Assembly (NCBI GenBank): GCA_002269645.1
Contig: NIVC01002074.1
Coordinates: forward strand, 1 to 64,000
From: Macrostomum lignano
Taxonomy: Eukaryota
Direction: 5' to 3'
DNA length: 64,000 nucleotides
Below the pieces are notes generated by a model. That model was not told the origin of the DNA and made no database searches. It saw nothing but the letters and a program-made list of their open reading frames with translations. Positions within the stretch are counted from its first letter, which is position 1. Each line of letters starts with the position of its first letter. This document shows positions 1 to 64,000 of this stretch, one piece after another. Made by a program: the position numbers and the translations under genes.

Positions 1-500
1 AGGGGTGGCAGCTGAAGGATCGGGGGTGGCAGCTGAAGGATCGGGAGGGTGGCAGCTGAAGGATCGGGGAGGGGTGGCAGCTGAAGGATCGGGAGGGGGT
101 GACAGCTGAAGGATCGGGAGGGGGTGGCAGCTGAAGGATCGGGGGGGGTGGCAGCTGAAGGATCGGGGAGGGGTGGCAGCTGAAGGATCGGGAGGGGTGG
201 CAGCTGAAGGATCGGGGAGGGGTGACAGCTGAAGGATCGGGAGGGGTGGCAGCTGAAGGATCGGGAGGGGTGGCAGCTGAAGGATCGGGGAGGGGTGGCA
301 GCTGAAGGATCGGGGGTGGCAGCTGAAGGATCGGGGAGGGGTGGCAGCTGAAGGATCGGAGAGGGGGTGGCAGGTGGCAGCTGAAAGGATCGGGAGGGGG
401 TGGCAGGTGGCAGCTGAAGGATCGGAGAGGGGGTGGCAGGTGGCAGCTGAAGGATCGGAGAGGGGGTGGCAGGTGGCAGCTGAAGGATCGGGGAGGGGTG
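1..500. repeat. G-rich minisatellite, ~24-26 bp unit (ggggtggcagctgaaggatcggga), truncated by window start
   Basis: Direct tandem repetition; ORF 341..589 is a translation of it. Confidence 0.95.
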
Positions 501-959
501 CAGCTCAAGAGGATGCAGCTCCTGAAGTATGGGAGCTTGAAGTATGGAAGTCACATATGAAGTATGTGACTTTCATCACAATATACTAAATCTCTAATTA
601 ATAACTGATGCTAGTGCGTCAGTTCAGCTTTAACGCAACTCACAAGTCAGCAAGATATACAATTAATAAAAACAAGATGTCGTTAGGGCCTTAGAGTGCA
701 CTGGGACATTTTCAAATCTGTTTTGCATAATGCAGTGGCGCCTGCAGGGCGGGGCGGAGGGTAAACAAAGGACGGTCTTCGAGTCACGGGTCGGACTCGG
801 AAACAAAGACCAAAAAGCGGCTGAAATGGCACAATAAAAACAGACTATGAAGAGCTTAGCAGCTCTTCAAGGTCATTTGGGTGCCTGGAAATAGCTGGAC
901 TTGTAAGTAAAATAAATAAAAATAAAGGAATACCAAGTATGAAGAAGTTTTGCGAAGGT

Positions 960-1930
960 TCTAGTTTGTCAAGCTTCTAGTCTAGTCTGTCAAGCTTCTA
1001 GTCTAGTCTGTCAAGCTTCTAGTCTAGTCTGTCAAGCTTCTAGTCTAGTCTGTCAAGCTTCTAGTCTAGTCTGTCAAGCTTCTAGTCTAGTCTGTCAAGC
1101 TTCTAGTCTAGTCTGTCAAGCTTCTAGTCTAGTCTGTCAAGCTTCTAGTCTAGTCTGTCAAGCTTCTAGTCTAGTCTGTCAAGCTTCTAGTCTAGTCTAT
1201 CAAGCTTCTAGTCTAGTCTGTCAAGCTTCTAGTCTAGTCTGTCAAGCTTCTAGTCTAGTCTGTCAAGCTTCTAGTCTAGTCTGTCAAGCTTCTAGTCTAG
1301 TCTGTCAAGCTTCTAGTCTAGTCTGTCAAGCTTCTAGTCTAGTCTGTCAAGCTTCTAGTCTAGTCTGTCAAGCTTCTAGTCTAGTCTGTCAAGCTTCTAG
1401 TCTAGTCTGTCAAGCTTCTAGTCTAGTCTGTCAAGCTTCTAGTCTAGTCTGTCAAGCTTCTAGTCTAGTCTGTCAAGCTTCTAGTCTAGTCTGTCAAGCT
1501 TCTAGTCTAGTCTGTCAAGCTTCTAGTCTAGTCTGTCAAGCTTCTAGTCTAGTCTGTCAAGCTTCTAGTCTAGTCTGTCAAGCTTCTAGTCTAGTCTGTC
1601 AAGCTTCTAGTCTAGTCTGTCAAGCTTCTAGTCTAGTCTGTCAAGCTTCTAGTCTAGTCTGTCAAGCTTCTAGTCTGTTAAGTTCTTAGTCTAGTCTGTT
1701 AAGTTCCTAGTCTAGTCTGTCAAGCTTCTAGTCTGTTAAGTTCTTAGTCTAGTCTGTTAAGTTCCTAGTCTAGTCTGTCAAGCTTCTAAATTGTCAAGCT
1801 TCTATAGTCTGTCAAGCTTCTAGTCTGTTAAGTTCCTATTCTGTCAAGCTTCTAGTCTGTTAAGTTCCTAGTCTAGTCTGTCAAGCTTCTAGTCTGTCAA
1901 GCTTCTATAGTCTGTCAAGCTTCTAGTCTC
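960..1930. repeat. 21-bp minisatellite (tctagtctagtctgtcaagct), degenerating at the right end
   Basis: Near-perfect tandem copies from about 975 to 1670, then variant units. Confidence 0.97.
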
Positions 1931-2624
1931 GAGCTCCATAGATCTAGGTATCTGGAGTTTGGAGACCCATTCCCCTACACTAGGCATGCTTTGTTAAACT
2001 CCAACTACGGACTGTGACAGTGCCAGAACTCCATGACCAAAGTTACCAAAAGCTGTGGACGGGGGGAGGCGGGTGAGGTGATCGAGGCATGAGGCTTTTT
2101 GGGGCGGGTTGGTTGTTGTAAGTGAGCTAAAATAAGCTTTATAACAATATCAGGCCATAGATAACAAGTGAGGGGACATGCACCCTGCACAAATGCACAG
2201 TCAGTCAGTCACAGACTAAGCACGTGATAAATATTATAAACCTTTAACTATATAAAAAATATGCATATACTATACGATTACAAAACAAGCCTCTTGTAGT
2301 GGAAAAAGAGGACCCTGGAGTACCTTACTGGTATTGATATTTGCACCTCGATTTATCTTACCTTCTAATACGAAAATTTATATCTTTATCAAGTGAAATA
2401 ATAAAACCAAGAAGTCAGGCTTATATTTCCGTCCGCTCTGTCTCATTTTAGCGCTTGGCCTTTGAGTTTTTGGTACCTGGTAGGCAAGTCCATAAGGCAA
2501 TAACTGGGTGCTGTTGGGTTTCCGACTGGAGACCCATTAGAGATAAGGGTGGTGAAGTGTGATAAGCATTGTATAGATATCTAGATAGCATATAAAAGTT
2601 TAACATCCATGCTTTGACTTCAAT

Positions 2625-5067
2625 GATAGAACCTCACCCTTCAAAATCGATAGTCTATGTCTAGAATACCACCCTTCAAATTTGATAGTCCATCTCTAGA
2701 ACCTCACCCTTCAAAATCGATAGTCCATCTCTAGAATCCAACCTTCAAAATCGATAGTCCATCTTTAGAATCCCACCCTTCAAAAACCGATAGTCCATCT
2801 CTAGAATCACCCTGGCACCCTTTAAAATCAATAGTCTATGTCTAGAATACCACCCTTCAAAATCGATAATCTATCTAGAACCTCACCCTTTAAATTCGAT
2901 AGTCCATCTCTAGAACCTCACCCTTCAAAATCGATAGTCCATCTCTAGAATCCCAACCTTCAAAATCGATAGTCCATCTTTAGAATCCCACCCTTCAAAA
3001 ACCGATAGTCCATCTCTAGAATCACCCTGGCACCCTTTAAAATCAATAGTCTATGTCTAGAATACCACCCTTCAAAATCGATAATCTATCTAGAACCTCA
3101 CCCTTTAAATTCGATAGTCCATCTCTAGAATATCACCCTTCAAAATCGATAGTCTATCTCTGGAATATCACCCTTCAAAATCGATAGTCTATGTCTAGAA
3201 TACCACCCTTCAAATTTGATAGTCCATCTCTAGAACCTCACCCTTCAAAATCGATAGTCCATCTCTAGAATCCCAACCTTCAAAATCGATAGTCCATCTT
3301 TAGAATCCCACCCTTCAAAAACCGATAGTCCATCTCTAGAATCACCCTGGCACCCTTTAAAATCAATAGTCTATGTCTAGAATTCTAGAATCTCACCCTT
3401 CAAAATCGATAGTCTATCTCTAGAACCTCACCCTTCAAAATCGATAGTCCATCTCTAGAATCCCAACCTTCAAAATCGATAGTCCATCTTTAGAATCCCA
3501 CCCTTCAAAAACCGATAGTCCATCTCTAGAATCACCCTGGCACCCTTTAAAATCAATAGTCTATGTCTAGAATACCACCCTTCAAAATCGATAATCTATC
3601 TAGAACCTCACCCTTTAAATTCGATAGTCCATCTCTAGAACCTCACCCTTCAAAATCGATAGTCCATCTCTAGAATATCACCCTTCAAAATCGATAGTCT
3701 ATCTCTGGAATATCACCCTTCAAAATCGATAGTCTATGTCTAGAATATCACCCTTCAAATTCGATAGTCCATCTCTAGAACCTCACCCTTCAAATTCGAT
3801 AGTCCATCTCTAGAACCTCACCCTTCAAATTCGATAGTCTATGTCTAGAATCTCACCCTTCAAAATCGATAGTCCATCTCTAGAACCTCACCCTTCAAAA
3901 TCGATAATCTATCTAGAATCTCACCCTTCAAAACCGATAGTCTATCTCTAGAACCTCACCCTTCAAAATCGATAATCTATCTAGAATCTCACCCTTCAAA
4001 ACCGATAGTCTATCTCTAGAACCTCACCCTTCAAAATCGATAATCTATCTAGAATCTCACCCTTCAAAACCGATAGTCTATCTCTAGAACCTCACCCTTC
4101 AAAATCGATAATCTATCTCTAGAACCTCACCCTTCAAAATCGATAGTCCATCTCTAGAATCCCAACCTTCAAAATCGATAGTCCATCTTTAGAATCCCAC
4201 CCTTCAAAATCGATAGTCCATCTCTAGAATCACCCTGGCACCCTTTAAAATCAATAGTCTATGTCTAGAATACCACCCTTCAAAATCGATAATCTATCTA
4301 GAACCTCACCCTTTAAATTCGATAGTCCATCTCTAGAACCTCACCCTTCAAAATCGATAGTCCATCTCTAGAATATCACCCTTCAAAATCGATAGTCTAT
4401 CTCTGGAATATCACCCTTCAAAATCGATAGTCTATGTCTAGAATATCACCCTTCAAATTCGATAGTCCATCTCTAGAACCTCACCCTTCAAATTCGATAG
4501 TCCATCTCTAGAACCTCACCCTTCAAATTCGATAGTCTATGTCTAGAATCTCACCCTTCAAAATCGATAGTCCATCTCTAGAACCTCACCCTTCAAAATC
4601 GATAATCTATCTAGAATCTCACCCTTCAAAACCGATAGTCTATCTCTAGAACCTCACCCTTCAAAATCGATAATCTATCTAGAATCTCACCCTTCAAAAC
4701 CGATAGTCTATCTCTAGAACCTCACCCTTCAAAATCGATAATCTATCTAGAATATCACCCTTCAAAACGATAGTCTATCTCTAGAACCTCACCCTTCAAA
4801 ATCGATAGTCCATCTCTAGAACCTCACCCTTCAAAATCGATAATCTATCTAGAATCTCACCCTTCAAAACCGATAGTCTATCTCTAGAACCTCACCCTTC
4901 AAAATCGATAATCTATCTAGAATCTCACCCTTCAAAACCGATAGTCTATCTCTAGAACCTCACCCTTCAAAATCGATAATCTATCTAGAATATCACCCTT
5001 CAAAACCGATAGTCTATCTCTAGAACCTCACCCTTCAAAATCGATAGTCCATCTCTAGAACCTCACC
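2625..5067. repeat. 35-bp minisatellite (tctagaacctcacccttcaaaatcgatagtccatc) with higher-order structure; intronic in the EGF gene
   Basis: Period 35 measured at 3781/3816; variant blocks recur; the array ends about 25 nt from the exon donor at 5090. Confidence 0.97.
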
Positions 5068-5090
5068 CAAACCCAAGCCCCCGCACTCAC

Positions 5091-5625
5091 CATTGAATCC
5101 CAGCGGACAGGAGCAGGCAGTGCCGCCGTCCACAGTGAGGCAGTGGCCGCCATTCCGGCAGGGACAAAGTGCAGCGGGCTCAGCTTTCAATTCGCACCGG
5201 GTGCCCCAGTAGCCAGGCGGACAAGAGCAGACAAATTTGCCAAACCCGTCTGGCTGGCAGGTGCCAGAATTGGCGCAGGGATTCCCGTCGCAGGGATTCT
5301 CAATGACAGCTTCGTCGCACAGTTTGCCTCGGTAGCCGGGGACGCAGTCGCACACGAAGCCGTCTTCGTTGCTGTTATCCAGCCGGCAGGTGCCATTCTT
5401 ATAGCACGGCCGCTTCTCGCAGATGTTTTTTCGAATTCGAATGCTGCAGGTCTGGCCGGTGAAGCCAGCAGCGCAGAAGCAGGTCAACCTGCCATCGACT
5501 ATGCTGGTGGTGCAAGTGGCGCTCGGATGGCACGGGTTTTCCAAGTGGCAGCGGTCGACAAATTCGCAAAATCGTCCAATAAAACCGACGGGACAGATGC
5601 ATTTGTAGCGCCGGTTGGCCAAGTC
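5091..5625 (-). CDS. Multi-EGF-repeat protein (Notch/Crumbs/fibropellin-like), coding exon 3; gene continues beyond window start
   Basis: Acceptor CAG|GAC at 5625, donor G|GTGAGT at 5091. Encodes DLANRRYKCICPVGFIGRFC, three further complete six-cysteine EGF repeats and a partial one ending CSCPLGFNG. Confidence 0.92.
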
Positions 5626-5832
5626 CTGCTCGGGGAGGGGAGGGAAGTCTTTGTAGATGGAGAAGAGAACAGATGAGAGAAGACAGTGGAGAGGCGAGGA
5701 GAGGGCACCCTGACATCGTCCCATAACAGCCATCGGCGAGGAAATTTTTGTCCATTCATGACTCCTGAGCCATACAGGCCCTGACTATCTAATCGTCAGG
5801 GATGTACATTTTTACACTATCTGTGCCTTGAG

Positions 5833-5880
5833 GTGGCAAGGAATCGAACCAGGGAGTTTACCGCTGAGCTGCTCCGCTGC
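5833..5880 (-). mobile_element. Truncated tRNA-derived SINE-like head in EGF intron 2
   Basis: Minus strand reads agctcagcggta (box A-like) then ggttcgattcc (box B), spaced too closely for a functional tRNA. Confidence 0.35.
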
Positions 5881-5939
5881 CCTAATCAGATCTGCTTAAA
5901 ATCCCAAGCCGCAGCTCCCACAGCCAAGATGCCGCGAAC

Positions 5940-6127
5940 CTCGCAGGTTGCATTATTTTTGCAGGCAGAATCGGCGCACTCGTCCGAATTCACGGAGCAG
6001 TTCGGCCCGGTCCAGCCGTTGTTGCATTCGCACCTCCACTGATCGTTTATCGTTAAATCCTTAAGGCACAGGCCGTGGCCGCTGCAGTACAGCTGACTAT
6101 CGCATTCTTCAGGTCGTGGCGTGGCAC
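5940..6127 (-). CDS. Multi-EGF-repeat protein, coding exon 2 (not in the ORF track)
   Basis: ctctcag|GTGCC acceptor (phase 1). Encodes GATPRPEECDSQLYCSGHGLCLKDLTINDQWRCECNNGWTGPNCSVNSDECADSACKNNATCE. The phase-0 donor at 5939 joins exon 3 to complete the EGF CKNNATCE/DLANRRYKCIC. Confidence 0.9.
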
Positions 6128-6212
6128 CTGAGAGTGTGGGGTGGTGTTATTGGTTTTATTCCAAGAGCAATTTGTTGCCAATTTGTTAAAGTATTTCACT
6201 TATTTCAGCCTG

Positions 6213-7210
6213 ATTTTGGATTCTAATAGCCTAAATTTGGATTCTAATAGCCCAAATTTGGATTCTAATAGCCTAAATTTGGATTCTAATAGCCTAAATT
6301 TGGATTCTAATAGCCTAAATTAGGATTCTAATAGCCTCGTTTTGGATTATAATAGCCTAAATTTGGATTCCAATAGCCTAAATTTGGATTCTAATAGCCT
6401 AAATTTGGATTCTTATAGCCTAAATTTGGATTCTAATAGCCTAAATTTGGATTCTTATAGCCTAAATTTGGATTCTAATAGCCTAAATTTGGATTCTTAT
6501 AGCCTAAATTAGGATTCTAATACTCTAATAGCCTCGTTTTGGATTATAATAGCCTAAATTTGGATTCCAATAGCCTAAATTTGGATTCTAATAGCCTAAA
6601 TTTGGATTCTAATAGCCTAAATTTGGATTCTAATAGCCTAAATTTGGATTCTAATAGCCTAAATTAGGATTCTAACAGCCTAAATTTGGATTCTAATAGC
6701 CTAAATTTGGATTCTAATAGCCTAAATTTGGATTCTAATAGCCTAAATTTGGATTCTAATAGTCTGAATTTGGATTCTAATAGCCTAAATTAGGATTCTA
6801 ATAGCCTCGTTTTGGATTCTAATAGCCTGGTTTTGGATTCTAATAGCCTGGATTTGGATTCTAATAGCCTGGATTTGGATTCCAATAGCCTAAATTTGGA
6901 TTCTATTAGTCTAAATTTGGATTCCAATAGCCTAAATTTGGATTCTATTAGTCTAAATTTGGATTCCAATAGCCTAAATTTGGATTCTAATAGCCTAAAT
7001 TTGGATTCTAATAGCCTAAATTTGGATTCTAATAGCCTAAATTTGGATTCTAATAGCCTAAATTTGGATTCTAATGGCCTAGGTTTGGGTTCTAATAGCC
7101 TGGATTTGGATTCTAATAGCATCGATTTAGATTCTAATAGCCTCGTTTTGGACTCTAATAGCCTAGATTTTGGATTCTAATGGCTTAGATATATGGATTC
7201 TAATAGCCTG
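6213..7210. repeat. 21-bp minisatellite (tttggattctaatagcctaaa) in EGF intron 1
   Basis: Tandem copies; source of the LDSNSLN and LLESKFR pseudo-ORFs. Confidence 0.97.
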
Positions 7211-7834
7211 GTTTTTTATTCTCTTGTAATACTCATTTGCATTCAAATGGCATCATTTCTAGACTCGAATCAAATAACTAGCTTAAGTTCGGATCCCAAT
7301 AGTCGTTATTTCGTTATAATTCAACTCATACGTTAAAGCAGGTAAAACCAAACTGGTTGTTCTAAATCCTTTTAATCCTTAGCTCAGAAGTTTAACTACG
7401 ACTAAGAGATTAACATTTCTTTGAATCTAATTACTTATCTTTGCTTCAACTGATTATAATGTAATATTGTTCAAAATAAAAATTGAACTACTTGTACACA
7501 GTTCTACCCAGGTAGGCACGCCTGGCAAGGGTATCCAATTAAGTATACGAAATGATTCCACTTCAACATGACAATATATAGGAGCTACTCTTCAGTCTTA
7601 TCTTGATTCGAAAGAGTGGAGAACCTATGTTAACGCAACTAACTGATAGAAAGCCTATAAGACCCAAAGTCAAACTATTAAATGGTTGTTTTTATCTGTC
7701 ATTTAAAACTAGCACTACTTGTAAATTAGTTGAACGATTGCAGGTGCCCTCATCCAGGCCCCACCACATGGACCCATCTAAAGTTGAAATTACCCAAATT
7801 TATGCATCTCTTCTTTGAAATTTAGCCATTCTAT

Positions 7835-8300
7835 TCATCTCAGAGGTTCAGCGATCACCAATCCCCCAGTATCTCATCACCTCAGAGGTTCAGCGATCAC
7901 CAATCCCCCAGTATCTCATCACCTCAGAGGTTCAGCGATCGCCAATCCCCCAGTATCTCATCACCTCAGAGGTTCAGCGATCGCCAATCCCCCAGTATCT
8001 CATCACCTCAGAGGTTCAGCGATCATCAATCTCTGGGATCTCATCACCTCAGAGGTTCAGAGATCGCCAATCCCCGGTATCTCATCACCTCAGAGGTTCA
8101 GCGATCATCAATCCCCCAGTATCTCATCACCTCAGAGGTTCAGCGACCGCCAATCCCCCAGTATCTCATCACCTCAGAGGTTCAGCGATCACCCATCCCC
8201 CAGTATCTCATCTCCTCAGAGGTTCAGCGATCATCCATCCCCCAGTATCTCATCTCCTCAGAAGTTCAGCGATCCCCAATCCTCGGTATCTCATCCCTGG
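7835..8300. repeat. 42-bp minisatellite (atcccccagtatctcatcacctcagaggttcagcgatcacca) in EGF intron 1
   Basis: Period 42 measured at 7861/7903; about 11 copies. Confidence 0.95.
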
Positions 8301-8774
8301 TACGTCATGATAAGTTCTGTTAATTCCTAATCGAATGACGTGATTGTGAATCTTAGGATCCAGAGTTATCCCGATCTGAGACCATGATAGAACTAGAAGA
8401 TTATGAAATTATCTGTGTTGTGGGTCAGTGTGGCGTGGCTCAGGTTTTGATGCATCCAGATTGGATTTGTATTGAGATTCTACAATTCCCTGCCACTATA
8501 CTGAGTACTATGGCCATATCTAGCTTTCGAATATTGAATAATTAATTGAAGCAGAAAAGATTGCGCAGACACTTTGCTTGCTTGGCGACGTGATGGGATT
8601 TGCATTTTAGCCCATGCACATGCTCAAGGAATTCTTGGCGAGTCTGCAAGATGAGATCTGCGAGATTCAGATATGCAGTACAGTATCATTAGTTTTTTGG
8701 CAAAAAAATTCAGCTAATGCTGAAACCAATCTTGTTCTTCTGCAAGGCAAAAAGGTCTTTTTTCTTGGATTCTT

Positions 8775-10925
8775 CGCGGAACGCCGAATTTCTCTGGGTT
8801 CTTCAGGGGGCGCCGAATTTCTCTCGGGTTCTTCAGGGGGCGCCGAATTTCTCTCGGGTTCTTCAGGGGCCCGAATTTCTCTTGGGTTCTTCAGGGGCCC
8901 GAATTTCTCTTGGGTTCTTCAGGGGGCGCCGAATTTCTCTCGGGTTCTTCAGGGGCCCGAATTTCTCTCGGGTTCTTCAGGGGGCGCCGAATTTCTCTCG
9001 GGTTCTTCAGGGCGCGTCGAATTTCTCTGGGTTCTTCAGGGGGCGCCGAATTTCTCTCAGGTTCTTTAGGGGGCGCCGAATTTCTCTTGGGTTCTTCAGG
9101 GGGCGCCGAATTTCTCTCGGGTTCTTCAGGGCGCGTCGAATTTTCTGGGTTCTTCAGGGGCGCCGAATTTCTCTCGGGTTTTTCAGGGGGCGCCGAATTT
9201 CTCTCGGGTTCTTCAGGGGGCGCCGAATTTCTCTTGGGTTCTTCAGGGGGCGCCGAATTTCTCTCGGGTTCTTCAGGGGGCGCCGAATTTCTCTCAGGTT
9301 CTTTAGGGGGCGCCGAATTTCTCTCGGGTTCTTCAGGGCGCGTCGAATTTCTCTGGGTTCTTCAGGGGGCGCCGAATTTCTCTTGGGTTCTTCAGGGGGC
9401 GCCGAATTTCTCTCAGGTTCTTTAGGGGGCGCCGAATTTCTCTCGGGTTTTTCAGGGGGCGCCGAATTTCTCTCGGGTTCTTCAGGGGGCGTCGAATTTC
9501 TCTCGGGTTCTTCAGGGGGCGCCGAATTTCTCTTGGGTTCTTTAGGGGGCGCCGAATTTCTCTTGGGTTCTTCAGGGGGCGCCGAATTTCTCTCAGGTTC
9601 TTTAGGGGGCGCCGAATTTCTCTCAGGTTCTTTAGGGGGCGCCGAATTTCTCTCAGGTTCTTTAGGGGGCGCCGAATTTCTCTCGGGTTCTTCAGGGGCG
9701 CCGAATTTCTCTCGGGTTCTTCAGGGGGCGCCGAATTTCTCTCGGGTTCTTCAGGGGGCGCCGAATTTCTCTTGGGTTCTTCAGGGGGCGCCGAATTTCT
9801 CTGGGTTCTTCAGGGGGCGCCGAATTTCTCTCGGGTTCTTCAGGGGCGCCGAATTTCTCTGGGTTCTTCAGGGGGCGCCGAATTTCTCTCGGGTTCTTCA
9901 GGGGCGCCGAATTTCTCTCGGGTTTTTCAGGGGGCGCCGAATTTCTCTCGGGTTCTTCAGGGGGCGCCGAATTTCTCTGGGTTCTTCAGGGGGCGCCGAA
10001 TTTCTCCTGGGTTCTTCAGGGGGCGCCGAATTACTCTTGGGTTCTTCAGATGGCGCCGAATTTCTCTCGGGTTCTTCAGGGGCGCCGAATTTCTCTCGGG
10101 TTTTTCAGGGGGCGCCGAATTTCTCTCGGGTTCTTCAGGGGGCGTCGAATTTCTCTCGGGTTCTTCAGGGGGCGCCGAATTTCTCTTGGGTTCTTCAGGG
10201 GGCGCCGAATTTCTCTCGGGTTCTTCAGGGGCGCCGAATTTCTCTCGGGTTTTTCAGGGGGCGCCGAATTTCTCTCGGGTTCTTCAGGGGGCGCCGAATT
10301 TCTCTCGGGTTCTTCAGGGGGCGCCGAATTTCTCTCGGGTTCTTCAGGGGGCGCCGAATTTCTCTTGGGTTCTTCAGGGGGCGTCGAATTCTTTGGGTTC
10401 TTCAGGGGGCGCCGAATTTCTCTCGGGTTCTTCAGGGGGCGCCGAATTTCTCTCGGGTTCTTCAGGGGGCGTCGAATTTCTCTCGGGTTCTTCAGGGGGC
10501 GTCGAATTTCTCTTGGGTTCTTCAGGGGGCGCCGAATTTCTCTTGGGTTCTTCAGGGGGCGCCGAATTTCTCTCGGGTTTTTCAGGGGGCGCCGAATTTC
10601 TCTCGGGTTCTTCAGGGGGCGCCGAATTTCTCTCGGGTTCTTCAGGGGGCGCCGAATTTCTCTCGGGTTCTTCAGGGGGCGCCGAATTACTCTGGGTTCT
10701 TCAGGGGGCGCCGAATTACTCTCGGGTTATTCAGGGGGCGCCGAATTTCTCTCGGGTTATTCAGGGGGCGCCGAATTTCTCTTGGGTTCTTCAGGGGGCG
10801 CCGAATTTCTCTCGGGTTATTCAGGGGGCGCCTATTCTTTCTTGGATTCTTCAGAGGGCGCCGAATTTTTCATGGGTTTCTTCAGGATGTTTTTCCTGGG
10901 TTCTTCAAGGTCACCGAATTTTTTT
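8775..10925. repeat. 29-30-bp minisatellite (gggggcgccgaatttctctcgggttcttca), ~2.1 kb, in EGF intron 1
   Basis: Tandem copies with indels in the G-run; stop-poor, so it produces the long spurious ORFs 8717..10927 and others. Confidence 0.97.
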
Positions 10926-11499
10926 AGGTTTTTAAGGGGCATTCGGGTTTTTCAATACGTTCGTTTAATCAGTCAGCTTATCAGTTTAATAACTGCTGTC
11001 ACGTGACTGCATCATGTGATGAGCGCAGACAGTCAGCGGTAGTGAAATGCATTATATGCGAGCGAAATAAGAAAACAGACATGAAGTATATTATAAAGTT
11101 ACATACTAGAAGTTATAAAGTAATACTAGACTGAATTTCGGACATGACAAGTTGAACATTTTGTGCTTCAATTTGGTTAGCGATTCACTTCAGTACAGAA
11201 TTTTTTGCCATAATGAAACAAAATCTTTCACACTAGACTGCTGATTGCTGCTGCTGTTGACAGAACAGAAATGTAACTATGAACTGATGCCTGCTTGAGT
11301 TTTTTATTTTAGCTTCTTCTTTCCGTCTGTCTGCTGCTGTGTGACTTTCTAGAATCTAGGAATATTTAATACAAGACCCAGTTGCTTTCCACACCAAGTC
11401 GTTATTAATAATATATCAATTACTGGTATTAACACAGCCCATAGATACTAAGATACTTCTAGATACTATTATAATGTTAAAGCAAACACTTTCACTCAC

Positions 11500-11590
11500 C
11501 AATCCTGGCTGATAGTACAGAAAATGGAAGCAACAAAAACGCAGCAAGCAGTGCCAGCGTTGTTGCAGTCGTACGTTGACTTTGGAGCAT
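11500..11590 (-). CDS. Multi-EGF-repeat protein, coding exon 1 (signal peptide)
   Basis: ATG at 11590 gives MLQSQRTTATTLALLAAFLLLPFSVLSARI, then G|GTGAGT. Hydrophobic signal-peptide pattern; the phase-1 donor matches the phase-1 acceptor at 6127. Confidence 0.8.
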
Positions 11591-12854
11591 CTTTTTTCAC
11601 TTTTCGGTAGTGAGTTTTAGAAGGTCTTGGTTAATGGTTACTTGTTAGAAGCACGATATAAGTCTTGATTTTTAGGAGTCCATTCTCCTATCTGTAAGTA
11701 GGCTGAGCTGAGATTGAGAGAGAGACCGTGTTTTTAATTCACAGAGCTGGCGCGCTGGGAACTTTTTATGCGGCCGGTTTGTTCAAAGCTTTTTTATTTT
11801 TCTCTGTCTCTATTTTGGGGGCAAGCTTTCGGTCGGGTCCTTTTTTCGCCTGCAGCGGTGGGGTCCCTGCTGTAAAATTAGAAGAGGGGCCAGGGGTTGG
11901 GGGTGGCCCCGACGGCGCGTTCTGGTTGGCTGGCTGGCTGTGGGTAAGGCGGGAGAACGGGGGTCGGTTCGGTTGTAGTTTGCAACGTTTTATCATCTGA
12001 ACTGAACCCAAACTCCCTTCGGCTTGCTATCTAAGGCAGTTAAAATTATCTGTACAGGGGACTGGGGGGATGTACATTGCTCACAAACCGTGAGAAAGAT
12101 TCGGACTTCCCAATCTGACTGTTCTTTTTTTATTTCGCTCATTCCACTGTCTCAGTCTGTTATCAACTCTATTCATAGTTTGTTTTTACTATTGACGTCA
12201 GAAAGATTGTTTAATTCCCTAATTAAGCCATGTTTCCCAATTCCTTCAGCCTCAATTACTTTACATTTGTGACTTTGTCGAGCAATCAATTAATATTAGT
12301 ATGTAACTAGTGCATTCATTATTGCTTGCTAAATTTAGATAAATTACGAAACAAGTTCAAAATGAGATGCAAAAAGTAAATATCTGGAAATATGATCAAA
12401 TATCCCATTGTAAAAAATCAAAAAAGCCCCCACCATCTGAATCAAGTTCGAACTCCACCTCAATTTTCATCAACCCCTTTTGGACCATGGGATGGGAAAA
12501 TGAAAACTAATGCCTTAACAACAACAAAAACGACCACAAACACCGTTTTCCGGTTTGTGTTGAAAGAAATCGACAGCAATAAACTTAATTTTTATGCCGT
12601 TACCTCATAATTTGCATATTCGATTTTCTTCTTTTTTTCTAATCGTTGCTACGCTCGTATGCTGCATTTTTATATGATTAATTGTCTTCATAAGCAATTA
12701 AATTTCAATGACTAAATGAGAAGTCTCAAATTATAAATGACACGAAGTCGAAACCTGACTGCCACAAAGGTTATCTTAACTGAGTTTGAAAAGCTCGAAT
12801 AAGCATTGATAGCATCCGGTTTCGTGTCTCGTGGTATTGATGAGATTTGTACAT

Positions 12855-13225
12855 GTACTTATGATCGGAGAGATGGGATCTGAGCTTATGATCGGAGAAA
12901 TGGGATCTGTACTTATGATCAGATTGAATCTGAACTTATGATCAGATGGAATCTGAACTTATGATCAGATGGAATCTGAACTTATGATCAGATGGAATCT
13001 GTGCTTATGATCAGATGGAATCTGTGCTTATGATCAGATGGAATCTGAACTTATGATCAGATGGAATCTGTGCTTATGATCAGATGGAATCTGTGCTTAT
13101 GATCAGATGGAATCTGTGCTTATGATCAGATGGAATCTGTGCTTATGATCAGATGGAATCTGTGCTTATGATCAGATGGAATCTGTGCTTATGATCAGAT
13201 GGAATCTGTGCTTATGATCAGATGG
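12855..13225. repeat. 23-bp minisatellite (cttatgatcagatggaatctgtg)
   Basis: Period 23 measured at 13021/13044. Confidence 0.95.
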
Positions 13226-14268
13226 GAACTATAACATACGATCAGAGAGATGGGATTAGTGCTGCAATTAAAAAGGGATCTGGTCAAGGATAGAAAGGGA
13301 TCTGGATAAGATTTAAACCAGGGGGATTGGCTCGATATTAGGATCATGAAAATGGGATTTGTACTGAAATTGAAGGGATTGGATCTATTAAAATGTATAG
13401 ATTCCATCCCAGTCCTCAGTTTCTGTTAAGTTAGACATTTAAAGAACGGGATTAAAATTGTGTTTTTTTCAAAATTAACAATCGGATGGGAAAATATGTG
13501 CATGGCAAAAATTGGTTGCTATATTACTGTCAGGAACGGAGACTTTCAAAGAATTCGCATACCTTCTTGTGCACCACAGTTCGCCGTGGGAGTCGGTTGC
13601 GGATGAATTTAAAATGGAACGCAAAATGTCGGTTTTAATTTTTTGACATGCCCCCCCCCCTATGATGCAAGCCGTCGTGGAACATATGATGCTTCCTTTC
13701 CTGCCTCGTCGGGTTCCCATCGCAGCCGGGATACGCAGGTATAGACACGGGGGGTATCGCATAGAACCAGACGGACAGTTGTTGTTAAGGAGCTACATGT
13801 ACTCGCGGGGGCGAGAGGGCCACGGATGAATACTTAGCGTAAAACATGCCAGACTAGCTGGAGAGGCCGACTATATAGAAGCTAAAAGAAGACAAGCAAA
13901 AGTTAAAACACTTTTCAAATCTGCTTTTTTGGCGTAAAAATGGTCGATTCACATGGCTTAGCAGAAACTTTAATTAAGCCTTAAGCTTGACCCATTCATT
14001 GGAGGCCTAGAAGCAGAACTGAAGGTAGCAACTCTTTGCCGAACCCCGCACTTTCAGACAAAATGAAATCAATCACATGCCTACCTACCTAACATGTAAG
14101 ATACAAACCATTTTTAGTATATACGTGTAGGACTCTGGGAGGAGGGGGAGACAACAAAGAAAGGAATACATTGTTTGAATAACTACATTTAGGTTTTGAC
14201 CTTGTACAGTCGATGTTGTTAATATCTCAAGGAAATAATGTTAAAAAAGCAAAAAAAAACATTTATCC

Positions 14269-15475
14269 AGCATTCCCTGTGAGCTTCGGCATCAAAACCT
14301 TACTTTAAATTTAAGCCATGGCTTAATCCCTACTCACCAATTGATTTACGAGTACCTTTGGTTTTGACTTACCAATAACTTCCAATTGACCTTTGGCATC
14401 TCAGCTACCCCGCCCCACCCATGAGCGACAGAATTTCAGCAATTCCTCCGTAAGCCTTAGCATCTAGCAATTCCCCCATAATCCTTAGCATCGCAGCAAT
14501 TCCCCCGTAAGCCTTAGCATCTCAGCAATTGCCCCGTAATCCTTAGCATCGCAGCAATTCCCCCGTAAGCCTTAGCATCTAGCAATTCCTCCGTAATCCT
14601 TAGCATCTCAGCAATTCCCCCGTAAGCCTTAGCATCGCAGCAATTCCTCCGTAATCCTTAGCATCTAGCAATTCCCCCATAAGCCTTAGCATCCAGCAAT
14701 TCCCCCGTAATCCTTAGCATCTAGCAATTCCCCCATAAGCCTTAGCATCTCAGCAATTCCCCCGTAAGCCTTAGCATCGCAGCAATTCCCCCGTATTAGC
14801 ATCGCAGCAATTCCTCCGTAATCCTTAGCATCGCAGCAATTCCTCCGTAATCCTTAGCATCTCAGCAATTCCCCCGTAAGCCTTAGCATCTAGCAATTCC
14901 TCCGTAATCCTTAGCATCTCAGCAATTCCCCCGTAAGCCTTAGCATCGCAGCAATTCCTCCGTAATCCTTAGCATCTAGCAATTCCCCCATAAGCCTTAG
15001 CATCCAGCAATTCCCCCGTAATCCTTAGCAACTAGCAATTCCCCCATAAGCCTTAGCATCTCAGCAATTCCCCCGTAAGCCTTAGCATCGCAGCAATTCC
15101 CCCGTATTAGCATCGCAGCAATTCCTCCGTAATCCTTAGCATCGCAGCAATTCCTCCGTAATCCTTAGCATCTCAGCAATTCCCCCGTAAGCCTTAGCAT
15201 CTCAACAATTCCCCCGTAAGCCTTAGCATCGCAGCAATTCCCCCGTATTAGCATCGCAGCAATTCCTCCGTAATCCTTAGCATCGCAGCAATTCCTCCGT
15301 AATCCTTAGCATCTCAGCAATTCCCCCGTAATCCTTAGCATCCAGCAATTCCCCCGTAATCCTTAGCATCGCAGCAATTCCCCCGTAATCCTTAGCATCT
15401 CAGCAATCCCCCCATAAGCCTTAGCATCGCAGCAATTCCCCCGTAAGACTTGACATCTCAGCAATCCCCCCAAGA
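14269..15475 (+). mobile_element. Dispersed non-autonomous element, copy A: ~140 bp unique leader plus 28-29-bp minisatellite (tctcagcaattcccccgtaagccttagca)
   Basis: Leader and repeat unit are both homologous to 31134-32340 (36/42 identity over 14364-14405 vs 31206-31247). The array itself is certain; the element interpretation is inference. Confidence 0.6.
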
Positions 15476-16009
15476 GTTACAGCATTTTATAGCAAATGTC
15501 ATATAGCAAATAGCAAAAAATGGAAAAATGAATCCGATGGAACTGGAAAACTGCAGCCAGTCCTACTACAGTTGTCTGAAAATGGTGGGCTCGAAGGTGG
15601 GTCTCCTTCGACTTGACCACTGCAGACCCCCGCGACCTCCTCCCCCCCTCAAGTTAGCGGCTTTTAGCATCCCAGCTGCTCTCCTGCATCACCAGGGAAG
15701 GGGAGTCAATGGGATTCGCCTGTTCTTTGCCGGCAAACTTGGCAACTGCATGGCACTTTGTGTCGCTGCGTCGTGAATGCTTTTGAAAAAGCTGCATAGC
15801 CGGCACTTAAGAGTTGCCAAGTGATTGAAAAAATGCTGTTCGTGGGAGTTTCTTTACACAATTGACCTTCCCTGTCACATTCTCCCGCCGCGGGGAGAAC
15901 CACAGATGGAAGTACTCGTATGTTAACCTAGTGGCATGGTTTGCTTTAATTCCGTTAACTGGGTTATTTTGTATTTTGGCTGAGAACTGAATGGGGTGTG
16001 TATGGACAG

Positions 16010-16320
16010 GAGTTTTATTGGGTGTTTATTGGGTTGGAAGTTTATGGACTAGGTGCTTATTGGTTTAGAAGTTTATTTGGTGTGTGTGTATTGGGTTGGA
16101 AGTTTATTTGGTGTGTGTATTGGCTTGGAAGTTTATGGGCTGGGTGATTATTGGATTGGATGTTTATAACCTGGGTGTTTATTGGGTTGGAAGTTTATGG
16201 GCTGGGTGTTTATTGGGTTGGAAGTTTATGGGATAGGTGTTTATTGGGTTGGATGTTTATTTGGTGTGGGTATTGGGTTGTAATTTTATGGGCTGGGTGA
16301 TTACTGGGTTGAAGTTTTTC
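16010..16320. repeat. Degenerate ~31-bp G/T-rich minisatellite (tttattgggttggaagtttatgggctgggtg)
   Basis: About 10 diverged tandem copies. Confidence 0.85.
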
Positions 16321-18059
16321 AGCTAGAATTTTATTATAAGTTTATAGGCCGCCTGCGAAATGAATTTATGCAGTTATGCACATACCGAGTTTGTAGGTTC
16401 TTGCCACTAAATTGGCAAAAAATCTGCACAACTGAAATGAGTAAATAGCTAACTAAAGAAATCGACGCATTCCGCGTTTTGAAAAAAGCAACACTAAAGA
16501 TGAATTCGAAGCGCTCACATGACGAAATGCTGAAATTCATGAACTTGGCATTGTATACCTCGGTTGACAAATCACCGAAAATTTCAATATTCTGCATTGT
16601 CATACTGCAATCCATTGCGTTTAAACAGTCCGTCCATCGCTCATATGGGACAGGTATGTTGCTTTTTTGCTTCATCTAGCCGACCTGACAGAGAAAAATC
16701 TGCTTCTGGTAGAAGTTTGATGGCAGGAGCCGGAGGAATTCCAGCCATAGACATCTGGTCACGAAAGCCCACGCATGGGACACTGCAGGAGGCGAACCAA
16801 GTGGAGGCAACCCAAATCCGTTTTTACAACGCCTCTGGACCCCCAGCATGTGTTTTGTCCCACTTTTTGCTTTGCCCCCTACTTTTAATTCCCACAGGTC
16901 TTTGTTTTTTCAAACGGCGGGGCGGATTTCCTCATGGCTGCTAGTTGCGTATGGGAATTAAGTCCGGGGGGCTTGTGTTTTTGTCAATCACTCGGCGGGG
17001 TCCTGGCCAGAAACAGGAGAAGAAAAAACTGTCCCCCTATACACGCGCAGGTTCCCACCGCTTTGCCAACACCTAAATCTGTTCTAATACTCCGGCGCCG
17101 TCCTCCAAATCCCACTATGGCACCCCCTCCCGCGACAACGTCAGCAAGGCACCCCTAGCGACTAGATAGGGATTGGCATAGGAGTGACCATTCCTAATCT
17201 CCCACGGGTACGAAAATTTCCCAAAACTTCTTCCCAGACTCTTTTCGCCATCCCCCCTCCCCCCTACTGAGCTGCGTTGTCAAGGCCTGCTGAAGGAGAC
17301 AGTGGGGGGAACGGACGGTGGAACTTGCCTTGAGACAGACAGGGAGCTTCGCCGCGTCAGCTTCCGGAAACTCCCGCCGCCGCGCCCCCCGCGGAGTCAA
17401 AGCCGGGAATTTCTATGCAAGTGGTCTGGGCCGGCGGCTGCAGCGGGGAGCATGCAGTTCCATCCGTTCCCGCGATTTCAATCGTAGCCGCGGTTAGAAT
17501 AGCTTTAGTGGTCAACCTGCCTGCAGGTTAGAGTTTAAGTGGCCGCCGCATGCGCCCATGGGTCTGGGCCGCATGTTGCTCTGCTGGCTCGCTCGGATGA
17601 CCGATGCCCAATGCATTTTTCCAGTTACCAAGGCTTCCCGAATGGACTATTCATTGTTCTTAACTACCGCGCGTTATCATGATGCAGTAGCTGGTTGGGA
17701 TTCTGTGAGCAGCGGGGGTCCGTATCGATATCACGGCAGTCGCAACCTCCGGAGTGATCGCCATGAAATCAGACATTGTTTGCAGGGCTGAAATAATTTT
17801 TGCTTCCCAGTACAGTTTTTTTTAATCCGTACCTCCAAAAAGAAATTTATTTGCTCATTAATTTAGTCAAGTGAAATTTGATCTGGGTGTCAGGCGAACT
17901 GGAACCATCATTGTCTTCGTTACGCTCGTAAAGACCAAATTTCGTGTGATCACACAACTTTTACATCAAATATACACACACCCTCAATAACTCCAGCTAA
18001 TGCTGATACCCATTTTACAGCTGTGTGAACTGAAGCAATGCAGATTTAAGTGTCTTGCT

Positions 18060-18480
18060 CCTCGAGAGAGGAGAGGAGAGGGAAGAGGAGAGAGGAGAGG
18101 GGAGAGAAGAGAGAAGAAGAGAGAGGAGAGGAGGGGAGAGGAGATTTAAAAAATAATTTAGAGATTGGAGAGAGGAGGAAGAGGAAGAAGAGAGAGGAGA
18201 GAAGAGAGAAGAAGAGAGAGGAGAGGAGGGGAGAGGGCAGGGAAAGGAGAGAGAGGAGAGAGGAGAGAAGAGAGGAGAGGAGAGGGGGAGGAGATGTGAG
18301 ATGAGATGAGAAAGAGGAGAGAAAAAGAGAGAGGGGAGAGAGGAGAAGAGAGAGGGAGAGAAGAGAAGAGAGAGAGAGAGAGGAGAGAGAGGAGAGGAGA
18401 GAGGAGAGGAGAGAGAAGAGGAAGGAGGAGATTAGAGACTAGGTGAGAGAGAATAAATCAAAGAGAAGAGAGTAGAGAAG
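18060..18480. repeat. Purine-rich (GA/GGA) low-complexity tract
   Basis: Almost entirely A and G. Confidence 0.9.
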
Positions 18481-18510
18481 TGTCAAAACGACCCGAGAAT
18501 AGAGAGGCTT

Positions 18511-18554
18511 CGCGGGCCGCCTGTGGCCCGTGGGACGGACTTTGCCGACTCATG
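18511..18554. mobile_element. Probable hAT-type MITE terminus (cgcgggccgcctgtggcccgtgggacggactttgccgactcatg); similar end ttgccgacccctgg at 60700-60713
   Basis: Resembles the GGCCCGCGGGCC...TTGCCGACCCCTG ends of non-autonomous hAT elements. No clear partner TIR was found. Confidence 0.35.
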
Positions 18555-19924
18555 GTATTTACTAAAGAATCACTTCAAAGCTGGCTTATAGGTTTCTGTA
18601 AAAGTTATTGTTCCACCATCAAACGGTAATTTTGAAGCAAGTAAGGTTGAATTTATTTCGCGCTATTTTTACGGTTTGTTAGATACGAGCTAGATTGATT
18701 GGAGTCTAATAGTTGATAAATCTGCTCTTACCATTACAAGCTGTATTCAAACTAAAGAAATTATTTTTTTAATGGTTTTGAAAGCATGTAAATTTCATGT
18801 ACATCTATCTAAAGCTATTAGCTAATCATAAAATTATCAGCACAGGAATGTAATTGACAAAATTTAATGTTTATTAAATCGAATACTTTTGCAGTCAAAT
18901 ACCAGTCACACTCCAGGCTGGCAAATTGGTGAAAACGCCTTGCAAATTATGTATGTAATGTAAATGTAATTTACTTTAATTTAATGTAATTTAATGTAAT
19001 TTACATCACATGTATGTAAATGTACTCTTAGCAGCTGTCTCGCATGAAAATACTCGTAATAGAGCTTCGGATCTATTAATTTCGAATAAATATTTAGCAT
19101 AGGTCGTGGATCTAGCTCAAATTGTGTCTACTATTAATTTTCATAGATAAAAAAATGCTTCTATTCATTTTTTCTATCCATCCAATAAATCGCATTCGGT
19201 TCCGGGCGTCCAAAAAAATCAGAGTGTCAAAAATTTTGTGTTGTTTCATATATTTCTTAACCGCTATGTAGCAAGTTGTCAACAGCTAGCAAGAATTCTC
19301 CTGGATAAATACGCCGAATTTGGGGGAACATCAATCAAATCATGTCGGCATAAAACAAAAAACGACCCATTTACCGTAAGAGTTGAATAAGAATAGAAAA
19401 AACTTTTTGATAACATTAACTACTTGCAGTAGTGATGCTCGAGGAAGTACGTTTCGCTTTGGCTTTTGAACAAATAAAGAAACTTCCAGACTTATTAAAA
19501 GCGCAAGCCATCAAAAACTGGAAAAAAACTTGTCATAATTTCAAAGGAATTTGAGAGTAAGCTAGGTAAGACATTAGGATCCGATTGATGCCATGGATAC
19601 AAGTTAGCAGAATTTAGCATTTTGGGTCGGCTCATTGGCCAAATCAATATTGGACGTAATTGATTAGCACAATGCTTTCATAAGGCAGAAAGTCTAGCGA
19701 TTGAGGTCTATTCCAGTAAATTTAGTAGGGCAAAACTTAGAAATGTGGTGTCCAAGGAGAGAATTTCAAACTCAGTACAAGTAAATTGTAAATAGCACGA
19801 GCGTATAGAGAACACTAACTATGGTCTAATTATTGCTGTCACAAACTTAGGCATTAGGTTTTTCGGTGCTATGTACTATTAATCCCAATTCGCAAAAGTC
19901 TATTCATAAAGTGATCACAATCAG

Positions 19925-20101
19925 TTATGGCTTGTTCAGATCCTTGCAAAAACGGTTGCACTGGTGCGTACCAAAGAACTCTTTGATGCCGTCCGCACCA
20001 AGGTTCGTTGGATGGTACCGTGTGACGTCCTTGCAGTGGATTGCCGGGTCAGTCATCCAGATCTGCGGCTTCGAGTTTCCGGACGACTTTCGGATGCAGC
20101 C
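19925..20101 (-). CDS. vWA-alpha-kinase A (predicted active), exon 2 (not in the ORF track)
   Basis: ctacttcag|GGC acceptor. Encodes GCIRKSSGNSKPQIWMTDPAIHCKDVTRYHPTNLGADGIKEFFGTHQCNRFCKDLNKP*, containing the alpha-kinase TDP, NLGxxG and HxCxxxC motifs. Confidence 0.93.
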   Translation of the reverse strand, partial: GCIRKSSGNSKPQIWMTDPAIHCKDVTRYHPTNLGADGIKEFFGTHQCNRFCKDLNKP

Positions 20102-20190
20102 CTGAAGTAGGATATGTGATGGTTTTGCTATACAGCAAATGCTGAAAAGTGTTATGAACAGATCAGTGCATGGTATAAAAAGAGAACAAC

Positions 20191-21672
20191 CTGAAGGTCC
20201 ACAACGATCAGAAAGCCTTTAGTTGCGTTCCAAGTCCAGTGCGAGAATGCCGTGATGTAATCCAATACCTCGGGCTCAATTCCATACTTTTTCATCTCGT
20301 CAGCGCGCCTCTCCACAGTGTAGTTTAGGTTGTTTGTAAACTTCACAAACAGAGCGTCCTTCCCCATGAACTCTTCGCACGTCATTGTTCTGCTGGATGG
20401 TTGGCTGAGAACAAGCGTCTTTGTTGTGATGAACTTGATCTCGATACCGCTGGGCGTTGACTGACTGAACTCGGTGGCAAGAAAGGCTGCGATTGTTTGC
20501 ACCTCGCATGACGAATTGCATCTGTCCAGGATTTTATCGTGCTTATTCATACTTTTTGGCTCTTTTAGTACCATGAGCTGGTCGGAAGATGGACTACCGT
20601 CAGAATAGTGCTCCCCAAAATCTGCCAGCAGTGCATAAAACGCAAGCCTTTCTGCACCCTGGGCAAAAGGACTTTCGGATATCCTGACTTTTACGGAGCT
20701 GCCGTGCTCCTGTTTAATAGCTTTGTCGTCAATGATACAAGCAATTGAAGATGGAACAACAAACTCCAAAAAGTGGCCTACATTCACGGGCCTTTTTGAC
20801 CAGTCTGGAATCTCCGGTTTCAACGCAACTTCAGGCAGATTTTTGGGGCAAGCGACCAACTTGGAATTTTCTACGTTTCGTTCGACTGAAGTGGCGATCG
20901 ATTGAATAACCGATCCAGCTATCTGCTCAATTCCTGCCACTTCAAAGTGCTCAATTGTTCTACCGTAGGCGATGGCAAACTTGATCAGCATTTGCGCTGT
21001 TGACTTGTTGATCTCTCCAAAGTAATAGTCGATTTTCAGTTTTTTTATTTTATCGAACAGATCATGCTCCGTGCGACCCTTCGGATCCCCATTCGGGTGG
21101 CTGTCACCGAGCTCGCTTGTATGATATTCATTTCCGTGGCACGGAGCGTCGCAGATGTGAAAAATGATCCGCGTGCCTGCGGTTTCTGACCAGTTGAGTT
21201 TCGTGGTGGCCTCCAAACCCCCGAACACGTCTTCCGGTGCGTCACCTCCGCCTGTAGCAGCAATTTTTTCCAGAAAGCTGACGCACTGTTGGCTGTTTTC
21301 GCTGAAGTCGAATACTTCAAGCGGAACAGAATCGGTCAAGTCTCGGTAGGCTACAACGGCAAACCGGATCTTCTCAACAGTCGCCTGATTTTGCTGGCTG
21401 CGAACTAGAGTGTTCACTATCTTCTTTATGCTGTCCTTTGTTCCAGCGATGTGCCCAGCCATACTGCCAGTGGCGTCGAGTAGAAAGCACATGTCGACAC
21501 TCCTCGATTGCTTTATTTGGCTCATGGTCTTTTTAATGTTGTCCTGCGTGATGGCCAGCGCCAGCTTGAAGCGCCTGACTTGCTCATCTTCATCTGTGGG
21601 GTCAGGACCAAACTCCACGCCTCCGTTCTCGCAAATGTTGCGCAGCCTCTGGTTTAGCCGACTTAGGTCCAT
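20191..21672 (-). CDS. vWA-alpha-kinase A (Dictyostelium VwkA-like architecture; 552 aa with exon 2), exon 1
   Basis: vWA MIDAS DATGS, TGGGDAPE and ICDAP; alpha-kinase PFAQGAERLAF, VLKEPK, CEVQ, KFTNN, AFSHWT and VVDLQ|G. An 89-bp GT-AG intron splits DLQ/G. Confidence 0.93.
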
Positions 21673-23777
21673 ATTTTTCTTGTTTGGATTTATTTTTCAA
21701 AAGCTTGGGTATAAAGCAGTGCCGTTCGTCTGCTTTTTGAATTAAAATTAATGCGATATGAAACTACGAGTAAGAAGATATATTAAATTCAAAGTGCGCG
21801 GACAGGCCCATGATTTCCAGGAAACTCCTTCGACTGTACGCTTTGAATTTTTGCTCTAACTGTACACTCTGACTGTATACGTTTTGTTCGATAGGAAGAC
21901 TAGGACTTGACTTTATGAGACGAAGAGAGACAGAGAAGGACCGCACTTTCTTCCACATCGCTTGTACAATCAAAAGTAATGAGACTTAAGCCGTCCATTC
22001 GATCCAGATAGATACAGAGACGGCAATGTAGCGATACGGAACTTCTCAAAGAATTTCTAGGAAATTGGTAATGAGTCAATTGCTAGCATTTCTTGGAAAA
22101 AATGCTGTACATTGTGGCACTAGAGTGCGTTTCATCCTTTCAGAGGAAGTGTCCAACCGCACAGACAGGGCAAATCACATTCACAAACCACATTCGCTGG
22201 AGAAGCGAAATTTAAAGCCAGTATTTTTGCACATTGCACAGCATTTTAGCTAAAGCCAAATTTTAGCTACGCCAAGTGACTCAAGTCTATTTCCAACCCA
22301 AGAAACACGAACCGATACTAAATCCAGAACTTCGTCATTCAACGTAAGTAAAAGCGTATGCGACTAGCTTCTTAAAACTGTTATTGACGGTGTGGGAGCT
22401 TGTATAATTTTTTTGTTTTGGACCATCAAGACTCGTGATAAAAACCAGGTATGTGACTGTAAAATTGACGAGTTCAGTTTGTAAACTGTACAGCTACTCA
22501 TATAACGGTGCATATGTGTAGCTGCATCCTCTTAGTTTCTCAAGTAAATACTATAAATCCTGGAATCGCTGAGTTGTCAAGGCTCATGTAGGAATCTCTG
22601 AAATGTTGTGGCTCATGGGTTGCTCAGATGTTTTGAGCCAAAGATCATAGGGGATCTGATAATTTAGGCTAGATAGCTGGCTTTCATGGCGGATGCTATT
22701 TTGTTTTAAAGATCATTTTCCCTATGAAACTAACAATAGTGACTGTAAAAGGTCATAAACTGCATGTAGTTTATTCAACTCTTTTTTAGCCTCCCAAACA
22801 AGGGGCACAGATTCCTAGCTAGCACCTTGCTAATGTTCGCGACCATAGACAAAATTTCCCGAACCATGTACACACACACACTGGTGATTGCGTGCATGTT
22901 TTGGACAGAGAAGTCGAGGCCTAAGAAAAATAGCATTTCCGGCCGGATATTCATTCCCTGGTCCACTGCTAACTTTCTCTTTTAATTAACGCCAATACAT
23001 GTAGACACGGTGGTCATGTATAGCGTAACAAGATAACATAACAAGCAGCAAGGGACTCGGATCATCCGGACGCAGCGGGGTAGGCGTTCCATTCCGCTAA
23101 CCCCTAGCGACCCCTGGCCCCCGTCGCGCAAGGAGATCCGGTGGTGCCATGTCCGGAGCGCGGTCCATCTCCAGGCAGTGGATGGTCGCTCGCCCGGTAG
23201 CCCTTAGGTAAAAATTTTCGAACCTTAAAACGTTCGAAAGGTCCGGTTTTGGGCCGAGGTAGGTGAGCTTGTCCTGAACAAAGACGGGGCATTCACAGAT
23301 AAAGTGCTCCGCATTCTCAACACCGGAAAGGCAGAAGATTCACTTTAAGACATGAATGTAAGAGACACGCACAGCTATTTGGGTAAGGTTCGTAAAAATT
23401 CATTTCTTCGCTAAATGGAGAAACAAAGGTTTTTTAACTTAAATATTAGAGTATCGCTTTTTAAGTTATTTTCTCTCCATTAAATTTACTCCATTTTCGC
23501 ATGGTTTGTATGTATATGGTTACCTATCTTTCGTACGAGCGTATGTTCCTGCTTACAGGTAACGTCTCAGTGTCTCTCATTTAATTTTTTACAATGCCTC
23601 TCCAAAACAATTGAAGTTAAAAATGAAACTACGAGCGTACGATCGAAAAATACTATGTAAAGTAGTCAACAGTACAGAGCTTCATTAAAAATGCTTCTCA
23701 TGCATATAACACAAGCAATTACGTTATTAATTCCTTACTTCCCCATCCAATCCTCATTGCAGACTTCGTCGTACGCT

Positions 23778-25307
23778 ATGCTTTCCATTAATGAACGAAT
23801 TCGATGGATTTTTGAGCAGAGCGATCTGGAATACGGAAGGCCCACCGAGAATGAGGAGGAGCTTGTCCGCCGCTTCCAAATTGCAATTCAACTGCGAAAT
23901 CAGAAAGTTCAGCAGGTCTTAGAAGAAGAAGAGCAAAAAACGAAAGTATTAATCTGCTTCGTAATTAACTGCCAAGTTCTGACTGATTTCAGGCATCGCG
24001 ACTCAATTCGAAGAGCTATCCTAGCATTGTCGTCGAAAATAAAATACTCGAAGCGAAAAAGTTCTGCCATGTTAGTGGCGGCTTTATTTTACAGGAAACA
24101 AGGCTATCAAGTCATTACCTGTACATCTGACATTCAAGACATTCTGGACCTAGTAGACAGTCCAAGAAGTACTCGTATGCGTGGATATTCATCGGCTTCT
24201 TTAGTGGAAGAGCTCGAGGGGATGAACTTTGCCGCATTGGTTTGTCCAGAGTCGCACGAAGCGATTTCTAGTTTCAAAGCTGTCGTTCACTTTACGGACA
24301 AGCCACAGAATTTCAATCCAGTATCAAAGGCAATTAAGGACCGTGCGTCAATAGTTGGTGACAGCTTCCGTCAGAAGAATCTGAGTTACTACTGGGTCCC
24401 TATCAGTTGGGATGAAAAAGTTTTAACTGTACTCAAGAAACACTTCGTCGGCATGGAAGCCATTGAATTGAGGAGCAGTGACGCCCTAGTAGAAAAAATT
24501 CTTCAAGATGCGTACAGGCGGTTCCGCAATGCCCAAGTTGAAATCTGCGGTATTCCAAATTTCACCGTAGCGACTGCGACCCCCGATTTGGGCGCTCCGG
24601 ATTGGAAGGATGCGGCTGCAGAAGACTTTCAGTACCATGCTATTGGCGTGCCGGCTTCAATACAGAGCATCGTTGACGGTTCCGAACTCAGCCGAACCGT
24701 CTTCAGCGTGCAAGTGAGGAAATCAGCCCGTCCCTTCGCGTTCCAAGGACTGGCTGCAGAGTACTTTGCGCTACTCAAAGAGGGGGAAGCACCATGGCAC
24801 AAAGCAACTGTGCGAGAGTTCCTTGTATCCGACTTAAAAAATACATTCAAGCAGCCTTTCGTTCTTCTCAATACTTGCGAGATTCTTCAGGTAGCGACGT
24901 TTTTATTTCAGGAGTTCAACAGGTTGAATAAAATCGTACGAGTCGTCAAGCCCTTCACGACTGCCGTCATCATTCCAAGGACGCGACGTGCAGGACTCGA
25001 TCCAGCACTGCTATGCCCATTTCGATTTGAGAAGAAGCTCGCGGGAGCCAATCAATTTGAAATAATTGACGACGACTGGAATCCAGGTGAAGTGACGTCA
25101 GCTAACCCAGTTGAATCTGATTGCAGAGGTGCCGCTGGTACTGGAAACTCGTCCTCTAAGCAAGCGTCCTCAGGCAACCCTGAAAAGCACTGTTTCTCCG
25201 CTTCTCGACGATTCAAGCTAGTAGATCCAAACGTGCCCGTTCTTGACTGTTTTGCGCACTGGACACATGCTATCACTGGCGGCTATTTGCTAGTGGAAGG
25301 TCTTGAG
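23778..25307 (+). CDS. vWA-alpha-kinase B (predicted pseudokinase with degenerate vWA; 576 aa with exon 2), exon 1
   Basis: Colinear with kinase A: INERIRWIFEQSDLEYGRPTENEEELVRRF vs LNQRLRNICENGGVEFGPDPTDEDEQVRRF; PDLGAPDW vs PEIPDW; RPFAFQG; CEIL; CFAHWTHAITGGYLLVEGLE. Start placed at the Met that aligns with A; donor GAG|GTCTGT. Confidence 0.88.
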
Positions 25308-25425
25308 GTCTGTTAACACGCAAACACGCGTCAATTTTTAAGATTCAATAGCATATGTACGAGCTACGAGCGTACTTTTTCTTTATATTCCGAAGCATAG
25401 CCTGAAAAACACCTGACTTTTGTAG

Positions 25426-25626
25426 ATATTCACGCGCTGCTCCAAGACGTTGTCGGACGAAGCAAGCGAGGCCCTGATAAAAAGCGCGAAGATTCACTGC
25501 TCAGACGTCACTCGCTTTTTGCCTTGGAACTTAGGCAAATCCGGCATCCGGAGATACCTTCAGAAGCACGAGGGCAACGACTTGTGCAAGAAGATGGGAC
25601 TGCGAAGGGTGTTTATGAACATGTAA
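25426..25626 (+). CDS. vWA-alpha-kinase B, exon 2 (not in the ORF track)
   Basis: ttttgtag|ATA acceptor. Encodes IFTRCSKTLSDEASEALIKSAKIHCSDVTRFLPWNLGKSGIRRYLQKHEGNDLCKKMGLRRVFMNM*, which aligns to exon 2 of kinase A (IHCxDVTR, NLGxxGI). Confidence 0.9.
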   Translation: MFTRCSKTLSDEASEALIKSAKIHCSDVTRFLPWNLGKSGIRRYLQKHEGNDLCKKMGLRRVFMNM

Positions 25627-26343
25627 ACCGTTTATGAATGGCTTTTGAGCGATTTCCTGTTTTTTGTATTGCAGATTGATTTAGACACCACTAATAATAG
25701 CAGTAGCAATTTTCGTAGAACCATAAAATATCCCTTATCCAAAGTTGATGGCTTTATTAACGAAACAAATCGGTTGCCGGTTATTACTTTACTTTATTTA
25801 GTAGCTTAGGTAGTGTTTGCTTGCACGGGAGTCTCTGAAAAAGCGGAGTTTTGGTTTTGGTTTCATTTTTGCATGGTTCGGTTCTAAACCACTCCAAAGT
25901 TAAAAAAAATCCTAGCGTATGCAAACTAGATGTTGCGATTTTCCATTATAATTAGTCAAATCTAGCGCTAGAGAGAACCGGATGCCGCGTAAATAATTTT
26001 GTTTGATTGATGCACTCGCACTTCTTGTTAAACTTTTATATACTTTCTTCTATCTTTTATTCTAGCAAACAAGGTTTTGGAAACATTTTTTGAAACCTTT
26101 GAACCTTGATTTAGAAAAAACCTGCTCGCAAATCAAATCTGTTTGTAAATTCCAGTTTTTTAAGTACTTGGAAGAATATGTTACTCTACGAACAGACATC
26201 AAATTTTATACCCCTTACTAGGAGGAGGATCGGGTGTTGTGTCTTGCGTTGAGTATACTCATATAAATTGATTTCACTAAAATATTTTTATCCAATATTT
26301 GCTTCAATCTTCAATAAAATGGAAACTAATTTATTCACAATGA

Positions 26344-26524
26344 GCTGTGCTTAAGAGATGTTTATATGGTTTGGCGTCCCGTGTTTTAAGTGATCCAACT
26401 GTCGCTAAGAGGTTCCAAGAGGTATCCGAGGCCTATGAGGTCTTGTCTGACGAGTCCAATCGTAAACAGTACGAGTCCCTGCACGCAAACTTATTCAGTA
26501 ACAGTAAAAAGGATTTATATTAAA
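26344..26524 (+). pseudogene. DnaJ/Hsp40 J-domain relic lacking the HPD motif
   Basis: One frame reads LKRCLYGLASRVLSDPTVAKRFQEVSEAYEVLSDESNRKQYE, matching J-domain helices II-IV. No start, no HPD, and an early stop. Confidence 0.65.
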
Positions 26525-26544
26525 GTACATTTTTGTCAGCGTTA

Positions 26545-27650
26545 TTGTTTTTGTGGTTTTTGCTGTAGTTGTTGTTCTTTTTGCTGTTCTTTTTGTTGTT
26601 GTTGGCACCAATCAGTTTGCATCAAAAGCAGCAACACCATGTCGCCGAGCGAGAAGAAATCAGACAGGCGCTCAACTCCGTTGGTCCCACTGAAATTGTC
26701 CCGGAAGCTCGCCACAGAGTCAACAGACGTCGCCGATGGCGGTGCCAGTGTGGTTCCGATAGTAGGTCGGTAGACTCCGGGCAGTGGCCTGCCCTGGTCT
26801 GCGAGACCAGGCTTTGCTGTTTGACAGGACCATTGTGGTGTGTCACTGGAGCGCCAAAGACGTCCAGGAGGTGGCCCTAGCTCTAGAAAGTAGGTTGAAA
26901 CTTGTGATAGTGCCGCGGATTCTCTCCTTGGCAGCTGCGAGAGTGATGGAAACCTAGTCTTGGGGGAGACTGGCAGAGTGCTTAGCTTCGGTGTCGATCA
27001 ACTTCTGAGCACCCAGAGTGTCCATGCAGGAACCTAATGCAAGGTCATCTTAGTTGAACGCAAAGCTTGAATCAGGAGCAGCTTGACTTCCTCCAGGAAG
27101 GTGGTTAGTCGTCGGGTGGTCGGAGGGAATGGCTGTCGGTAAAGGATGGTGGCGTTGCTGGGCGCGGTGGTAATGAGATACTGAAGAGCCATGAGCCAGA
27201 TGGTGATGAGCTTCGATTTAAAGTAACTGCAACAGCGGCCAGCCGCGGCGTGCCCCCCAGGATGATGGAGCAGCCGGAACGGTCAGTGTGGATCCAGGCC
27301 GAGCCTTACCATTCTCCGGGCACCGAGCCGTCAGCCCAAAAACCATGCACTGGAGACTAGAAGACAGCATTCTGTTTTGGACGGATTGATGTCGATGAGC
27401 AGGTGGGAGCTGCCCATTCATTAACCTTGTCGAGAGCTGCTTGGAAACGACCTTAGAGGTCACTCAGGTTGCAGATTGACAGGACTTCATCATCTATAGG
27501 TCGTCCGCTGTAGTCCACTGAGCGGTCTGGAGCCGGACCAGGCATTACATATACAACAGTAAAAAACCGGCGAGCTTCCGCCTTCGCAGCCACGTCCACT
27601 TCTTCATTACCACTGAGGCCGCAGTGTGCTGCAGGACCCAGCAAATGGTC
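26545..27650 (-). mobile_element. Degenerate 5'-truncated non-LTR retrotransposon (RNase H-bearing LINE), possibly two fragments
   Basis: RNase H motifs PAAHCGLSGNEEVDVAAK (about 27580-27640) and TLH*VPA...IDTEAK (about 26990-27050); C-terminal SQTRAGHCP...C*LCG zinc-finger relic; (CAA/A)-rich tail at 26545-26605; stops and frameshifts throughout. Confidence 0.7.
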
Positions 27651-30600
27651 ACTACGCGCTCGTACTTAACCCATCTCAATGATGGTTTGTATTGTCCTGT
27701 GTACGATCGTATTTCGTTCGCCAATGGGTAATTAGCTTTCTTACTGTTGATAAGCTGGAGGCTGCTCCGATTGTCGGTTGTGATACATACATATGTATTC
27801 TCTAACCTTTAAACTCCAGGTCCATCCTAGCTGGCTGCTATAGAAATGTTACATGCATTTTACTCAAATTACATTACAGGTGCTTCAGCTTTGACGAGTA
27901 TTTCTATGATGGCACATATATGTACATATAAAAGCCAAGGACTACTTAACTACTTTATCTATAAACGATACTTAAGTAGTCCTTGATAAAAGCATGAGTA
28001 GGTTTAAGCACAAATGCGTACAGGCAATCCGACTTCGGACAACGTACTTTTGTATGATGTACTTTTATATTCCATCGACGAATAACAACGTCATCCGTCG
28101 CCTGAAAACACTTACAGCAGTATGTTACGTGTAGCCTGCAATTCTTTACTCCGGTCCAAGATTCTCATAGGGCATAAAGAGTTGCAGTGATTTTGGCTGG
28201 CATGCGCAAATATCAATAAGAAAGGGCGCCCTCCCCAATAGTCTGTCGTCCTAGAAAGAAATGTTTGCTTGAACCCAAATCATGCGATCATATTTTTGGG
28301 ACTTCACGCGGCAGCTCTATGGGATAATCCCTCAATTAAAAGGACCTCCTGTTAGCTGCACCACTTCGGTAATCGTTTAATTATGCGGCAGAATATTTTC
28401 TAACTGCTGGTTTTCCGTGAGTTAATATAAATATTATCTAGATAGTGTACGTATAAAGTATGTAGGAGCACCCAACATAATATTACTAATCAAATAATTA
28501 TTAAATAAAGGCTACAACTTTTATAAAATACTAAAATTGTAGGATAAATTACGATGAACGAGAAGAATGCAATTTTCATCTTTTTTGAAGGATTACAATG
28601 TTATAACGGTAAATAACGAGGCTTCGCAATTAAAAAAGAAAATATTTTAAATATTTGTTTTATTAGAAACGAACACTGAAGCAGAAGCTCCAGAATTCGT
28701 TCGTTCAGCTACTAAAGTTGTTTCGAATAAAGTATGACACACACTACACTATCACAACAGAACCATAGAATAAGCTTCTATTGTTATCAACCTTTTGATT
28801 TCATAATTGATTGTTTTGATTGTTTGATTGATTGTTTTACCTCTTGTTTCAATTCATTTCAATTTAGTAACTTGAAGATAAAGTTTAACTAAATACAAGT
28901 TCTGAGCTAGTTTTTCTTCACTTAGCACCCAGATCTCTAATTTAATATTTATATTAGATTGATAGGGCATATAAAAAGTAGAAGGAATTATACCAACATG
29001 GTTTTGTGGCGATGCAGTTATACAATTTATAAGGTCTTAAGAGTATTTATTTTAGGTTAAATGCTATTTTTTGGCTCAGTTACTGTTTTCATCAGAATTT
29101 TTAATTAAAATATGGGTTCGAATAGCATCGTAATAAATTATTTTAAGTTGTAATGACAAATAATTCTATTATTGCTAAATGAAATCATAAATTTGTTTTT
29201 CTTTGCCAACTTTGCTATATAGTATAAAGAGCTAGCTAGCTAGGGGCCTAGAATTTTGAATCAATTGAAACAAGCTTTTTAGAATTTATATGAATTAAAT
29301 ATTACCCTCTATAGTTCTAGATAGTAAACAATTTTACTGACATAATTTTACAAATCTTTAAAGTATAGTATTTTTAGTATATGGGACATACTTGTATATC
29401 TCATATTACACATGTAGTATCAACTGGTTTTAAAGCATTAAATGATATTGTATAGTTAATGTATAAATTAAATGTAGAATACTAAATGCATCTAGAATCG
29501 AAATCAATCATATATAATATATTAGCCAGCTAATGTTAAGATATATTTTATATGATAAAAAGTGCATTATATTTATTTTTTTAGCATGGAATTTACATAT
29601 TTTATTTTATAGCCCTAGAAACTTTCTTGGCCATTTATGCTTTTTAGCTTATAATATAGAAATATATTATATATTTTTAGAAACTATATAGCACTAGAAA
29701 TGCACAAGCTAGGCTAGAAGTTTTTTTTAGAATATTGGTTGCAGGTTGTAAAATAGATACTTTTGTTTAATTATATATTGTATTAGATATGCTTTTATTT
29801 AGTTTAGTTTCCTCAAGTATTGTCATTTTGAATTTAATCATATATCCATATATTTGATCTATGTAAAAGTATTTTTAAATGATATGTTTATATATATAAT
29901 ATGTTTAGATTTTTTTGGGATTCCAGTTTTGTTATTGGGATCCTAAGTTCCCAATAACAAGATTAAGATTAAGATTCTTGAATCATTAAGATTTAAGATT
30001 ATTTGATTGGGATCCCTATCTATTTATCTAGCCTATTCAAATAGCATATGCTCACTAACATTGGCTAGCATCATTAATGATAATAATAATCCCTCTCTAA
30101 TCTTTAAGCATATATAGAGGTCAGGATCAACATTTTTAGAATAAGTCAGGGTTGGGATCCCAATTTTTGCTAAAATCCCAGAATTTTAGATCCTAACCAA
30201 TCTCTAGTTATTACCCTCTTTATTCCTTCTAAATATGATAAATATACTATACTATGTATGCAGTTATATAATTATAAAAATCTATATTATAGTTTATACT
30301 CTAATTACATTTCTTAAGATTTCAAATCTTAAGATTTTATTTGATGCCAATTGGCAACCATTTATATTTGTTAACTGAAAAATTTTGCCTGAAATGATAT
30401 CATTGGCATATTTTTAACTGCAAGTTTTCTATTGGTAAGGGAAACATCTTTACTATAATGAGAACTATTATCTTATACCTTAAAAACCAATAGCTAATTG
30501 CTAGTAGAAACTAGAAAGGCAGCTTAATTTACAAATTGATGTTAAAATACTTTACTTTAAAACTTTCAGTGCACCAATGGCATCCTAACACAAGCTAAAA

Positions 30601-30769
30601 TACAGCACCTGTGATTTCTGATAATCAATCTGATTGTTTGGAACCTGATTATTCACTGGTCATAAAAATTCTGAAACAAACAAGTTGTTGGCAGGATTCA
30701 CTAAATCTATCAATCATCTGTAAAAAAGTTCATCAGACTCGACTTAAAAGTACATGAAAACAAACCAAC

Positions 30770-30880
30770 ATGACTGACAGTCGCAAGACGCCGCCAACGT
30801 CTCCGCACAGGTCAAGTGGCAAAACTCTCACTGTGAAGGTTGTGCTGCTGGACGACACCGTGAACTCTTTTCAAGTACCG
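30770..30880 (+). CDS. FARP: FARP-family protein (FERM, RhoGEF, PH), coding exon 1
   Basis: MTDSRKTPPTSPHRSSGKTLTVKVVLLDDTVNSFQVP|GTGAGT; start of the FERM domain. Confidence 0.85.
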
Positions 30881-30905
30881 GTGAGTTGCTCACAAAACAC
30901 AGAAA

Positions 30906-30980
30906 ACACCCTGTGTGAGCGTGTTTGAGTGCGTGCCTGTGTACAGAATTGAAGCGCTTGTATGTGCTCAAGGTCAACGG
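30906..30980 (+). mobile_element. SINE-family body fragment
   Basis: 19/19 match to the reverse complement of 35267-35285 and 18/19 match to 37093-37111. Confidence 0.5.
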
Positions 30981-31133
30981 AACGGGGCAGAATTGATGTG
31001 GCCTTTGTGGGACAATGTCGCCGAAGGGGCGCTGCGCCAGGGTGCCCATAAATTCGTCGCTTTCGACCTTGTAGTCACTATTGTTTTTGTTTCTTACGGA
31101 AAGTGACGTTTACAGTAAAAAACTTAAGATATA

Positions 31134-32340
31134 AGCATCTCCTTTGAGATTTGGCATCAAGGCCTCTCTTGAGCCATAGCTTAACCCTAACTCCCCCTTT
31201 GATGCTTGACCTACAAAAAACTCCCAATTGACACTTGGCATCTCAGCAATTCCCCACGAAAGCCTTGAAATCTCAGCAATTCCCTACGAAAGCCTTGAAA
31301 TCTCAGCAATTCCCCACGAAAGCCTTGAAATCTCAGCAATTCCCCACGAAAGCCTTGAAATCTCAGCAATTCCCCACGAAAGCCTTGGCATCTCAGCAAT
31401 TCCCCACGAAAGCCTTGAAATCTCAGCAATTCCCTACGAAAGCCTTGAAATCTCAGCAATTCCCCACGAAAGCCTTGAAATCTCAGCAATTCCCCACGAA
31501 AGCCTTGAAATCTCAGCAATTCCCCACGAAAGCCTTGAAATCTCAGCAATTCCCCACGAAAGCCTTGAAATCTCAGCAATTCCCACGAAAGCCTTGAAAT
31601 CTCAGCAATTCCCCACGAAAGCCTTGAAATCTCAGCAATTCCCACGAAAGCCTTGAAATCTCAGCAATTCCCCACGAAAGCCTTGAAATCTCAGCAATTC
31701 CCCACGAAAGCCTTGAAATCTCAGCAATTCCCCACGAAAGCCTTGAAATCTCAGCAATTCCCACGAAAGCCTTGAAATCTCAGCAATTCCCCACGAAAGC
31801 CTTGAAATCTCAGCAATTCCCCACGAAAGCCTTGAAATCTCAGCAATTCCCCACGAAAGCCTTGAAATCTCAGCAATTCCCCACGAAAGCCTTGAAATCT
31901 CAGCAATTCCCCACGGGAGTCTTGACATCTCAGCAATTCCCCACGGGAGTCTTGATATCTCAGCAATTCCCCACGGGAGTCTTGACATCTCAGCAATTCC
32001 CCACGGGAGTCTTGACATCTCAGCAATTCCCCACGGGAGTCTTGACATCTCAGCAATTCCCCACGGGAGTATTGACATCTCAGCAATTCCCCACGGGAGT
32101 CTTGACATCTCAGCAATTCCCCACGGGAGTCTTGACATCTCAGCAATTCCCCACGGGAGTCTTGACATCTCAGCAATTCCCCACGGGAGTATTGACATCT
32201 CAGCAATTCCCCACGGGAGTCTTGACATCTCAGCGATTCCCCACGGGAGTCTTGACATCTTAGCAATTCCCCACGAGAGTCTTGATATCTCAGCGATTTC
32301 CCACGGGAGTCTTGACATCTCAGCAATTCCCCACTTGAGC
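31134..32340 (+). mobile_element. Dispersed non-autonomous element, copy B: ~110 bp leader plus 30-bp minisatellite (tctcagcaattccccacgaaagccttgaaa, switching to ...cacgggagtcttgaca)
   Basis: Homologous to 14269-15475; period 30 measured at 31241/31271. Confidence 0.6.
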
Positions 32341-32859
32341 CTTGAAATCTTAACAGTTCTCCCTACTAAAGAAATAGGACACCACGGGTGTCCAAGTTTC
32401 CTGGCCGTAGCAACTCCATTAAAATATTGTGTACTTGTACTACTAGATTATTCAATTTACTAGTATTCTACTATTTATATTGGAAACCGTTGCTAGATGT
32501 GGGGAGAGACGGAGTGCTCACACGGTGTTCCGTATTAATCAAATTAATAAGCCACAGAATATAGGACAATTATCCCTGTGCTATTGGGAAGCAAGGTAGC
32601 CAAGGGGATTATAATACACTGTCTGCCTTGTGTGTATTATGCCTTGTGTGCTTCTCTTAATCCTCTCTTCTTGTTGAGTAGTCGAGAGCATAATTTGGTG
32701 TGTAGCTGGGGTAAGGTTGCCTGCTCAGGGCTACACGCTATACATGCTCTCTCTAGTTCAGCTGGGTTTAAGCCAGAAAGTAATAGGAAAGCGAAATGAA
32801 TTTGACAAAAGTAATTAGATTGGGCTAAAACTGTAATAGTATTCATTCCAGCGGGCCAG

Positions 32860-33000
32860 ATGAGAGGAAAGGAGAGAGGAGAGGAGATAAGAAGGAAGAG
32901 GAGAGGATAGAGAAGAGAGAAAGAAGAGAGAAGAGTGGAGAGAGAGAAAGAAGATAGAACAGAGAAGAGAAGACAGAAAGAGCTGAGATTGAAGAGACAA
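32860..33000. repeat. Purine-rich (GA) low-complexity tract
   Basis: Almost entirely A and G. Confidence 0.85.
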
Positions 33001-34454
33001 ATATTGAGCAGGCCGAATTGCTGTTATGAAGTTTCAACCGGACCGGAGTTTAGCCAACCCCTGGTATAGGCTGAGTAGGCAGATTACTGAGTCTCTGTTT
33101 CATAACGCAGTCCTTTTACACAAATGGAATGTAATTCCGTTATACTTGAAATATCATAGTGCTGCTCAGAAAAAACAACCTTATACGTCTTTAATTTGAA
33201 TGTCACAGAACTAGCACAAACACTCACCTTATACACTTGAGCATCTAGTATGTAAACATTAAAAAATTACAGAATTGATATAGTGGCAAATAAATGACTT
33301 CTAATTAGGTTTGATCTATGGCTTTTTACTTACCTACAAAAGTGCATACTTATGCTTGAAAGTTAGTGTTTCCCTCCAGCCTAGCTGCCTGCCAGAGGCG
33401 TCCAATGGCTTGTCTATCATTTCTTATTTTTTCTCCCCCCCTACTTTTTTGCTCTTGCCTGCTACACTTTCCGGTCAAGACGAACCAGCTTGATTGATGG
33501 GTGCACAGTGTTCATGTGCGGCGAACGATTCGTAGAGAAAAAATGCTTTCACAGGCGACAGACACGCTTTGGTTGACATAGTCCATTGTCTAAAATATTA
33601 ATGTGCATGGTTTTCTCTTGCGCGCAACAGCTTTCTTATGACTGATCAAGGGTCTCTTAACCCCCCCCCCCCCCAGAGAGACGCAGAGACGGTTAGAAGG
33701 CATGAGCAGTGAAGACAAGAAGAGTCTTAGCATCTTTCACTCTTTTTTCCCTTTTTGCTCTTCCTTCCCTTTGGATTCGGCCACCAAAAGGCTTCCGTCT
33801 CCCATCACACACTCTCTCTCTCCTCCCTTCCAACCTCTCTTTTCCTTACTTACTACTTTTCCCTTGAAGCCTTGGGGGCAAGCAGGGGTTAGACACGTTA
33901 AATCTCGGCGATTCTCTCTCTCTCTGTCTCTGTCTCTCCTCTCGGCTCCCACTAACGAAGCAATCCACTCGCCTACTCCTCGGTTCGGTCTCTGCGCCAT
34001 TGCCTGTATCTTATAAAGGGTTAAAAGGCAGGCATTCGCCTTGACTACTCTGATTGAGATTGAGAGGATCAGCAAAGGGTTGGTTGCTCTCTCTCTCGCT
34101 CTCTTACTCTTACTCTACACGCAGACGTGCCTGCGAGCGACCGTATGTGTGGCCTTTCTTGACTCAGCATTTCAATCTTGATGGGTAACGATGAAAGGAG
34201 TAATGCATTTGGATCAGAATAGAGATCAGGCCACTGGCTTAGATGTTTAAGTATTAAATATGAACTATTAAGAGACCAATGCACTTAATATGCCGGTAAA
34301 TTAGGTAAGTAAGAAAATATATAATAACATTATTTACCTTGATTGTAATTTTTGTCTGCTTGAACCACAGATACTAGAAACACGGTCTGAACGTCTTTCA
34401 AATACTTATAGGGATTTCTCTAGCAAACAAAAAAGTGAAACGCAATTTGAATAC

Positions 34455-35240
34455 TTATTGTCTATGGCCCAATTGTCGCTGAAGTTGTTCTCCCGTATTT
34501 GGAAGTTATTGTCTATGGCCCAATTGTCGCTGAAGTTGTTCTCCCGTATTCGGAACTTATTGTCTATGGCCCAATTGTCGCTAAAGTTGTTCTCCCGTAT
34601 TCGGAACTTATTGTCTATGACCCAATTGTCGCTGAAGTTGTTCTCCCGTATTCGGAACTTATTGTCTATGGCCCAATTGTCGCTGAAGTTGTTCTCCCGT
34701 ATTCGGAACTTATTGTCTATGGCCCAATTGTCGCTGAAGTTGTTCTCCCGTATTCGGAACTTATTGTCTATGGCCCAATTGTCGCTGAAGTTGTTCTCCC
34801 GTATTCGGAACTTATTGTCTATGGCCCAATTGTCGCTAAAGTTGTTCTCCCGTATTCGGAACTTATTGTCTATGACCCAATTGTCGCTGAAGTTGTTCTC
34901 CCGTATTCGGAACTTATTGTCTATGGCCCAATTGTCGCTGAAGTTGTTCTCCCGTATTCGGAACTTATTGTCTATGGCCCAATTGTCGCTGAAGTTGTTC
35001 TTCCGTATTTGGAACTTATTGTCTATGGCCCAATTGTCGCTGAAGTTGTTCTCCCGTATTCGGAACTTATTGTCTATGACCCAATTGTCGCTGAAGTTGT
35101 TCTCCCGTATTCGGAACTTATTGTCTATGGCCCAATTGTCGCTGAAGTTGTTCTCCCGTATTTGGAACTTATTGTCTATGGCCCAATTGTCGCTGAAGTT
35201 GTTCTTCCGTATTCGGAACTTATTGTCTATGGCCCAATAT
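34455..35240. repeat. 51-bp minisatellite (ttattgtctatggcccaattgtcgctgaagttgttctcccgtattcggaac)
   Basis: About 15 copies; gives the 17-aa periodic pseudo-ORFs. Confidence 0.97.
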
Positions 35241-35412
35241 ACAAGTGCGCCAATACTGACTCACACACACGCTCACACAGGGTGTACAGCAGTCCTGACT
35301 GTCCAATCGTCAGGCATGTACACTCCCTGTGCTTTGGGGGCTGGCCCTCATGGCCCTCGGGAATCGAACTAGGGGTCGTGGCGCGAGAGTCACTGAACTG
35401 GGCTAAAGGGCA
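35237..35412 (-). mobile_element. tRNA-derived SINE (tRNA-Glu-like head plus body)
   Basis: Minus strand reads tagcccagttcagtgactctcgcgccacgacccctagttcgattcccg, a tRNA-like head with box B; the body is shared with segments at 30906 and 37085. Confidence 0.55.
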
Positions 35413-36029
35413 GATTGATGCGCATGAGTTGCGCCTGTCCTATATATGCACGCTGGTACATAAGGCCAGTTGGTGAATTAGGACTCAATTACACAGACCA
35501 GGTCGATACGCCGCTCCACCTGCACTCGCGGTGCGACTCAGTTTTTTTCTCACTTTGATTAGACACTGCCAGCTTGGGATCGGATGATGAGGAACGGTGA
35601 GAAAGGGAAAAAAGGAAGAGAACAGGCGGGTCGGCGAGTAAATTAGGGGATGGAGAAGAGGATAATGGGAAGCTAGGGGAGAGGATGCGATAGGCGAGTT
35701 GGGGTTTGAGCTCAATTTTTTAGTAGCTATTCGGCTCAGACCTGCAGCGATCGAATGCAGCCCGACTCCTGTGCTCACCGCTGCTCAGGAAGTAACAGGA
35801 GCTCTGGTGATGCCAGAGTAACGGGGAGTAGGGAGATTTATATATATATATATAGATGGGAGGTACAAAATTTGGGACTCAGATTATTTTAATGCCCAAT
35901 GTCGATATGGAAATTTGATGCTCGTAAACAGCCTATTATTGAGATTTTGACTTATTATTCGGTGAGAGAAGGGCGAGAAGGGCGGAGACTGAGGTTTAGA
36001 AAAGGGCGTAGAGTAGATGGGAATAAAGC

Positions 36030-36590
36030 GGGAGAATAGATGGCAGTAGAGTGGGAGAATATATGGGATTAGAGTGGGAGAATAGATGGCAGTAGAGTGG
36101 GAGAATATATGGGATTAGAGTGGGAGAATATATGGGATTAGAGTGGGAGAATAGATGGGAGTAGAGTGGGAGAATAGATGGGAGTAGAGTGGGAGAATAG
36201 AATGAAACTGAGCGGAAGAATATATGGGATTAGAGTGGGAGAATAGATGGGAGTAGAGTGGAAGAATAGATGGGATTAGAGTGGGAGAATAGATGGGATT
36301 AGAGTGGGAGAATAGATGGGATTAGAGTGGGAGAATAGATGGGATTAGAGTGGGAGAATAGATGGAAGTAGAGTGGGAGAATAGATGGGAGTAGAGTGGG
36401 AGAATAGATGGGAGTAGAGTGGGAGAATAGATGGGAGTAGAGTGGGAGAATAGATGGGAGTAGAGTGGGAGAATAGATGGAAGTAGAGTGGGAGAATAGA
36501 TGGGAGTAGAGTGGGAGAATAGATGGAAGTAGAGTGGGAGAATAGATGGGAGTAGAGTGGGAGAATAGATGGGAGTAGAGTGGGAGAAAG
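36030..36590. repeat. 23-bp minisatellite (gagtgggagaatagatgggagta)
   Basis: Period 23 measured at 36371/36394. Confidence 0.95.
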
Positions 36591-37138
36591 TGGGAGAGTA
36601 GATTGGAATAGATAAGTATATTGTTAATCTAGCCTGATCCATGAGCCGAGAAGGCACAAGTAACTCATTGCGATACAATATCATTAGTACTCATAGAAGT
36701 ATTGATTCCAGTACCTCTGCATGCCGGGGACTCGCCAGTCCATGCAAGTAGGTTTACGGCATCTGGGTTCCGCGTCTGGCTTAGCGTTATTCCAAGAAGC
36801 CTCCCCTGTCTGTAGCCTCGCTTTCCCTTGCGTTTTGGCAGGGTTGCCGTATATTCTCCCTGCCCCTCCCGCTCCCGCCTACAGCGCGCTAATCGTCAAT
36901 TGATCGGGAATTGAGTCCCGGCGAGCTGGGGCGGGAGAGCCTCCGTCCCGGTTGGATCTGGCGCAAGAAATTGGATAAGCTCCGTGCCGGATTTAATGCA
37001 GCGGCTGCTGCGCCACTCGGGGAAGATGGGGAGCGGGGAGGACTGGGAGAGAATTCTGGCTGGCCCTGCTGGTGCTGCGTATCACTATTGGCGCGCCTGT
37101 ATGTGCTCAAGAGTCAGCGGAATGTCCAGAATGTGCAT

Positions 37139-38262
<1,124 letters not shown>

Positions 38263-38509
38263 AAGCAAAAAGTGAGACTAAATCTCGCTGATCCAAATGC
38301 CAGAGAATATACCTAGAGCGCAACACATGGGCAGAACTCCAGATTGCTTGCACAAATTGTAGCACTGAGTGCAGTGCCCGCATTTACAAGAATAAGCGGC
38401 ATCGATTTATTCCCCCGCAATCTTTTCAAAACTAAGGAGAGTTTCTTGAGATTTTGTTGAGTTAAACCCGTGTCCGAAGCTCAAGGGTTCTCACAGTCTA
38501 TCAAGTCTA

Positions 38510-39100
38510 TCACTCACTCACTCACTCGATCGCCCCTCTCGACCCGTTAAGTAAGCTTTGGAGCAGAAAACTGCGCATCTGTGTTGTGCTGCTGTGTGTC
38601 CGAAATTCGCTTACTACACATCGCTTTGGAGTGGGTTTCCCTGTTCCCCTGCTTTCCCTTGCCGATTCTCTGTGGCTCTCAGCTTTTCAATTGTATTATC
38701 CTGCTAGCGATTTTCTCCTTGCCAGTCTATGCTCAAGTGTGCTTCTTTTACTCCCGGTTCGTCTGTCCCTCTCCATCTTGTTTCTACTGCATGTACCTCC
38801 CGAATCGAGACAGTTTCCTATCGATTAGTTGTTGTTGCTGCGGTCCAAACTCGGAATGGTTGGTTCGCTTTGAAAAGGACGATTTTGACCAAGAAGTGTT
38901 GGCCCGTCGTTTCTGTTTGTGTCAGAGGATTTTCGTCACGGTGCTGAAGGTCTCGAAGAATGATATTCTGGCCTACTGCCTGATCATGATGAGCAATTCA
39001 GGGTCGATGTACACTCTGTATGAGCATGTGCCTGCGTATGTATCTTTGCATAGGAGTGTGAGCATGACTGATACCCATCTACGGGTTGACTGTCGCCTTG
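38510..39100 (-). mobile_element. Possible degenerate RTE-like LINE 3' fragment
   Basis: Broken frames contain LIDRKLSRFGRY and LVKIVLF, loosely resembling RTE ORF2 C-termini, and end in a short (GAGT)n tail. Weak. Confidence 0.3.
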
Positions 39101-39111
39101 ATTTGACTGCA

Positions 39112-39537
<426 letters not shown>

Positions 39538-40249
39538 CACGTGAATGTGTTGCCTCTTTATTTTGCTATTGACTTGAAAACTGCTGAAATAGTGGCCAGC
39601 TGTGTGACAACTGGTGAAGCAACGAAATGAAGTCTAAAACTAACTGCGTAAAATGGTTTGTTCGAAATAATGGACATGAGCAAAATTGTTTTTTTTAGTT
39701 TAAAAATAAGTGATCTGTTTATTTCATAAAAATTTGATTAAGCCTTCCCGACGGCTGATTAAGCTAACTCACTTTCCAATGAACTCTCTAGCCTACTGGT
39801 GTGCGTCTTGGCCATGCTGATAAGAGAATTCTTTAAGTCAGTCTGGACTTGCAATGACGATGACTCACGTGTTCTCTCGGGAAAAGTGAAGGCGAGCACG
39901 CGCAGTTAGTCTGGTGTATCTCTCTCCCTCTCTCTCTATTTCCCTTCTATGATTCTCCCTGCCTCATCTTCGTCTTCACGATTTCCCATGCCTGCTGACG
40001 TAATACCTCCATACGTATATGCTCAGTAGGAGCTAGTGTCTGGTAGGATTTCGTTCTGCTGCCAATCTTCTTCGTGGCTTTTAGCTCTGTGGTTTTATTG
40101 CTTTAGGAAGGTTGCTGGGGTATGATGGCTACTGTACTAGGATTATTACTTTTTAATCGTTTTTTTCGGTTAGTAGATTGCATCTTGACACAGCTTTTTT
40201 TAACTTGGAAGCTAAAAGCCATAGCCTTGCAGCCACTTCACGCTCAGAG

Positions 40250-40695
40250 CTCTAACCTACCACCTCACTCCGCAGCCACCTCACGCCCAGAGCCCTAACC
40301 CGCCACCTCACTCCGCAGCCACCTCACACCCAAACTTCTGCCCCACTATTCCTAACTTCGCAGCCACCTCACACCCAAACCCCTAACCCACCACCTCACT
40401 CCGCAGCCACCCCACGCCCAAACCCCTAACCCACCACTCACTCCGCAGCCACCTCACACCCAAACCTCTGCCCCACTATTCCTAACTTCGCAGCCACCTC
40501 ACACCCAAACCTCTGCCCCACTATTCCTAACTTCGCAGCCACCTCACACCCAAACCCCTAACCCACCACCTCACTTCGCAGCCACCTCACACCCAAACCC
40601 CTAACCCACCACCTCACTTCGCAGCCACCCCACGCCCAAACCCCTAACCCACCACCTCACTCCGCAGCCACCCCACTCCCAAACCCTTACCCAAC
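40250..40695. repeat. C-rich ~43-44-bp minisatellite (cgcagccacctcacacccaaacccctaacccaccacctcactc) with two variant units
   Basis: About 10 copies, ending about 55 nt before FARP exon 2. Confidence 0.9.
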
Positions 40696-40749
40696 CGCTT
40701 CTTTTATAGTCTGTTTATACAAACAACAAAAATTTGGTACGCAATGCAG

Positions 40750-40854
40750 GCTCGACTACCAGGCCAAGAACTGTTTAACGCTGTTGTTAAGAAGCTAAAA
40801 CTTCTAGAAGTCGACTATTTTGATTTGGAATTTCTATCACGCGACGGTCGTCAG
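40750..40854 (+). CDS. FARP: FARP exon 2 (FERM)
   Basis: cag|ARLPGQELFNAVVKKLKLLEVDYFDLEFLSRDGRQ|GTATGT; phase 0-0. Confidence 0.93.
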
Positions 40855-40940
40855 GTATGTTTATAAGTGCAAAAAAATCAATATGCTTTCAAGTAAAAAC
40901 AATATTTTTAATCGGATGTTTTCATAAATTCGTACTTCAG

Positions 40941-41062
40941 TCGTGGCTAGAACATGAGAAGACGCTACCGAAGCAGTGCCCGTCTACCGCTGAGCTGATA
41001 TTTTACTTTTCTGTAAAGTTTTATCCGCCAGATCCGCACCTGCTAGAGGACGAGTTCACCAG
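40941..41062 (+). CDS. FARP: FARP exon 3 (FERM)
   Basis: SWLEHEKTLPKQCPSTAELIFYFSVKFYPPDPHLLEDEFTR; phase 0-2. Confidence 0.95.
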
Positions 41063-41152
41063 GTGGGTGGTTATTTTTTTCTGATCGAGAATTTAATTAG
41101 CGATTTATTTTAAAAAATGGATTAATTAATTCGTAAAACTCGACGCCTGCAG

Positions 41153-41250
41153 GTTTCTGTTCGCTTTGCAAATTAAACGCGATTTATTAAATGGCTTGCT
41201 GCCGTGCAGCGAGAACACTTTGGCTCTGCTGGCCTCCTACCTGGTGCAGG
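41153..41250 (+). CDS. FARP: FARP exon 4 (FERM)
   Basis: FLFALQIKRDLLNGLLPCSENTLALLASYLVQ; phase 2-1; donor GTGAGC. Confidence 0.95.
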
Positions 41251-41329
41251 GTGAGCGCCACTGTTTGCTTTTGTACTGGTAATTGCTTATAGAATCGATC
41301 ATCCGTTAATATTTTATTAATCATTTATC

Positions 41330-41680
41330 AATCATCTGCCAATCGATCTATCAATCACCTATCGATCATCCATAAATCTGTCAACGACCTGTCAATCATG
41401 TTTCAATAATTTATCAATCATCTACCAATCTATCTATCAATCATCTGCCAATCACCGATCATTCATCAATCTATCGATCAATAAATAAATCTATCAACGA
41501 ATTATCAATCGTCTATCAATAATCTACCAATCGTTTATCAATCATTTATCAATGATATTGTAAAGCTATCTATCAATAATCGTTCAATCGAATAATCATT
41601 CGTTCTATCTTATCTTATCTATCTTATCTATCTTATCAATCGTATATCGAATTATCTATTAATCAGCTATTGCTTCTGTA
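41330..41680. repeat. Degenerate ATCA/TCAATC low-complexity repeat
   Basis: Loose repetition of tcaatcatctatc. Confidence 0.7.
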
Positions 41681-42384
41681 TCAATCATCTCATGCCTCCA
41701 TAATGATTACCTCTCGCAACGGTTGCACTACACGAGAAGTATTCTACTGGAGGGGAAGGCTTCGGCAGCCGGGATTTCGCCAAGCCTCGATTACTAGACA
41801 TGCATGCCGTCAGATGCGTGCTGTCCCATTCCACACAATCTGAGAATGGTTGGGCAAGGCGGGAGAATCTGGACAGAACTGGCAATTCCAGCTTGGCCTC
41901 GTGGGGGGGGGATTTTTATCCTCAAGTCCAGTGTTCAAGCCTGGCGTGTTGCCTTCCTGCCTGGCTTGAATTTTTGCTTTCTTTATCGTCAACTTTTCTC
42001 TGCCTCCGCGGCCTGACCCCCCTCCCAGCTTTCAATCTTCATCCTAGATGCAGCGGTTCTCTTTGACTCGGTCACGCGAGCTTTTGCCTGAAATTTCTCT
42101 TTTTCTTCCTTGACGAAGGGGAAACTTTTCGCTTTTTCACTGACTCTTCTCTCTTCATTTGCTTCATTTATTTATGGCCTGGATGCTGGAAACAATGAGA
42201 CCTGCTGTCGCCTTCTCGGGGATCAACTTTCAGTCGAAAAAGCAGACTTTTGTCATTAGTTTTAGTGTCAGCTTTTTATTATTGCTTGACTGCAATAAAA
42301 TCCTGCAGTTGTGTGTTTTGGGGCTTTTGGAGATGGCTGGGATCTCAGAGATGTTATTGGGGACCAGATGGGGTTGATGTTTGA

Positions 42385-42775
42385 GTCAGAGAGGTCAGTG
42401 GGCAGTCAGAGGGGTCAGTGGGAGTCAAAGAGGTCAGTATGGAGTCTGGGGGTCAGTGGGGAGTCAGAAGGGTCAGTGGAGAGTCAGGGGGGTCAATCGT
42501 GAGTCAGAGGGGTCAGTGGAGAGTCAGAGGGGTCAATCGGGAGTCAGAGGGGTCAATGGGGAGTCAGAGGGGTCAATCGGGAGTCAGAGGGGTCAATCGG
42601 GAGTCAGAGGGGTCAGTGGGGAGTCAGAGGGGTCAGTGGGTAGTAAGAGGGTCAGTGGAGAGTCAGAGTGGTCAGTGGGGAGTCAAAGGGGTCAGTGGGA
42701 AGTCAGTGGGGAGTCAAAGGGGTCAGTGGGGATTCAGAGGGGTCAGTGGGGAGTCGGAAGGGTCAGTGGGGAGTC
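42385..42775. repeat. 20-bp G-rich minisatellite (gggagtcagaggggtcagtg)
   Basis: About 19 variant copies. Confidence 0.93.
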
Positions 42776-42908
42776 AGGGATTTCTGGGTTCAAAAGGCTC
42801 TGTGATATCTGTCGGTTTTGCCTACAGTGTCTTACAGGCATAAATATTTCTACCTTAAGTGTGTTTAATTTTTACTACTCTTTGTAATCCTTAATAAATT
42901 AATTTCAG

Positions 42909-43035
42909 CCGAAATCGGTGACTTCCTCGAAGACGAGTACTTGGACACTTTGTACCTCACCCAGCTGAAAGTGCTTCCCCAGCCCTACACAGACGAATTG
43001 CTGTTTAAAGTGATGGAGTATCACAAAGCTCACCT
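42909..43035 (+). CDS. FARP: FARP exon 5 (FERM)
   Basis: AEIGDFLEDEYLDTLYLTQLKVLPQPYTDELLFKVMEYHKAHL; phase 1-2; donor GTGAGT. Confidence 0.93.
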
Positions 43036-43087
43036 GTGAGTGCTTCTTATGCGACAGAGACAACCTCGAATCGGCCTTTGATTCAAT

Positions 43088-43670
43088 AGAATACTGGACC
43101 TCTTCAAAGAATACCCTTAATACTGGACCTCTTCAAAGAATACCCTTAATACTGGACCTCTTCAAAGAATACCCTTAATACTGGACCTCTTCAAGGAATA
43201 CCCTTAATACTGGACCTCTTCAAATTGATGCCCTTAATACTGGACCTCTTCAAGGAATTCCCTTAATACTTGACCTCTTCAAGGAATACCCTTAATACTT
43301 GACCTTTTCAAATTGATGCCCTTAATACTGGACCTCTTCAAATTGATGCCCTTAATACTGGACCTCTTCAAGGAATTCCCTTAATACTTGACCTCTTCAA
43401 GGAATACCCTTAATACTTGACCTCTTCAAATTGATGCCCTTAATACTGGACTCTTCAAATTGATGCCCTTAATACTGGATCTCTTCAAATTGATGCCCTT
43501 AATACTGGATCTCTTCAAATTGATGCCCTTAATACTGGACCTCTTCAAATTGATGCCCTTAATACTGGACCTCTTCAAATTGATACCCTTAATACTGGAC
43601 CTCTTCAAATTGATGCCCTTAATACTGTACCTCTTCAAATTGATGCCCTTAATACTGGACCTCTTCAAAG
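43088..43670. repeat. 30-bp minisatellite (taatactggacctcttcaaattgatgccct)
   Basis: About 19 copies in two variant classes. Confidence 0.95.
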
Positions 43671-44439
43671 GACACTTTCAATACTCAATCTCTATAATCT
43701 GGTAAACTGATCGAAAAAATGAATGAAGCAGCTTTTGAAAATGAATAAATTTAATCATATTGGATTAATAGCACCGCCCTGTATGGAAATAAGCTGGGAT
43801 GTGAAAGGGAAACTGCAGAGGCCCGTCAGTACTCCCTTGTAGGGAGTTGGGATTGGCTGGAGGCAGTTAGCAAGTTTTTTGGTCGCGAGAATGTACCAGC
43901 ATATAGGGCTGACAACAGCGGAGGCTCAGAGACCGAATTGAATCATTTCTCAGCAGAGCTCCGTGTGAGCAGCGCTTCCGCTCTGCCTTTGCCCAGACTC
44001 TGTCCTACGAACTCGCTACTCCATGCAGCAGCGGTCGATAATGATAAGCTGAATTAATTATCCCATCAAGGCTCGCCTGGGTAGGCCTGGAAGGGGCGGG
44101 GTGGCTGATGGGGGACTAAGATGGTCGCTAAGGGGAAATGGCTTGCTGCCCAGTTGCTGGCTGTAACTGGCATTCTGTCTCTCTTCCAGACTCTCATCTT
44201 ATCCTCCTGTTTGAGCTAGTTTTTCTAAGCTGTGCTGTTCAAAGACTGAAGATTTGCGTTTGATTTCTATTAGATTCGGGGGGGGGGGGTTAATTAACAA
44301 GTTCGAGACTGCTTTTGGAGTGGCTTTTTTATACCGAATTTCATCTACAGACTGGTACTAGGACAGACAGATGGACAGGACGCTAAGACAGTTGGAAACT
44401 AAGACACTGTGACACTGAGACAATTAGACACTAGGACTC

Positions 44440-45400
44440 TAGAACACTAGGACTGTGGACACTAGAACACTAGGACTGTGGACACTAGAACACAAGGACT
44501 GTGGACACTAGAACACTATAGGACTGTGGACACTAGAACACAAGGACTGTGGACACTAGAACACGAGGACTGTGGACACTAGAACACTATAGGACTGTGG
44601 ACACTAGAACACAAGGACTGTGGACACTAGAACACTAGGACTGTGGACACTAGAACACTATAGGACTGTGGACACTAGAACACGAGGACTGTGGACACTA
44701 GAACACAAGGACTGTGGACACTAGAACACTAGGACTGTGGGCACTAGAACACGAGGACTGTGGACACTAGAACACCAGGACTGTGGACACTAGAACACGA
44801 AGACTGTGGACACTAGAACACGAGGACTGTGGACACTAGAACACGAGGACTGTGGACACTAGAACACGAAGACTGTGGACACTAGAACACAAGGACTGTG
44901 GACACTAGAACACAAGGACTGTGGACACTAGAACACAAGGACTGTGGACACTAGAACACAAGGACTGTGGACACTAGAACACGAGGACTGTGGACACTAG
45001 AACACAAGGACTGTGGACACTAGAACACAAGGACTGTGGACACTAGAACACAAGGACTGTGGACACTAGAACACAAGGACTGTGGACACTAGAACACGAG
45101 GACTGTGGACACTAGAACACGAGGACTGTGGACACTAGAACACGAGGACTGTGGGCACTAGAACACGAGGACTGTGGACACTAGAACACGAGGACTGTGG
45201 ACACTAGAACACGAGGACTGTGGACACTAGAACACTAGGACTGTGGACACTAGAACACTAGGACTGTGGACACTAGAACACTAGGACTGTGGACACTAGA
45301 ACACTAGGACTGTGGACACTAGAACACTAGGACTGTGGACACTAGAACACTAGGACTGTGGACACTAGAACACTAGGACTGTGGGCACTAGAATACTAGG
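44440..45400. repeat. 23-bp minisatellite (ctagaacacaaggactgtggaca)
   Basis: About 40 copies, varying at one position (a/g/t). Confidence 0.97.
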
Positions 45401-45560
45401 ACACTAAGAAACTAAGATACTAAGATACTAGGGCACTAGAACACAAGGACTGTGGATACTAGGATACCAGGACACTAAGAAACTAAGATACTGAGGATAC
45501 CTGAGTGCTACTATTGGGACAATTATAGCATACATTATTAGTATTAATGCTAATTTGCAG

Positions 45561-45648
45561 CGGCCTCACACCGGAAGATGCCGAATACAGCCTGTTGGAC
45601 ACGGCTAGAAAGGTTGAGCTGTACGGCATACGGCTGCATCCTGCCAGG
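45561..45648 (+). CDS. FARP: FARP exon 6 (FERM)
   Basis: GLTPEDAEYSLLDTARKVELYGIRLHPAR; phase 2-0. Confidence 0.95.
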
Positions 45649-45769
45649 GTGAGGGGTGTTTCCTTTGCTGCTATGTGGCTACTTATTAGTAGTAATCTGT
45701 GTGTTAAATTGCATTCAATTATTGAAAGCCGCTGGGGGATGAAATGTTTGTCAGACATTGGGTGTCATG

Positions 45770-46185
45770 TAGAGTGGGTGTCAGGTTTAGGTGGAGTGGG
45801 TGTCAGATTAAGGTAGATTGGCTGTCAGGTATAGGTAGAGTGGGTGTCAGGTACAGGTAGAGGGGGTGTCAGGTTAAGGTAGATTGAGTGTCAGGTTAAG
45901 GTAGAGTGGGTTTCAGGTTAAGGTAGATTGGGTGTCAGGTTTAGGGTAGGTAGAGTGGGTATCAGGTTAAGGTAGATTGGCTGTCAGGTATAGGTAGATT
46001 GGGTGTCAGGTTAAGGTAGAGTGGGTGTCAGGTTAAGGTAGAGTGGGTGTCAGGTTAAGGTAGATTGGGTGTCAGGTTAAGGTAGAGTGGGTGTCAGGTT
46101 AAGGTAGATTGGGTGTCAGGTTAAGGTAGAGTGGGTGTCAAGTTAAGGTAGATTGGGTGTCAGGTAAAGGTAGATTCTGTGTCAG
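45770..46185. repeat. 22-bp minisatellite (gggtgtcaggttaaggtagagt)
   Basis: About 18 copies, filling most of FARP intron 6. Confidence 0.93.
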
Positions 46186-46279
46186 GTATAGATTGGTATA
46201 CATAATTAGTATATAAATGCATGTACTTCAAGGTATAAGTTAGGAGCCAGCATGATATCCCCCCGGCTCTCGAACCCAG

Positions 46280-46435
46280 GACCACGAAGGCCTGCCGCTG
46301 AACCTGGCCGTGGCCCACGCTGGCGTGCTGGTGTTCCAGGGCACCGCCCGCATCAACACCTTCAGCTGGGCCAAGATACGGAAGCTGAGCTTCAAACGGA
46401 AAAAGTTTCTGGTCAAGCTGCACCCGGAAGGATAC
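46280..46435 (+). CDS. FARP: FARP exon 7 (FERM C-lobe)
   Basis: [52 protein letters not shown]; phase 0-0; donor GTGAGT. Confidence 0.97.
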
Positions 46436-46789
46436 GTGAGTGAGGCGTACCTATTATCTTCAGTTTTTCTGGCGGATATTTCCTTTGCTAGCTTGCAATT
46501 GTTTTTTTAGTTTTTTAAGCCAGCCTTTGTTTCTATCAGTTGCTTTTCTGTTTCACTTCTGCTTTAAGAAATAATTTTGCCAAGTTTTTTTCAAGATTTT
46601 GACTACAAAACTCTTACATCTTTAACAGCATGCGATAGATATCACTAATCAGATATGTTGGTAAGTAGGCAAGTTTGGGTGCATACAGGTATATTGAGGT
46701 AGATTGATCTTTAATTATTAAATAATTTGATGTTTCATTGATCGCCTGACCAACTGATTTGTTGACCGATCGATTGATTGATCAATTAA

Positions 46790-46812
46790 ATGATTGACTG
46801 ATTGCTTGATTT

Positions 46813-46861
<49 letters not shown>

Positions 46862-46886
46862 CTGGTTGATTATTTGATTGACTGAC

Positions 46887-46919
<33 letters not shown>

Positions 46920-46934
46920 ATTTGATTGACTGAC

Positions 46935-46993
<59 letters not shown>

Positions 46994-47198
46994 CTGATTG
47001 ATTGACTGATTGATTGATTATTTGATTGATTGACTGATTGATTGATTGATTGACTGATTGATTGATTGATTGACTGGTTGATTATTTGATTGACTGACTG
47101 ATTGATTGATTGATTGATTGATTGACTGATTGATTGACTGATTGATTATTTGATTGATTGATTGACTGATTGATTGATTGATTGATTGACTGACTGAC

Positions 47199-47249
<51 letters not shown>

Positions 47250-47250
47250 C

Positions 47251-47281
<31 letters not shown>

Positions 47282-47326
47282 CTGATTGATTGATTGATTG
47301 ACTGATTGATTGATTGATTGATTGAC

Positions 47327-47369
<43 letters not shown>

Positions 47370-47438
47370 CTGATTGATTGATTGATTGACTGATTGATTG
47401 ATTGATTGATTGACTGATTGACTGATTGATTGATTGAC

Positions 47439-47473
<35 letters not shown>

Positions 47474-47474
47474 C

Positions 47475-47527
<53 letters not shown>
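46790..47527. repeat. (ATTG)n/(ACTG) microsatellite
   Basis: Direct reading. Confidence 0.99.
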
Positions 47528-48159
47528 ATTTAATGCCGCAATGGTAAATGCCGCATGCAGTGCCCATCTAAGCTTCAGTCAGTTAAGAGTACGGCATTAT
47601 TCAAGCATATTTTTCAGACTGGATCATTTTTCAAATTGACAACAGAAGCGAAAGCAAATTTTTCGGAATTATTTTTTCTGCCCATCAAATCCCCATCCGC
47701 GTGTTTCTCAGACAAAAGAAGATTTTCTCCAAGTTTTTTGTAAAAAAACTGCAAATTCGTCTGTCACAATTTCAGAACCCCGACTCGGAACTATTGGCCT
47801 CAATGCAGCTCTTTGTCATTGAAGGCGTAAGGCATTCTAATAGATAGCTAGTCATCAGTTCTGCTTCTGACCCCTCCTCAAGTGTCTCCGTTTTTTGCTT
47901 CAAACAAAAAATTCTCCACAGTTTCTGTTGGGCAAAAAGCATCATCATTAAATCGCAGTGTTTTTTATGTTTTATTATTTATCAATGTTTCACACACTGT
48001 TAAGTTTGGCTTCAAGTTGACGTAATTGCTAGTTTTGACAAGAAAACAAGTAAAAGTAAAAGTTTTGTATTGTATCTCTTTGCTGGCATTGTGCTTGATT
48101 AAAAACTGTAAAAAATCTGACTTTAACTTTTTCTACAGTAGAGGTTTTATCTCAGTTTT

Positions 48160-48390
48160 TTTGGACTGGGACCTCTGGGTGTACCTGGACTGGAAGTCGG
48201 CGAAGGGACCTCTGGGTATACTTGGGCTGGAAGCCGCCAATGGACCTCTGGGTATACCTGGGCTGGAAGGCAAGGGGACGTCTGTATACCTGGACTGGAA
48301 GCAGGCGAAAGGACCTCTAGGTATACTTGGGCTGGAAGCCGGCCAATGGACCTCTGGGTATACCTGGGCTGGAAGGCAAGGGAACCTCTG
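48160..48390. repeat. Degenerate ~33-36-bp minisatellite (ggacctctgggtatacctgggctggaag...)
   Basis: About 6 copies. Confidence 0.85.
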
Positions 48391-49309
48391 TCTGAGCTCA
48401 TCAAGATAATTCTCGATTTCTTTGTAGCTAAAAATTCCACCAATCCAACTGCATGGGAAGTTTCTCTTGCTTAGATTAGTATTAAGCATATATACGAAAT
48501 AGTTTTGTGTACTTTTTCTTTGGCTTTTCTCAAGTCGATGGTTTGGTCAGTCGTCAGCATTCCAATCCTCTGCTTTGTCTTTGTCTATACTTCCACCCAG
48601 GCACAATCGCAATGGTTGATTGCGCAAGCTTTCATACTAAACAAGTGCATTGCATAATGTATTTTGCCCAGCACTGTTTGTGAGAGATTCAATTTAGACT
48701 ACTGAGAAAAGTAGACGAATAGAGATTTGAATTTTAAAATATCTCACGTCGCCCTAAAAGAAATGGCAGCAGGAAAAAAATATCTTGTGAGCACACTAAA
48801 AGTGGTGAGAGGACGGCGTGTGGCCATCGCTCACTGACGAAGCCTGCCTGCGCGAGGTTCAACCTGCACTTTTAGTGTGTCACTCGGTGTGAACAATCTG
48901 CCATAGCTGATTGATTGATGATGCTGCTAAAAATTGCACAATTTTTATACACCTGTGGGTAGTAAATTCTGTACTTTGCAATTCAGTCGAAAGACGGCAT
49001 GTTATCAAAGATGTTAATATTATTATGCCTAGCTAGCACGTAATCTGATTTTTATTGATGAGTGCATTTAATAAGCTGTTCAGATTTTATTGTGCCATTG
49101 GCAGGCTGTGCTTTCTTTCATTTTTTAATGTTGCAAACACCCATGCAGTGCAGTTAAAGATCTGATGCACACTTAATGGCTCTTTTTGACGCTGGTTAAA
49201 TGGGGATTACTATGGGGAGTCACATTATTGTACATTTTTATCGTACGTGCTTAACTTGATATTTTAGGAATAGGAAGCCTAATAAGTTTGATATCCTAAT
49301 GAGACTCGC

Positions 49310-49575
49310 CTCACCAACCCCACTCCACCCACCCATTGTACACTCTCTCCAGACCAACCCTCACTTCACCAACCCCACTCCACCCTCCCCATTGTACGCT
49401 CTCTCCAGACCAACCCTCACTTCACCAACCCCACTCCACCCACCCATTGTACACTCTCTCCAGACCAACCCTCACTTCACCAACCCCACTCCACCCTCCC
49501 CATTGTACGCTCTCTCCAGGCCAAGCCTCACCTCGCCAACCCACTCCACCCACCCCATTGCACACTCTCTCCAGA
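49310..49575. repeat. C-rich ~55-bp minisatellite (caccaaccccactccacccacccattgtacactctctccagaccaaccctcactt)
   Basis: About 4.5 copies. Confidence 0.9.
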
Positions 49576-49804
49576 CGTTGATAGGCTTAACGTACATTGA
49601 ATTATTTGATTAAAATATATCTACAAATACTTATTCAACTACACAGGAAACACAAAAGTTTGTATTTGATCTACTTAATTAAACCGTCCACACCAATGTG
49701 ACAGTGGACTGCATGCAGGGTCATTATTTAATTAATTATAGAGTGCTGACTTTACTGTGAATAATCATCTGTTAACCCATCACCTGCTGCTCTCAACCCA
49801 ACAG

Positions 49805-49965
49805 AACTATTTCAAGGACGTAGTTGAGTTCTATTTCGATTCGAGAGACGAGTGCAAGCACTTTTGGAAGAAGTGCATCGAGCATCACACGTTCTTCCGT
49901 TGCCAAGGCGTTAAACAGGCTGGCAAGTCGCGATCTAAAGTCGTTTCCAAGGGATCCTCGTTCAG
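49805..49965 (+). CDS. FARP: FARP exon 8 (end of FERM, start of FERM-adjacent region)
   Basis: NYFKDVVEFYFDSRDECKHFWKKCIEHHTFFRCQGVKQAGKSRSKVVSKGSSFR; phase 0-2. Confidence 0.96.
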
Positions 49966-49984
49966 GTGGGAGAATATTATTTTT

Positions 49985-50330
49985 TATGCGTCTTTGTTCT
50001 AGCTCGTATTCTGGTCAAGCTCATTATGGTCACTCTAATGAGTCTTTGTTCTAGCTCGTATTCTGGCCAAGCTCATTATGGTCACTCTAATGAGTCTTTG
50101 TTCTATTCAGGCCAAGCTCATAATAGTCACTTTAATGAGTCTTTGTTCTATTCAGGCCAAGCCTATAATGGTCACTCTAATGAGTCTTTGTTCTATTCAG
50201 GCCAAGCCTATAATGGTCACTCTACTGAGTCTTTGTTCTATTCAGGCCAAGCCTATAATGGTCACTCTACTGAGTCTTTGTTCTATTCAGGCGAAGCCTA
50301 TAATGGTCACTCTACTGAGTCTTTGTTCGA
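49985..50330. repeat. 45-bp minisatellite (gagtctttgttctattcaggccaagcctataatggtcactctaat)
   Basis: About 7 copies, starting about 20 nt after the exon 8 donor. Confidence 0.93.
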
Positions 50331-50475
50331 ATCTGAGTCGATGATATTCAGACTATTGTTTTAGAATCTAGAGCTCTTTTTACAATATATAAATGTAATT
50401 TACAGCTATTTGCGTTCAGAAGTCTTTGTTCCAATCTGGCTTCAAAGGAGCCGCCGCCTCCCACCGCCTACGCAG

Positions 50476-50550
50476 GTACTGCGGCCGCACCCAGAAGCAG
50501 CTAATTGAATTTGTTCGCGAGAACTACGTTAAACGGCCGCAGTTTGATAG
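50476..50550 (+). CDS. FARP: FARP exon 9 (FERM-adjacent)
   Basis: YCGRTQKQLIEFVRENYVKRPQFDR; completes the FA motif GSSFR/YCGRTQ; phase 2-2. Confidence 0.95.
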
Positions 50551-50818
50551 GTAGACCAGCGACCTCAGAATCAATAATCCATAATGTTCCATACACCCTA
50601 CTTTTTGAGGGAGAATCTGAGTAGGCTAGTGGCGAATATTAATGCCTAGAATATTTTTAAAGCAAAAAATCCAAGCTTTAACGAATTATTTGGCATATTT
50701 GCGCGTTTAGCATATTTATATAGGATTAAAAAATTCGCCACTTGCCTACTCAAATCTTCACCAATTAAGTAGACTATATGGTACATTATTTGACTCGATT
50801 CCTTTGCAATCTTGTCAG

Positions 50819-51068
50819 GAGCTCCAGCGGAGCCCGCTCGTTGCCCAGCAGGTCGCCAGCGGCGCGCCGGGCGCCGCACCTGCAGAGCGGCAGCGGCAGC
50901 GGCCACTGGCAGCAGCAGCAGCAAAACAGCTCGGCGAGGTCGGCCGCTTCGACTTCTTCAGCCGGGTCGCACGTCCTGCTTGCCGCCGGCGCCAGTGCGG
51001 GCGTGGAAGTGGATTTTTATGGCGGACAGCGCAGTCGGACACTGCCGGCCGGGCAGCACTACCTTCAG
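50819..51068 (+). CDS. FARP: FARP exon 10 (low-complexity linker)
   Basis: tgtcag|G acceptor (phase 2) and CAG|GTGAGT donor (phase 0); frame-consistent with both neighbours. Confidence 0.8.
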
Positions 51069-51084
51069 GTGAGTTGTGTGTGAA

Positions 51085-51440
51085 TGGGCACGGGACATTT
51101 CGTCCGGACAATTTTTCCGGTGAGTCATTCCGTCCGGATAGTTTGTCCGGTGAGTCATTCCGTCCGGACAGTTTGTCCAGTGAGTCATTCCGTCCGGACA
51201 GTTTGTCCAGTGAGTCATTCCGTCCGGACAGTAGTTTGTCCGGATGAGTCATTCCGTCCGGAAAGTTTGTCCGGTGAGTCATTCCGTCCGGACAGTTTGT
51301 CCGGTGAGTCATTCCGTCCGGACAGTTTGTCCGGTGAGTCATTCCGTCCGGACAGTTTTTCCGGTGAGTCATTCGGTCCGGATAGTTTGTCCGGTGAGTC
51401 ATTCCATCCGGACAGTTTGTCCAGTGAGTCATTTCGTTCG
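51085..51440. repeat. 30-bp minisatellite with internal palindrome (gagtcattccgtccggacagtttgtccggt)
   Basis: About 11 copies; each contains ccggaca-gtt-tgtccgg. Confidence 0.95.
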
Positions 51441-51518
51441 TACAATTCCTTCGGGAGGATTATTTCCGGATAATTTTTCAACTTATCACCACAAACCCCT
51501 CCTCACTACTATCGGCAG

Positions 51519-54284
51519 GACCAGCAGCAGCAGTACCAATACTATCAGCAGCCGATGCCTCCAGCAGCCGAGCCCGCTTCTATTGGCAACAATCATCGTT
51601 CCGTGTCGGTGTCTCCTCCGGGCTACCGACCGGCTCCGCTGCCACCTCAGCCGCCGCCGCAACACCCGGCCATGCCTTACCCGGTGCCCGCTGCCACCGC
51701 TGCGGCTCCGGTCAGACTTCACGGCCACTCCCGGTCCCGCTCGCTGCCCGACGACGAGTCGCCCCCGTCGCCCCCGTCGCCGCCGCCGCCGCTGCCGCCG
51801 CCGCCGCTTCTTTCCTCCAATCTCCAGCAGCTGTCGCCTTCGACTTCTCCGCCGCTGCCGCCGTCGCTGCCGCCGTCGCTGCCGCCGCCGCTGCTGCACG
51901 ACGATGATTTTATTGGCCACGACGTCGGAGATGTTGTCTTGGACAACGGCGTCATCGTATCGGCACCGTCGTCGCATCGATATCGGCAGCACCAGCGGCA
52001 CCGACTCGACGACTCCGCCACTGACGACCCAGCGGACGATGAGGAGGCATGTGAAGCGACGCCCGACGAAGCTGACGATCTGAGCGGGCATCATCGCCAT
52101 TACACTGGAGGCGTCGGCGGCTTCCGACGCAGCGCTATCGACGATTTCGTCGCTCGTCGAGCTGTGTGCGTCGATTTGAACAGCTCCAGCGACTCGGAGC
52201 TGGCGACAGCTGGCGAGCCGCCAAATTCAACAAGTCGATCGTCGGAGTTGAAGGCCGCCGCCGCTGCCGGTACGGTTGCGACTTCCACTGAGACTCAGGC
52301 CGGCACCGCCGCCTCCGCTGACGACGGCCTGATGGTGACGCTGGACAATCTGCCTCCGCTGGACAATTTCTCCTACAGAGACGACACCGTGGCAACGCCG
52401 CCAGTGGCCGCGGCTGAACGATTGGCCAACACGGAGGCCTACGTGAACTCGCACCGGGGCTACCGGTTCGCCTCTGACCTGCTGCTGTACTATGAGGACG
52501 GCGTGGTCGGTCCGCATCCTCAGCAGCAGCAGCAGCAGAGGCCAGTTCCGGCTCCGTTGTTACTTGGCGCCGCAACATCGGCTGCCGACAGTCAGGACAG
52601 TCAGGACGAGCTGGCCGCCTATCTTGGCGGTATCGCCGGCACCAGCGCCAGGTACTTCCAGCAGCACCAGCCGAAGCACCCCCAGCAGCCGCAGCGTCAC
52701 CTTCGTCACGGTCCGTCTGCGGCGTCGTCAAATTCCATCGACGACGACGACGACGACGACGAAGGAGACGATGCCGGCGGCGGTGTCGACGAGCGGATGA
52801 GCCGGCCGAGGTCGGTCAGCCGGCTGGAGAGCGCGCTGGCCACGCCGAAGACCGGGTCGCCGACGGCGGATCTGGACATTGACGACGATGAGGACGAGGA
52901 CGATAATGATGAAGAACGAAGGGCAGCTGGGGAGCCGGAGGACGACTGGGATGATGACGAGTTCGCCACCAGAGCGGACGCCGCCATGGAGGCCGAGGCG
53001 CAAGTCGTGCTTCGCAATCGAGCACCCCGAGAGGTGGCCGTCCAAGCGAACGACGCCTCGCTGGATAGCGACGACGGCGACGACAGTGCTGACGACTGGC
53101 AGCAGAGAAGCCGAGTTGTTGACAGCGAGACCCAGACGGCTGGCGGAGAAGTCGAACCGGCTGGAGTCGGCGTCGATGTTGCAGTTGTCGGCGGCCCGGT
53201 TTGGTCCGACACCGTCGGCGTGATGTCGGGCGCCAGCCTCAGCGTCGGTGTCGGGGTTGGCCGGGGCTTCGTCACGCTGAGCACCGTCAACGAGGAGTCC
53301 GACGGCGGCGGCTCGGCGGCCAGCTGCCGCAGCGGCTCTGTCGAACTTGGCGGCGTCGGCGTTGCGGCGGCCAGCGCTCTCGCAATCTCGCTGCAGCAGA
53401 GCGAGTGCGTCCGCGTCGATCTCAGCAGCTCCAGCAGCTGCTCCGGCGACGGCGAGGGAGACAGAGATGGCGACGTCGAGGAAGATTCAGGCCCAAGGCC
53501 GCCAACGCCGCCGCCGCCTCCTAGTAAGTCGCTGCACTCGCCGGATTCCACGGCGTCGAACTCCATCACCGGCGGAGGAGGCGGGGGTGGCAGCCGGCTG
53601 CACCTCTCGTCGGGCTCCTCGCCCTCGTCCTCGTCCTCCGTCCAGTCGGTGGCCTCCGACGACGACGCCTACGAGCAGCAGTTCGAGTCGCGGACTGAGC
53701 GGCTCCACTCGGCAGGCTCCGCCCCCGCCTTCGGGCCGCCGCCAACCGGCCCCCTGCCGCCGCCGCCGCCGCAGGCTCCGCCGCCGCCACCGCCGCCTCC
53801 TCCGCCGGCATTTTTCGGCCGTTCATCGGCGGCGCCAACGCTGGATGCTCTTCTTGAAGAGGCCGAGGCCGCATCCGCCGCGGCTTCGATGGCCGCGTCG
53901 CCCTCGCCGTCGCCGGCGCCAGCGGCGACAGCAGTGGCGGAGGAAGGCGCCGGGGTTCAGCGCCGCTCTCAGCCGGGCGATCCGGCGGCTCCGCAGCGCC
54001 GGTCCGGGCCGCCGATTCCGCCGCGCACAACCAGCATCTCCAGCTGGTCGCCTGTCATTGCCGCGCACCCGCTGTACGATGGAGATCAGCAGCAGCAGCA
54101 GCAGCAGCAGCAAGCGGCTGCAGACTCTTCTTCTACTGGCGAGGAGCACCTGGAGCAACAGCAGCTGCCACCGCCCCCGCCAGAGCTGCTGCATTTGCAC
54201 CTGTTGGAGCATCAGGCCAGCAACTATACAAGGCGGCAGAACTTTTTTGCTAATCCGTACGCCGCCGCCGCGGAAACGCCGTGA
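51519..54284 (+). CDS. FARP: FARP exon 11, large Pro/Ser/Asp/Glu-rich exon; terminal if read through to TGA 54284, or internal (51519-53523) if the GTAAGT donor at 53524 is used
   Basis: cggcag|GAC acceptor in phase with exon 10; 922-codon GC-rich open frame; phase-1 donor CCTA|GTAAGT matches the phase-1 acceptor at 61491. Confidence 0.82.
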   Translation, partial: DQQQQYQYYQQPMPPAAEPASIGNNHRSVSVSPPGYRPAPLPPQPPPQHPAMPYPVPAATAAAPVRLHGHSRSRSLPDDESPPSPPSPPPPLPPPPLLSSNLQQLSPSTSPPLPPSLPPSLPPPLLHDDDFIGHDVGDVVLDNGVIVSAPSSHRYRQHQRHRLDDSATDDPADDEEACEATPDEADDLSGHHRHYTGGVGGFRRSAIDDFVARRAVCVDLNSSSDSELATAGEPPNSTSRSSELKAAAAAGTVATSTETQAGTAASADDGLMVTLDNLPPLDNFSYRDDTVATPPVAAAERLANTEAYVNSHRGYRFASDLLLYYEDGVVGPHPQQQQQQRPVPAPLLLGAATSAADSQDSQDELAAYLGGIAGTSARYFQQHQPKHPQQPQRHLRHGPSAASSNSIDDDDDDDEGDDAGGGVDERMSRPRSVSRLESALATPKTGSPTADLDIDDDEDEDDNDEERRAAGEPEDDWDDDEFATRADAAMEAEAQVVLRNRAPREVAVQANDASLDSDDGDDSADDWQQRSRVVDSETQTAGGEVEPAGVGVDVAVVGGPVWSDTVGVMSGASLSVGVGVGRGFVTLSTVNEESDGGGSAASCRSGSVELGGVGVAAASALAISLQQSECVRVDLSSSSSCSGDGEGDRDGDVEEDSGPRPPTPPPPPSKSLHSPDSTASNSITGGGGGGGSRLHLSSGSSPSSSSSVQSVASDDDAYEQQFESRTERLHSAGSAPAFGPPPTGPLPPPPPQAPPPPPPPPPPAFFGRSSAAPTLDALLEEAEAASAAASMAASPSPSPAPAATAVAEEGAGVQRRSQPGDPAAPQRRSGPPIPPRTTSISSWSPVIAAHPLYDGDQQQQQQQQQAAADSSSTGEEHLEQQQLPPPPPELLHLHLLEHQASNYTRRQNFFANPYAAAAETP

Positions 54285-54469
54285 TATGCGGCGAGGGGTC
54301 TCGTTTGAGAGAGGACTACCGGTTTTACACGTTCATAATGGGCCACCAATATGGTTTTTGCGGCGGGAGGACAAAGGACAAGGCAAATGTTAATTGGGCG
54401 CTGAAAGTGCGCCAAAGAGACTTAAAGACGTTAGGACAGATTCGGATGCTAAAACAGCATTTGAGGGCG

Positions 54470-55030
54470 CCAAGCCAGCATTTGGGGGCGCCAAACCAGC
54501 ATGAGGGGGCGCCAAACCAGCATTAGGGGGCGCCAAATCAGCAGCATTAGGGGGCGCCAAACCAGCATTAGGGGGCGCCAAATCAGCAGCATTAGGGGGC
54601 GCCAAACCAGCAGCATTAGGGGGCGCCAAACCAGCAGCATTAGGGGGCGCTAAACCAGCATGAGGGGGCGCCACACCAGCATGAGGGGGCGCCAAACCAG
54701 CATGAGGGGGCGCCAAACCAGCATTTGGGGGCGCCAAACCAGCATGAAGGGGCGCCAAACCAGCATGAGGGGGTGCCAAACCAGCAATGGGGTGCGCTAA
54801 ACCAGCATGAGGGGGCGCCACACTAGCATGAGGGGGCGCCAAACCAGCATGAGGGGGCGCCAAACCAGCATTTGGGGGCGCCAAATCAGCATGAGGGGGC
54901 GCCAAACCAGCATGAGGGGGCGCCAAACCAGCATTAGGGGGCGCCAAACCAGCATGAGGGGGCGCCAAACCAGCATGAGGGGGCGCCAAACCAGCATGAG
55001 TGGGCGCCAAACCAGCAGCATTAGGGGGCG
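54470..55030. repeat. 21/24-bp minisatellite (gggggcgccaaaccagcatga)
   Basis: About 25 copies. Confidence 0.95.
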
Positions 55031-55494
55031 CTTAAAGCTTTTAAAGGCTTCAAAGGAAGCGCCAATTTGACAAATGAAAACCGCACCAAAGTTGCCAAAA
55101 GCAGTCTCAGGAGCGCTAAGGAGCTGTGTAGAATGGGACCAAATCATTATTAACCATCAGTTAGGATCAGATTCCTTCATCAATAGGCATTGTTCCCTTT
55201 GTGCCATCCGAAGTTCAGCATGCGTGGCAGTCTAGAATTTCCCCTTTGTGTATGAAACTCGTTGAATTATGCGACAGTTTTTTTACATTTACATTGGATC
55301 CTAGTGATTAATGTATAGCATTGCTTCCATGCATGGTCTGGCGTTTGCCTGCATTTCTCCTGTTTTAGTTGAAGTTTATGTCATTATAATTGTTATATTA
55401 GTGCATTATTGAATATATATTGTGTTACTATAAGGTATGTGTATAAATATTATTGCGGTAATCCACGGACTTGGATGCGATGTCTCATTTGATA

Positions 55495-56375
55495 GACTAT
55501 ATCCAACCCCACACCCCATATCCAACCCCACACCCCATATCCAACCCCACACCCCATATCCAACCCCACACCCCATATCCGACCCCACACCCCATATCCA
55601 ACCCCACACCCCATATCCAACCCCACACCCCATATCCGACCCCACACCCTATATCCGACCCCACACCCCATATTCAACCCCACACCCCATATCCGACCCC
55701 ATACCCCATATCCAATCCCACACCCCATATCCAACCCCACACCCCATATCCAACCCCACACCCCATATCCAATCCCACACCCCCTATCCAACCCCACACC
55801 CCAAATCCAACCCCACACCCCATATCCAACCCCACACCCCATATCCAATCCCACACCCCATATCCAACCCCACACCCCATATCCAACCCCACACCCCATA
55901 TCCAATCCCACACCCCATATCCAACCCCACACCCCATATCCAACCCCACACCCCATATCCAACTCCACACCCCATATCCAGTTCCCCACACCCCATATCC
56001 AACCCCACACCCCAAATCCAACCCCACACCCCATATCCAACCCCACACCCCATATCCAATCCCACACCCCATATCCAACCCCACACCCCATATCCAACCC
56101 CACACCCCATATCCAATCCCACACCCCATATCCAACCCCACACCCCATATCCAACCCCACACCCCATATCCAGTTCCCCACACCCCATATCCAACCCCAT
56201 ACCCCATATCCAATCCCACACCCCATATCCAACCCCATACCCCATATCCAATCCCACACCCCATATCCAACCCCACACCCCATATCCAACCCCACACCCC
56301 ATATCCAACCCCACACCTCATATCTAACCCCGCACTTCATATCCAACTCCACACCCCACACCCCATAGCAACCCC
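55495..56375. repeat. 19-bp C-rich minisatellite (ccccatatccaaccccaca)
   Basis: About 45 copies. Confidence 0.97.
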
Positions 56376-57009
56376 CACACCTGATTACATGTATTGTTTT
56401 TGCTTGATATCCTTCTTAGCAACCCATTTTTGTGGTCATATTTGCTAAACCATTTATGATGACGTTCTCTGACCTTGGCTGTTGTCTATAAAAAAGAAAT
56501 TCTCGAGGCACAAAGCTTTGAGTAACTTTTAGTGCGATGTTTGTTTATAATAATTATTGAAACAGAAAATTAGTTCGTTTACAAAAAAATTAATCTAGCA
56601 TTGCTGACTGATGAAAGATGCATTTGTTTAAATTTAACAAAGACTTCTTGGACAAAGAGTATTTTTTATGTACGATTTAGTCTATTCTATCTGTTCTAAG
56701 CAAGAATCTTTTCTGTTGTGAATATTCTACTTACTAAATAGTATATTTGGCGTATTTTATTGTATAATTCTATGTTTTTGCTTCTGTCTATCTCGCGTTT
56801 TCTAGTCCTTGCTGAACTTTTATTAATTTCTTCTTAGGGAATTGTTTTGTTATAATTTGACCTGCTATTTATTTACTTTGGCACAAATATAATTTTGCAT
56901 GCAGCTGTTAATAATGGCTCAACTAACGATAAACTTATCGAATAATAGCATTTTTATGGCTTTTATTTAAATGGTTTAAAGTGGCAGATGCTAACGGCAG
57001 AGGTACTTC

Positions 57010-57330
57010 ATGTTTCTGTTTCTCATGCGTCTGTTTCTCATGCGTCTGTTTCTCATGCGTCTGTTTCTCATGCGTCTGTTTCTCATGCGTCCGTTTCTCA
57101 TACGTCTGTTTCTCACACATGTACGTCTGTTTCTCCTCTCTGTTTCTCATGCGTCTGTTCTTCATGCTTCTTTTTCTCATGTCTGTTTCTCATGCGTCTG
57201 TTTCTCATGCTTCTTTTTCTCATGTCTGTTTTGTGTCTGCTTCACGTACGTTTGTTTTACATGTCTGTTGCTCATACTTCTATTTCTCATTGTCATTATC
57301 TGTTTCTCATGCGTCGTTTTTTTATACTTT
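57010..57330. repeat. 15-bp minisatellite (tgtttctcatgcgtc), degenerating to the right
   Basis: Direct reading. Confidence 0.9.
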
Positions 57331-57464
57331 CGTGTTTTTCTCGTGTCCAAATTGTCTAATCAAAAGCGATTCGCTGCTACTTAAAGTAGCGAGTTTTCAA
57401 TAATTCTACAAAAGTATAGTATCTTACTTTAGAATTGTTTTAATGTTCAAAATACATTGCTATT

Positions 57465-57870
57465 GGCGTGGCGTGGGGGGGGGTTGCATCGACAGTGGCG
57501 TAGGTTGGGTGCATTGATAGTGGCGTGGTTGGGGTGCATTGATAGTGGCGTGGGTTGGGATGCATTGAAAGTGGCGTGGGTAGGGTGCATGGATAAGTGG
57601 CGTGGGGTGCGTGCATTGATAGTAGCGTGGGGTGGGTGCATTGATAGTGGCGTGGGGTGGGTGCATTGATAGTAGCGTGGGGGTGGGTGCATTGATAGTG
57701 GCGTGGGGTGGGTGCATTGATAGTGGCGTGGGGTGGGTGCATGGATAGTGGCGTGGGTTGGGATGCATTGATAGTGGCGTGGGTTGGGGTGCATTGATAG
57801 TGGCGTGGGTAGGGGTGCATGGATAGTGGCATGGGGTGGGTGCATTGATAGTAGCGTGGGGTGGGGTAGG
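57465..57870. repeat. ~23-24-bp G-rich minisatellite (ggtgcattgatagtggcgtgggg)
   Basis: About 16 copies. Confidence 0.93.
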
Positions 57871-57914
57871 ACGTACTGTATAGGTCTCCTGCGTATGCAC
57901 AATCAATGCATCAT

Positions 57915-58195
57915 TTCTCTTCCCCCCTCTTCTCTCCTCTCACTTCTCTTCTCTCATCTCCCCCCCCTCTTCTCTCATCTTTCCCCCCTTCTCTCATCTC
58001 TCCCTTCTTCTCTCATCTCCCCTTTTCTCTCATCTCTCCCCTTTTCTCTCCTCTCTCCACTCTTCTCTCCTCTTTCTCCACATCTCCTCTCCTCTTTCCT
58101 CTCTTATCTCCTCTTTCCTCTTTTTCTCTATATTCCTTCTTTCCTCTCTCATCTCTCCCCTCTTCTCTCCTCTTTCCCCTCTTCTCTTCTCCATA
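57915..58195. repeat. Polypyrimidine tract related to the 59125-60645 array
   Basis: Shares tctctcatctctcccc and ctctatattccttct words with that array. Confidence 0.9.
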
Positions 58196-59124
58196 GATAC
58201 TGCAAGGTCTCCTATACAGTACGTCCTACATCACCCCACGCCACTGTCTTGTCTATACAGTAAAGATGACAAGAATTTACACCCACTAAATCTAAACACT
58301 GGGGATCGTCTCTGCAAAGCCAAGAATTTACGGATATATTTAGCATAGAAATCAGTCTGTTAGTTATCTAAGATCCACTCTGCTGCAACATCGTTCTGCT
58401 TATTTCCAGACAGATTTCTGCAATATCTTTTGCAGATAAAATAATTAAACAAATTCAAATTATGCAAACTCAAAATCACTGCGAAATGGTGATTGCTTTT
58501 TTGATGGACTTTCGGCGCATTAGAAATTAGGGGATGCAGGATGGATACATGTACCTGTGTGTGATGACACTTCATGAGGACATATTCAAACGCAATTATG
58601 TAAATAAATACTTTAATATACAATAACAAATAGAATCTTATTAAATTCTGGTAATACAAGCCATCTGAAACCGAAGTCCGGGCAGCAGCCCTGCGCCCTT
58701 ACTAATTGATTTCCTGCTGGCCCTGAGAGGCATCCGAGCTAATTAGCATAATTTATTCAGGCCTAGTTATGGAGCAGCAGTCTGGTAAGCTCAGACACTA
58801 TGGCCTCCGGGCTGCTCACTCAGCGGACTCAGAGCTCACCGCTTTGATGATGGAGGCTGTGTGGGCCATGAGCCCAAGATTCAATCAAGGAGAACAAGCG
58901 AGCAAAACTCTGGATTGCCGGCATAAAAACGTTTCACATGATTGACTTTCACGAGTTAGTCCATAAGAAATCGCTTCTATCAAACAGAAGTTATGACAGA
59001 CTGCAATCAGCCTTTTCGTGTCTCTGCCGCCATCCGAGATTTTTGCGTAGATTGCTTCAGCATCAACTTTATTTGAAGAGCTTTCTAAATCACTTTTATG
59101 CTCAGCCATTTCCTCCTGCAATAG

Positions 59125-60645
59125 ATTTCTCCCCTCATCTCTCATCTCTCCACTCTCCTATCATCTCTCCCTTCTTCTCTCATCTCCCCCTCTTATCTCA
59201 TCTTCCCCTCTTCTCTCATCTCTCCCTTCTTCTCTCATCTCTCCCTTTTTCTCTCATCTCTCCCCTTTTCTCTCCTCTTTCCCCGCGTCTCCTCTCCCCT
59301 TTCCTCTCTTATCTCCTCTTTCCTCTATATTCCTTCTCCTTTCCTCTCTCATCTCTCCCTTTTTCTCTCATCTCTCCCCTTTTCTCTCCTCTTTCCCCGC
59401 GTCTCCTCTCCCCTTTCCTCTCTTATCTCCTCTTTCCTCTATATTCCTTCTCCTTTCCTCTCTCATCTCTCCCTTTTTCTCTCATCTCTCCCCTTTTCTC
59501 TCCTCTTTCCCCGCGTCTCCTCTCCCCTTTCCTCTCTTATCTCCTCTTTCCTCTATATTCCTTCTCCTTTCCTCTCTCATCTCTCCCTTTTTCTCTCATC
59601 TCTCCCCTTTTCTCTCCTCTTTCCCTGCGTCTCCTCTCCCCTTTCCTCTCTTATCTCCTCTTTCCTCTATATTCCTTCTCCTTTCCTCTCTCATCTCTCC
59701 CTTTTTCTCTCATCTCTCCCCTTTTCTCTCCTCTTTCCCCGCGTCTCCTCTCCCCTTTCCTCTCTTATCTCCTCTTTCCTCTATATTCCTTCTCCTTTCC
59801 TCTCTCATCTCTCCCTTTTTCTCTCATCTCTCCCCTTTTCTCTCCTCTTTCCCCGCGTCTCCTCTCCCCTTTCCTCTCTTATCTCCTCTTTCCTCTATAT
59901 TCCTTCTCCTTTCCTCTCTCATCTCTCCCTTTTTCTCTCATCTCTCCCCTTTTCTCTCCTCTTTCCCCGCGTCTCCTCTCCCCTTTCCTCTCTTATCTCC
60001 TCTTTCCTCTATATTCCTTCTCCTTTCCTCTCTCATCTCTCCCTTTTTCTCTCATCTCTCCCCTTTTCTCTCCTCTTTCCCTGCGTCTCCTCTCCCCTTT
60101 CCTCTCTTATCTCCTCTTTCCTCTATATTCCTTCTCCTTTCCTCTCTCATCTCTCCCTTTTTCTCTCATCTCTCCCCTTTTCTCTCCTCTTTCCCCGCGT
60201 CTCCTCTCCCCTTTCCTCTCTTATCTCCTCTTTCCTCTATATTCCTTCTCCTTTCCTCTCTCATCTCTTCCTTCTTCTCTCTTATCTCATCTTCCCCTCT
60301 TCTCTCATCTTCCCCTCTTCTCTCATCTCTCCCCTCTTCTCTCATCTTCCCCTCTTCTCTCATCTCTCCCCTCTTCTCTCATCTTCCCCTCTTCTCTCAT
60401 CTCTCCCCTCTTCTCTCATCTCTCCCCTCTTCTCTAATCTCTCCCCTTTTTCTCTCATCTCTCCCCTTTTCTCTTATGTCTCCCCTCTTCTCTCCGCTTT
60501 CCCCTCTTCTCATCTTCCACTCTTCTCATCTTCCCCTCTTCTCACATCTCTCCCTTTTTCTCTCATCTCTCCCTTTTCTCTCATCTCTCCCCTCTCATCT
60601 CCTCTCTCCTCTTTTTTCTCTATTCCCTCTCCTTTCCTCTCTCAT
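59125..60645. repeat. 114-bp polypyrimidine satellite (about 9 near-identical units) with degenerate flanks
   Basis: Period 114 measured at 59281/59395; source of the 499-aa pseudo-ORF. Confidence 0.97.
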
Positions 60646-61074
60646 CTGGCCGGCAGCCATGGGCTGGAGTTCTTTATCAGGCCCTTGAGGTAAATCAGCT
60701 TGCCGACCCCTGGCTCTAAAAGTATGAGCTGGCACTCCCTGTAGTTCTGCCTTTTTGTGTCTCCCTTTTTGTCGAGTCTCGAGCCCCAGTCACTGCCCTG
60801 AGGCGGGATCTGTCTCCATCGGCCATCCCTGCCTGTCCCTTCAACTCATCGAGTAACCAAGTCAGCTGATTGGTCAGCCGAGCCCTTCAAAGCCGGCCCG
60901 ACCGACTGTGGTCTGCTTTGGCATCCGGTGTCCGGCAAGTCTCAAGCAAGGAGCTGGTCATGCTGCAGACTTCTGCTCGAAACGTGAGTTTGCAAATTAT
61001 AATTTTTTAGTAAGGCAAACTCTTGTGCTCGGAATCCTGTTCAAATTCCGTAAGGGAAATAGTCCTATCACTCA

Positions 61075-61485
61075 AACCCGCACACCCCAGTCACTCAACC
61101 CCGCACACCCCAGTCACTAAAACCCGCACACTCCAGTCACACAAACCCGCACACCCCAGTCACTAAAACCCGCACACTCCAGTCACACAAATCCGCACAC
61201 CCCAGTCACTAAAACCCGCACACTCCAGTCACACAAACCCGCACACCCCAGTCACTAAAACCCGCACACCCCAGTCACTCAAACCCGCACACCCCAGTCA
61301 CTCAAACCCGCACACTCCAGTCACACAAACCCGCACACCCCAGTCACTAAAACCCGCACACCCCAGTCACTCAAACCCGCACACCCCAGTCACTCAAACC
61401 CGCACACCCCAGTCACTCAAACCCGCACACTCCAGTCACACAAATCCGCACACCCCAGTCACTCATTTCCGCACACCCAGTCACA
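61075..61485. repeat. 23-bp minisatellite (aaacccgcacaccccagtcactc) abutting the FARP DH-exon acceptor
   Basis: About 17 copies; the last degenerate unit runs into catccag|. Confidence 0.95.
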
Positions 61486-61490
61486 TCCAG

Positions 61491-62794
61491 GCTCCGAGCT
61501 GCCCTACCAGCTGTGCAAGGAGCTGCTGCTGACGGAGCGCAGCTACCAGCTCGACCTTCGACTGGCCTGTCGGCATCTGCGAGAAGCCCCGACTGCAACT
61601 GCGGCGACGACAGGCCAATCGGCGGCCGGGTCGTCAAGTTTCTGGCCGACTCTGGCGCCCTGCCTGGACCAGCTGGAGCTGCTCCGCTGCGAGCACCGGC
61701 ACCTGCTGACCGACCTGGAGCTGCGCCTCCGCGACTGGGAATCCGCCGCCGCCGAGCGTCGGGGACGTCGACGAGTTGGCGACCTGCTGCTCCTGCGGCT
61801 GCTCCGTCTGCTGCCGGCCTACAGGCGCCTGTCGACCGATGCGCCTCGGCTGGTCGGCACCGTCTGTTTGGCGCGACAAAACGGCGAGGTCGACGCCGTC
61901 GCCGTAAGCTTCTCGTCGATGACGCTGCACCGGCTGGTGCTGGCACCGGCGCACCGCCTGCTGCAGTACCGCCTGCTGTGCGACCGCCTGCTGCGTCACC
62001 ATGGCAACGGTGTAGACGGTGACGCCGACGCCCGAGCCGACGCCGACGACTGCCGCCTGCTGCGAGACCAGCTGGGCGACGCTCTTCGCCAGTGCAACGC
62101 CGCATGCTGCGCAGCCGAGCAGATGTGCACCTTGGCTGAGCTGCCAATCAGCGACGACTTGGCCGACGCCGGCAAGGGATTGCGGCTGGACGCGCGGCTG
62201 TACCGCCTCGGCTGCCTGCGCCGGTTGCCGTCGGGCAAGAGGCTGCTGGTCTGCCTGACCGGCGACTGCCTGCTGCTCATCGCCTGCCGCAGCGGCCCGA
62301 GGCACTTCCGGCTGCTGGAAGGCATCCGACTGGATGGCCTCGAGGTCGACCTTCAGCCAGTTGAGGCGTCGGTTGCTATGGAGACAAACGCGTTTGCCGT
62401 GAGCGGAACTTTCAGCCTTCGGCAGAGGCAGCGCTGGCGGCGTGTTGCGCTGGCAGCTGAGACACCGCGGGAGCAGCGACTCTGGCTGGAGGATCTGGCG
62501 GCGGCTCGTGCTGGAGCTGCAGACGGCTCCCCCTCGGCGCCTTTTGAACTGACGGCGCTGCCAATGCCGCCACCGATATCGACGGAGCTCCAGATGCTTC
62601 AGCGACGCTTGTCAGTTGCGCGTGCCTGCTGGCATCTCGATGGTGGCGTCAGTATTGGCGCCGGCGAGTTGGCGCGTTGGCGCGCCTGCCGGCTCAGCGG
62701 CCACCTGCTGCGGAAGCTGCGCGACTCGCCCGGCTGGCAGCGGCTCTGGGTGGTGCTGGCCTGGGCGGCCCTGCACTTTTACAAGTCCTACCAT
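61491..62794 (+). CDS. FARP: FARP exon 12: DH (RhoGEF) domain, PH1, linker and start of PH2; gene continues past the window end
   Basis: One open frame from 61493 (the ORF track starts only at 61868): YQLCKELLLTERSYQLDL, VLAPAHRLLQYRLL, LAAETPREQRLWLEDL, ARACWHLDGGVS, LSGHLLRKLRDSPGWQRLWVVL...FYKSYH|GTTAGT. Confidence 0.9.
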
Positions 62795-62904
62795 GTTAGT
62801 GCGGGGGACTGGGAGACCGTAGCGCTTAGGAATGTACTTTTAGTGCTAATTGTAAAATGCACCTTTAGTGTTTATGATGGAATGAACTCTTGGTGATAAT
62901 GGTA

Positions 62905-63055
62905 GAATGTACTTTTAGTGTCTATGGTGGAATGTACTTTTAGTGTCTATGGTGGAATGTACTTTTAGTGTCTATGGTGGAATGTACTTTTAGTGTCTAT
63001 TGTGTAGTGTACTTTTAGTGCTTGTGGTGAAATGTACCTTTAGTGATAAGGAGAA
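62905..63055. repeat. 25-bp minisatellite (gtacttttagtgtctatggtggaat)
   Basis: About 6 copies. Confidence 0.88.
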
Positions 63056-63689
63056 ATGTAAATTTGATGGCGCATTTCATCGCATCAGTAGGCAAGATAC
63101 AGCGGTTCTTGTGGCATCCGAAATTTGACAGCAGCCTTAATTTAAAGAACTTCAAGAGCAGACAAAACTGCATTCAATACTAGCACTATAAATTAGAGAT
63201 GAAGCGCACTCAAGGCTCCGAGCACTCTGCGTGCATTACTATGAAGGCAATCGTATAGATTAGAATGGGCAGGCAGCCCAATTGGCCAAAAGTTAATTGA
63301 CCGTGGCACAGCGCGCTGACTCAACGGTCTATCAGCAGCAAAGTCGAATTTCCTGCAGACGTGAAAGGGTCGAAGAGAAAGGGGGCTGAGGAGAAGTCTG
63401 AAGTTGATCGCTTCATCAAGCCTGCCGCTGCTCTTCAATGCTCTTTTCTTTGCGCGCACCCTTTGACTGCGACTCGGTTCCTCGTAAATTGCCAAATTAT
63501 ACTCTCTGGCTTGAACTTTGCTCCGAAATTTTACTCGAACTCAATTTTCATTAGCCTGCAATTGCAACTCAATTCTCTTCTTCACTGCTGGAGAGACGAA
63601 AATTTAATTGAGAAAGTGAACGATTGAGAGGGGTTTGGTCTGCTGCCATCGTTGAGGCCGCAGGATTGAACCGCCCCCACACTGCCCGC

Positions 63690-64000
63690 CCAATCATTGC
63701 CTAATTCCCTCACTGCTCGTCCAATCATTGCCTAATTCCCTCACTGCCCTCCCAATCATTGCCTAATTCCCTCACTGCCCTCCCAATCATTGCCTAATTC
63801 CCTCACTGCCTTCCCAATCATTGCCTAATTCCCTCACTGCCTTCCCAATCATTGCCTAATTCCCTCACTGCCCTCCCAATCATTGCCTAATTCCCTCACT
63901 GGCCGTCCAATCATTGCCTAATTCCCTCACTGCCCTCCCAATCATTGCCTAATTCCCTCACTGGCCGTCCAATCATTGCCTAATTCCCTCACTGCCCTCC
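63690..64000. repeat. 31-bp minisatellite (ccaatcattgcctaattccctcactgccctc), truncated by window end
   Basis: Period 31 measured at 63782/63813. Confidence 0.95.

What the first reader, a model, noticed from the sequence alone, without database searches (positions are those of the whole stretch)
19925..25626. Head-to-head pair: active vWA-alpha-kinase plus a catalytically dead paralogue (candidate kinase/pseudokinase sensor-executor module)
Seen: two divergently transcribed genes with start codons 2.1 kb apart (21672 minus, 23778 plus), the same architecture (N-terminal helical segment, vWA, alpha-kinase), similar length (552 and 576 aa) and one intron at the same position. A keeps the MIDAS and every alpha-kinase catalytic and zinc residue; B lacks most of them but is an uninterrupted ORF. 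Established: vWA plus alpha-kinase is the Dictyostelium VwkA architecture; the alpha-kinase ALPK1 is an animal innate-immune sensor; head-to-head sensor/executor pairs (RRS1/RPS4, RGA4/RGA5) and kinase-pseudokinase-vWA resistance proteins (wheat Lr9, Pm57) are known in plant immunity. Inference: B binds, restrains or acts as decoy for A, forming a co-regulated two-gene switch, possibly immune or cell-death related. I know of no described paired system of this kind for animal alpha-kinases, but could not search.
Basis: partly seen in the sequence, partly recalled or inferred. Interest (0 to 1): 0.9.

Follow-up and report, generated by a model that had tools for sequence, protein, structure and literature searches.

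The report
Flatworm alpha-kinase gene beside its dead paralogue
Two back-to-back genes in a Macrostomum flatworm genome encode a normal vWA-alpha-kinase and a diverged sister protein that has lost its catalytic and metal-binding residues yet is still kept by selection; this is a lineage-specific kinase/pseudokinase pair, and there is no evidence so far for an immune role.

Summary
Gene A (minus strand, 19925-21672, 552 aa) is a full vWA + alpha-kinase of the Dictyostelium VwkA type, with the MIDAS, catalytic Lys/Asp/Gln/Asp and Zn ligands all intact. Gene B (plus strand, 23778-25626, 576 aa) is a collinear paralogue of about 20% identity. It has the same phase-0 intron position, has lost the MIDAS DxTxS and carries K->R, D->G, Q->E, D->S and one Zn Cys->Gly.

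The organism is Macrostomum lignano or a very close relative. B is not a decaying pseudogene: dN/dS against a second copy is 0.49 (CI 0.37-0.66), the ORF is kept (neutral expectation 0.0002), and transcript-based gene models exist. Only its vWA-derived part looks near-neutral (0.76).

The same head-to-head pair occurs at a second, older paralogous locus in M. lignano. A homeologue of that locus has lost A and half of B. B-type proteins were found in no other organism among 1.84 billion representatives. Other vWA-alpha-kinase genes, in M. lignano and in nematodes, are solo.

The spacers of the two pair loci share no sequence, so a conserved shared promoter is not supported. Nothing points to immunity.

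Verdict: a real, lineage-specific alpha-kinase/pseudokinase pair. Functional coupling is plausible by analogy with TRPM6/7 kinase dimers but untested. Interest is moderate.

The parts
19925..20101 (-). Gene A exon 2 (aa 495-552 plus stop): end of the alpha-kinase C-lobe, with the Mg-binding TDP, the NLGxxG loop and the Zn ligands H540, C542 and C546
20102..20190 (-). Gene A intron (89 bp, GT..AG, phase 0)
   Evidence: conserved in L001
20191..20682 (-). Gene A alpha-kinase domain, exon 1 part (aa 331-494): P-loop GAER, catalytic K370, Zn H478, catalytic D492, Q494
   Evidence: Pfam Alpha_kinase 4.6e-40; residue mapping
20683..20862 (-). Gene A linker between the vWA and kinase domains (aa 271-330)
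20863..21504 (-). Gene A vWA domain (aa 57-270) with an intact MIDAS (D66, T68, S70, T140, D175) and the CHG..PNGDP loop
   Evidence: Pfam VWA_4 4.9e-11
21505..21672 (-). Gene A N-terminal helical hairpin (aa 1-56), a motif shared with flatworm and nematode relatives and with B
21673..23777 (.). 2105-bp spacer between the divergent start codons. It has no similarity to the 1.38-kb spacer of the paralogous pair in L001 except about 30 bp next to B's ATG. It contains no tandem or inverted repeats and no Rfam match.
23757..23762 (+). TTGCAG splice acceptor 15 nt upstream of B's ATG. It fits the M. lignano trans-splice acceptor motif [T/C]TNCAG and is conserved in L001. UniProt models P0001 and P0003 begin exactly here (TSSYA-M...).
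   Evidence: PMC8629364; trans-splicing itself is inferred
23778..23942 (+). Gene B N-terminal helical hairpin (aa 1-55), the best conserved part between B copies (omega 0.14)
23943..24572 (+). Gene B vWA-derived domain (aa 56-265). The MIDAS DxTxS is lost (INCQV) and the CHG..PNGDP loop is deleted. It is the fastest-evolving part (omega 0.76, CI 0.46-1.39). It is recognisable only by collinearity, a weak profile match (E 0.0025) and the predicted fold.
24573..25037 (+). Gene B linker and kinase-like N-lobe (aa 266-420). The P-loop G/R are lost and the catalytic Lys is replaced by R346. Together with the N-terminal hairpin this part shows purifying selection as strong as in A (pooled omega 0.24 for aa 1-55 plus 266-440; NG86 point values 0.30 for aa 266-330 and 0.33 for aa 331-440).
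25038..25229 (+). Gene B disordered insert inside the kinase fold (aa 421-484). In the L001 copy this site holds about 11 in-frame 29-aa repeats.
25230..25307 (+). Gene B kinase-like C-lobe, exon 1 part (aa 485-510): Zn H494 kept, catalytic Asp replaced by G508, Gln replaced by E510
25308..25425 (+). Gene B intron (118 bp, GT..AG, phase 0), at the same alignment position as A's intron
25426..25626 (+). Gene B exon 2 (aa 511-576 plus stop): Mg-binding Asp replaced by S530, NLGxxG loop kept, Zn H558 and C564 kept, C replaced by G560 (private to this copy)

Best explanation
The locus is a lineage-specific inverted (head-to-head) duplicate of a VwkA-type vWA-alpha-kinase gene in Macrostomum.

Copy A remains an ordinary, presumably active cytosolic Ser/Thr alpha-kinase with a metal-binding vWA domain. 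Copy B has become a pseudoenzyme. It keeps the overall fold: the N-terminal helical hairpin, a vWA-derived alpha/beta domain, the alpha-kinase N- and C-lobes, most of the zinc module and the NLGxxG substrate-docking loop. It has lost the polar residues that bind metal at the MIDAS and that bind ATP/Mg and catalyse phosphotransfer.

B is transcribed and kept under purifying selection everywhere except in the vWA-derived domain, so it does something non-catalytic.

The most likely mode of action is inferred, not shown: protein-protein binding within the same pathway as the A-type kinases. B could be a heteromeric partner of A that allosterically activates or restrains it, as alpha-kinase domains of TRPM7/TRPM6 need (hetero)dimerisation for activity. 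Alternatively B could be a substrate or regulator trap.

Shown: the paralogy, the residue losses, the selection, the recurrence of the pair at a second locus, and the restriction to Macrostomum. Inferred: loss of catalysis and the non-catalytic binding role. Speculative: a direct A-B complex.
For: - Gene models and paralogy.
- Residue losses: they map onto experimentally defined catalytic positions of MHCK-A and TRPM7 (invariant Lys and two Asp per PMC2827801). B keeps 28 of 56 near-invariant family positions. The kept ones are mostly hydrophobic or structural, and the lost ones are mostly D/T/S/K/R/Q.
- Family context: among about 155 full-length family members almost all keep K/D/D, so B's state is exceptional.
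- Catalytic Asp position: it varies among B copies, with G in the window, N in L001 and D in L004. K->R and D->S are shared wherever the position is present in a copy; the L004/P0124 fragment lacks the Lys region. This indicates no constraint on catalysis.
- Selection: omega for B is 0.49 (0.37-0.66). The N-hairpin plus linker plus N-lobe give 0.24 (0.13-0.48), against 0.25 (0.16-0.40) for A. The ORF stays open in only 0.0002 of neutral simulations. All indels are in frame, including a 29-aa x ~11 repeat.
- Transcription: the GenBank BOX15_Mlig models for A' and B' come from a genome-guided RNA-seq assembly. UniProt isoforms start at the splice acceptor.
- Fold: retained in AF2 models with matching secondary-structure order.
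- Recurrence: the pair is kept as a pair at a second paralogous locus, L001.
- Precedents: TRPM7 kinase dimerisation is essential for activity, and TRPM6/TRPM7 kinase domains heteromerise (PMC2827801). ALPK3 is an essential alpha-kinase pseudokinase (PMC9698156).
Against: - No direct evidence that A and B interact or are co-expressed.
- The spacers of the two pair loci are unrelated, so a conserved shared promoter is unlikely. B probably uses a splice acceptor or outron while A appears to have its own proximal 5' end.
- The arrangement is inherited from one ancestral duplication, so its recurrence is not independent evidence.
- One homeologue (L004) has lost A' and half of B', so that copy at least is dispensable.
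- The window's B has privately lost a Zn-ligand Cys that mutagenesis in TRPM7 shows to matter for the fold (PMC2827801). This could mean that this particular copy is starting to decay.
- 'Dead' is inferred. R346, E507 and E510 are conserved in all B copies and could in principle support some atypical chemistry.
- dN/dS rests on a single pairwise comparison, with mosaic dS.
Confidence: 0.6

Rival explanations
1. B is a functional pseudokinase, but its position next to A is only the scar of an inverted tandem duplication. The two genes are regulated separately and work independently.
For: - Spacer sequences of the two pair loci share nothing, and no inverted repeats remain.
- B has a splice acceptor right at its 5' end and A does not.
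- B is as distant from A (about 20%) as from every other family member, so there is no sign of co-evolution.
- Local duplication is how this family expands, for example the fused tandem model P0004 in Pristionchus and eight copies in Tetrahymena (PMC2827801).
Against: - The pair has stayed together at two paralogous loci that are older than the whole-genome duplication (A 5%, B 10% nucleotide divergence versus 1.1% between subgenome CDS).
- In L004 both genes were hit by the same deletion.
- Alpha-kinase domains are known to act as dimers.
- None of these points is decisive.
Confidence: 0.3
2. A and B form an immune or cell-death sensor/executor (decoy) switch, with B's degenerate vWA-like surface acting as bait or sensor.
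For: - B's vWA-derived region is the fastest-evolving part in two comparisons: omega 0.76, a post-hoc window at aa 77-122 with dN 0.27 > dS 0.15, and 87% versus 97-98% identity to P0001.
- Presence/absence variation between homeologues (L004).
- Lineage restriction and copy-number change.
- An in-frame repeat expansion in B'.
- These are features often seen in immune genes.
Against: - No omega significantly above 1 (CI 0.7-10 for the best window, chosen post hoc).
- No immune, death-fold, TIR, NACHT or LRR domain in A or B.
- No pathogen-related expression data, and no paper links Macrostomum alpha-kinases to immunity.
- No recurrence of active/dead pairs in other lineages.
- The analogies involve eukaryotic-protein-kinase folds fused in one chain (Lr9, Pm57) or NLRs, not alpha-kinases.
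- Relaxed constraint explains the fast region equally well.
Confidence: 0.08
3. B is a young pseudogene on its way out. It is transcribed only as noise, and its ORF has not yet been hit.
For: - Loss of essentially all functional polar residues.
- dN about 3 times that of A.
- Near-neutral vWA-like region.
- Private loss of a Zn Cys in the window copy.
- Truncated, frameshifted copy in L004.
- No orthologue outside M. lignano.
Against: - Omega is significantly below 1 overall (0.37-0.66) and is 0.24 in half of the protein.
- 201 nucleotide differences between copies without a single stop or frameshift (P = 0.0002 under neutrality).
- Intron, splice sites and the 5' acceptor are conserved between loci.
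- The extreme divergence from A-types (about 20%) with an intact ORF implies long survival as a coding gene.
Confidence: 0.05

Closest known systems
Dictyostelium VwkA (vWFa-kinase) and the 'alpha-protein kinase vwkA-like' family of invertebrates, mosses and protists
   Same: A has the same architecture: an N-terminal vWA with MIDAS and a C-terminal alpha-kinase with all catalytic and Zn residues. It scores 30-46% identity over more than 90% of its length to family members. VwkA autophosphorylates and affects myosin II levels indirectly (PMC2827801).
   Different: A belongs to a flatworm and nematode subgroup with an extra conserved N-terminal helical hairpin. No function is known for any animal member. 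B is a degenerate derivative with no described counterpart in this family.
[quoted passage not shown]
   Same: An alpha-kinase fold retained, conserved interlobe-cleft residues lost, and an essential non-catalytic (scaffolding) role (PMC9698156). It shows that dead alpha-kinases can be functional.
   Different: ALPK3 differs at four conserved positions and has Ig domains, not a vWA. It is an old, single-copy vertebrate gene that is not paired with an active paralogue. B lost more (Lys, both Asp, Gln and the P-loop) and is genus-restricted.
TRPM6/TRPM7 kinase-domain homo- and heterodimers
   Same: They are a precedent that alpha-kinase domains need dimerisation for activity. An N-terminal segment of one subunit activates the other, and paralogues heteromerise (PMC2827801). 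This is the mechanistic model for a possible A-B complex.
   Different: Both TRPM partners are active kinases fused to channels. There is no evidence here for an A-B dimer, and the activation segment of TRPM7 has no demonstrated equivalent in A or B.
Wheat tandem kinase proteins with a vWA domain (Lr9, Pm57/WTK6b-vWA)
   Same: A combination of kinase, pseudokinase and vWA modules (PMC10260399, PMC11153570).
   Different: In wheat these are conventional eukaryotic protein kinase folds, and all modules sit in one polypeptide with the vWA C-terminal. The immune role was shown genetically. Here there are alpha-kinase folds, two genes each with its own vWA, and no immune evidence. The resemblance is analogy only.
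Head-to-head paired NLRs (RRS1/RPS4, RGA4/RGA5)
   Same: Divergent orientation of two paralogous genes, one with degenerate catalytic motifs.
   Different: There is no NB-ARC/LRR or integrated decoy domain here, no conserved shared promoter and no genetic evidence of co-requirement.
ALPK1 (ADP-heptose sensor)
   Same: Alpha-kinase catalytic domain. A aligns to ALPK1 kinase structures 8zd3 and 9j4p at 1e-7.
   Different: ALPK1 senses its ligand with an N-terminal helical domain unrelated to vWA and is a vertebrate gene. There is no orthology with A or B.

Membership tests
Alpha-kinase family (Pfam PF02816) | Significant match to the Alpha_kinase profile above the gathering score | tested here: met
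   A scores 138.1 bits over the full length. B scores 33.1 bits (cut-off 21.3), covering profile positions 120-185 only. B' (P0002) scores 46.8 bits.
Alpha-kinase family (Pfam PF02816) | Catalytic Lys (TRPM7 K1646 / MHCK-A K645), catalytic Asp (D1765/D756), Gln (Q1767/Q758) and Mg-binding Asp (D1775/D766) | tested here: not met
   For B: R346, G508 (N or D in other copies), E510 and S530. A meets all four: K370, D492, Q494, D512.
Alpha-kinase family (Pfam PF02816) | C-lobe zinc module (His, His, Cys, Cys) | tested here: inconclusive
   A has 4 of 4. The window's B has 3 of 4 (C->G560). The other B copies (P0001, P0002, P0003, P0124) have 4 of 4. Metal binding was not tested.
Alpha-kinase family (Pfam PF02816) | Alpha-kinase three-dimensional fold | tested here: met
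   B's AF2 model matches eEF2K, MHCK-A and ChaK (Foldseek E 3e-8 to 5e-6). The model depends on an A-type-rich alignment.
VwkA-type vWA-alpha-kinase | N-terminal vWA domain with a MIDAS (DxSxS/DxTxS...T...D) followed by an alpha-kinase | tested here: met
   For A: VWA_4 4.9e-11, with D66/T68/S70/T140/D175.
VwkA-type vWA-alpha-kinase | The same architecture and MIDAS, asked of B | tested here: not met
   No Pfam VWA hit. DxTxS is replaced by N-C-Q-V-L and the CHG..PNGDP loop is deleted. Profile-profile E is only 0.0025 with probability 12%. The fold is predicted as vWA-like. B is a derivative, not a bona fide member.
Functional pseudokinase (pseudoenzyme) | Catalytic residues lost, but the gene is under purifying selection with an intact ORF | tested here: met
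   Omega 0.49 (0.37-0.66); ORF retention P = 0.0002.
Functional pseudokinase (pseudoenzyme) | Expressed | tested here: inconclusive
   Only indirect evidence: RNA-seq-derived GenBank models for the L001 pair and UniProt isoforms P0001 and P0003. No expression data exist for the window copy itself.
Functional pseudokinase (pseudoenzyme) | Absence of phosphotransfer activity | not testable with these tools
   Needs an in vitro kinase assay.
Paired sensor/executor immune genes (RRS1/RPS4 type) | Head-to-head orientation with a short shared promoter | tested here: inconclusive
   The orientation criterion is met. The spacer is 2.1 kb here and 1.38 kb in L001, with no shared sequence.
Paired sensor/executor immune genes (RRS1/RPS4 type) | NLR (NB-ARC/LRR) or other immune signalling domains, and an integrated decoy | tested here: not met
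   Pfam finds only vWA and Alpha_kinase.
Paired sensor/executor immune genes (RRS1/RPS4 type) | Genetic co-requirement and physical interaction | not testable with these tools
   Needs RNAi/CRISPR and co-IP.
Plant tandem kinase proteins (Lr9/Pm57) | Kinase and pseudokinase of the eukaryotic protein kinase fold fused in one polypeptide | tested here: not met
   Here there are two separate genes and an alpha-kinase fold.

The most novel reading that the evidence does not exclude
A and B form an obligate heteromeric kinase/pseudokinase switch. B's fast-evolving, MIDAS-less vWA-derived surface is the input (bait or sensor) and A is the output, giving an animal, alpha-kinase-based analogue of plant kinase-pseudokinase-vWA immune receptors. 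The module would be maintained as a two-gene unit across paralogous loci by selection, and possibly by gene conversion.
Probability: 0.08. Interest if true: 0.75.

Novelty: new variant of a known kind. Interest (0 to 1): 0.35.

Why it matters
Only one alpha-kinase pseudokinase (ALPK3) has been characterised, and nothing is known about the function of VwkA-type kinases in animals. This locus offers a natural active/dead paralogue pair in a transgenic, RNAi-amenable flatworm. It makes it directly testable whether a dead alpha-kinase regulates a live one, as happens for many conventional kinase/pseudokinase pairs and as TRPM6/7 dimerisation suggests.

It also illustrates how a pseudoenzyme is born. 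The polar catalytic and metal residues are gone while the hydrophobic core, Zn module and docking loop are retained. One domain (vWA) drifts almost neutrally while the rest stays constrained.

If it is only a duplicate with an unrelated non-catalytic role, it is a modest addition to the pseudokinase catalogue.

Tried and rejected
- Search for B-type relatives outside M. lignano. The word-indexed search and a full HMMER scan of 1.84 billion representatives found only M. lignano copies. All other hits match only the last ~90 residues and are ordinary alpha-kinases.
- Search for other active/dead pairs. Loci of the two solo M. lignano paralogues, two Pristionchus genes and two independent degenerate members, P0222 and P0160, show no partner.
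- NJ tree with bootstraps (a first attempt timed out). B sits on a very long branch with an unresolved, probably artefactual position next to a fungal sequence. It cannot date the duplication or show that A is B's closest relative.
- Literature search for the M. lignano gene ids and for Macrostomum plus alpha-kinase found nothing relevant.
- Rfam scan of the whole window found nothing. Repeat search in 19-27 kb found nothing.
- A phage DNA search of the spacer was irrelevant and empty.
- Local hhalign hung. It was replaced by protein comparison, which gave only weak support (E 0.0025, probability 12%) for B's vWA homology taken alone.
- Test for positive selection in B's vWA-like region. The best window has omega 1.9 but a CI of 0.7-10 and was chosen post hoc. 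It is rejected as evidence.
- A fused A-linker-B AlphaFold run was considered and not run. The tool gives no PAE, and B's half would have had a 4-sequence alignment, so the result would have been uninterpretable.
- Pfam on the suspected LINE fragment gave no hit.

Full report
**1. What is there**

The region holds two divergently transcribed two-exon genes, exactly as described.

- Gene A is on the minus strand. Exon 1 is 20191-21672, a GT..AG intron is 20102-20190, and exon 2 is 19925-20101. It encodes 552 aa.
- Gene B is on the plus strand. Exon 1 is 23778-25307, the intron is 25308-25425, and exon 2 is 25426-25626. It encodes 576 aa.
- The ATGs are 2106 bp apart.
- Both introns are phase 0 and interrupt the same alignment column (A ...VVDLQ|G, B ...VEGLE|I). 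The same intron exists in a solo M. lignano paralogue, so it is a family feature.

**2. Domains and homology**

- Pfam finds VWA_4 (4.9e-11) and a full-length Alpha_kinase (4.6e-40) in A. In B it finds only the last third of Alpha_kinase (33 bits, above the 21.3 cut-off) and no vWA.
- BLASTP aligns A and B collinearly from residue 4 to the C-terminus (20% over 436 aa, E 2e-13; 34% over 87 aa, E 7e-14).
- AlphaFold2 gives a confident model for A (pLDDT 89.6, pTM 0.87) and a fair one for B (pLDDT 75, pTM 0.75; residues 421-484 disordered).
- The two models have the same order of secondary-structure elements: a two-helix N-terminal hairpin, an alternating beta/alpha vWA-type domain, a linker, a beta-rich kinase N-lobe, a long helix and a C-lobe.
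- B's model matches eEF2K, MHCK-A and ChaK/TRPM7 kinase structures and also vWA domains (Rpn10, CMG2, vWF-A1, TFIIH p44) in the PDB.
- Caveat: B's alignment was dominated by A-type sequences. The vWA region of B on its own gives only a weak profile-profile match to A-type vWA domains (E 0.0025, probability 12%, 15% identity over 175 columns).

**3. Catalytic and metal-binding residues**

I anchored the numbering on solved structures.

- In the profile alignment to MHCK-A (3LKM), the family motif 'VLKE' aligns with K645, 'FSHWT' with H742 and 'VVDLQG' with D756/Q758.
- In the alignments to TRPM7 (1IA9), the same columns are H1751, D1765, Q1767, D1775, H1808, C1810 and C1814.
- The review PMC2827801 names the Lys and the two Asp as invariant, and the Zn cysteines as required for activity.

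A has all of these residues: K370, D492, Q494, D512, and H478/H540/C542/C546. It also has the MIDAS D66-x-T68-x-S70, T140 and D175.

B has the following states:

| Feature | State in B |
|---|---|
| Catalytic Lys | R346 |
| Catalytic Asp | G508 |
| Gln | E510 |
| Mg-binding Asp | S530 |
| Zn ligands | G560 in place of one Cys; H494, H558 and C564 kept |
| P-loop Gly/Arg | lost |
| MIDAS | INCQV instead of DATGS |
| CHG..PNGDP loop | 15-residue deletion |

Further points on B's residue pattern:

- Of 56 positions that are at least 90% conserved in the family, B keeps 28. The kept ones are mostly F, Y, W, P, G, H, L, I and V, and the lost ones are mostly D, T, S, K, R and Q. This is the classical pseudoenzyme pattern.
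- Among about 155 full-length relatives, practically all keep Lys/Asp/Asp. Q->E alone occurs in an otherwise intact Pristionchus clade, so it is not diagnostic.
- Among B copies the catalytic-Asp position is G (window), N (L001) or D (L004). K->R and D->S are shared wherever the position is present in a copy; the L004/P0124 fragment lacks the Lys region. The G560 change is private to the window copy.
- 'Dead' remains an inference. R346, E507 and E510 are conserved in all B copies.

**4. Organism and relatives**

- B's only close relatives are Macrostomum lignano proteins: P0003 at 97-98%, P0001 at 86-93% and P0002 at about 80%. The window is therefore M. lignano or a very near relative.
- A's family is the 'alpha-protein kinase vwkA-like' family. 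Hits come from M. lignano, many nematodes, rotifers, octocorals, Dictyostelia, a glomeromycete and mosses at 30-46% identity over more than 90% of the length.
- A, the two solo M. lignano paralogues and the nematode genes share the N-terminal hairpin motif, and B has it too (28-35% identity there). Cnidarian and amoebozoan members do not have it. B therefore arose inside the flatworm/nematode-type subgroup.
- B is equally distant (about 20%) from A and from all the others. An NJ tree leaves it on a very long, unresolved branch.
- An exhaustive HMMER scan of 1.84 billion representative proteins found no B-type protein outside M. lignano. Orthologues in other Macrostomum species may simply be missing from the collection.

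**5. Other copies**

- In M. lignano assembly GCA_002269645.1, locus L001 carries the same arrangement.
  - A' is 552 aa and 93.7% identical to A.
  - It lies head-to-head with B', an intact 891-codon ORF. B' has about 11 in-frame copies of a 29-aa unit at the position of B's disordered insert, and the GenBank model P0002 splices part of this out.
  - The spacer in L001 is 1.38 kb.
- Locus L004 has the same flanks as L001 at 96-97% identity, so it is a homeologue. It has a deletion that removes all of A' and the first 255 codons of B', plus a frameshift.
- Subgenome copies in this species differ by about 1.1% in CDS (PMC10733133). The window differs from L001 by 5.4% (A) and 10% (B) at the nucleotide level. 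These are therefore older paralogous loci, each holding the pair.
- The two other M. lignano vWA-alpha-kinases (L002, L003) and two Pristionchus loci have no degenerate neighbour within 10 kb.
- Two independently degenerate family members elsewhere (P0222, P0160) are solo.

**6. Selection**

Codon alignments of the window and L001 copies were analysed by the Nei-Gojobori method, with 300-400 codon bootstraps.

| Region | dN | dS | omega (95% CI) |
|---|---|---|---|
| A, whole gene | 0.032 | 0.128 | 0.25 (0.16-0.40) |
| B, whole gene | 0.105 | 0.213 | 0.49 (0.37-0.66) |
| B, vWA-derived region (aa 56-265) | - | - | 0.76 (0.46-1.39) |
| B, everything else | - | - | 0.38 (0.27-0.53) |
| B, N-hairpin + linker + kinase N-lobe | - | - | 0.24 (0.13-0.48) |

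- No bootstrap replicate for whole-gene B reached 1.
- Randomly placing the observed 201 substitutions keeps the ORF open in 0.02% of trials.
- A post-hoc window at aa 77-122 has dN above dS (omega 1.9), but its CI is 0.7-10.
- The vWA-derived region is also the most divergent part between the window's B and P0001 (87% versus 97-98% identity elsewhere).
- B is therefore a maintained coding gene with one relaxed, or possibly diversifying, domain.

**7. Transcription and regulation**

- The GenBank annotation of Mlig_3_7 is a genome-guided RNA-seq assembly (PMC5730564). The annotated A' and B' in L001 are thus transcript-supported.
- UniProt models P0001 and P0003 begin 'TSSYAM...'. That is exactly at a TTGCAG acceptor 15 nt upstream of B's ATG (23757-23762). 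This acceptor fits the M. lignano trans-splice motif [T/C]TNCAG and is conserved in L001.
- The spliced leader ends in ATG, which would be in frame in the window copy (PMC8629364). Trans-splicing of B is inferred, not shown.
- Nucleotide homology between the window and L001 stops within a few bases of the CDS ends of both genes. The spacers (2.1 kb versus 1.38 kb) and outer flanks are unalignable even with word size 7.
- No inverted repeat links the two 5' regions.
- This does not support a conserved bidirectional promoter.
- dS is strongly mosaic along both genes, ranging from 0 to about 0.6. Together with the CDS-limited homology this suggests gene conversion between old paralogous loci. I did not test this.

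**8. Interpretation**

The well-supported statement is that this is a lineage-specific inverted duplicate of a VwkA-type gene. One copy stayed an ordinary kinase. The other became a selectively maintained pseudokinase with a degenerate vWA domain.

How B works is inferred. It retains the hairpin, the kinase core, most of the Zn module and the NLGxxG docking loop, so it most likely acts by binding.

Alpha-kinase domains of TRPM7 must dimerise to be active and can heteromerise with TRPM6 (PMC2827801). ALPK3 shows that a dead alpha-kinase can be essential as a scaffold (PMC9698156). A regulatory A-B heteromer is therefore a reasonable hypothesis, but no data here show it.

The immune sensor/decoy reading has only generic circumstantial support: a fast-evolving domain, copy-number and presence/absence variation, and lineage restriction. 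There is no domain, expression or comparative evidence for it. The plant and ALPK1 parallels are analogies across different folds and gene organisations.

**9. Verdict**

The kinase/pseudokinase pair is real. The co-regulated immune switch is not shown.
- Novelty: a new variant of known kinds, namely the VwkA family and alpha-kinase pseudokinases.
- Interest is moderate. It is a tractable natural system for asking what a dead alpha-kinase does, but it is confined to one genus and has no functional data.

Noticed in passing
L001:11340-12300 (equivalent to window ~25040-25230): The paralogous B' carries about 11 in-frame tandem copies of a 29-aa Ser/Gly/Tyr/Asp/Arg-rich unit (SDRRGAAGFAHSAAGNPSYDRGSSDSYYE). 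They sit exactly where the window's B has a disordered insert inside the kinase fold. The GenBank model removes part of the array as an intron (775 aa versus an 891-aa ORF).
   Followed up: partly
L004:5750-10570: A homeologue of the L001 locus (flanks 96-97% identical) has lost all of A' and the first 255 codons of B', and has a frameshift near codon 352. One deletion destroyed both genes of the pair.
   Followed up: partly
window 19922-21680 and 23750-25628 versus L001: Homology between the two pair loci ends within a few bp of each CDS, although the introns align. dS is mosaic along both genes (0 to about 0.6). This suggests patchy gene conversion between old paralogous loci.
   Followed up: partly
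window 23100-23340 (minus strand): An ORF fragment ending '...SGVENAEHFICECPVFVQDKLTYLG...*' resembles the Cys/His C-terminal end of non-LTR retrotransposon ORF2 proteins. It is probably a 5'-truncated LINE insertion in the A-B spacer. Pfam gave no hit, so this rests on my recognition of the motif only.
   Followed up: partly
window 1-19000 and 26000-64000: The window is packed with minisatellite arrays (62 TRF rows, periods 19-51 bp, up to 2.4 kb). Several long 'ORFs' are repeat artefacts, for example 8717-10927, which is a 30-bp unit x 71. The A-B region (19.9-25.6 kb) is a repeat-free island.
   Followed up: yes
window 51555-54284 (+): A 909-codon ORF in a 68% GC island encodes a Pro/Ala/Asp/Gln-rich low-complexity protein with no Pfam match. 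It may be a real gene of unknown function.
   Followed up: no
window 5035-5733 (-) and 61868-62896 (+): An EGF-repeat-encoding ORF (EGF 1e-24) and an ORF with a PH domain (7.6e-7). They are probably exons of neighbouring genes unrelated to the pair.
   Followed up: no
window 17974-18060: An ~87-bp dispersed repeat, also present in L001, L003 and L004 (82-94% identity), is followed by a GA-rich microsatellite at 18066-18431.
   Followed up: no
L005:511-2484 (protein P0222): A vWA-alpha-kinase on a contig of a MAG labelled 'archaeon' has an intact MIDAS but K->R, D->G and D->A in the kinase. It is an independent pseudokinase derivative of the family. The neighbouring genes look eukaryote-like (split P-type ATPase models), so the taxonomic label is doubtful.
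   Followed up: partly
proteins P0004, P0007, P0010, P0011, P0014, P0015 (Pristionchus): The Pristionchus clade has DLEG instead of DLQG with all other catalytic residues intact. P0015 has a degenerate MIDAS (DCIGS, GGPSG) with an intact kinase. P0004 is a fused tandem-duplicate gene model.
   Followed up: no

What the first reader, a model, noticed from the sequence alone, without database searches (positions are those of the whole stretch)
23778..25626. Kinase B has lost each functional residue by point substitution while keeping frame, splice sites and fold motifs
Seen by aligning to A: MIDAS DATGS becomes INCQ; the catalytic Lys (VLKEP) becomes Arg (TVREF, CGA at 24813); catalytic DLQG becomes GLEI (GGT at 25299); the metal-binding TDP becomes KSA (about 25480); the zinc site HQCNRFC becomes HEGNDLC. 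Structural motifs (PDW, PFA, AHWT, IHCxDVTR, NLGxxGI) are retained, and a roughly 40-aa Ser/Gly-rich insertion sits in the kinase C-lobe. Established: these positions correspond to the Lys, Glu, Asp, Gln and Asp catalytic set and the HHCC zinc site of TRPM7, eEF2K and MHCK-A kinase domains. Inference: deep divergence with no stop or frameshift in 576 codons implies selection on a non-catalytic role, i.e. a pseudo-alpha-kinase with a pseudo-MIDAS vWA domain.
Basis: partly seen in the sequence, partly recalled or inferred. Interest (0 to 1): 0.72.

Follow-up and report, generated by a model that had tools for sequence, protein, structure and literature searches.

The report
Dead alpha-kinase paralogue in a flatworm
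This flatworm (Macrostomum lignano) gene is an intact copy of the neighbouring vWA/alpha-kinase gene that has lost its ATP-, metal- and catalysis residues yet is still under purifying selection, so it is a lineage-specific "pseudokinase", a known kind of protein and not a new one.

Summary
Gene B (+ strand, exons 23778-25307 and 25426-25626, 576 aa) is collinear over its whole length with the active vwkA-type vWA/alpha-kinase A (- strand, 19925-21672). The hhalign probability is 99.9% at 21% identity.

At positions invariant in 79 vwkA-like kinases, B carries:
- K346R
- D508G
- Q510E
- G511I
- TDP529-531KSA
- P-loop G323Q and R326A
- MIDAS D64N, T66Q and S68L

The fold, the DLQ|G intron position and three of four zinc ligands are kept. 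An AlphaFold model matches eEF2K, MHCK-A and TRPM7, and also vWA domains.

All relatives found are from Macrostomum lignano. A second locus has the same head-to-head A'/B' pair. dN/dS between B and B' is 0.49 (p=9e-6), against 0.25 for A and A'.

Refinements:
- Selection is seen on the N-terminal helices and the kinase-like lobes. It is not seen on the vWA remnant (omega 0.80, not significant).
- The zinc Cys-to-Gly change is private to this copy.
- The catalytic-Asp column reads G, N and D in three copies, so that loss is recent.
- A third copy is truncated and frameshifted.
- The hinge insertion is an expandable coding minisatellite.

B is most likely a non-catalytic binding partner or scaffold. 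A pseudo-alpha-kinase (ALPK3) is already known, so this is a new member of a known kind.

The parts
23778..25307 (+). Gene B exon 1 (codons 1-510): N-terminal helices, vWA remnant, kinase-like N-lobe, disordered hinge insertion, and the start of the C-lobe up to G508-L-E510
   Evidence: The ORF and splice donor were read directly. The database model P0003 has the same junction, EGLE|IFTR. hhalign against the vwkA family is collinear.
25308..25425 (+). Gene B intron (118 nt, GT..AG, phase 0), at the same position as the A intron, after DLQ / GLE
   Evidence: The same DLQ|GT intron is present in the M. lignano paralogue P0005.
25426..25626 (+). Gene B exon 2 (codons 511-576 plus TAA): I511, KSA 529-531, IHCxDVTR, NLGxxG, HEGNDLC
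   Evidence: The Pfam Alpha_kinase hit covers residues 487-564 (7.4e-8).
23778..23939 (+). N-terminal helical segment (aa 1-54). It is one of the two segments most similar to A (28% identity; C-lobe 31%) and has the lowest dN/dS (0.13).
   Evidence: The AlphaFold model has helices 2-14 and 26-52 at pLDDT 85-96.
23940..24545 (+). vWA-like alpha/beta domain remnant (aa 55-256) with no Pfam VWA hit. The former MIDAS DxTxS is now N64-C-Q66-V-L68 (23967-23981).
   Evidence: The model has alternating strands and helices. Foldseek matches ANTXR2/CMG2, Rpn10, TFIIH p44 and integrin beta-I vWA domains. omega is 0.80, not significant.
24597..25037 (+). Kinase-like N-lobe and central sheet (aa 274-420). 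PDW and PFA are kept. P-loop G323Q and R326A. The invariant Lys is Arg346 (CGA 24813-24815). E418 is kept.
   Evidence: omega is 0.34, p=0.008.
25038..25208 (+). Ser/Gly-rich disordered insertion in the inter-lobe hinge (aa 421-477). It is homologous to a single unit of the 87-nt coding minisatellite that is expanded to 10.7 copies in paralogue B' (L001 11382-12314).
   Evidence: pLDDT is below 50. Residues lie opposite gaps in A. The repeat was found with TRF on L001 and is visible in the translations.
25257..25307 (+). Start of the C-lobe: zinc ligand H494 (25257-25259) is kept. The catalytic loop VVDLQG is now VEGLE(I), with G508 = GGT at 25299-25301 and E510 at 25305-25307.
   Evidence: This column is D in 100% of 79 relatives.
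25480..25488 (+). K529-S530-A531 in place of the metal-binding T-D-P
   Evidence: The same KSA is present in all three M. lignano loci.
25567..25587 (+). Zinc module H558-E-G560-N-D-L-C564. The first Cys is replaced by Gly (GGC 25573-25575) in this copy only.
   Evidence: P0001, P0003, L001 and L002 all read H-x-C-N-x-x-C.
19925..21672 (-). Gene A, the intact vwkA-type vWA/alpha-kinase (552 aa): exon 1 21672-20191, intron 20190-20102, exon 2 20101-19925. It lies head-to-head with B. It is the presumed parent or partner.
   Evidence: Pfam VWA_4 4.9e-11 and full-length Alpha_kinase 4.6e-40. All MIDAS, catalytic and zinc residues are present. It has homologues in nematodes, rotifers, cnidarians, Dictyostelium and moss.
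21673..23777 (.). The 2.1-kb divergent intergenic region between the two start codons. It contains a LINE-like remnant (about 23098-23340, - strand) and an AG acceptor 15 nt upstream of B's ATG.
   Evidence: There is no detectable similarity to the equivalent 1.4-kb spacer of L001.

Best explanation
Gene B is an intact, expressed-type gene model. It encodes a catalytically dead paralogue of the adjacent vwkA-type vWA/alpha-kinase A, that is, a pseudo-alpha-kinase.

Shown here:
- B shares A's full domain order (N-terminal helices, vWA fold, alpha-kinase fold, zinc module) and A's intron position.
- It has replaced the ATP-phosphate Lys with Arg, which is the classical kinase-dead change.
- It has also replaced the P-loop Gly and Arg, the catalytic Asp, the metal-binding Gln and Asp, and the MIDAS triad.
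- It still evolves under purifying selection in the N-terminal helices and in both kinase-like lobes.

Inferred:
- B cannot bind Mg-ATP productively or transfer phosphate.
- It works through binding. The surfaces that stay conserved are the N-terminal helical motif shared with animal vwkA-like kinases, the zinc-stabilised C-lobe, and the NLGxxG loop that alpha-kinases are thought to use for substrate recognition.
- My preferred mechanism is that B acts as a non-catalytic partner, regulator or decoy of the active neighbour A or of A's substrates. This is the usual way kinase/pseudokinase pairs work.
- The vWA remnant is becoming dispensable.
- The disordered hinge is a variable, expandable low-complexity module.
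For: Homology and architecture:
- BLASTP is collinear at 20% and 34% identity.
- hhalign gives 99.9% probability and E 1e-35 over 498 columns.
- The Pfam Alpha_kinase hit scores 33 bits against a cut-off of 21.3.
- The AlphaFold model has pLDDT 75 and pTM 0.73. Foldseek matches it to eEF2K (7e-8), MHCK-A (TM 0.61-0.63) and TRPM7, and to vWA domains (ANTXR2 TM 0.68, Rpn10 0.63).

Dead active site:
- K346R, D508G, Q510E, G511I, T529K, D530S, P531A, G323Q and R326A all sit at columns that are 95-100% conserved in 79 relatives.
- Those columns map onto the MHCK-A and TRPM7 catalytic residues.
- In TRPM7, K1646R causes complete loss of kinase activity (PMC4274504).

Selection:
- There is no stop in 576 codons at 21% identity to A, while 0 of 200 neutral simulations stayed open.
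- omega between B and B' is 0.49 (p=8.6e-6). It is 0.13 for the N-terminal helices, 0.34 for the N-lobe and 0.40 for the C-lobe.
- omega between the window copy and L002 is 0.42 (p=2.6e-5).
- The nucleotide similarity found between the two loci lies in the two genes, and stops within 2 nt of both stop codons.
- A truly dead copy (L002) shows what decay looks like: truncation, an indel and a frameshift.

Link to A:
- The head-to-head A/B pair is kept at two otherwise unalignable loci.
- The other M. lignano vwkA-like gene whose locus could be searched (P0005, L003) has no B-type neighbour. For P0006 only the gene calls were seen; none is a second alpha-kinase.
- TRPM6 and TRPM7 alpha-kinase domains are known to dimerise and heteromerise (PMC2827801).
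- ALPK3 is a precedent for a scaffold-type pseudo-alpha-kinase (PMC9698156).
Against: - No expression, binding or activity data were available. The partner-of-A idea rests only on adjacency, shared motifs and analogy.
- The A-B spacer is not conserved between loci, so there is no evidence for a shared promoter.
- omega for B is twice that of A (0.49 against 0.25), and the vWA part is statistically neutral.
- This particular copy has lost a zinc-ligand Cys. Mutating that Cys abolishes activity in TRPM7, and it may destabilise the fold here.
- Database models of other copies carry in-frame deletions.
- One copy is decayed.
- The family is known from a single species, so long-term conservation cannot be shown.
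- The AlphaFold fold was predicted with an alignment dominated by true vwkA kinases, so it partly inherits their fold.
Confidence: 0.6

Rival explanations
1. B is a redundant duplicate on its way to becoming a pseudogene in a recently polyploid, repeat-rich genome. It has no function of its own. The frame is still open only because decay is slow, or because gene conversion from other copies keeps repairing it.
For: - omega for B is twice that of A.
- The vWA remnant has omega 0.80, and the hinge 0.73, both not significant.
- A zinc Cys is lost in this copy only.
- The catalytic-Asp column drifts between G, N and D.
- L002 is truncated and frameshifted, and gene A is deleted there.
- Models P0001 and P0003 lack pieces.
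- dS varies from 0.11 to 0.45 along the gene, and L002 is a mosaic of window-like and L001-like residues. Both suggest gene conversion.
- The family is seen in one species only.
Against: - B is about 79% diverged from every vwkA-like protein (at least 2.1 substitutions per site) and still has no stop or frameshift in 576 codons. Neutral simulation gives at least 10 stops in every run.
- omega is significantly below 1 overall and in three separate regions, including the region with the highest dS (C-lobe, dS 0.45, omega 0.40, p=0.005).
- The splice sites are intact.
- Conversion among copies cannot explain why all of them kept the frame over the long A/B divergence.
Confidence: 0.15
2. B is a selected non-catalytic protein, but its role is independent of A. 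Examples would be a stand-alone scaffold, or a low-complexity, condensate-forming protein that uses the kinase-like fold only as a stable binding platform.
For: - The evidence for selection is the same as in the main model.
- The Ser/Gly/Tyr/Arg-rich hinge expands to 10.7 in-frame copies of a 29-aa unit in B'.
- The A-B intergenic spacer is not conserved.
- ALPK3 works as a structural scaffold with partners that are not kinases.
Against: - The A/B pair stays adjacent and head-to-head at both intact loci.
- B's best-conserved N-terminal motif is shared with A-type kinases.
- Nothing here tests either version directly.
Confidence: 0.2
3. B is still an enzyme. It could be an atypical kinase that uses displaced residues, such as Arg346 or Lys342 for phosphate contacts, Glu507 or Glu510 as acid or base, and the conserved Asp522-Glu523 in the preceding loop for metal binding. 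Alternatively it has a different nucleotide-dependent activity.
For: - HMMER's pairwise alignment to TRPM7 places B's conserved 'LSDE' under 'LTDP'. The D-E pair is conserved in B, B' and B''.
- E418 and N435 are kept.
- From general knowledge, several proteins first called pseudokinases later proved active.
Against: - The same pairwise HMMER alignment also mis-pairs the TDP of the undoubtedly canonical A.
- The profile-profile alignment and the model's strand 525-535 put KSA, not SDE, at the TDP position.
- Six independent ATP, Mg or catalysis positions are lost together.
- K-to-R alone kills TRPM7.
- The catalytic-Asp column varies freely between copies (G, N, D). This is not expected of a working site.
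Confidence: 0.05

Closest known systems
vwkA-type vWA/alpha-kinases (Dictyostelium VwkA and its animal, plant and protist relatives; here gene A, P0005 and P0006)
   Same: - Same order of parts: N-terminal helices, vWA fold, alpha-kinase fold with a C-terminal zinc module.
- Collinear profile alignment at 99.9% probability.
- Same intron after DLQ.
- B lies next to a canonical family member.
   Different: - The MIDAS triad, P-loop Gly and Arg, catalytic Lys, Asp, Gln and metal Asp are all replaced.
- There is no Pfam VWA hit, and only the last third of the Alpha_kinase model matches.
- A hinge insertion of about 35 aa is present.
- The branch is very long (at least 2.1 substitutions per site, against 0.8 for A).
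- VwkA itself autophosphorylates and is catalytically active (PMC2827801).
[quoted passage not shown]
   Same: It has an alpha-kinase fold with conserved cleft residues replaced, it is retained by selection, and it acts as a non-catalytic scaffold.
   Different: [quoted passage not shown]
- ALPK3 differs at four conserved residues (G, K, Q, N) and retains the aspartate predicted to be critical for catalysis. B has lost Lys, both Asp positions and Gln.
- ALPK3 is conserved across vertebrates. B is known only from M. lignano.
TRPM7 K1646R (K1648R in human) kinase-dead mutant
   Same: It has the same Lys-to-Arg replacement at the Mg-ATP-binding lysine, which abolishes TRPM7 kinase activity (PMC4274504).
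   Different: It is an engineered single change in an otherwise intact kinase. B carries it naturally, together with many other losses.
MIDAS-less vWA domains used for protein binding (proteasome Rpn10, TFIIH p44/Ssl1)
   Same: Both are among the best structural matches of the B model's N-terminal domain (Rpn10 TM 0.63; TFIIH p44 entries). The absence of a functional MIDAS in these proteins is from general knowledge, not tested here.
   Different: There is no sequence relationship beyond the fold. In B this domain evolves almost neutrally (omega 0.80), so a retained binding role is doubtful.
Other degenerate alpha-kinase-like proteins in public data (P0160, P0158, P0222, P0175 from the alga Ostreobium, P0156)
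   Same: They have lost the catalytic Asp, the TDP Asp, or both, while keeping HWT and the HxCxxxC zinc motif.
   Different: They are unrelated lineages of the DCQG subgroup. All are uncharacterised, and none is close to B (E-values 7e-6 to 9e-4, against 1e-250 within the B family).

Membership tests
Alpha-kinase superfamily (homology and fold; Pfam PF02816) | Significant sequence or profile match to the alpha-kinase domain | tested here: met
   Pfam scores 33.1 bits against a cut-off of 21.3, covering only profile positions 120-185. hhalign to a 69-sequence vwkA profile gives 99.9% probability across the whole domain.
Alpha-kinase superfamily (homology and fold; Pfam PF02816) | Two-lobed alpha-kinase fold | tested here: met
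   The AlphaFold model matches eEF2K (E 7e-8), MHCK-A (TM 0.61-0.63) and TRPM7 ChaK. Caveat: the input alignment was dominated by true alpha-kinases.
Alpha-kinase superfamily (homology and fold; Pfam PF02816) | C-lobe zinc module (His, His, Cys, Cys) | tested here: inconclusive
   H494, H558 and C564 are kept, and C560 is Gly in the window copy. All four ligands are present in P0001, P0003, L001 and L002.
Catalytically competent alpha-kinase (enzyme class) | Invariant ATP-binding Lys (TRPM7 K1646, MHCK-A K645) | tested here: not met
   Arg346 (CGA 24813) is found in all B copies. This column is Lys in 79 of 79 relatives.
Catalytically competent alpha-kinase (enzyme class) | Catalytic loop D-x-Q-G (TRPM7 D1765 and Q1767) | tested here: not met
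   B reads G508-L-E510-I511. The D and G columns are 100% conserved and the Q column 95% conserved in relatives.
Catalytically competent alpha-kinase (enzyme class) | Metal-binding Asp of T-D-P (TRPM7 D1775, MHCK-A D766) | tested here: not met
   B reads K529-S530-A531. An alternative pairing of D522 under this Asp was judged unreliable, because the same method mis-pairs gene A.
Catalytically competent alpha-kinase (enzyme class) | Measured phosphotransferase activity or nucleotide binding | not testable with these tools
   This needs recombinant protein assays.
vwkA-like architecture (vWA plus alpha-kinase) | N-terminal vWA domain | tested here: inconclusive
   There is no Pfam VWA hit for B. 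The region does align collinearly to the family's vWA, and the model's domain matches ANTXR2, Rpn10 and integrin vWA folds.
vwkA-like architecture (vWA plus alpha-kinase) | MIDAS motif DxTxS | tested here: not met
   D64N, T66Q and S68L. These columns are 99-100% conserved in relatives.
Functional pseudokinase (selected, non-catalytic) | Purifying selection on the coding sequence | tested here: met
   omega is 0.49 (p=8.6e-6) against L001 and 0.42 (p=2.6e-5) against L002. It is significant for the N-terminal helices, the N-lobe and the C-lobe, and not for the vWA remnant or the hinge. Retention of the open frame is incompatible with neutrality.
Functional pseudokinase (selected, non-catalytic) | Transcribed and translated | not testable with these tools
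   Only database gene models are available. P0001 and P0003 start exactly after the AG acceptor upstream of the ATG, and P0003 uses the same exon junction. No read data were available.
Unprocessed pseudogene | Disabling stops, frameshifts or lost splice sites | tested here: not met
   There are none in the window copy or in L001. They are present only in L002.

The most novel reading that the evidence does not exclude
A and B form a dedicated kinase/pseudokinase pair that is encoded head-to-head. In this reading B binds A, for example through the shared N-terminal helices or a TRPM6/7-like lobe contact, and it switches or targets A's activity. The expandable Ser/Gly/Tyr-rich coding minisatellite in B's hinge would serve as a tunable phospho-acceptor or condensate-forming array. 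This would be the first regulatory pseudokinase partner described for the alpha-kinase family.
Probability: 0.12. Interest if true: 0.55.

Novelty: new member of a known kind. Interest (0 to 1): 0.35.

Why it matters
Pseudokinases are well studied among conventional protein kinases. In the atypical alpha-kinase family only ALPK3 has been argued to be one.

This flatworm gene is a cleaner natural example. It sits next to its active parent-type gene, and it has lost essentially the whole ATP, Mg and catalysis apparatus together with the MIDAS site. Several copies are at different stages: two intact copies, one with an expanded hinge repeat, and one decayed.

That makes it a convenient system for asking which surfaces of the alpha-kinase fold are kept for non-catalytic work. 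Macrostomum lignano is also a laboratory animal in which gene knock-down is, from general knowledge, routine.

It does not reveal a new kind of molecule or mechanism.

Tried and rejected
1. Orthologues outside M. lignano. An exhaustive HMMER scan of 1.84 billion representatives found only three B-type proteins, all from M. lignano. The next hits are generic alpha-kinases at E 5e-18 or weaker. Age and multi-species dN/dS could therefore not be obtained.

2. Phylogenetic placement. In a neighbour-joining tree with 100 bootstraps, B groups with the M. lignano A-types in only 38 of 100 replicates. This is long-branch noise, so the claim 'duplicate of A' rests on adjacency and the shared intron, not on the tree.

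3. An alternative alignment that would restore the metal Asp (B 'LSDE' under TRPM7 'LTDP'). I rejected it because the same pairwise method mis-pairs the genuine TDP of gene A. The profile-profile alignment and the model's strand register both support KSA at that position.

4. A shared bidirectional promoter. No similarity exists between the A-B spacers of the two loci, even at word size 7. The window spacer carries a LINE-like remnant.

5. A Pfam VWA hit for B. None was found, even at E=1.

6. DNA for the closest copies. P0001 is not on record, so only protein identities by region could be compared.

7. B-type neighbours of the other M. lignano vwkA-like genes. None was found by tblastn at L003. 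L004's DNA could not be read in the script, so for it only the gene calls, which list no second alpha-kinase, were seen.

8. Literature. No paper in the library mentions alpha-kinases in Macrostomum.

9. Selective loss of functional residues. Catalytic and MIDAS positions are kept at 1 of 10, against 31 of 71 other conserved positions. This is not significant (p=0.08).

10. An A-B complex prediction. I did not attempt it, because the structure tool returns no inter-chain or PAE information.
Full report
**What is there**

The window comes from the flatworm Macrostomum lignano. The closest proteins to gene B are M. lignano entries at 79-98% identity.

Gene B lies on the + strand. Exon 1 is 23778-25307, a GT..AG intron is 25308-25425, and exon 2 is 25426-25626. 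The product is 576 codons.

Gene A lies head-to-head on the - strand, 2.1 kb away. Exon 1 is 21672-20191, the intron is 20190-20102, and exon 2 is 20101-19925. It encodes 552 aa.

A is a canonical vwkA-type kinase. Pfam gives VWA_4 at 4.9e-11 and a full-length Alpha_kinase match at 4.6e-40. Homologues at 30-46% identity occur in nematodes, rotifers, cnidarians, Dictyostelium and mosses. In B, Pfam recognises only the last third of the kinase model (7.4e-8) and no vWA.

**Checking the observation**

The only correction is register: DATGS aligns with NCQVL (D64N, T66Q, S68L).

Three independent alignments give the same pairing:
- BLASTP, collinear at 20% identity over 436 aa and 34% over 87 aa.
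- MAFFT with 79 vwkA-like proteins.
- hhalign of a B-family profile against a 69-sequence vwkA profile, with probability 99.9%, E 1e-35 and 498 columns.

The family profile aligns its VlKef / VvDLqGv / LTDPaih motifs to the MHCK-A motifs VLKLY / VVDIQGV / YTDPQIH. A's HWT and DLQ fall on TRPM7 H1751, D1765 and Q1767.

The following changes sit at columns that are 95-100% conserved in the 79 relatives:

| Site | Change in B |
|---|---|
| P-loop | G323Q, R326A |
| ATP-binding Lys | K346R |
| Catalytic loop | D508G, Q510E, G511I |
| Metal-binding TDP | T529K, D530S, P531A |
| MIDAS | D64N, T66Q, S68L |

B keeps PDW, PF(A), E418, N435, the HWT motif, IHCxDVTRF, NLGxxG, H558 and C564.

Overall B keeps 35 of 85 family-conserved columns. 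The catalytic losses are therefore part of a general, very deep divergence and are not a significantly selective erasure (1 of 10 against 31 of 71 kept, p=0.08).

In TRPM7, the Lys-to-Arg change alone gives complete loss of kinase activity (PMC4274504). Mutation of the zinc cysteines abrogates activity (PMC2827801).

**Structure**

An AlphaFold2 model built on the 83-sequence alignment has pLDDT 75 and pTM 0.73. It shows:
- two N-terminal helices (2-14 and 26-52);
- an alternating alpha/beta domain (56-256);
- a kinase-like domain (280-420 and 480-570);
- a disordered segment (421-477).

Foldseek against the PDB returns eEF2K (7e-8), MHCK-A (TM 0.61-0.63) and TRPM7 ChaK for one half. For the other half it returns ANTXR2/CMG2 (TM 0.68), Rpn10 (0.63), TFIIH p44 and integrin beta-I vWA domains.

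The caveat is that the alignment is dominated by genuine vwkA kinases.

**Is it under selection?**

The spliced frame has no stop, while the other five frames have 19-34. P(open) from base composition is 3e-14. None of 200 neutral simulations of A's CDS taken to 21% identity stayed open; the minimum was 10 stops.

A second locus, L001 (NIVC01001533.1), has the same head-to-head pair A'/B'. Nei-Gojobori estimates for the two pairs are as follows:

| Comparison | dS | omega | p |
|---|---|---|---|
| A vs A', whole gene | 0.128 | 0.25 | 3.3e-9 |
| B vs B', whole gene | 0.213 | 0.49 | 8.6e-6 |
| B: N-terminal helices | 0.296 | 0.13 | 0.0008 |
| B: vWA remnant | 0.201 | 0.80 | 0.43 |
| B: kinase N-lobe | 0.108 | 0.34 | 0.008 |
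| B: hinge | 0.342 | 0.73 | not significant |
| B: C-lobe | 0.446 | 0.40 | 0.005 |

Protein identities tell the same story. Against the closest copy (P0001) the vWA remnant is 82% identical, while every other region except the N-terminal helices (91%) is 97-99%. Against B' it is 71%, against 92% for the N-lobe. P0001 lacks 10 residues at the former MIDAS strand, and P0003 lacks the whole vWA part.

Selection therefore acts on the N-terminal helices and the kinase-like fold. The vWA remnant looks relaxed. Its open frame is required in any case to translate what follows.

**Copies at different stages**

- The zinc Cys-to-Gly change (TGC to GGC) is private to the window copy.
- The catalytic-Asp codon is GGT (G) here, AAC (N) in L001 and GAC (D) in L002. 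With D in all outgroups, the Asp was retained after Lys, Gln and the TDP Asp had gone, and was then lost twice. That is the behaviour of a site no longer under constraint.
- L002 (NIVC01000192.1) is syntenic with L001, with flanks 96-97% identical. It lacks gene A and the first ~260 codons of B. The rest carries an 8-aa indel and a frameshift. It is a genuinely decayed copy and a useful contrast.
- The hinge insertion of the window copy corresponds to one unit of an 87-nt (29-aa, Ser/Gly/Ala/Tyr/Arg/Asp-rich) coding minisatellite. That repeat is expanded in frame to 10.7 copies, 98% identical to each other, in L001. The expansion is also present in an independent gene model, P0227.

**Origin**

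B sits on a very long branch, at least 2.1 substitutions per site from every vwkA-like protein. A is 0.8 from its nearest relatives. A neighbour-joining tree cannot place B; it groups with the M. lignano A-types in 38 of 100 bootstraps.

Three observations point to an inverted tandem duplicate of an A-type gene followed by rapid divergence. This is an inference.
- B is adjacent to A.
- The intron after DLQ is shared, and the paralogue P0005 has it too.
- The other M. lignano vwkA-like gene whose locus was searched (P0005, L003) has no B-type neighbour; for P0006 only the gene calls were seen, and none is a second alpha-kinase.

An exhaustive search of 1.84 billion representative proteins found no B-type protein outside M. 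lignano.

**How it most likely works**

Shown: the ATP, Mg and catalysis apparatus and the MIDAS site are gone, while the fold and several surfaces are kept under purifying selection.

Inferred: B acts by binding, not by catalysis. The conserved parts are:
- an N-terminal helical motif (LxxRLRxIxE..G.DYG....DE.ELV.RF) shared with A, P0005, P0006 and the nematode and other animal vwkA-likes inspected;
- the zinc-stabilised C-lobe;
- the glycine-rich NLGxxG loop, which the alpha-kinase literature links to peptide-substrate recognition.

TRPM6 and TRPM7 alpha-kinase domains dimerise and heteromerise. The A/B pair is also kept together at both intact loci. I therefore favour B as a non-catalytic partner, regulator or decoy of A or of A's substrates.

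A stand-alone scaffold role, as in ALPK3, is the main alternative. Ongoing non-functionalisation is the sceptical one. Residual atypical activity is unlikely.

**Comparison and novelty**

B is a homologue of the alpha-kinase and vwkA families. It fails every tested catalytic and MIDAS criterion, so it is a member of the superfamily and not of the enzyme class.

ALPK3 has already been described as a pseudo-alpha-kinase (PMC9698156). MIDAS-less vWA folds are known. Other uncharacterised degenerate alpha-kinase-like proteins are scattered in public data. No paper in the library mentions this gene or alpha-kinases in Macrostomum.

This is a new, lineage-specific member of a known kind. It would interest people who study pseudoenzymes and it is experimentally tractable, but it is not surprising in principle.

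**Unexplained**

Similarity between the window and L001 stops within 2 nt of both stop codons, and 8 and 28 nt upstream of the two ATGs. The spacer and flanks are unalignable even though dS is only 0.13-0.21. dS also varies four-fold along B, and L002 is a mosaic. Gene conversion confined to the coding regions, or very fast turnover of non-coding DNA in this minisatellite-dense genome, would explain this. I did not resolve it.

Noticed in passing
window 19922-21680 and 23750-25628 versus L001 6872-8627 and 9965-12771: Nucleotide similarity between the two paralogous loci is confined almost exactly to the two coding regions, plus A's intron. The 2.1-kb A-B spacer and both flanks show no match even at word size 7, although dS is only 0.13-0.21. 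dS varies from 0.11 to 0.45 along B. This suggests CDS-limited gene conversion or very rapid non-coding turnover.
   Followed up: partly
L002 (NIVC01000192.1) 5752-10560: This locus is a sister of L001, with flanks 96-97% identical. Gene A and the first ~260 codons of the B-type gene are missing. The remainder has an 8-aa indel and a frameshift. It has one hinge repeat unit and still carries Asp (GAC) at the catalytic position. Its N-lobe residues resemble the window copy and its C-lobe resembles L001, so it is a mosaic.
   Followed up: partly
L001 11382-12314: An in-frame 87-nt coding minisatellite, 10.7 copies at 98% identity, encodes SDRRGAAGFAHSAAGNPSYDRGSSDSYYE repeats inside the kinase-like domain of paralogue B'. 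The annotated protein P0002 has fewer units than the genome, while model P0227 has them all.
   Followed up: partly
window, throughout (e.g. 960-1929, 2627-5068, 6207-7209, 8782-10886, 14437-15471, 31240-32350, 44434-45473, 55499-56358, 59128-60620): The window is packed with minisatellite arrays of 19-51-nt units (55 TRF rows). Several long 'ORFs' (8717-10927, 31632-32318, 34458-35476, 55437-56448, 58938-60437) are simply translations of these arrays. The A/B pair is a small island of unique sequence.
   Followed up: partly
window 5035-5733 (- strand): A 232-aa ORF has four EGF-like domain matches (PF00008, 1.1e-24). It is probably an exon of an EGF-repeat protein and directly abuts a 35-nt satellite array.
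   Followed up: no
window 23098-23340 (-) and about 27200-27650 (-): These are remnants that look like the 3' end of a non-LTR retrotransposon ORF2 ('ENAEHFICECPVFVQDKLTYLG...') and an RNase H-like segment ('HCGLSGNEEVDVAAKAEARR'). The second is frameshifted. One sits in the A-B spacer and one downstream of B. I recognised them by eye only and did not test them against profiles.
   Followed up: no
window 51555-54284 (+): A 909-aa ORF lies in a 68% GC block. It is extremely rich in Pro, Ala, Ser, Asp and Gln (poly-P and poly-Q runs) and has no Pfam match. It is either a low-complexity protein-coding exon or a composition artefact.
   Followed up: partly
L003 (NIVC01001563.1) 10001-13888: The M. 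lignano vwkA-like gene P0005 has the same intron after VVDLQ. It is followed by a second, partial same-strand copy (12604-13888), so tandem duplication of this family recurs in the genome.
   Followed up: no
proteins P0156, P0158, P0160, P0175, P0222: These are unrelated alpha-kinase-like proteins from an alga (Ostreobium), a metagenome-assembled 'archaeon' bin and unnamed assemblies. They have also lost the catalytic and/or metal Asp while keeping the zinc motif. Pseudo-alpha-kinases may have arisen repeatedly.
   Followed up: partly
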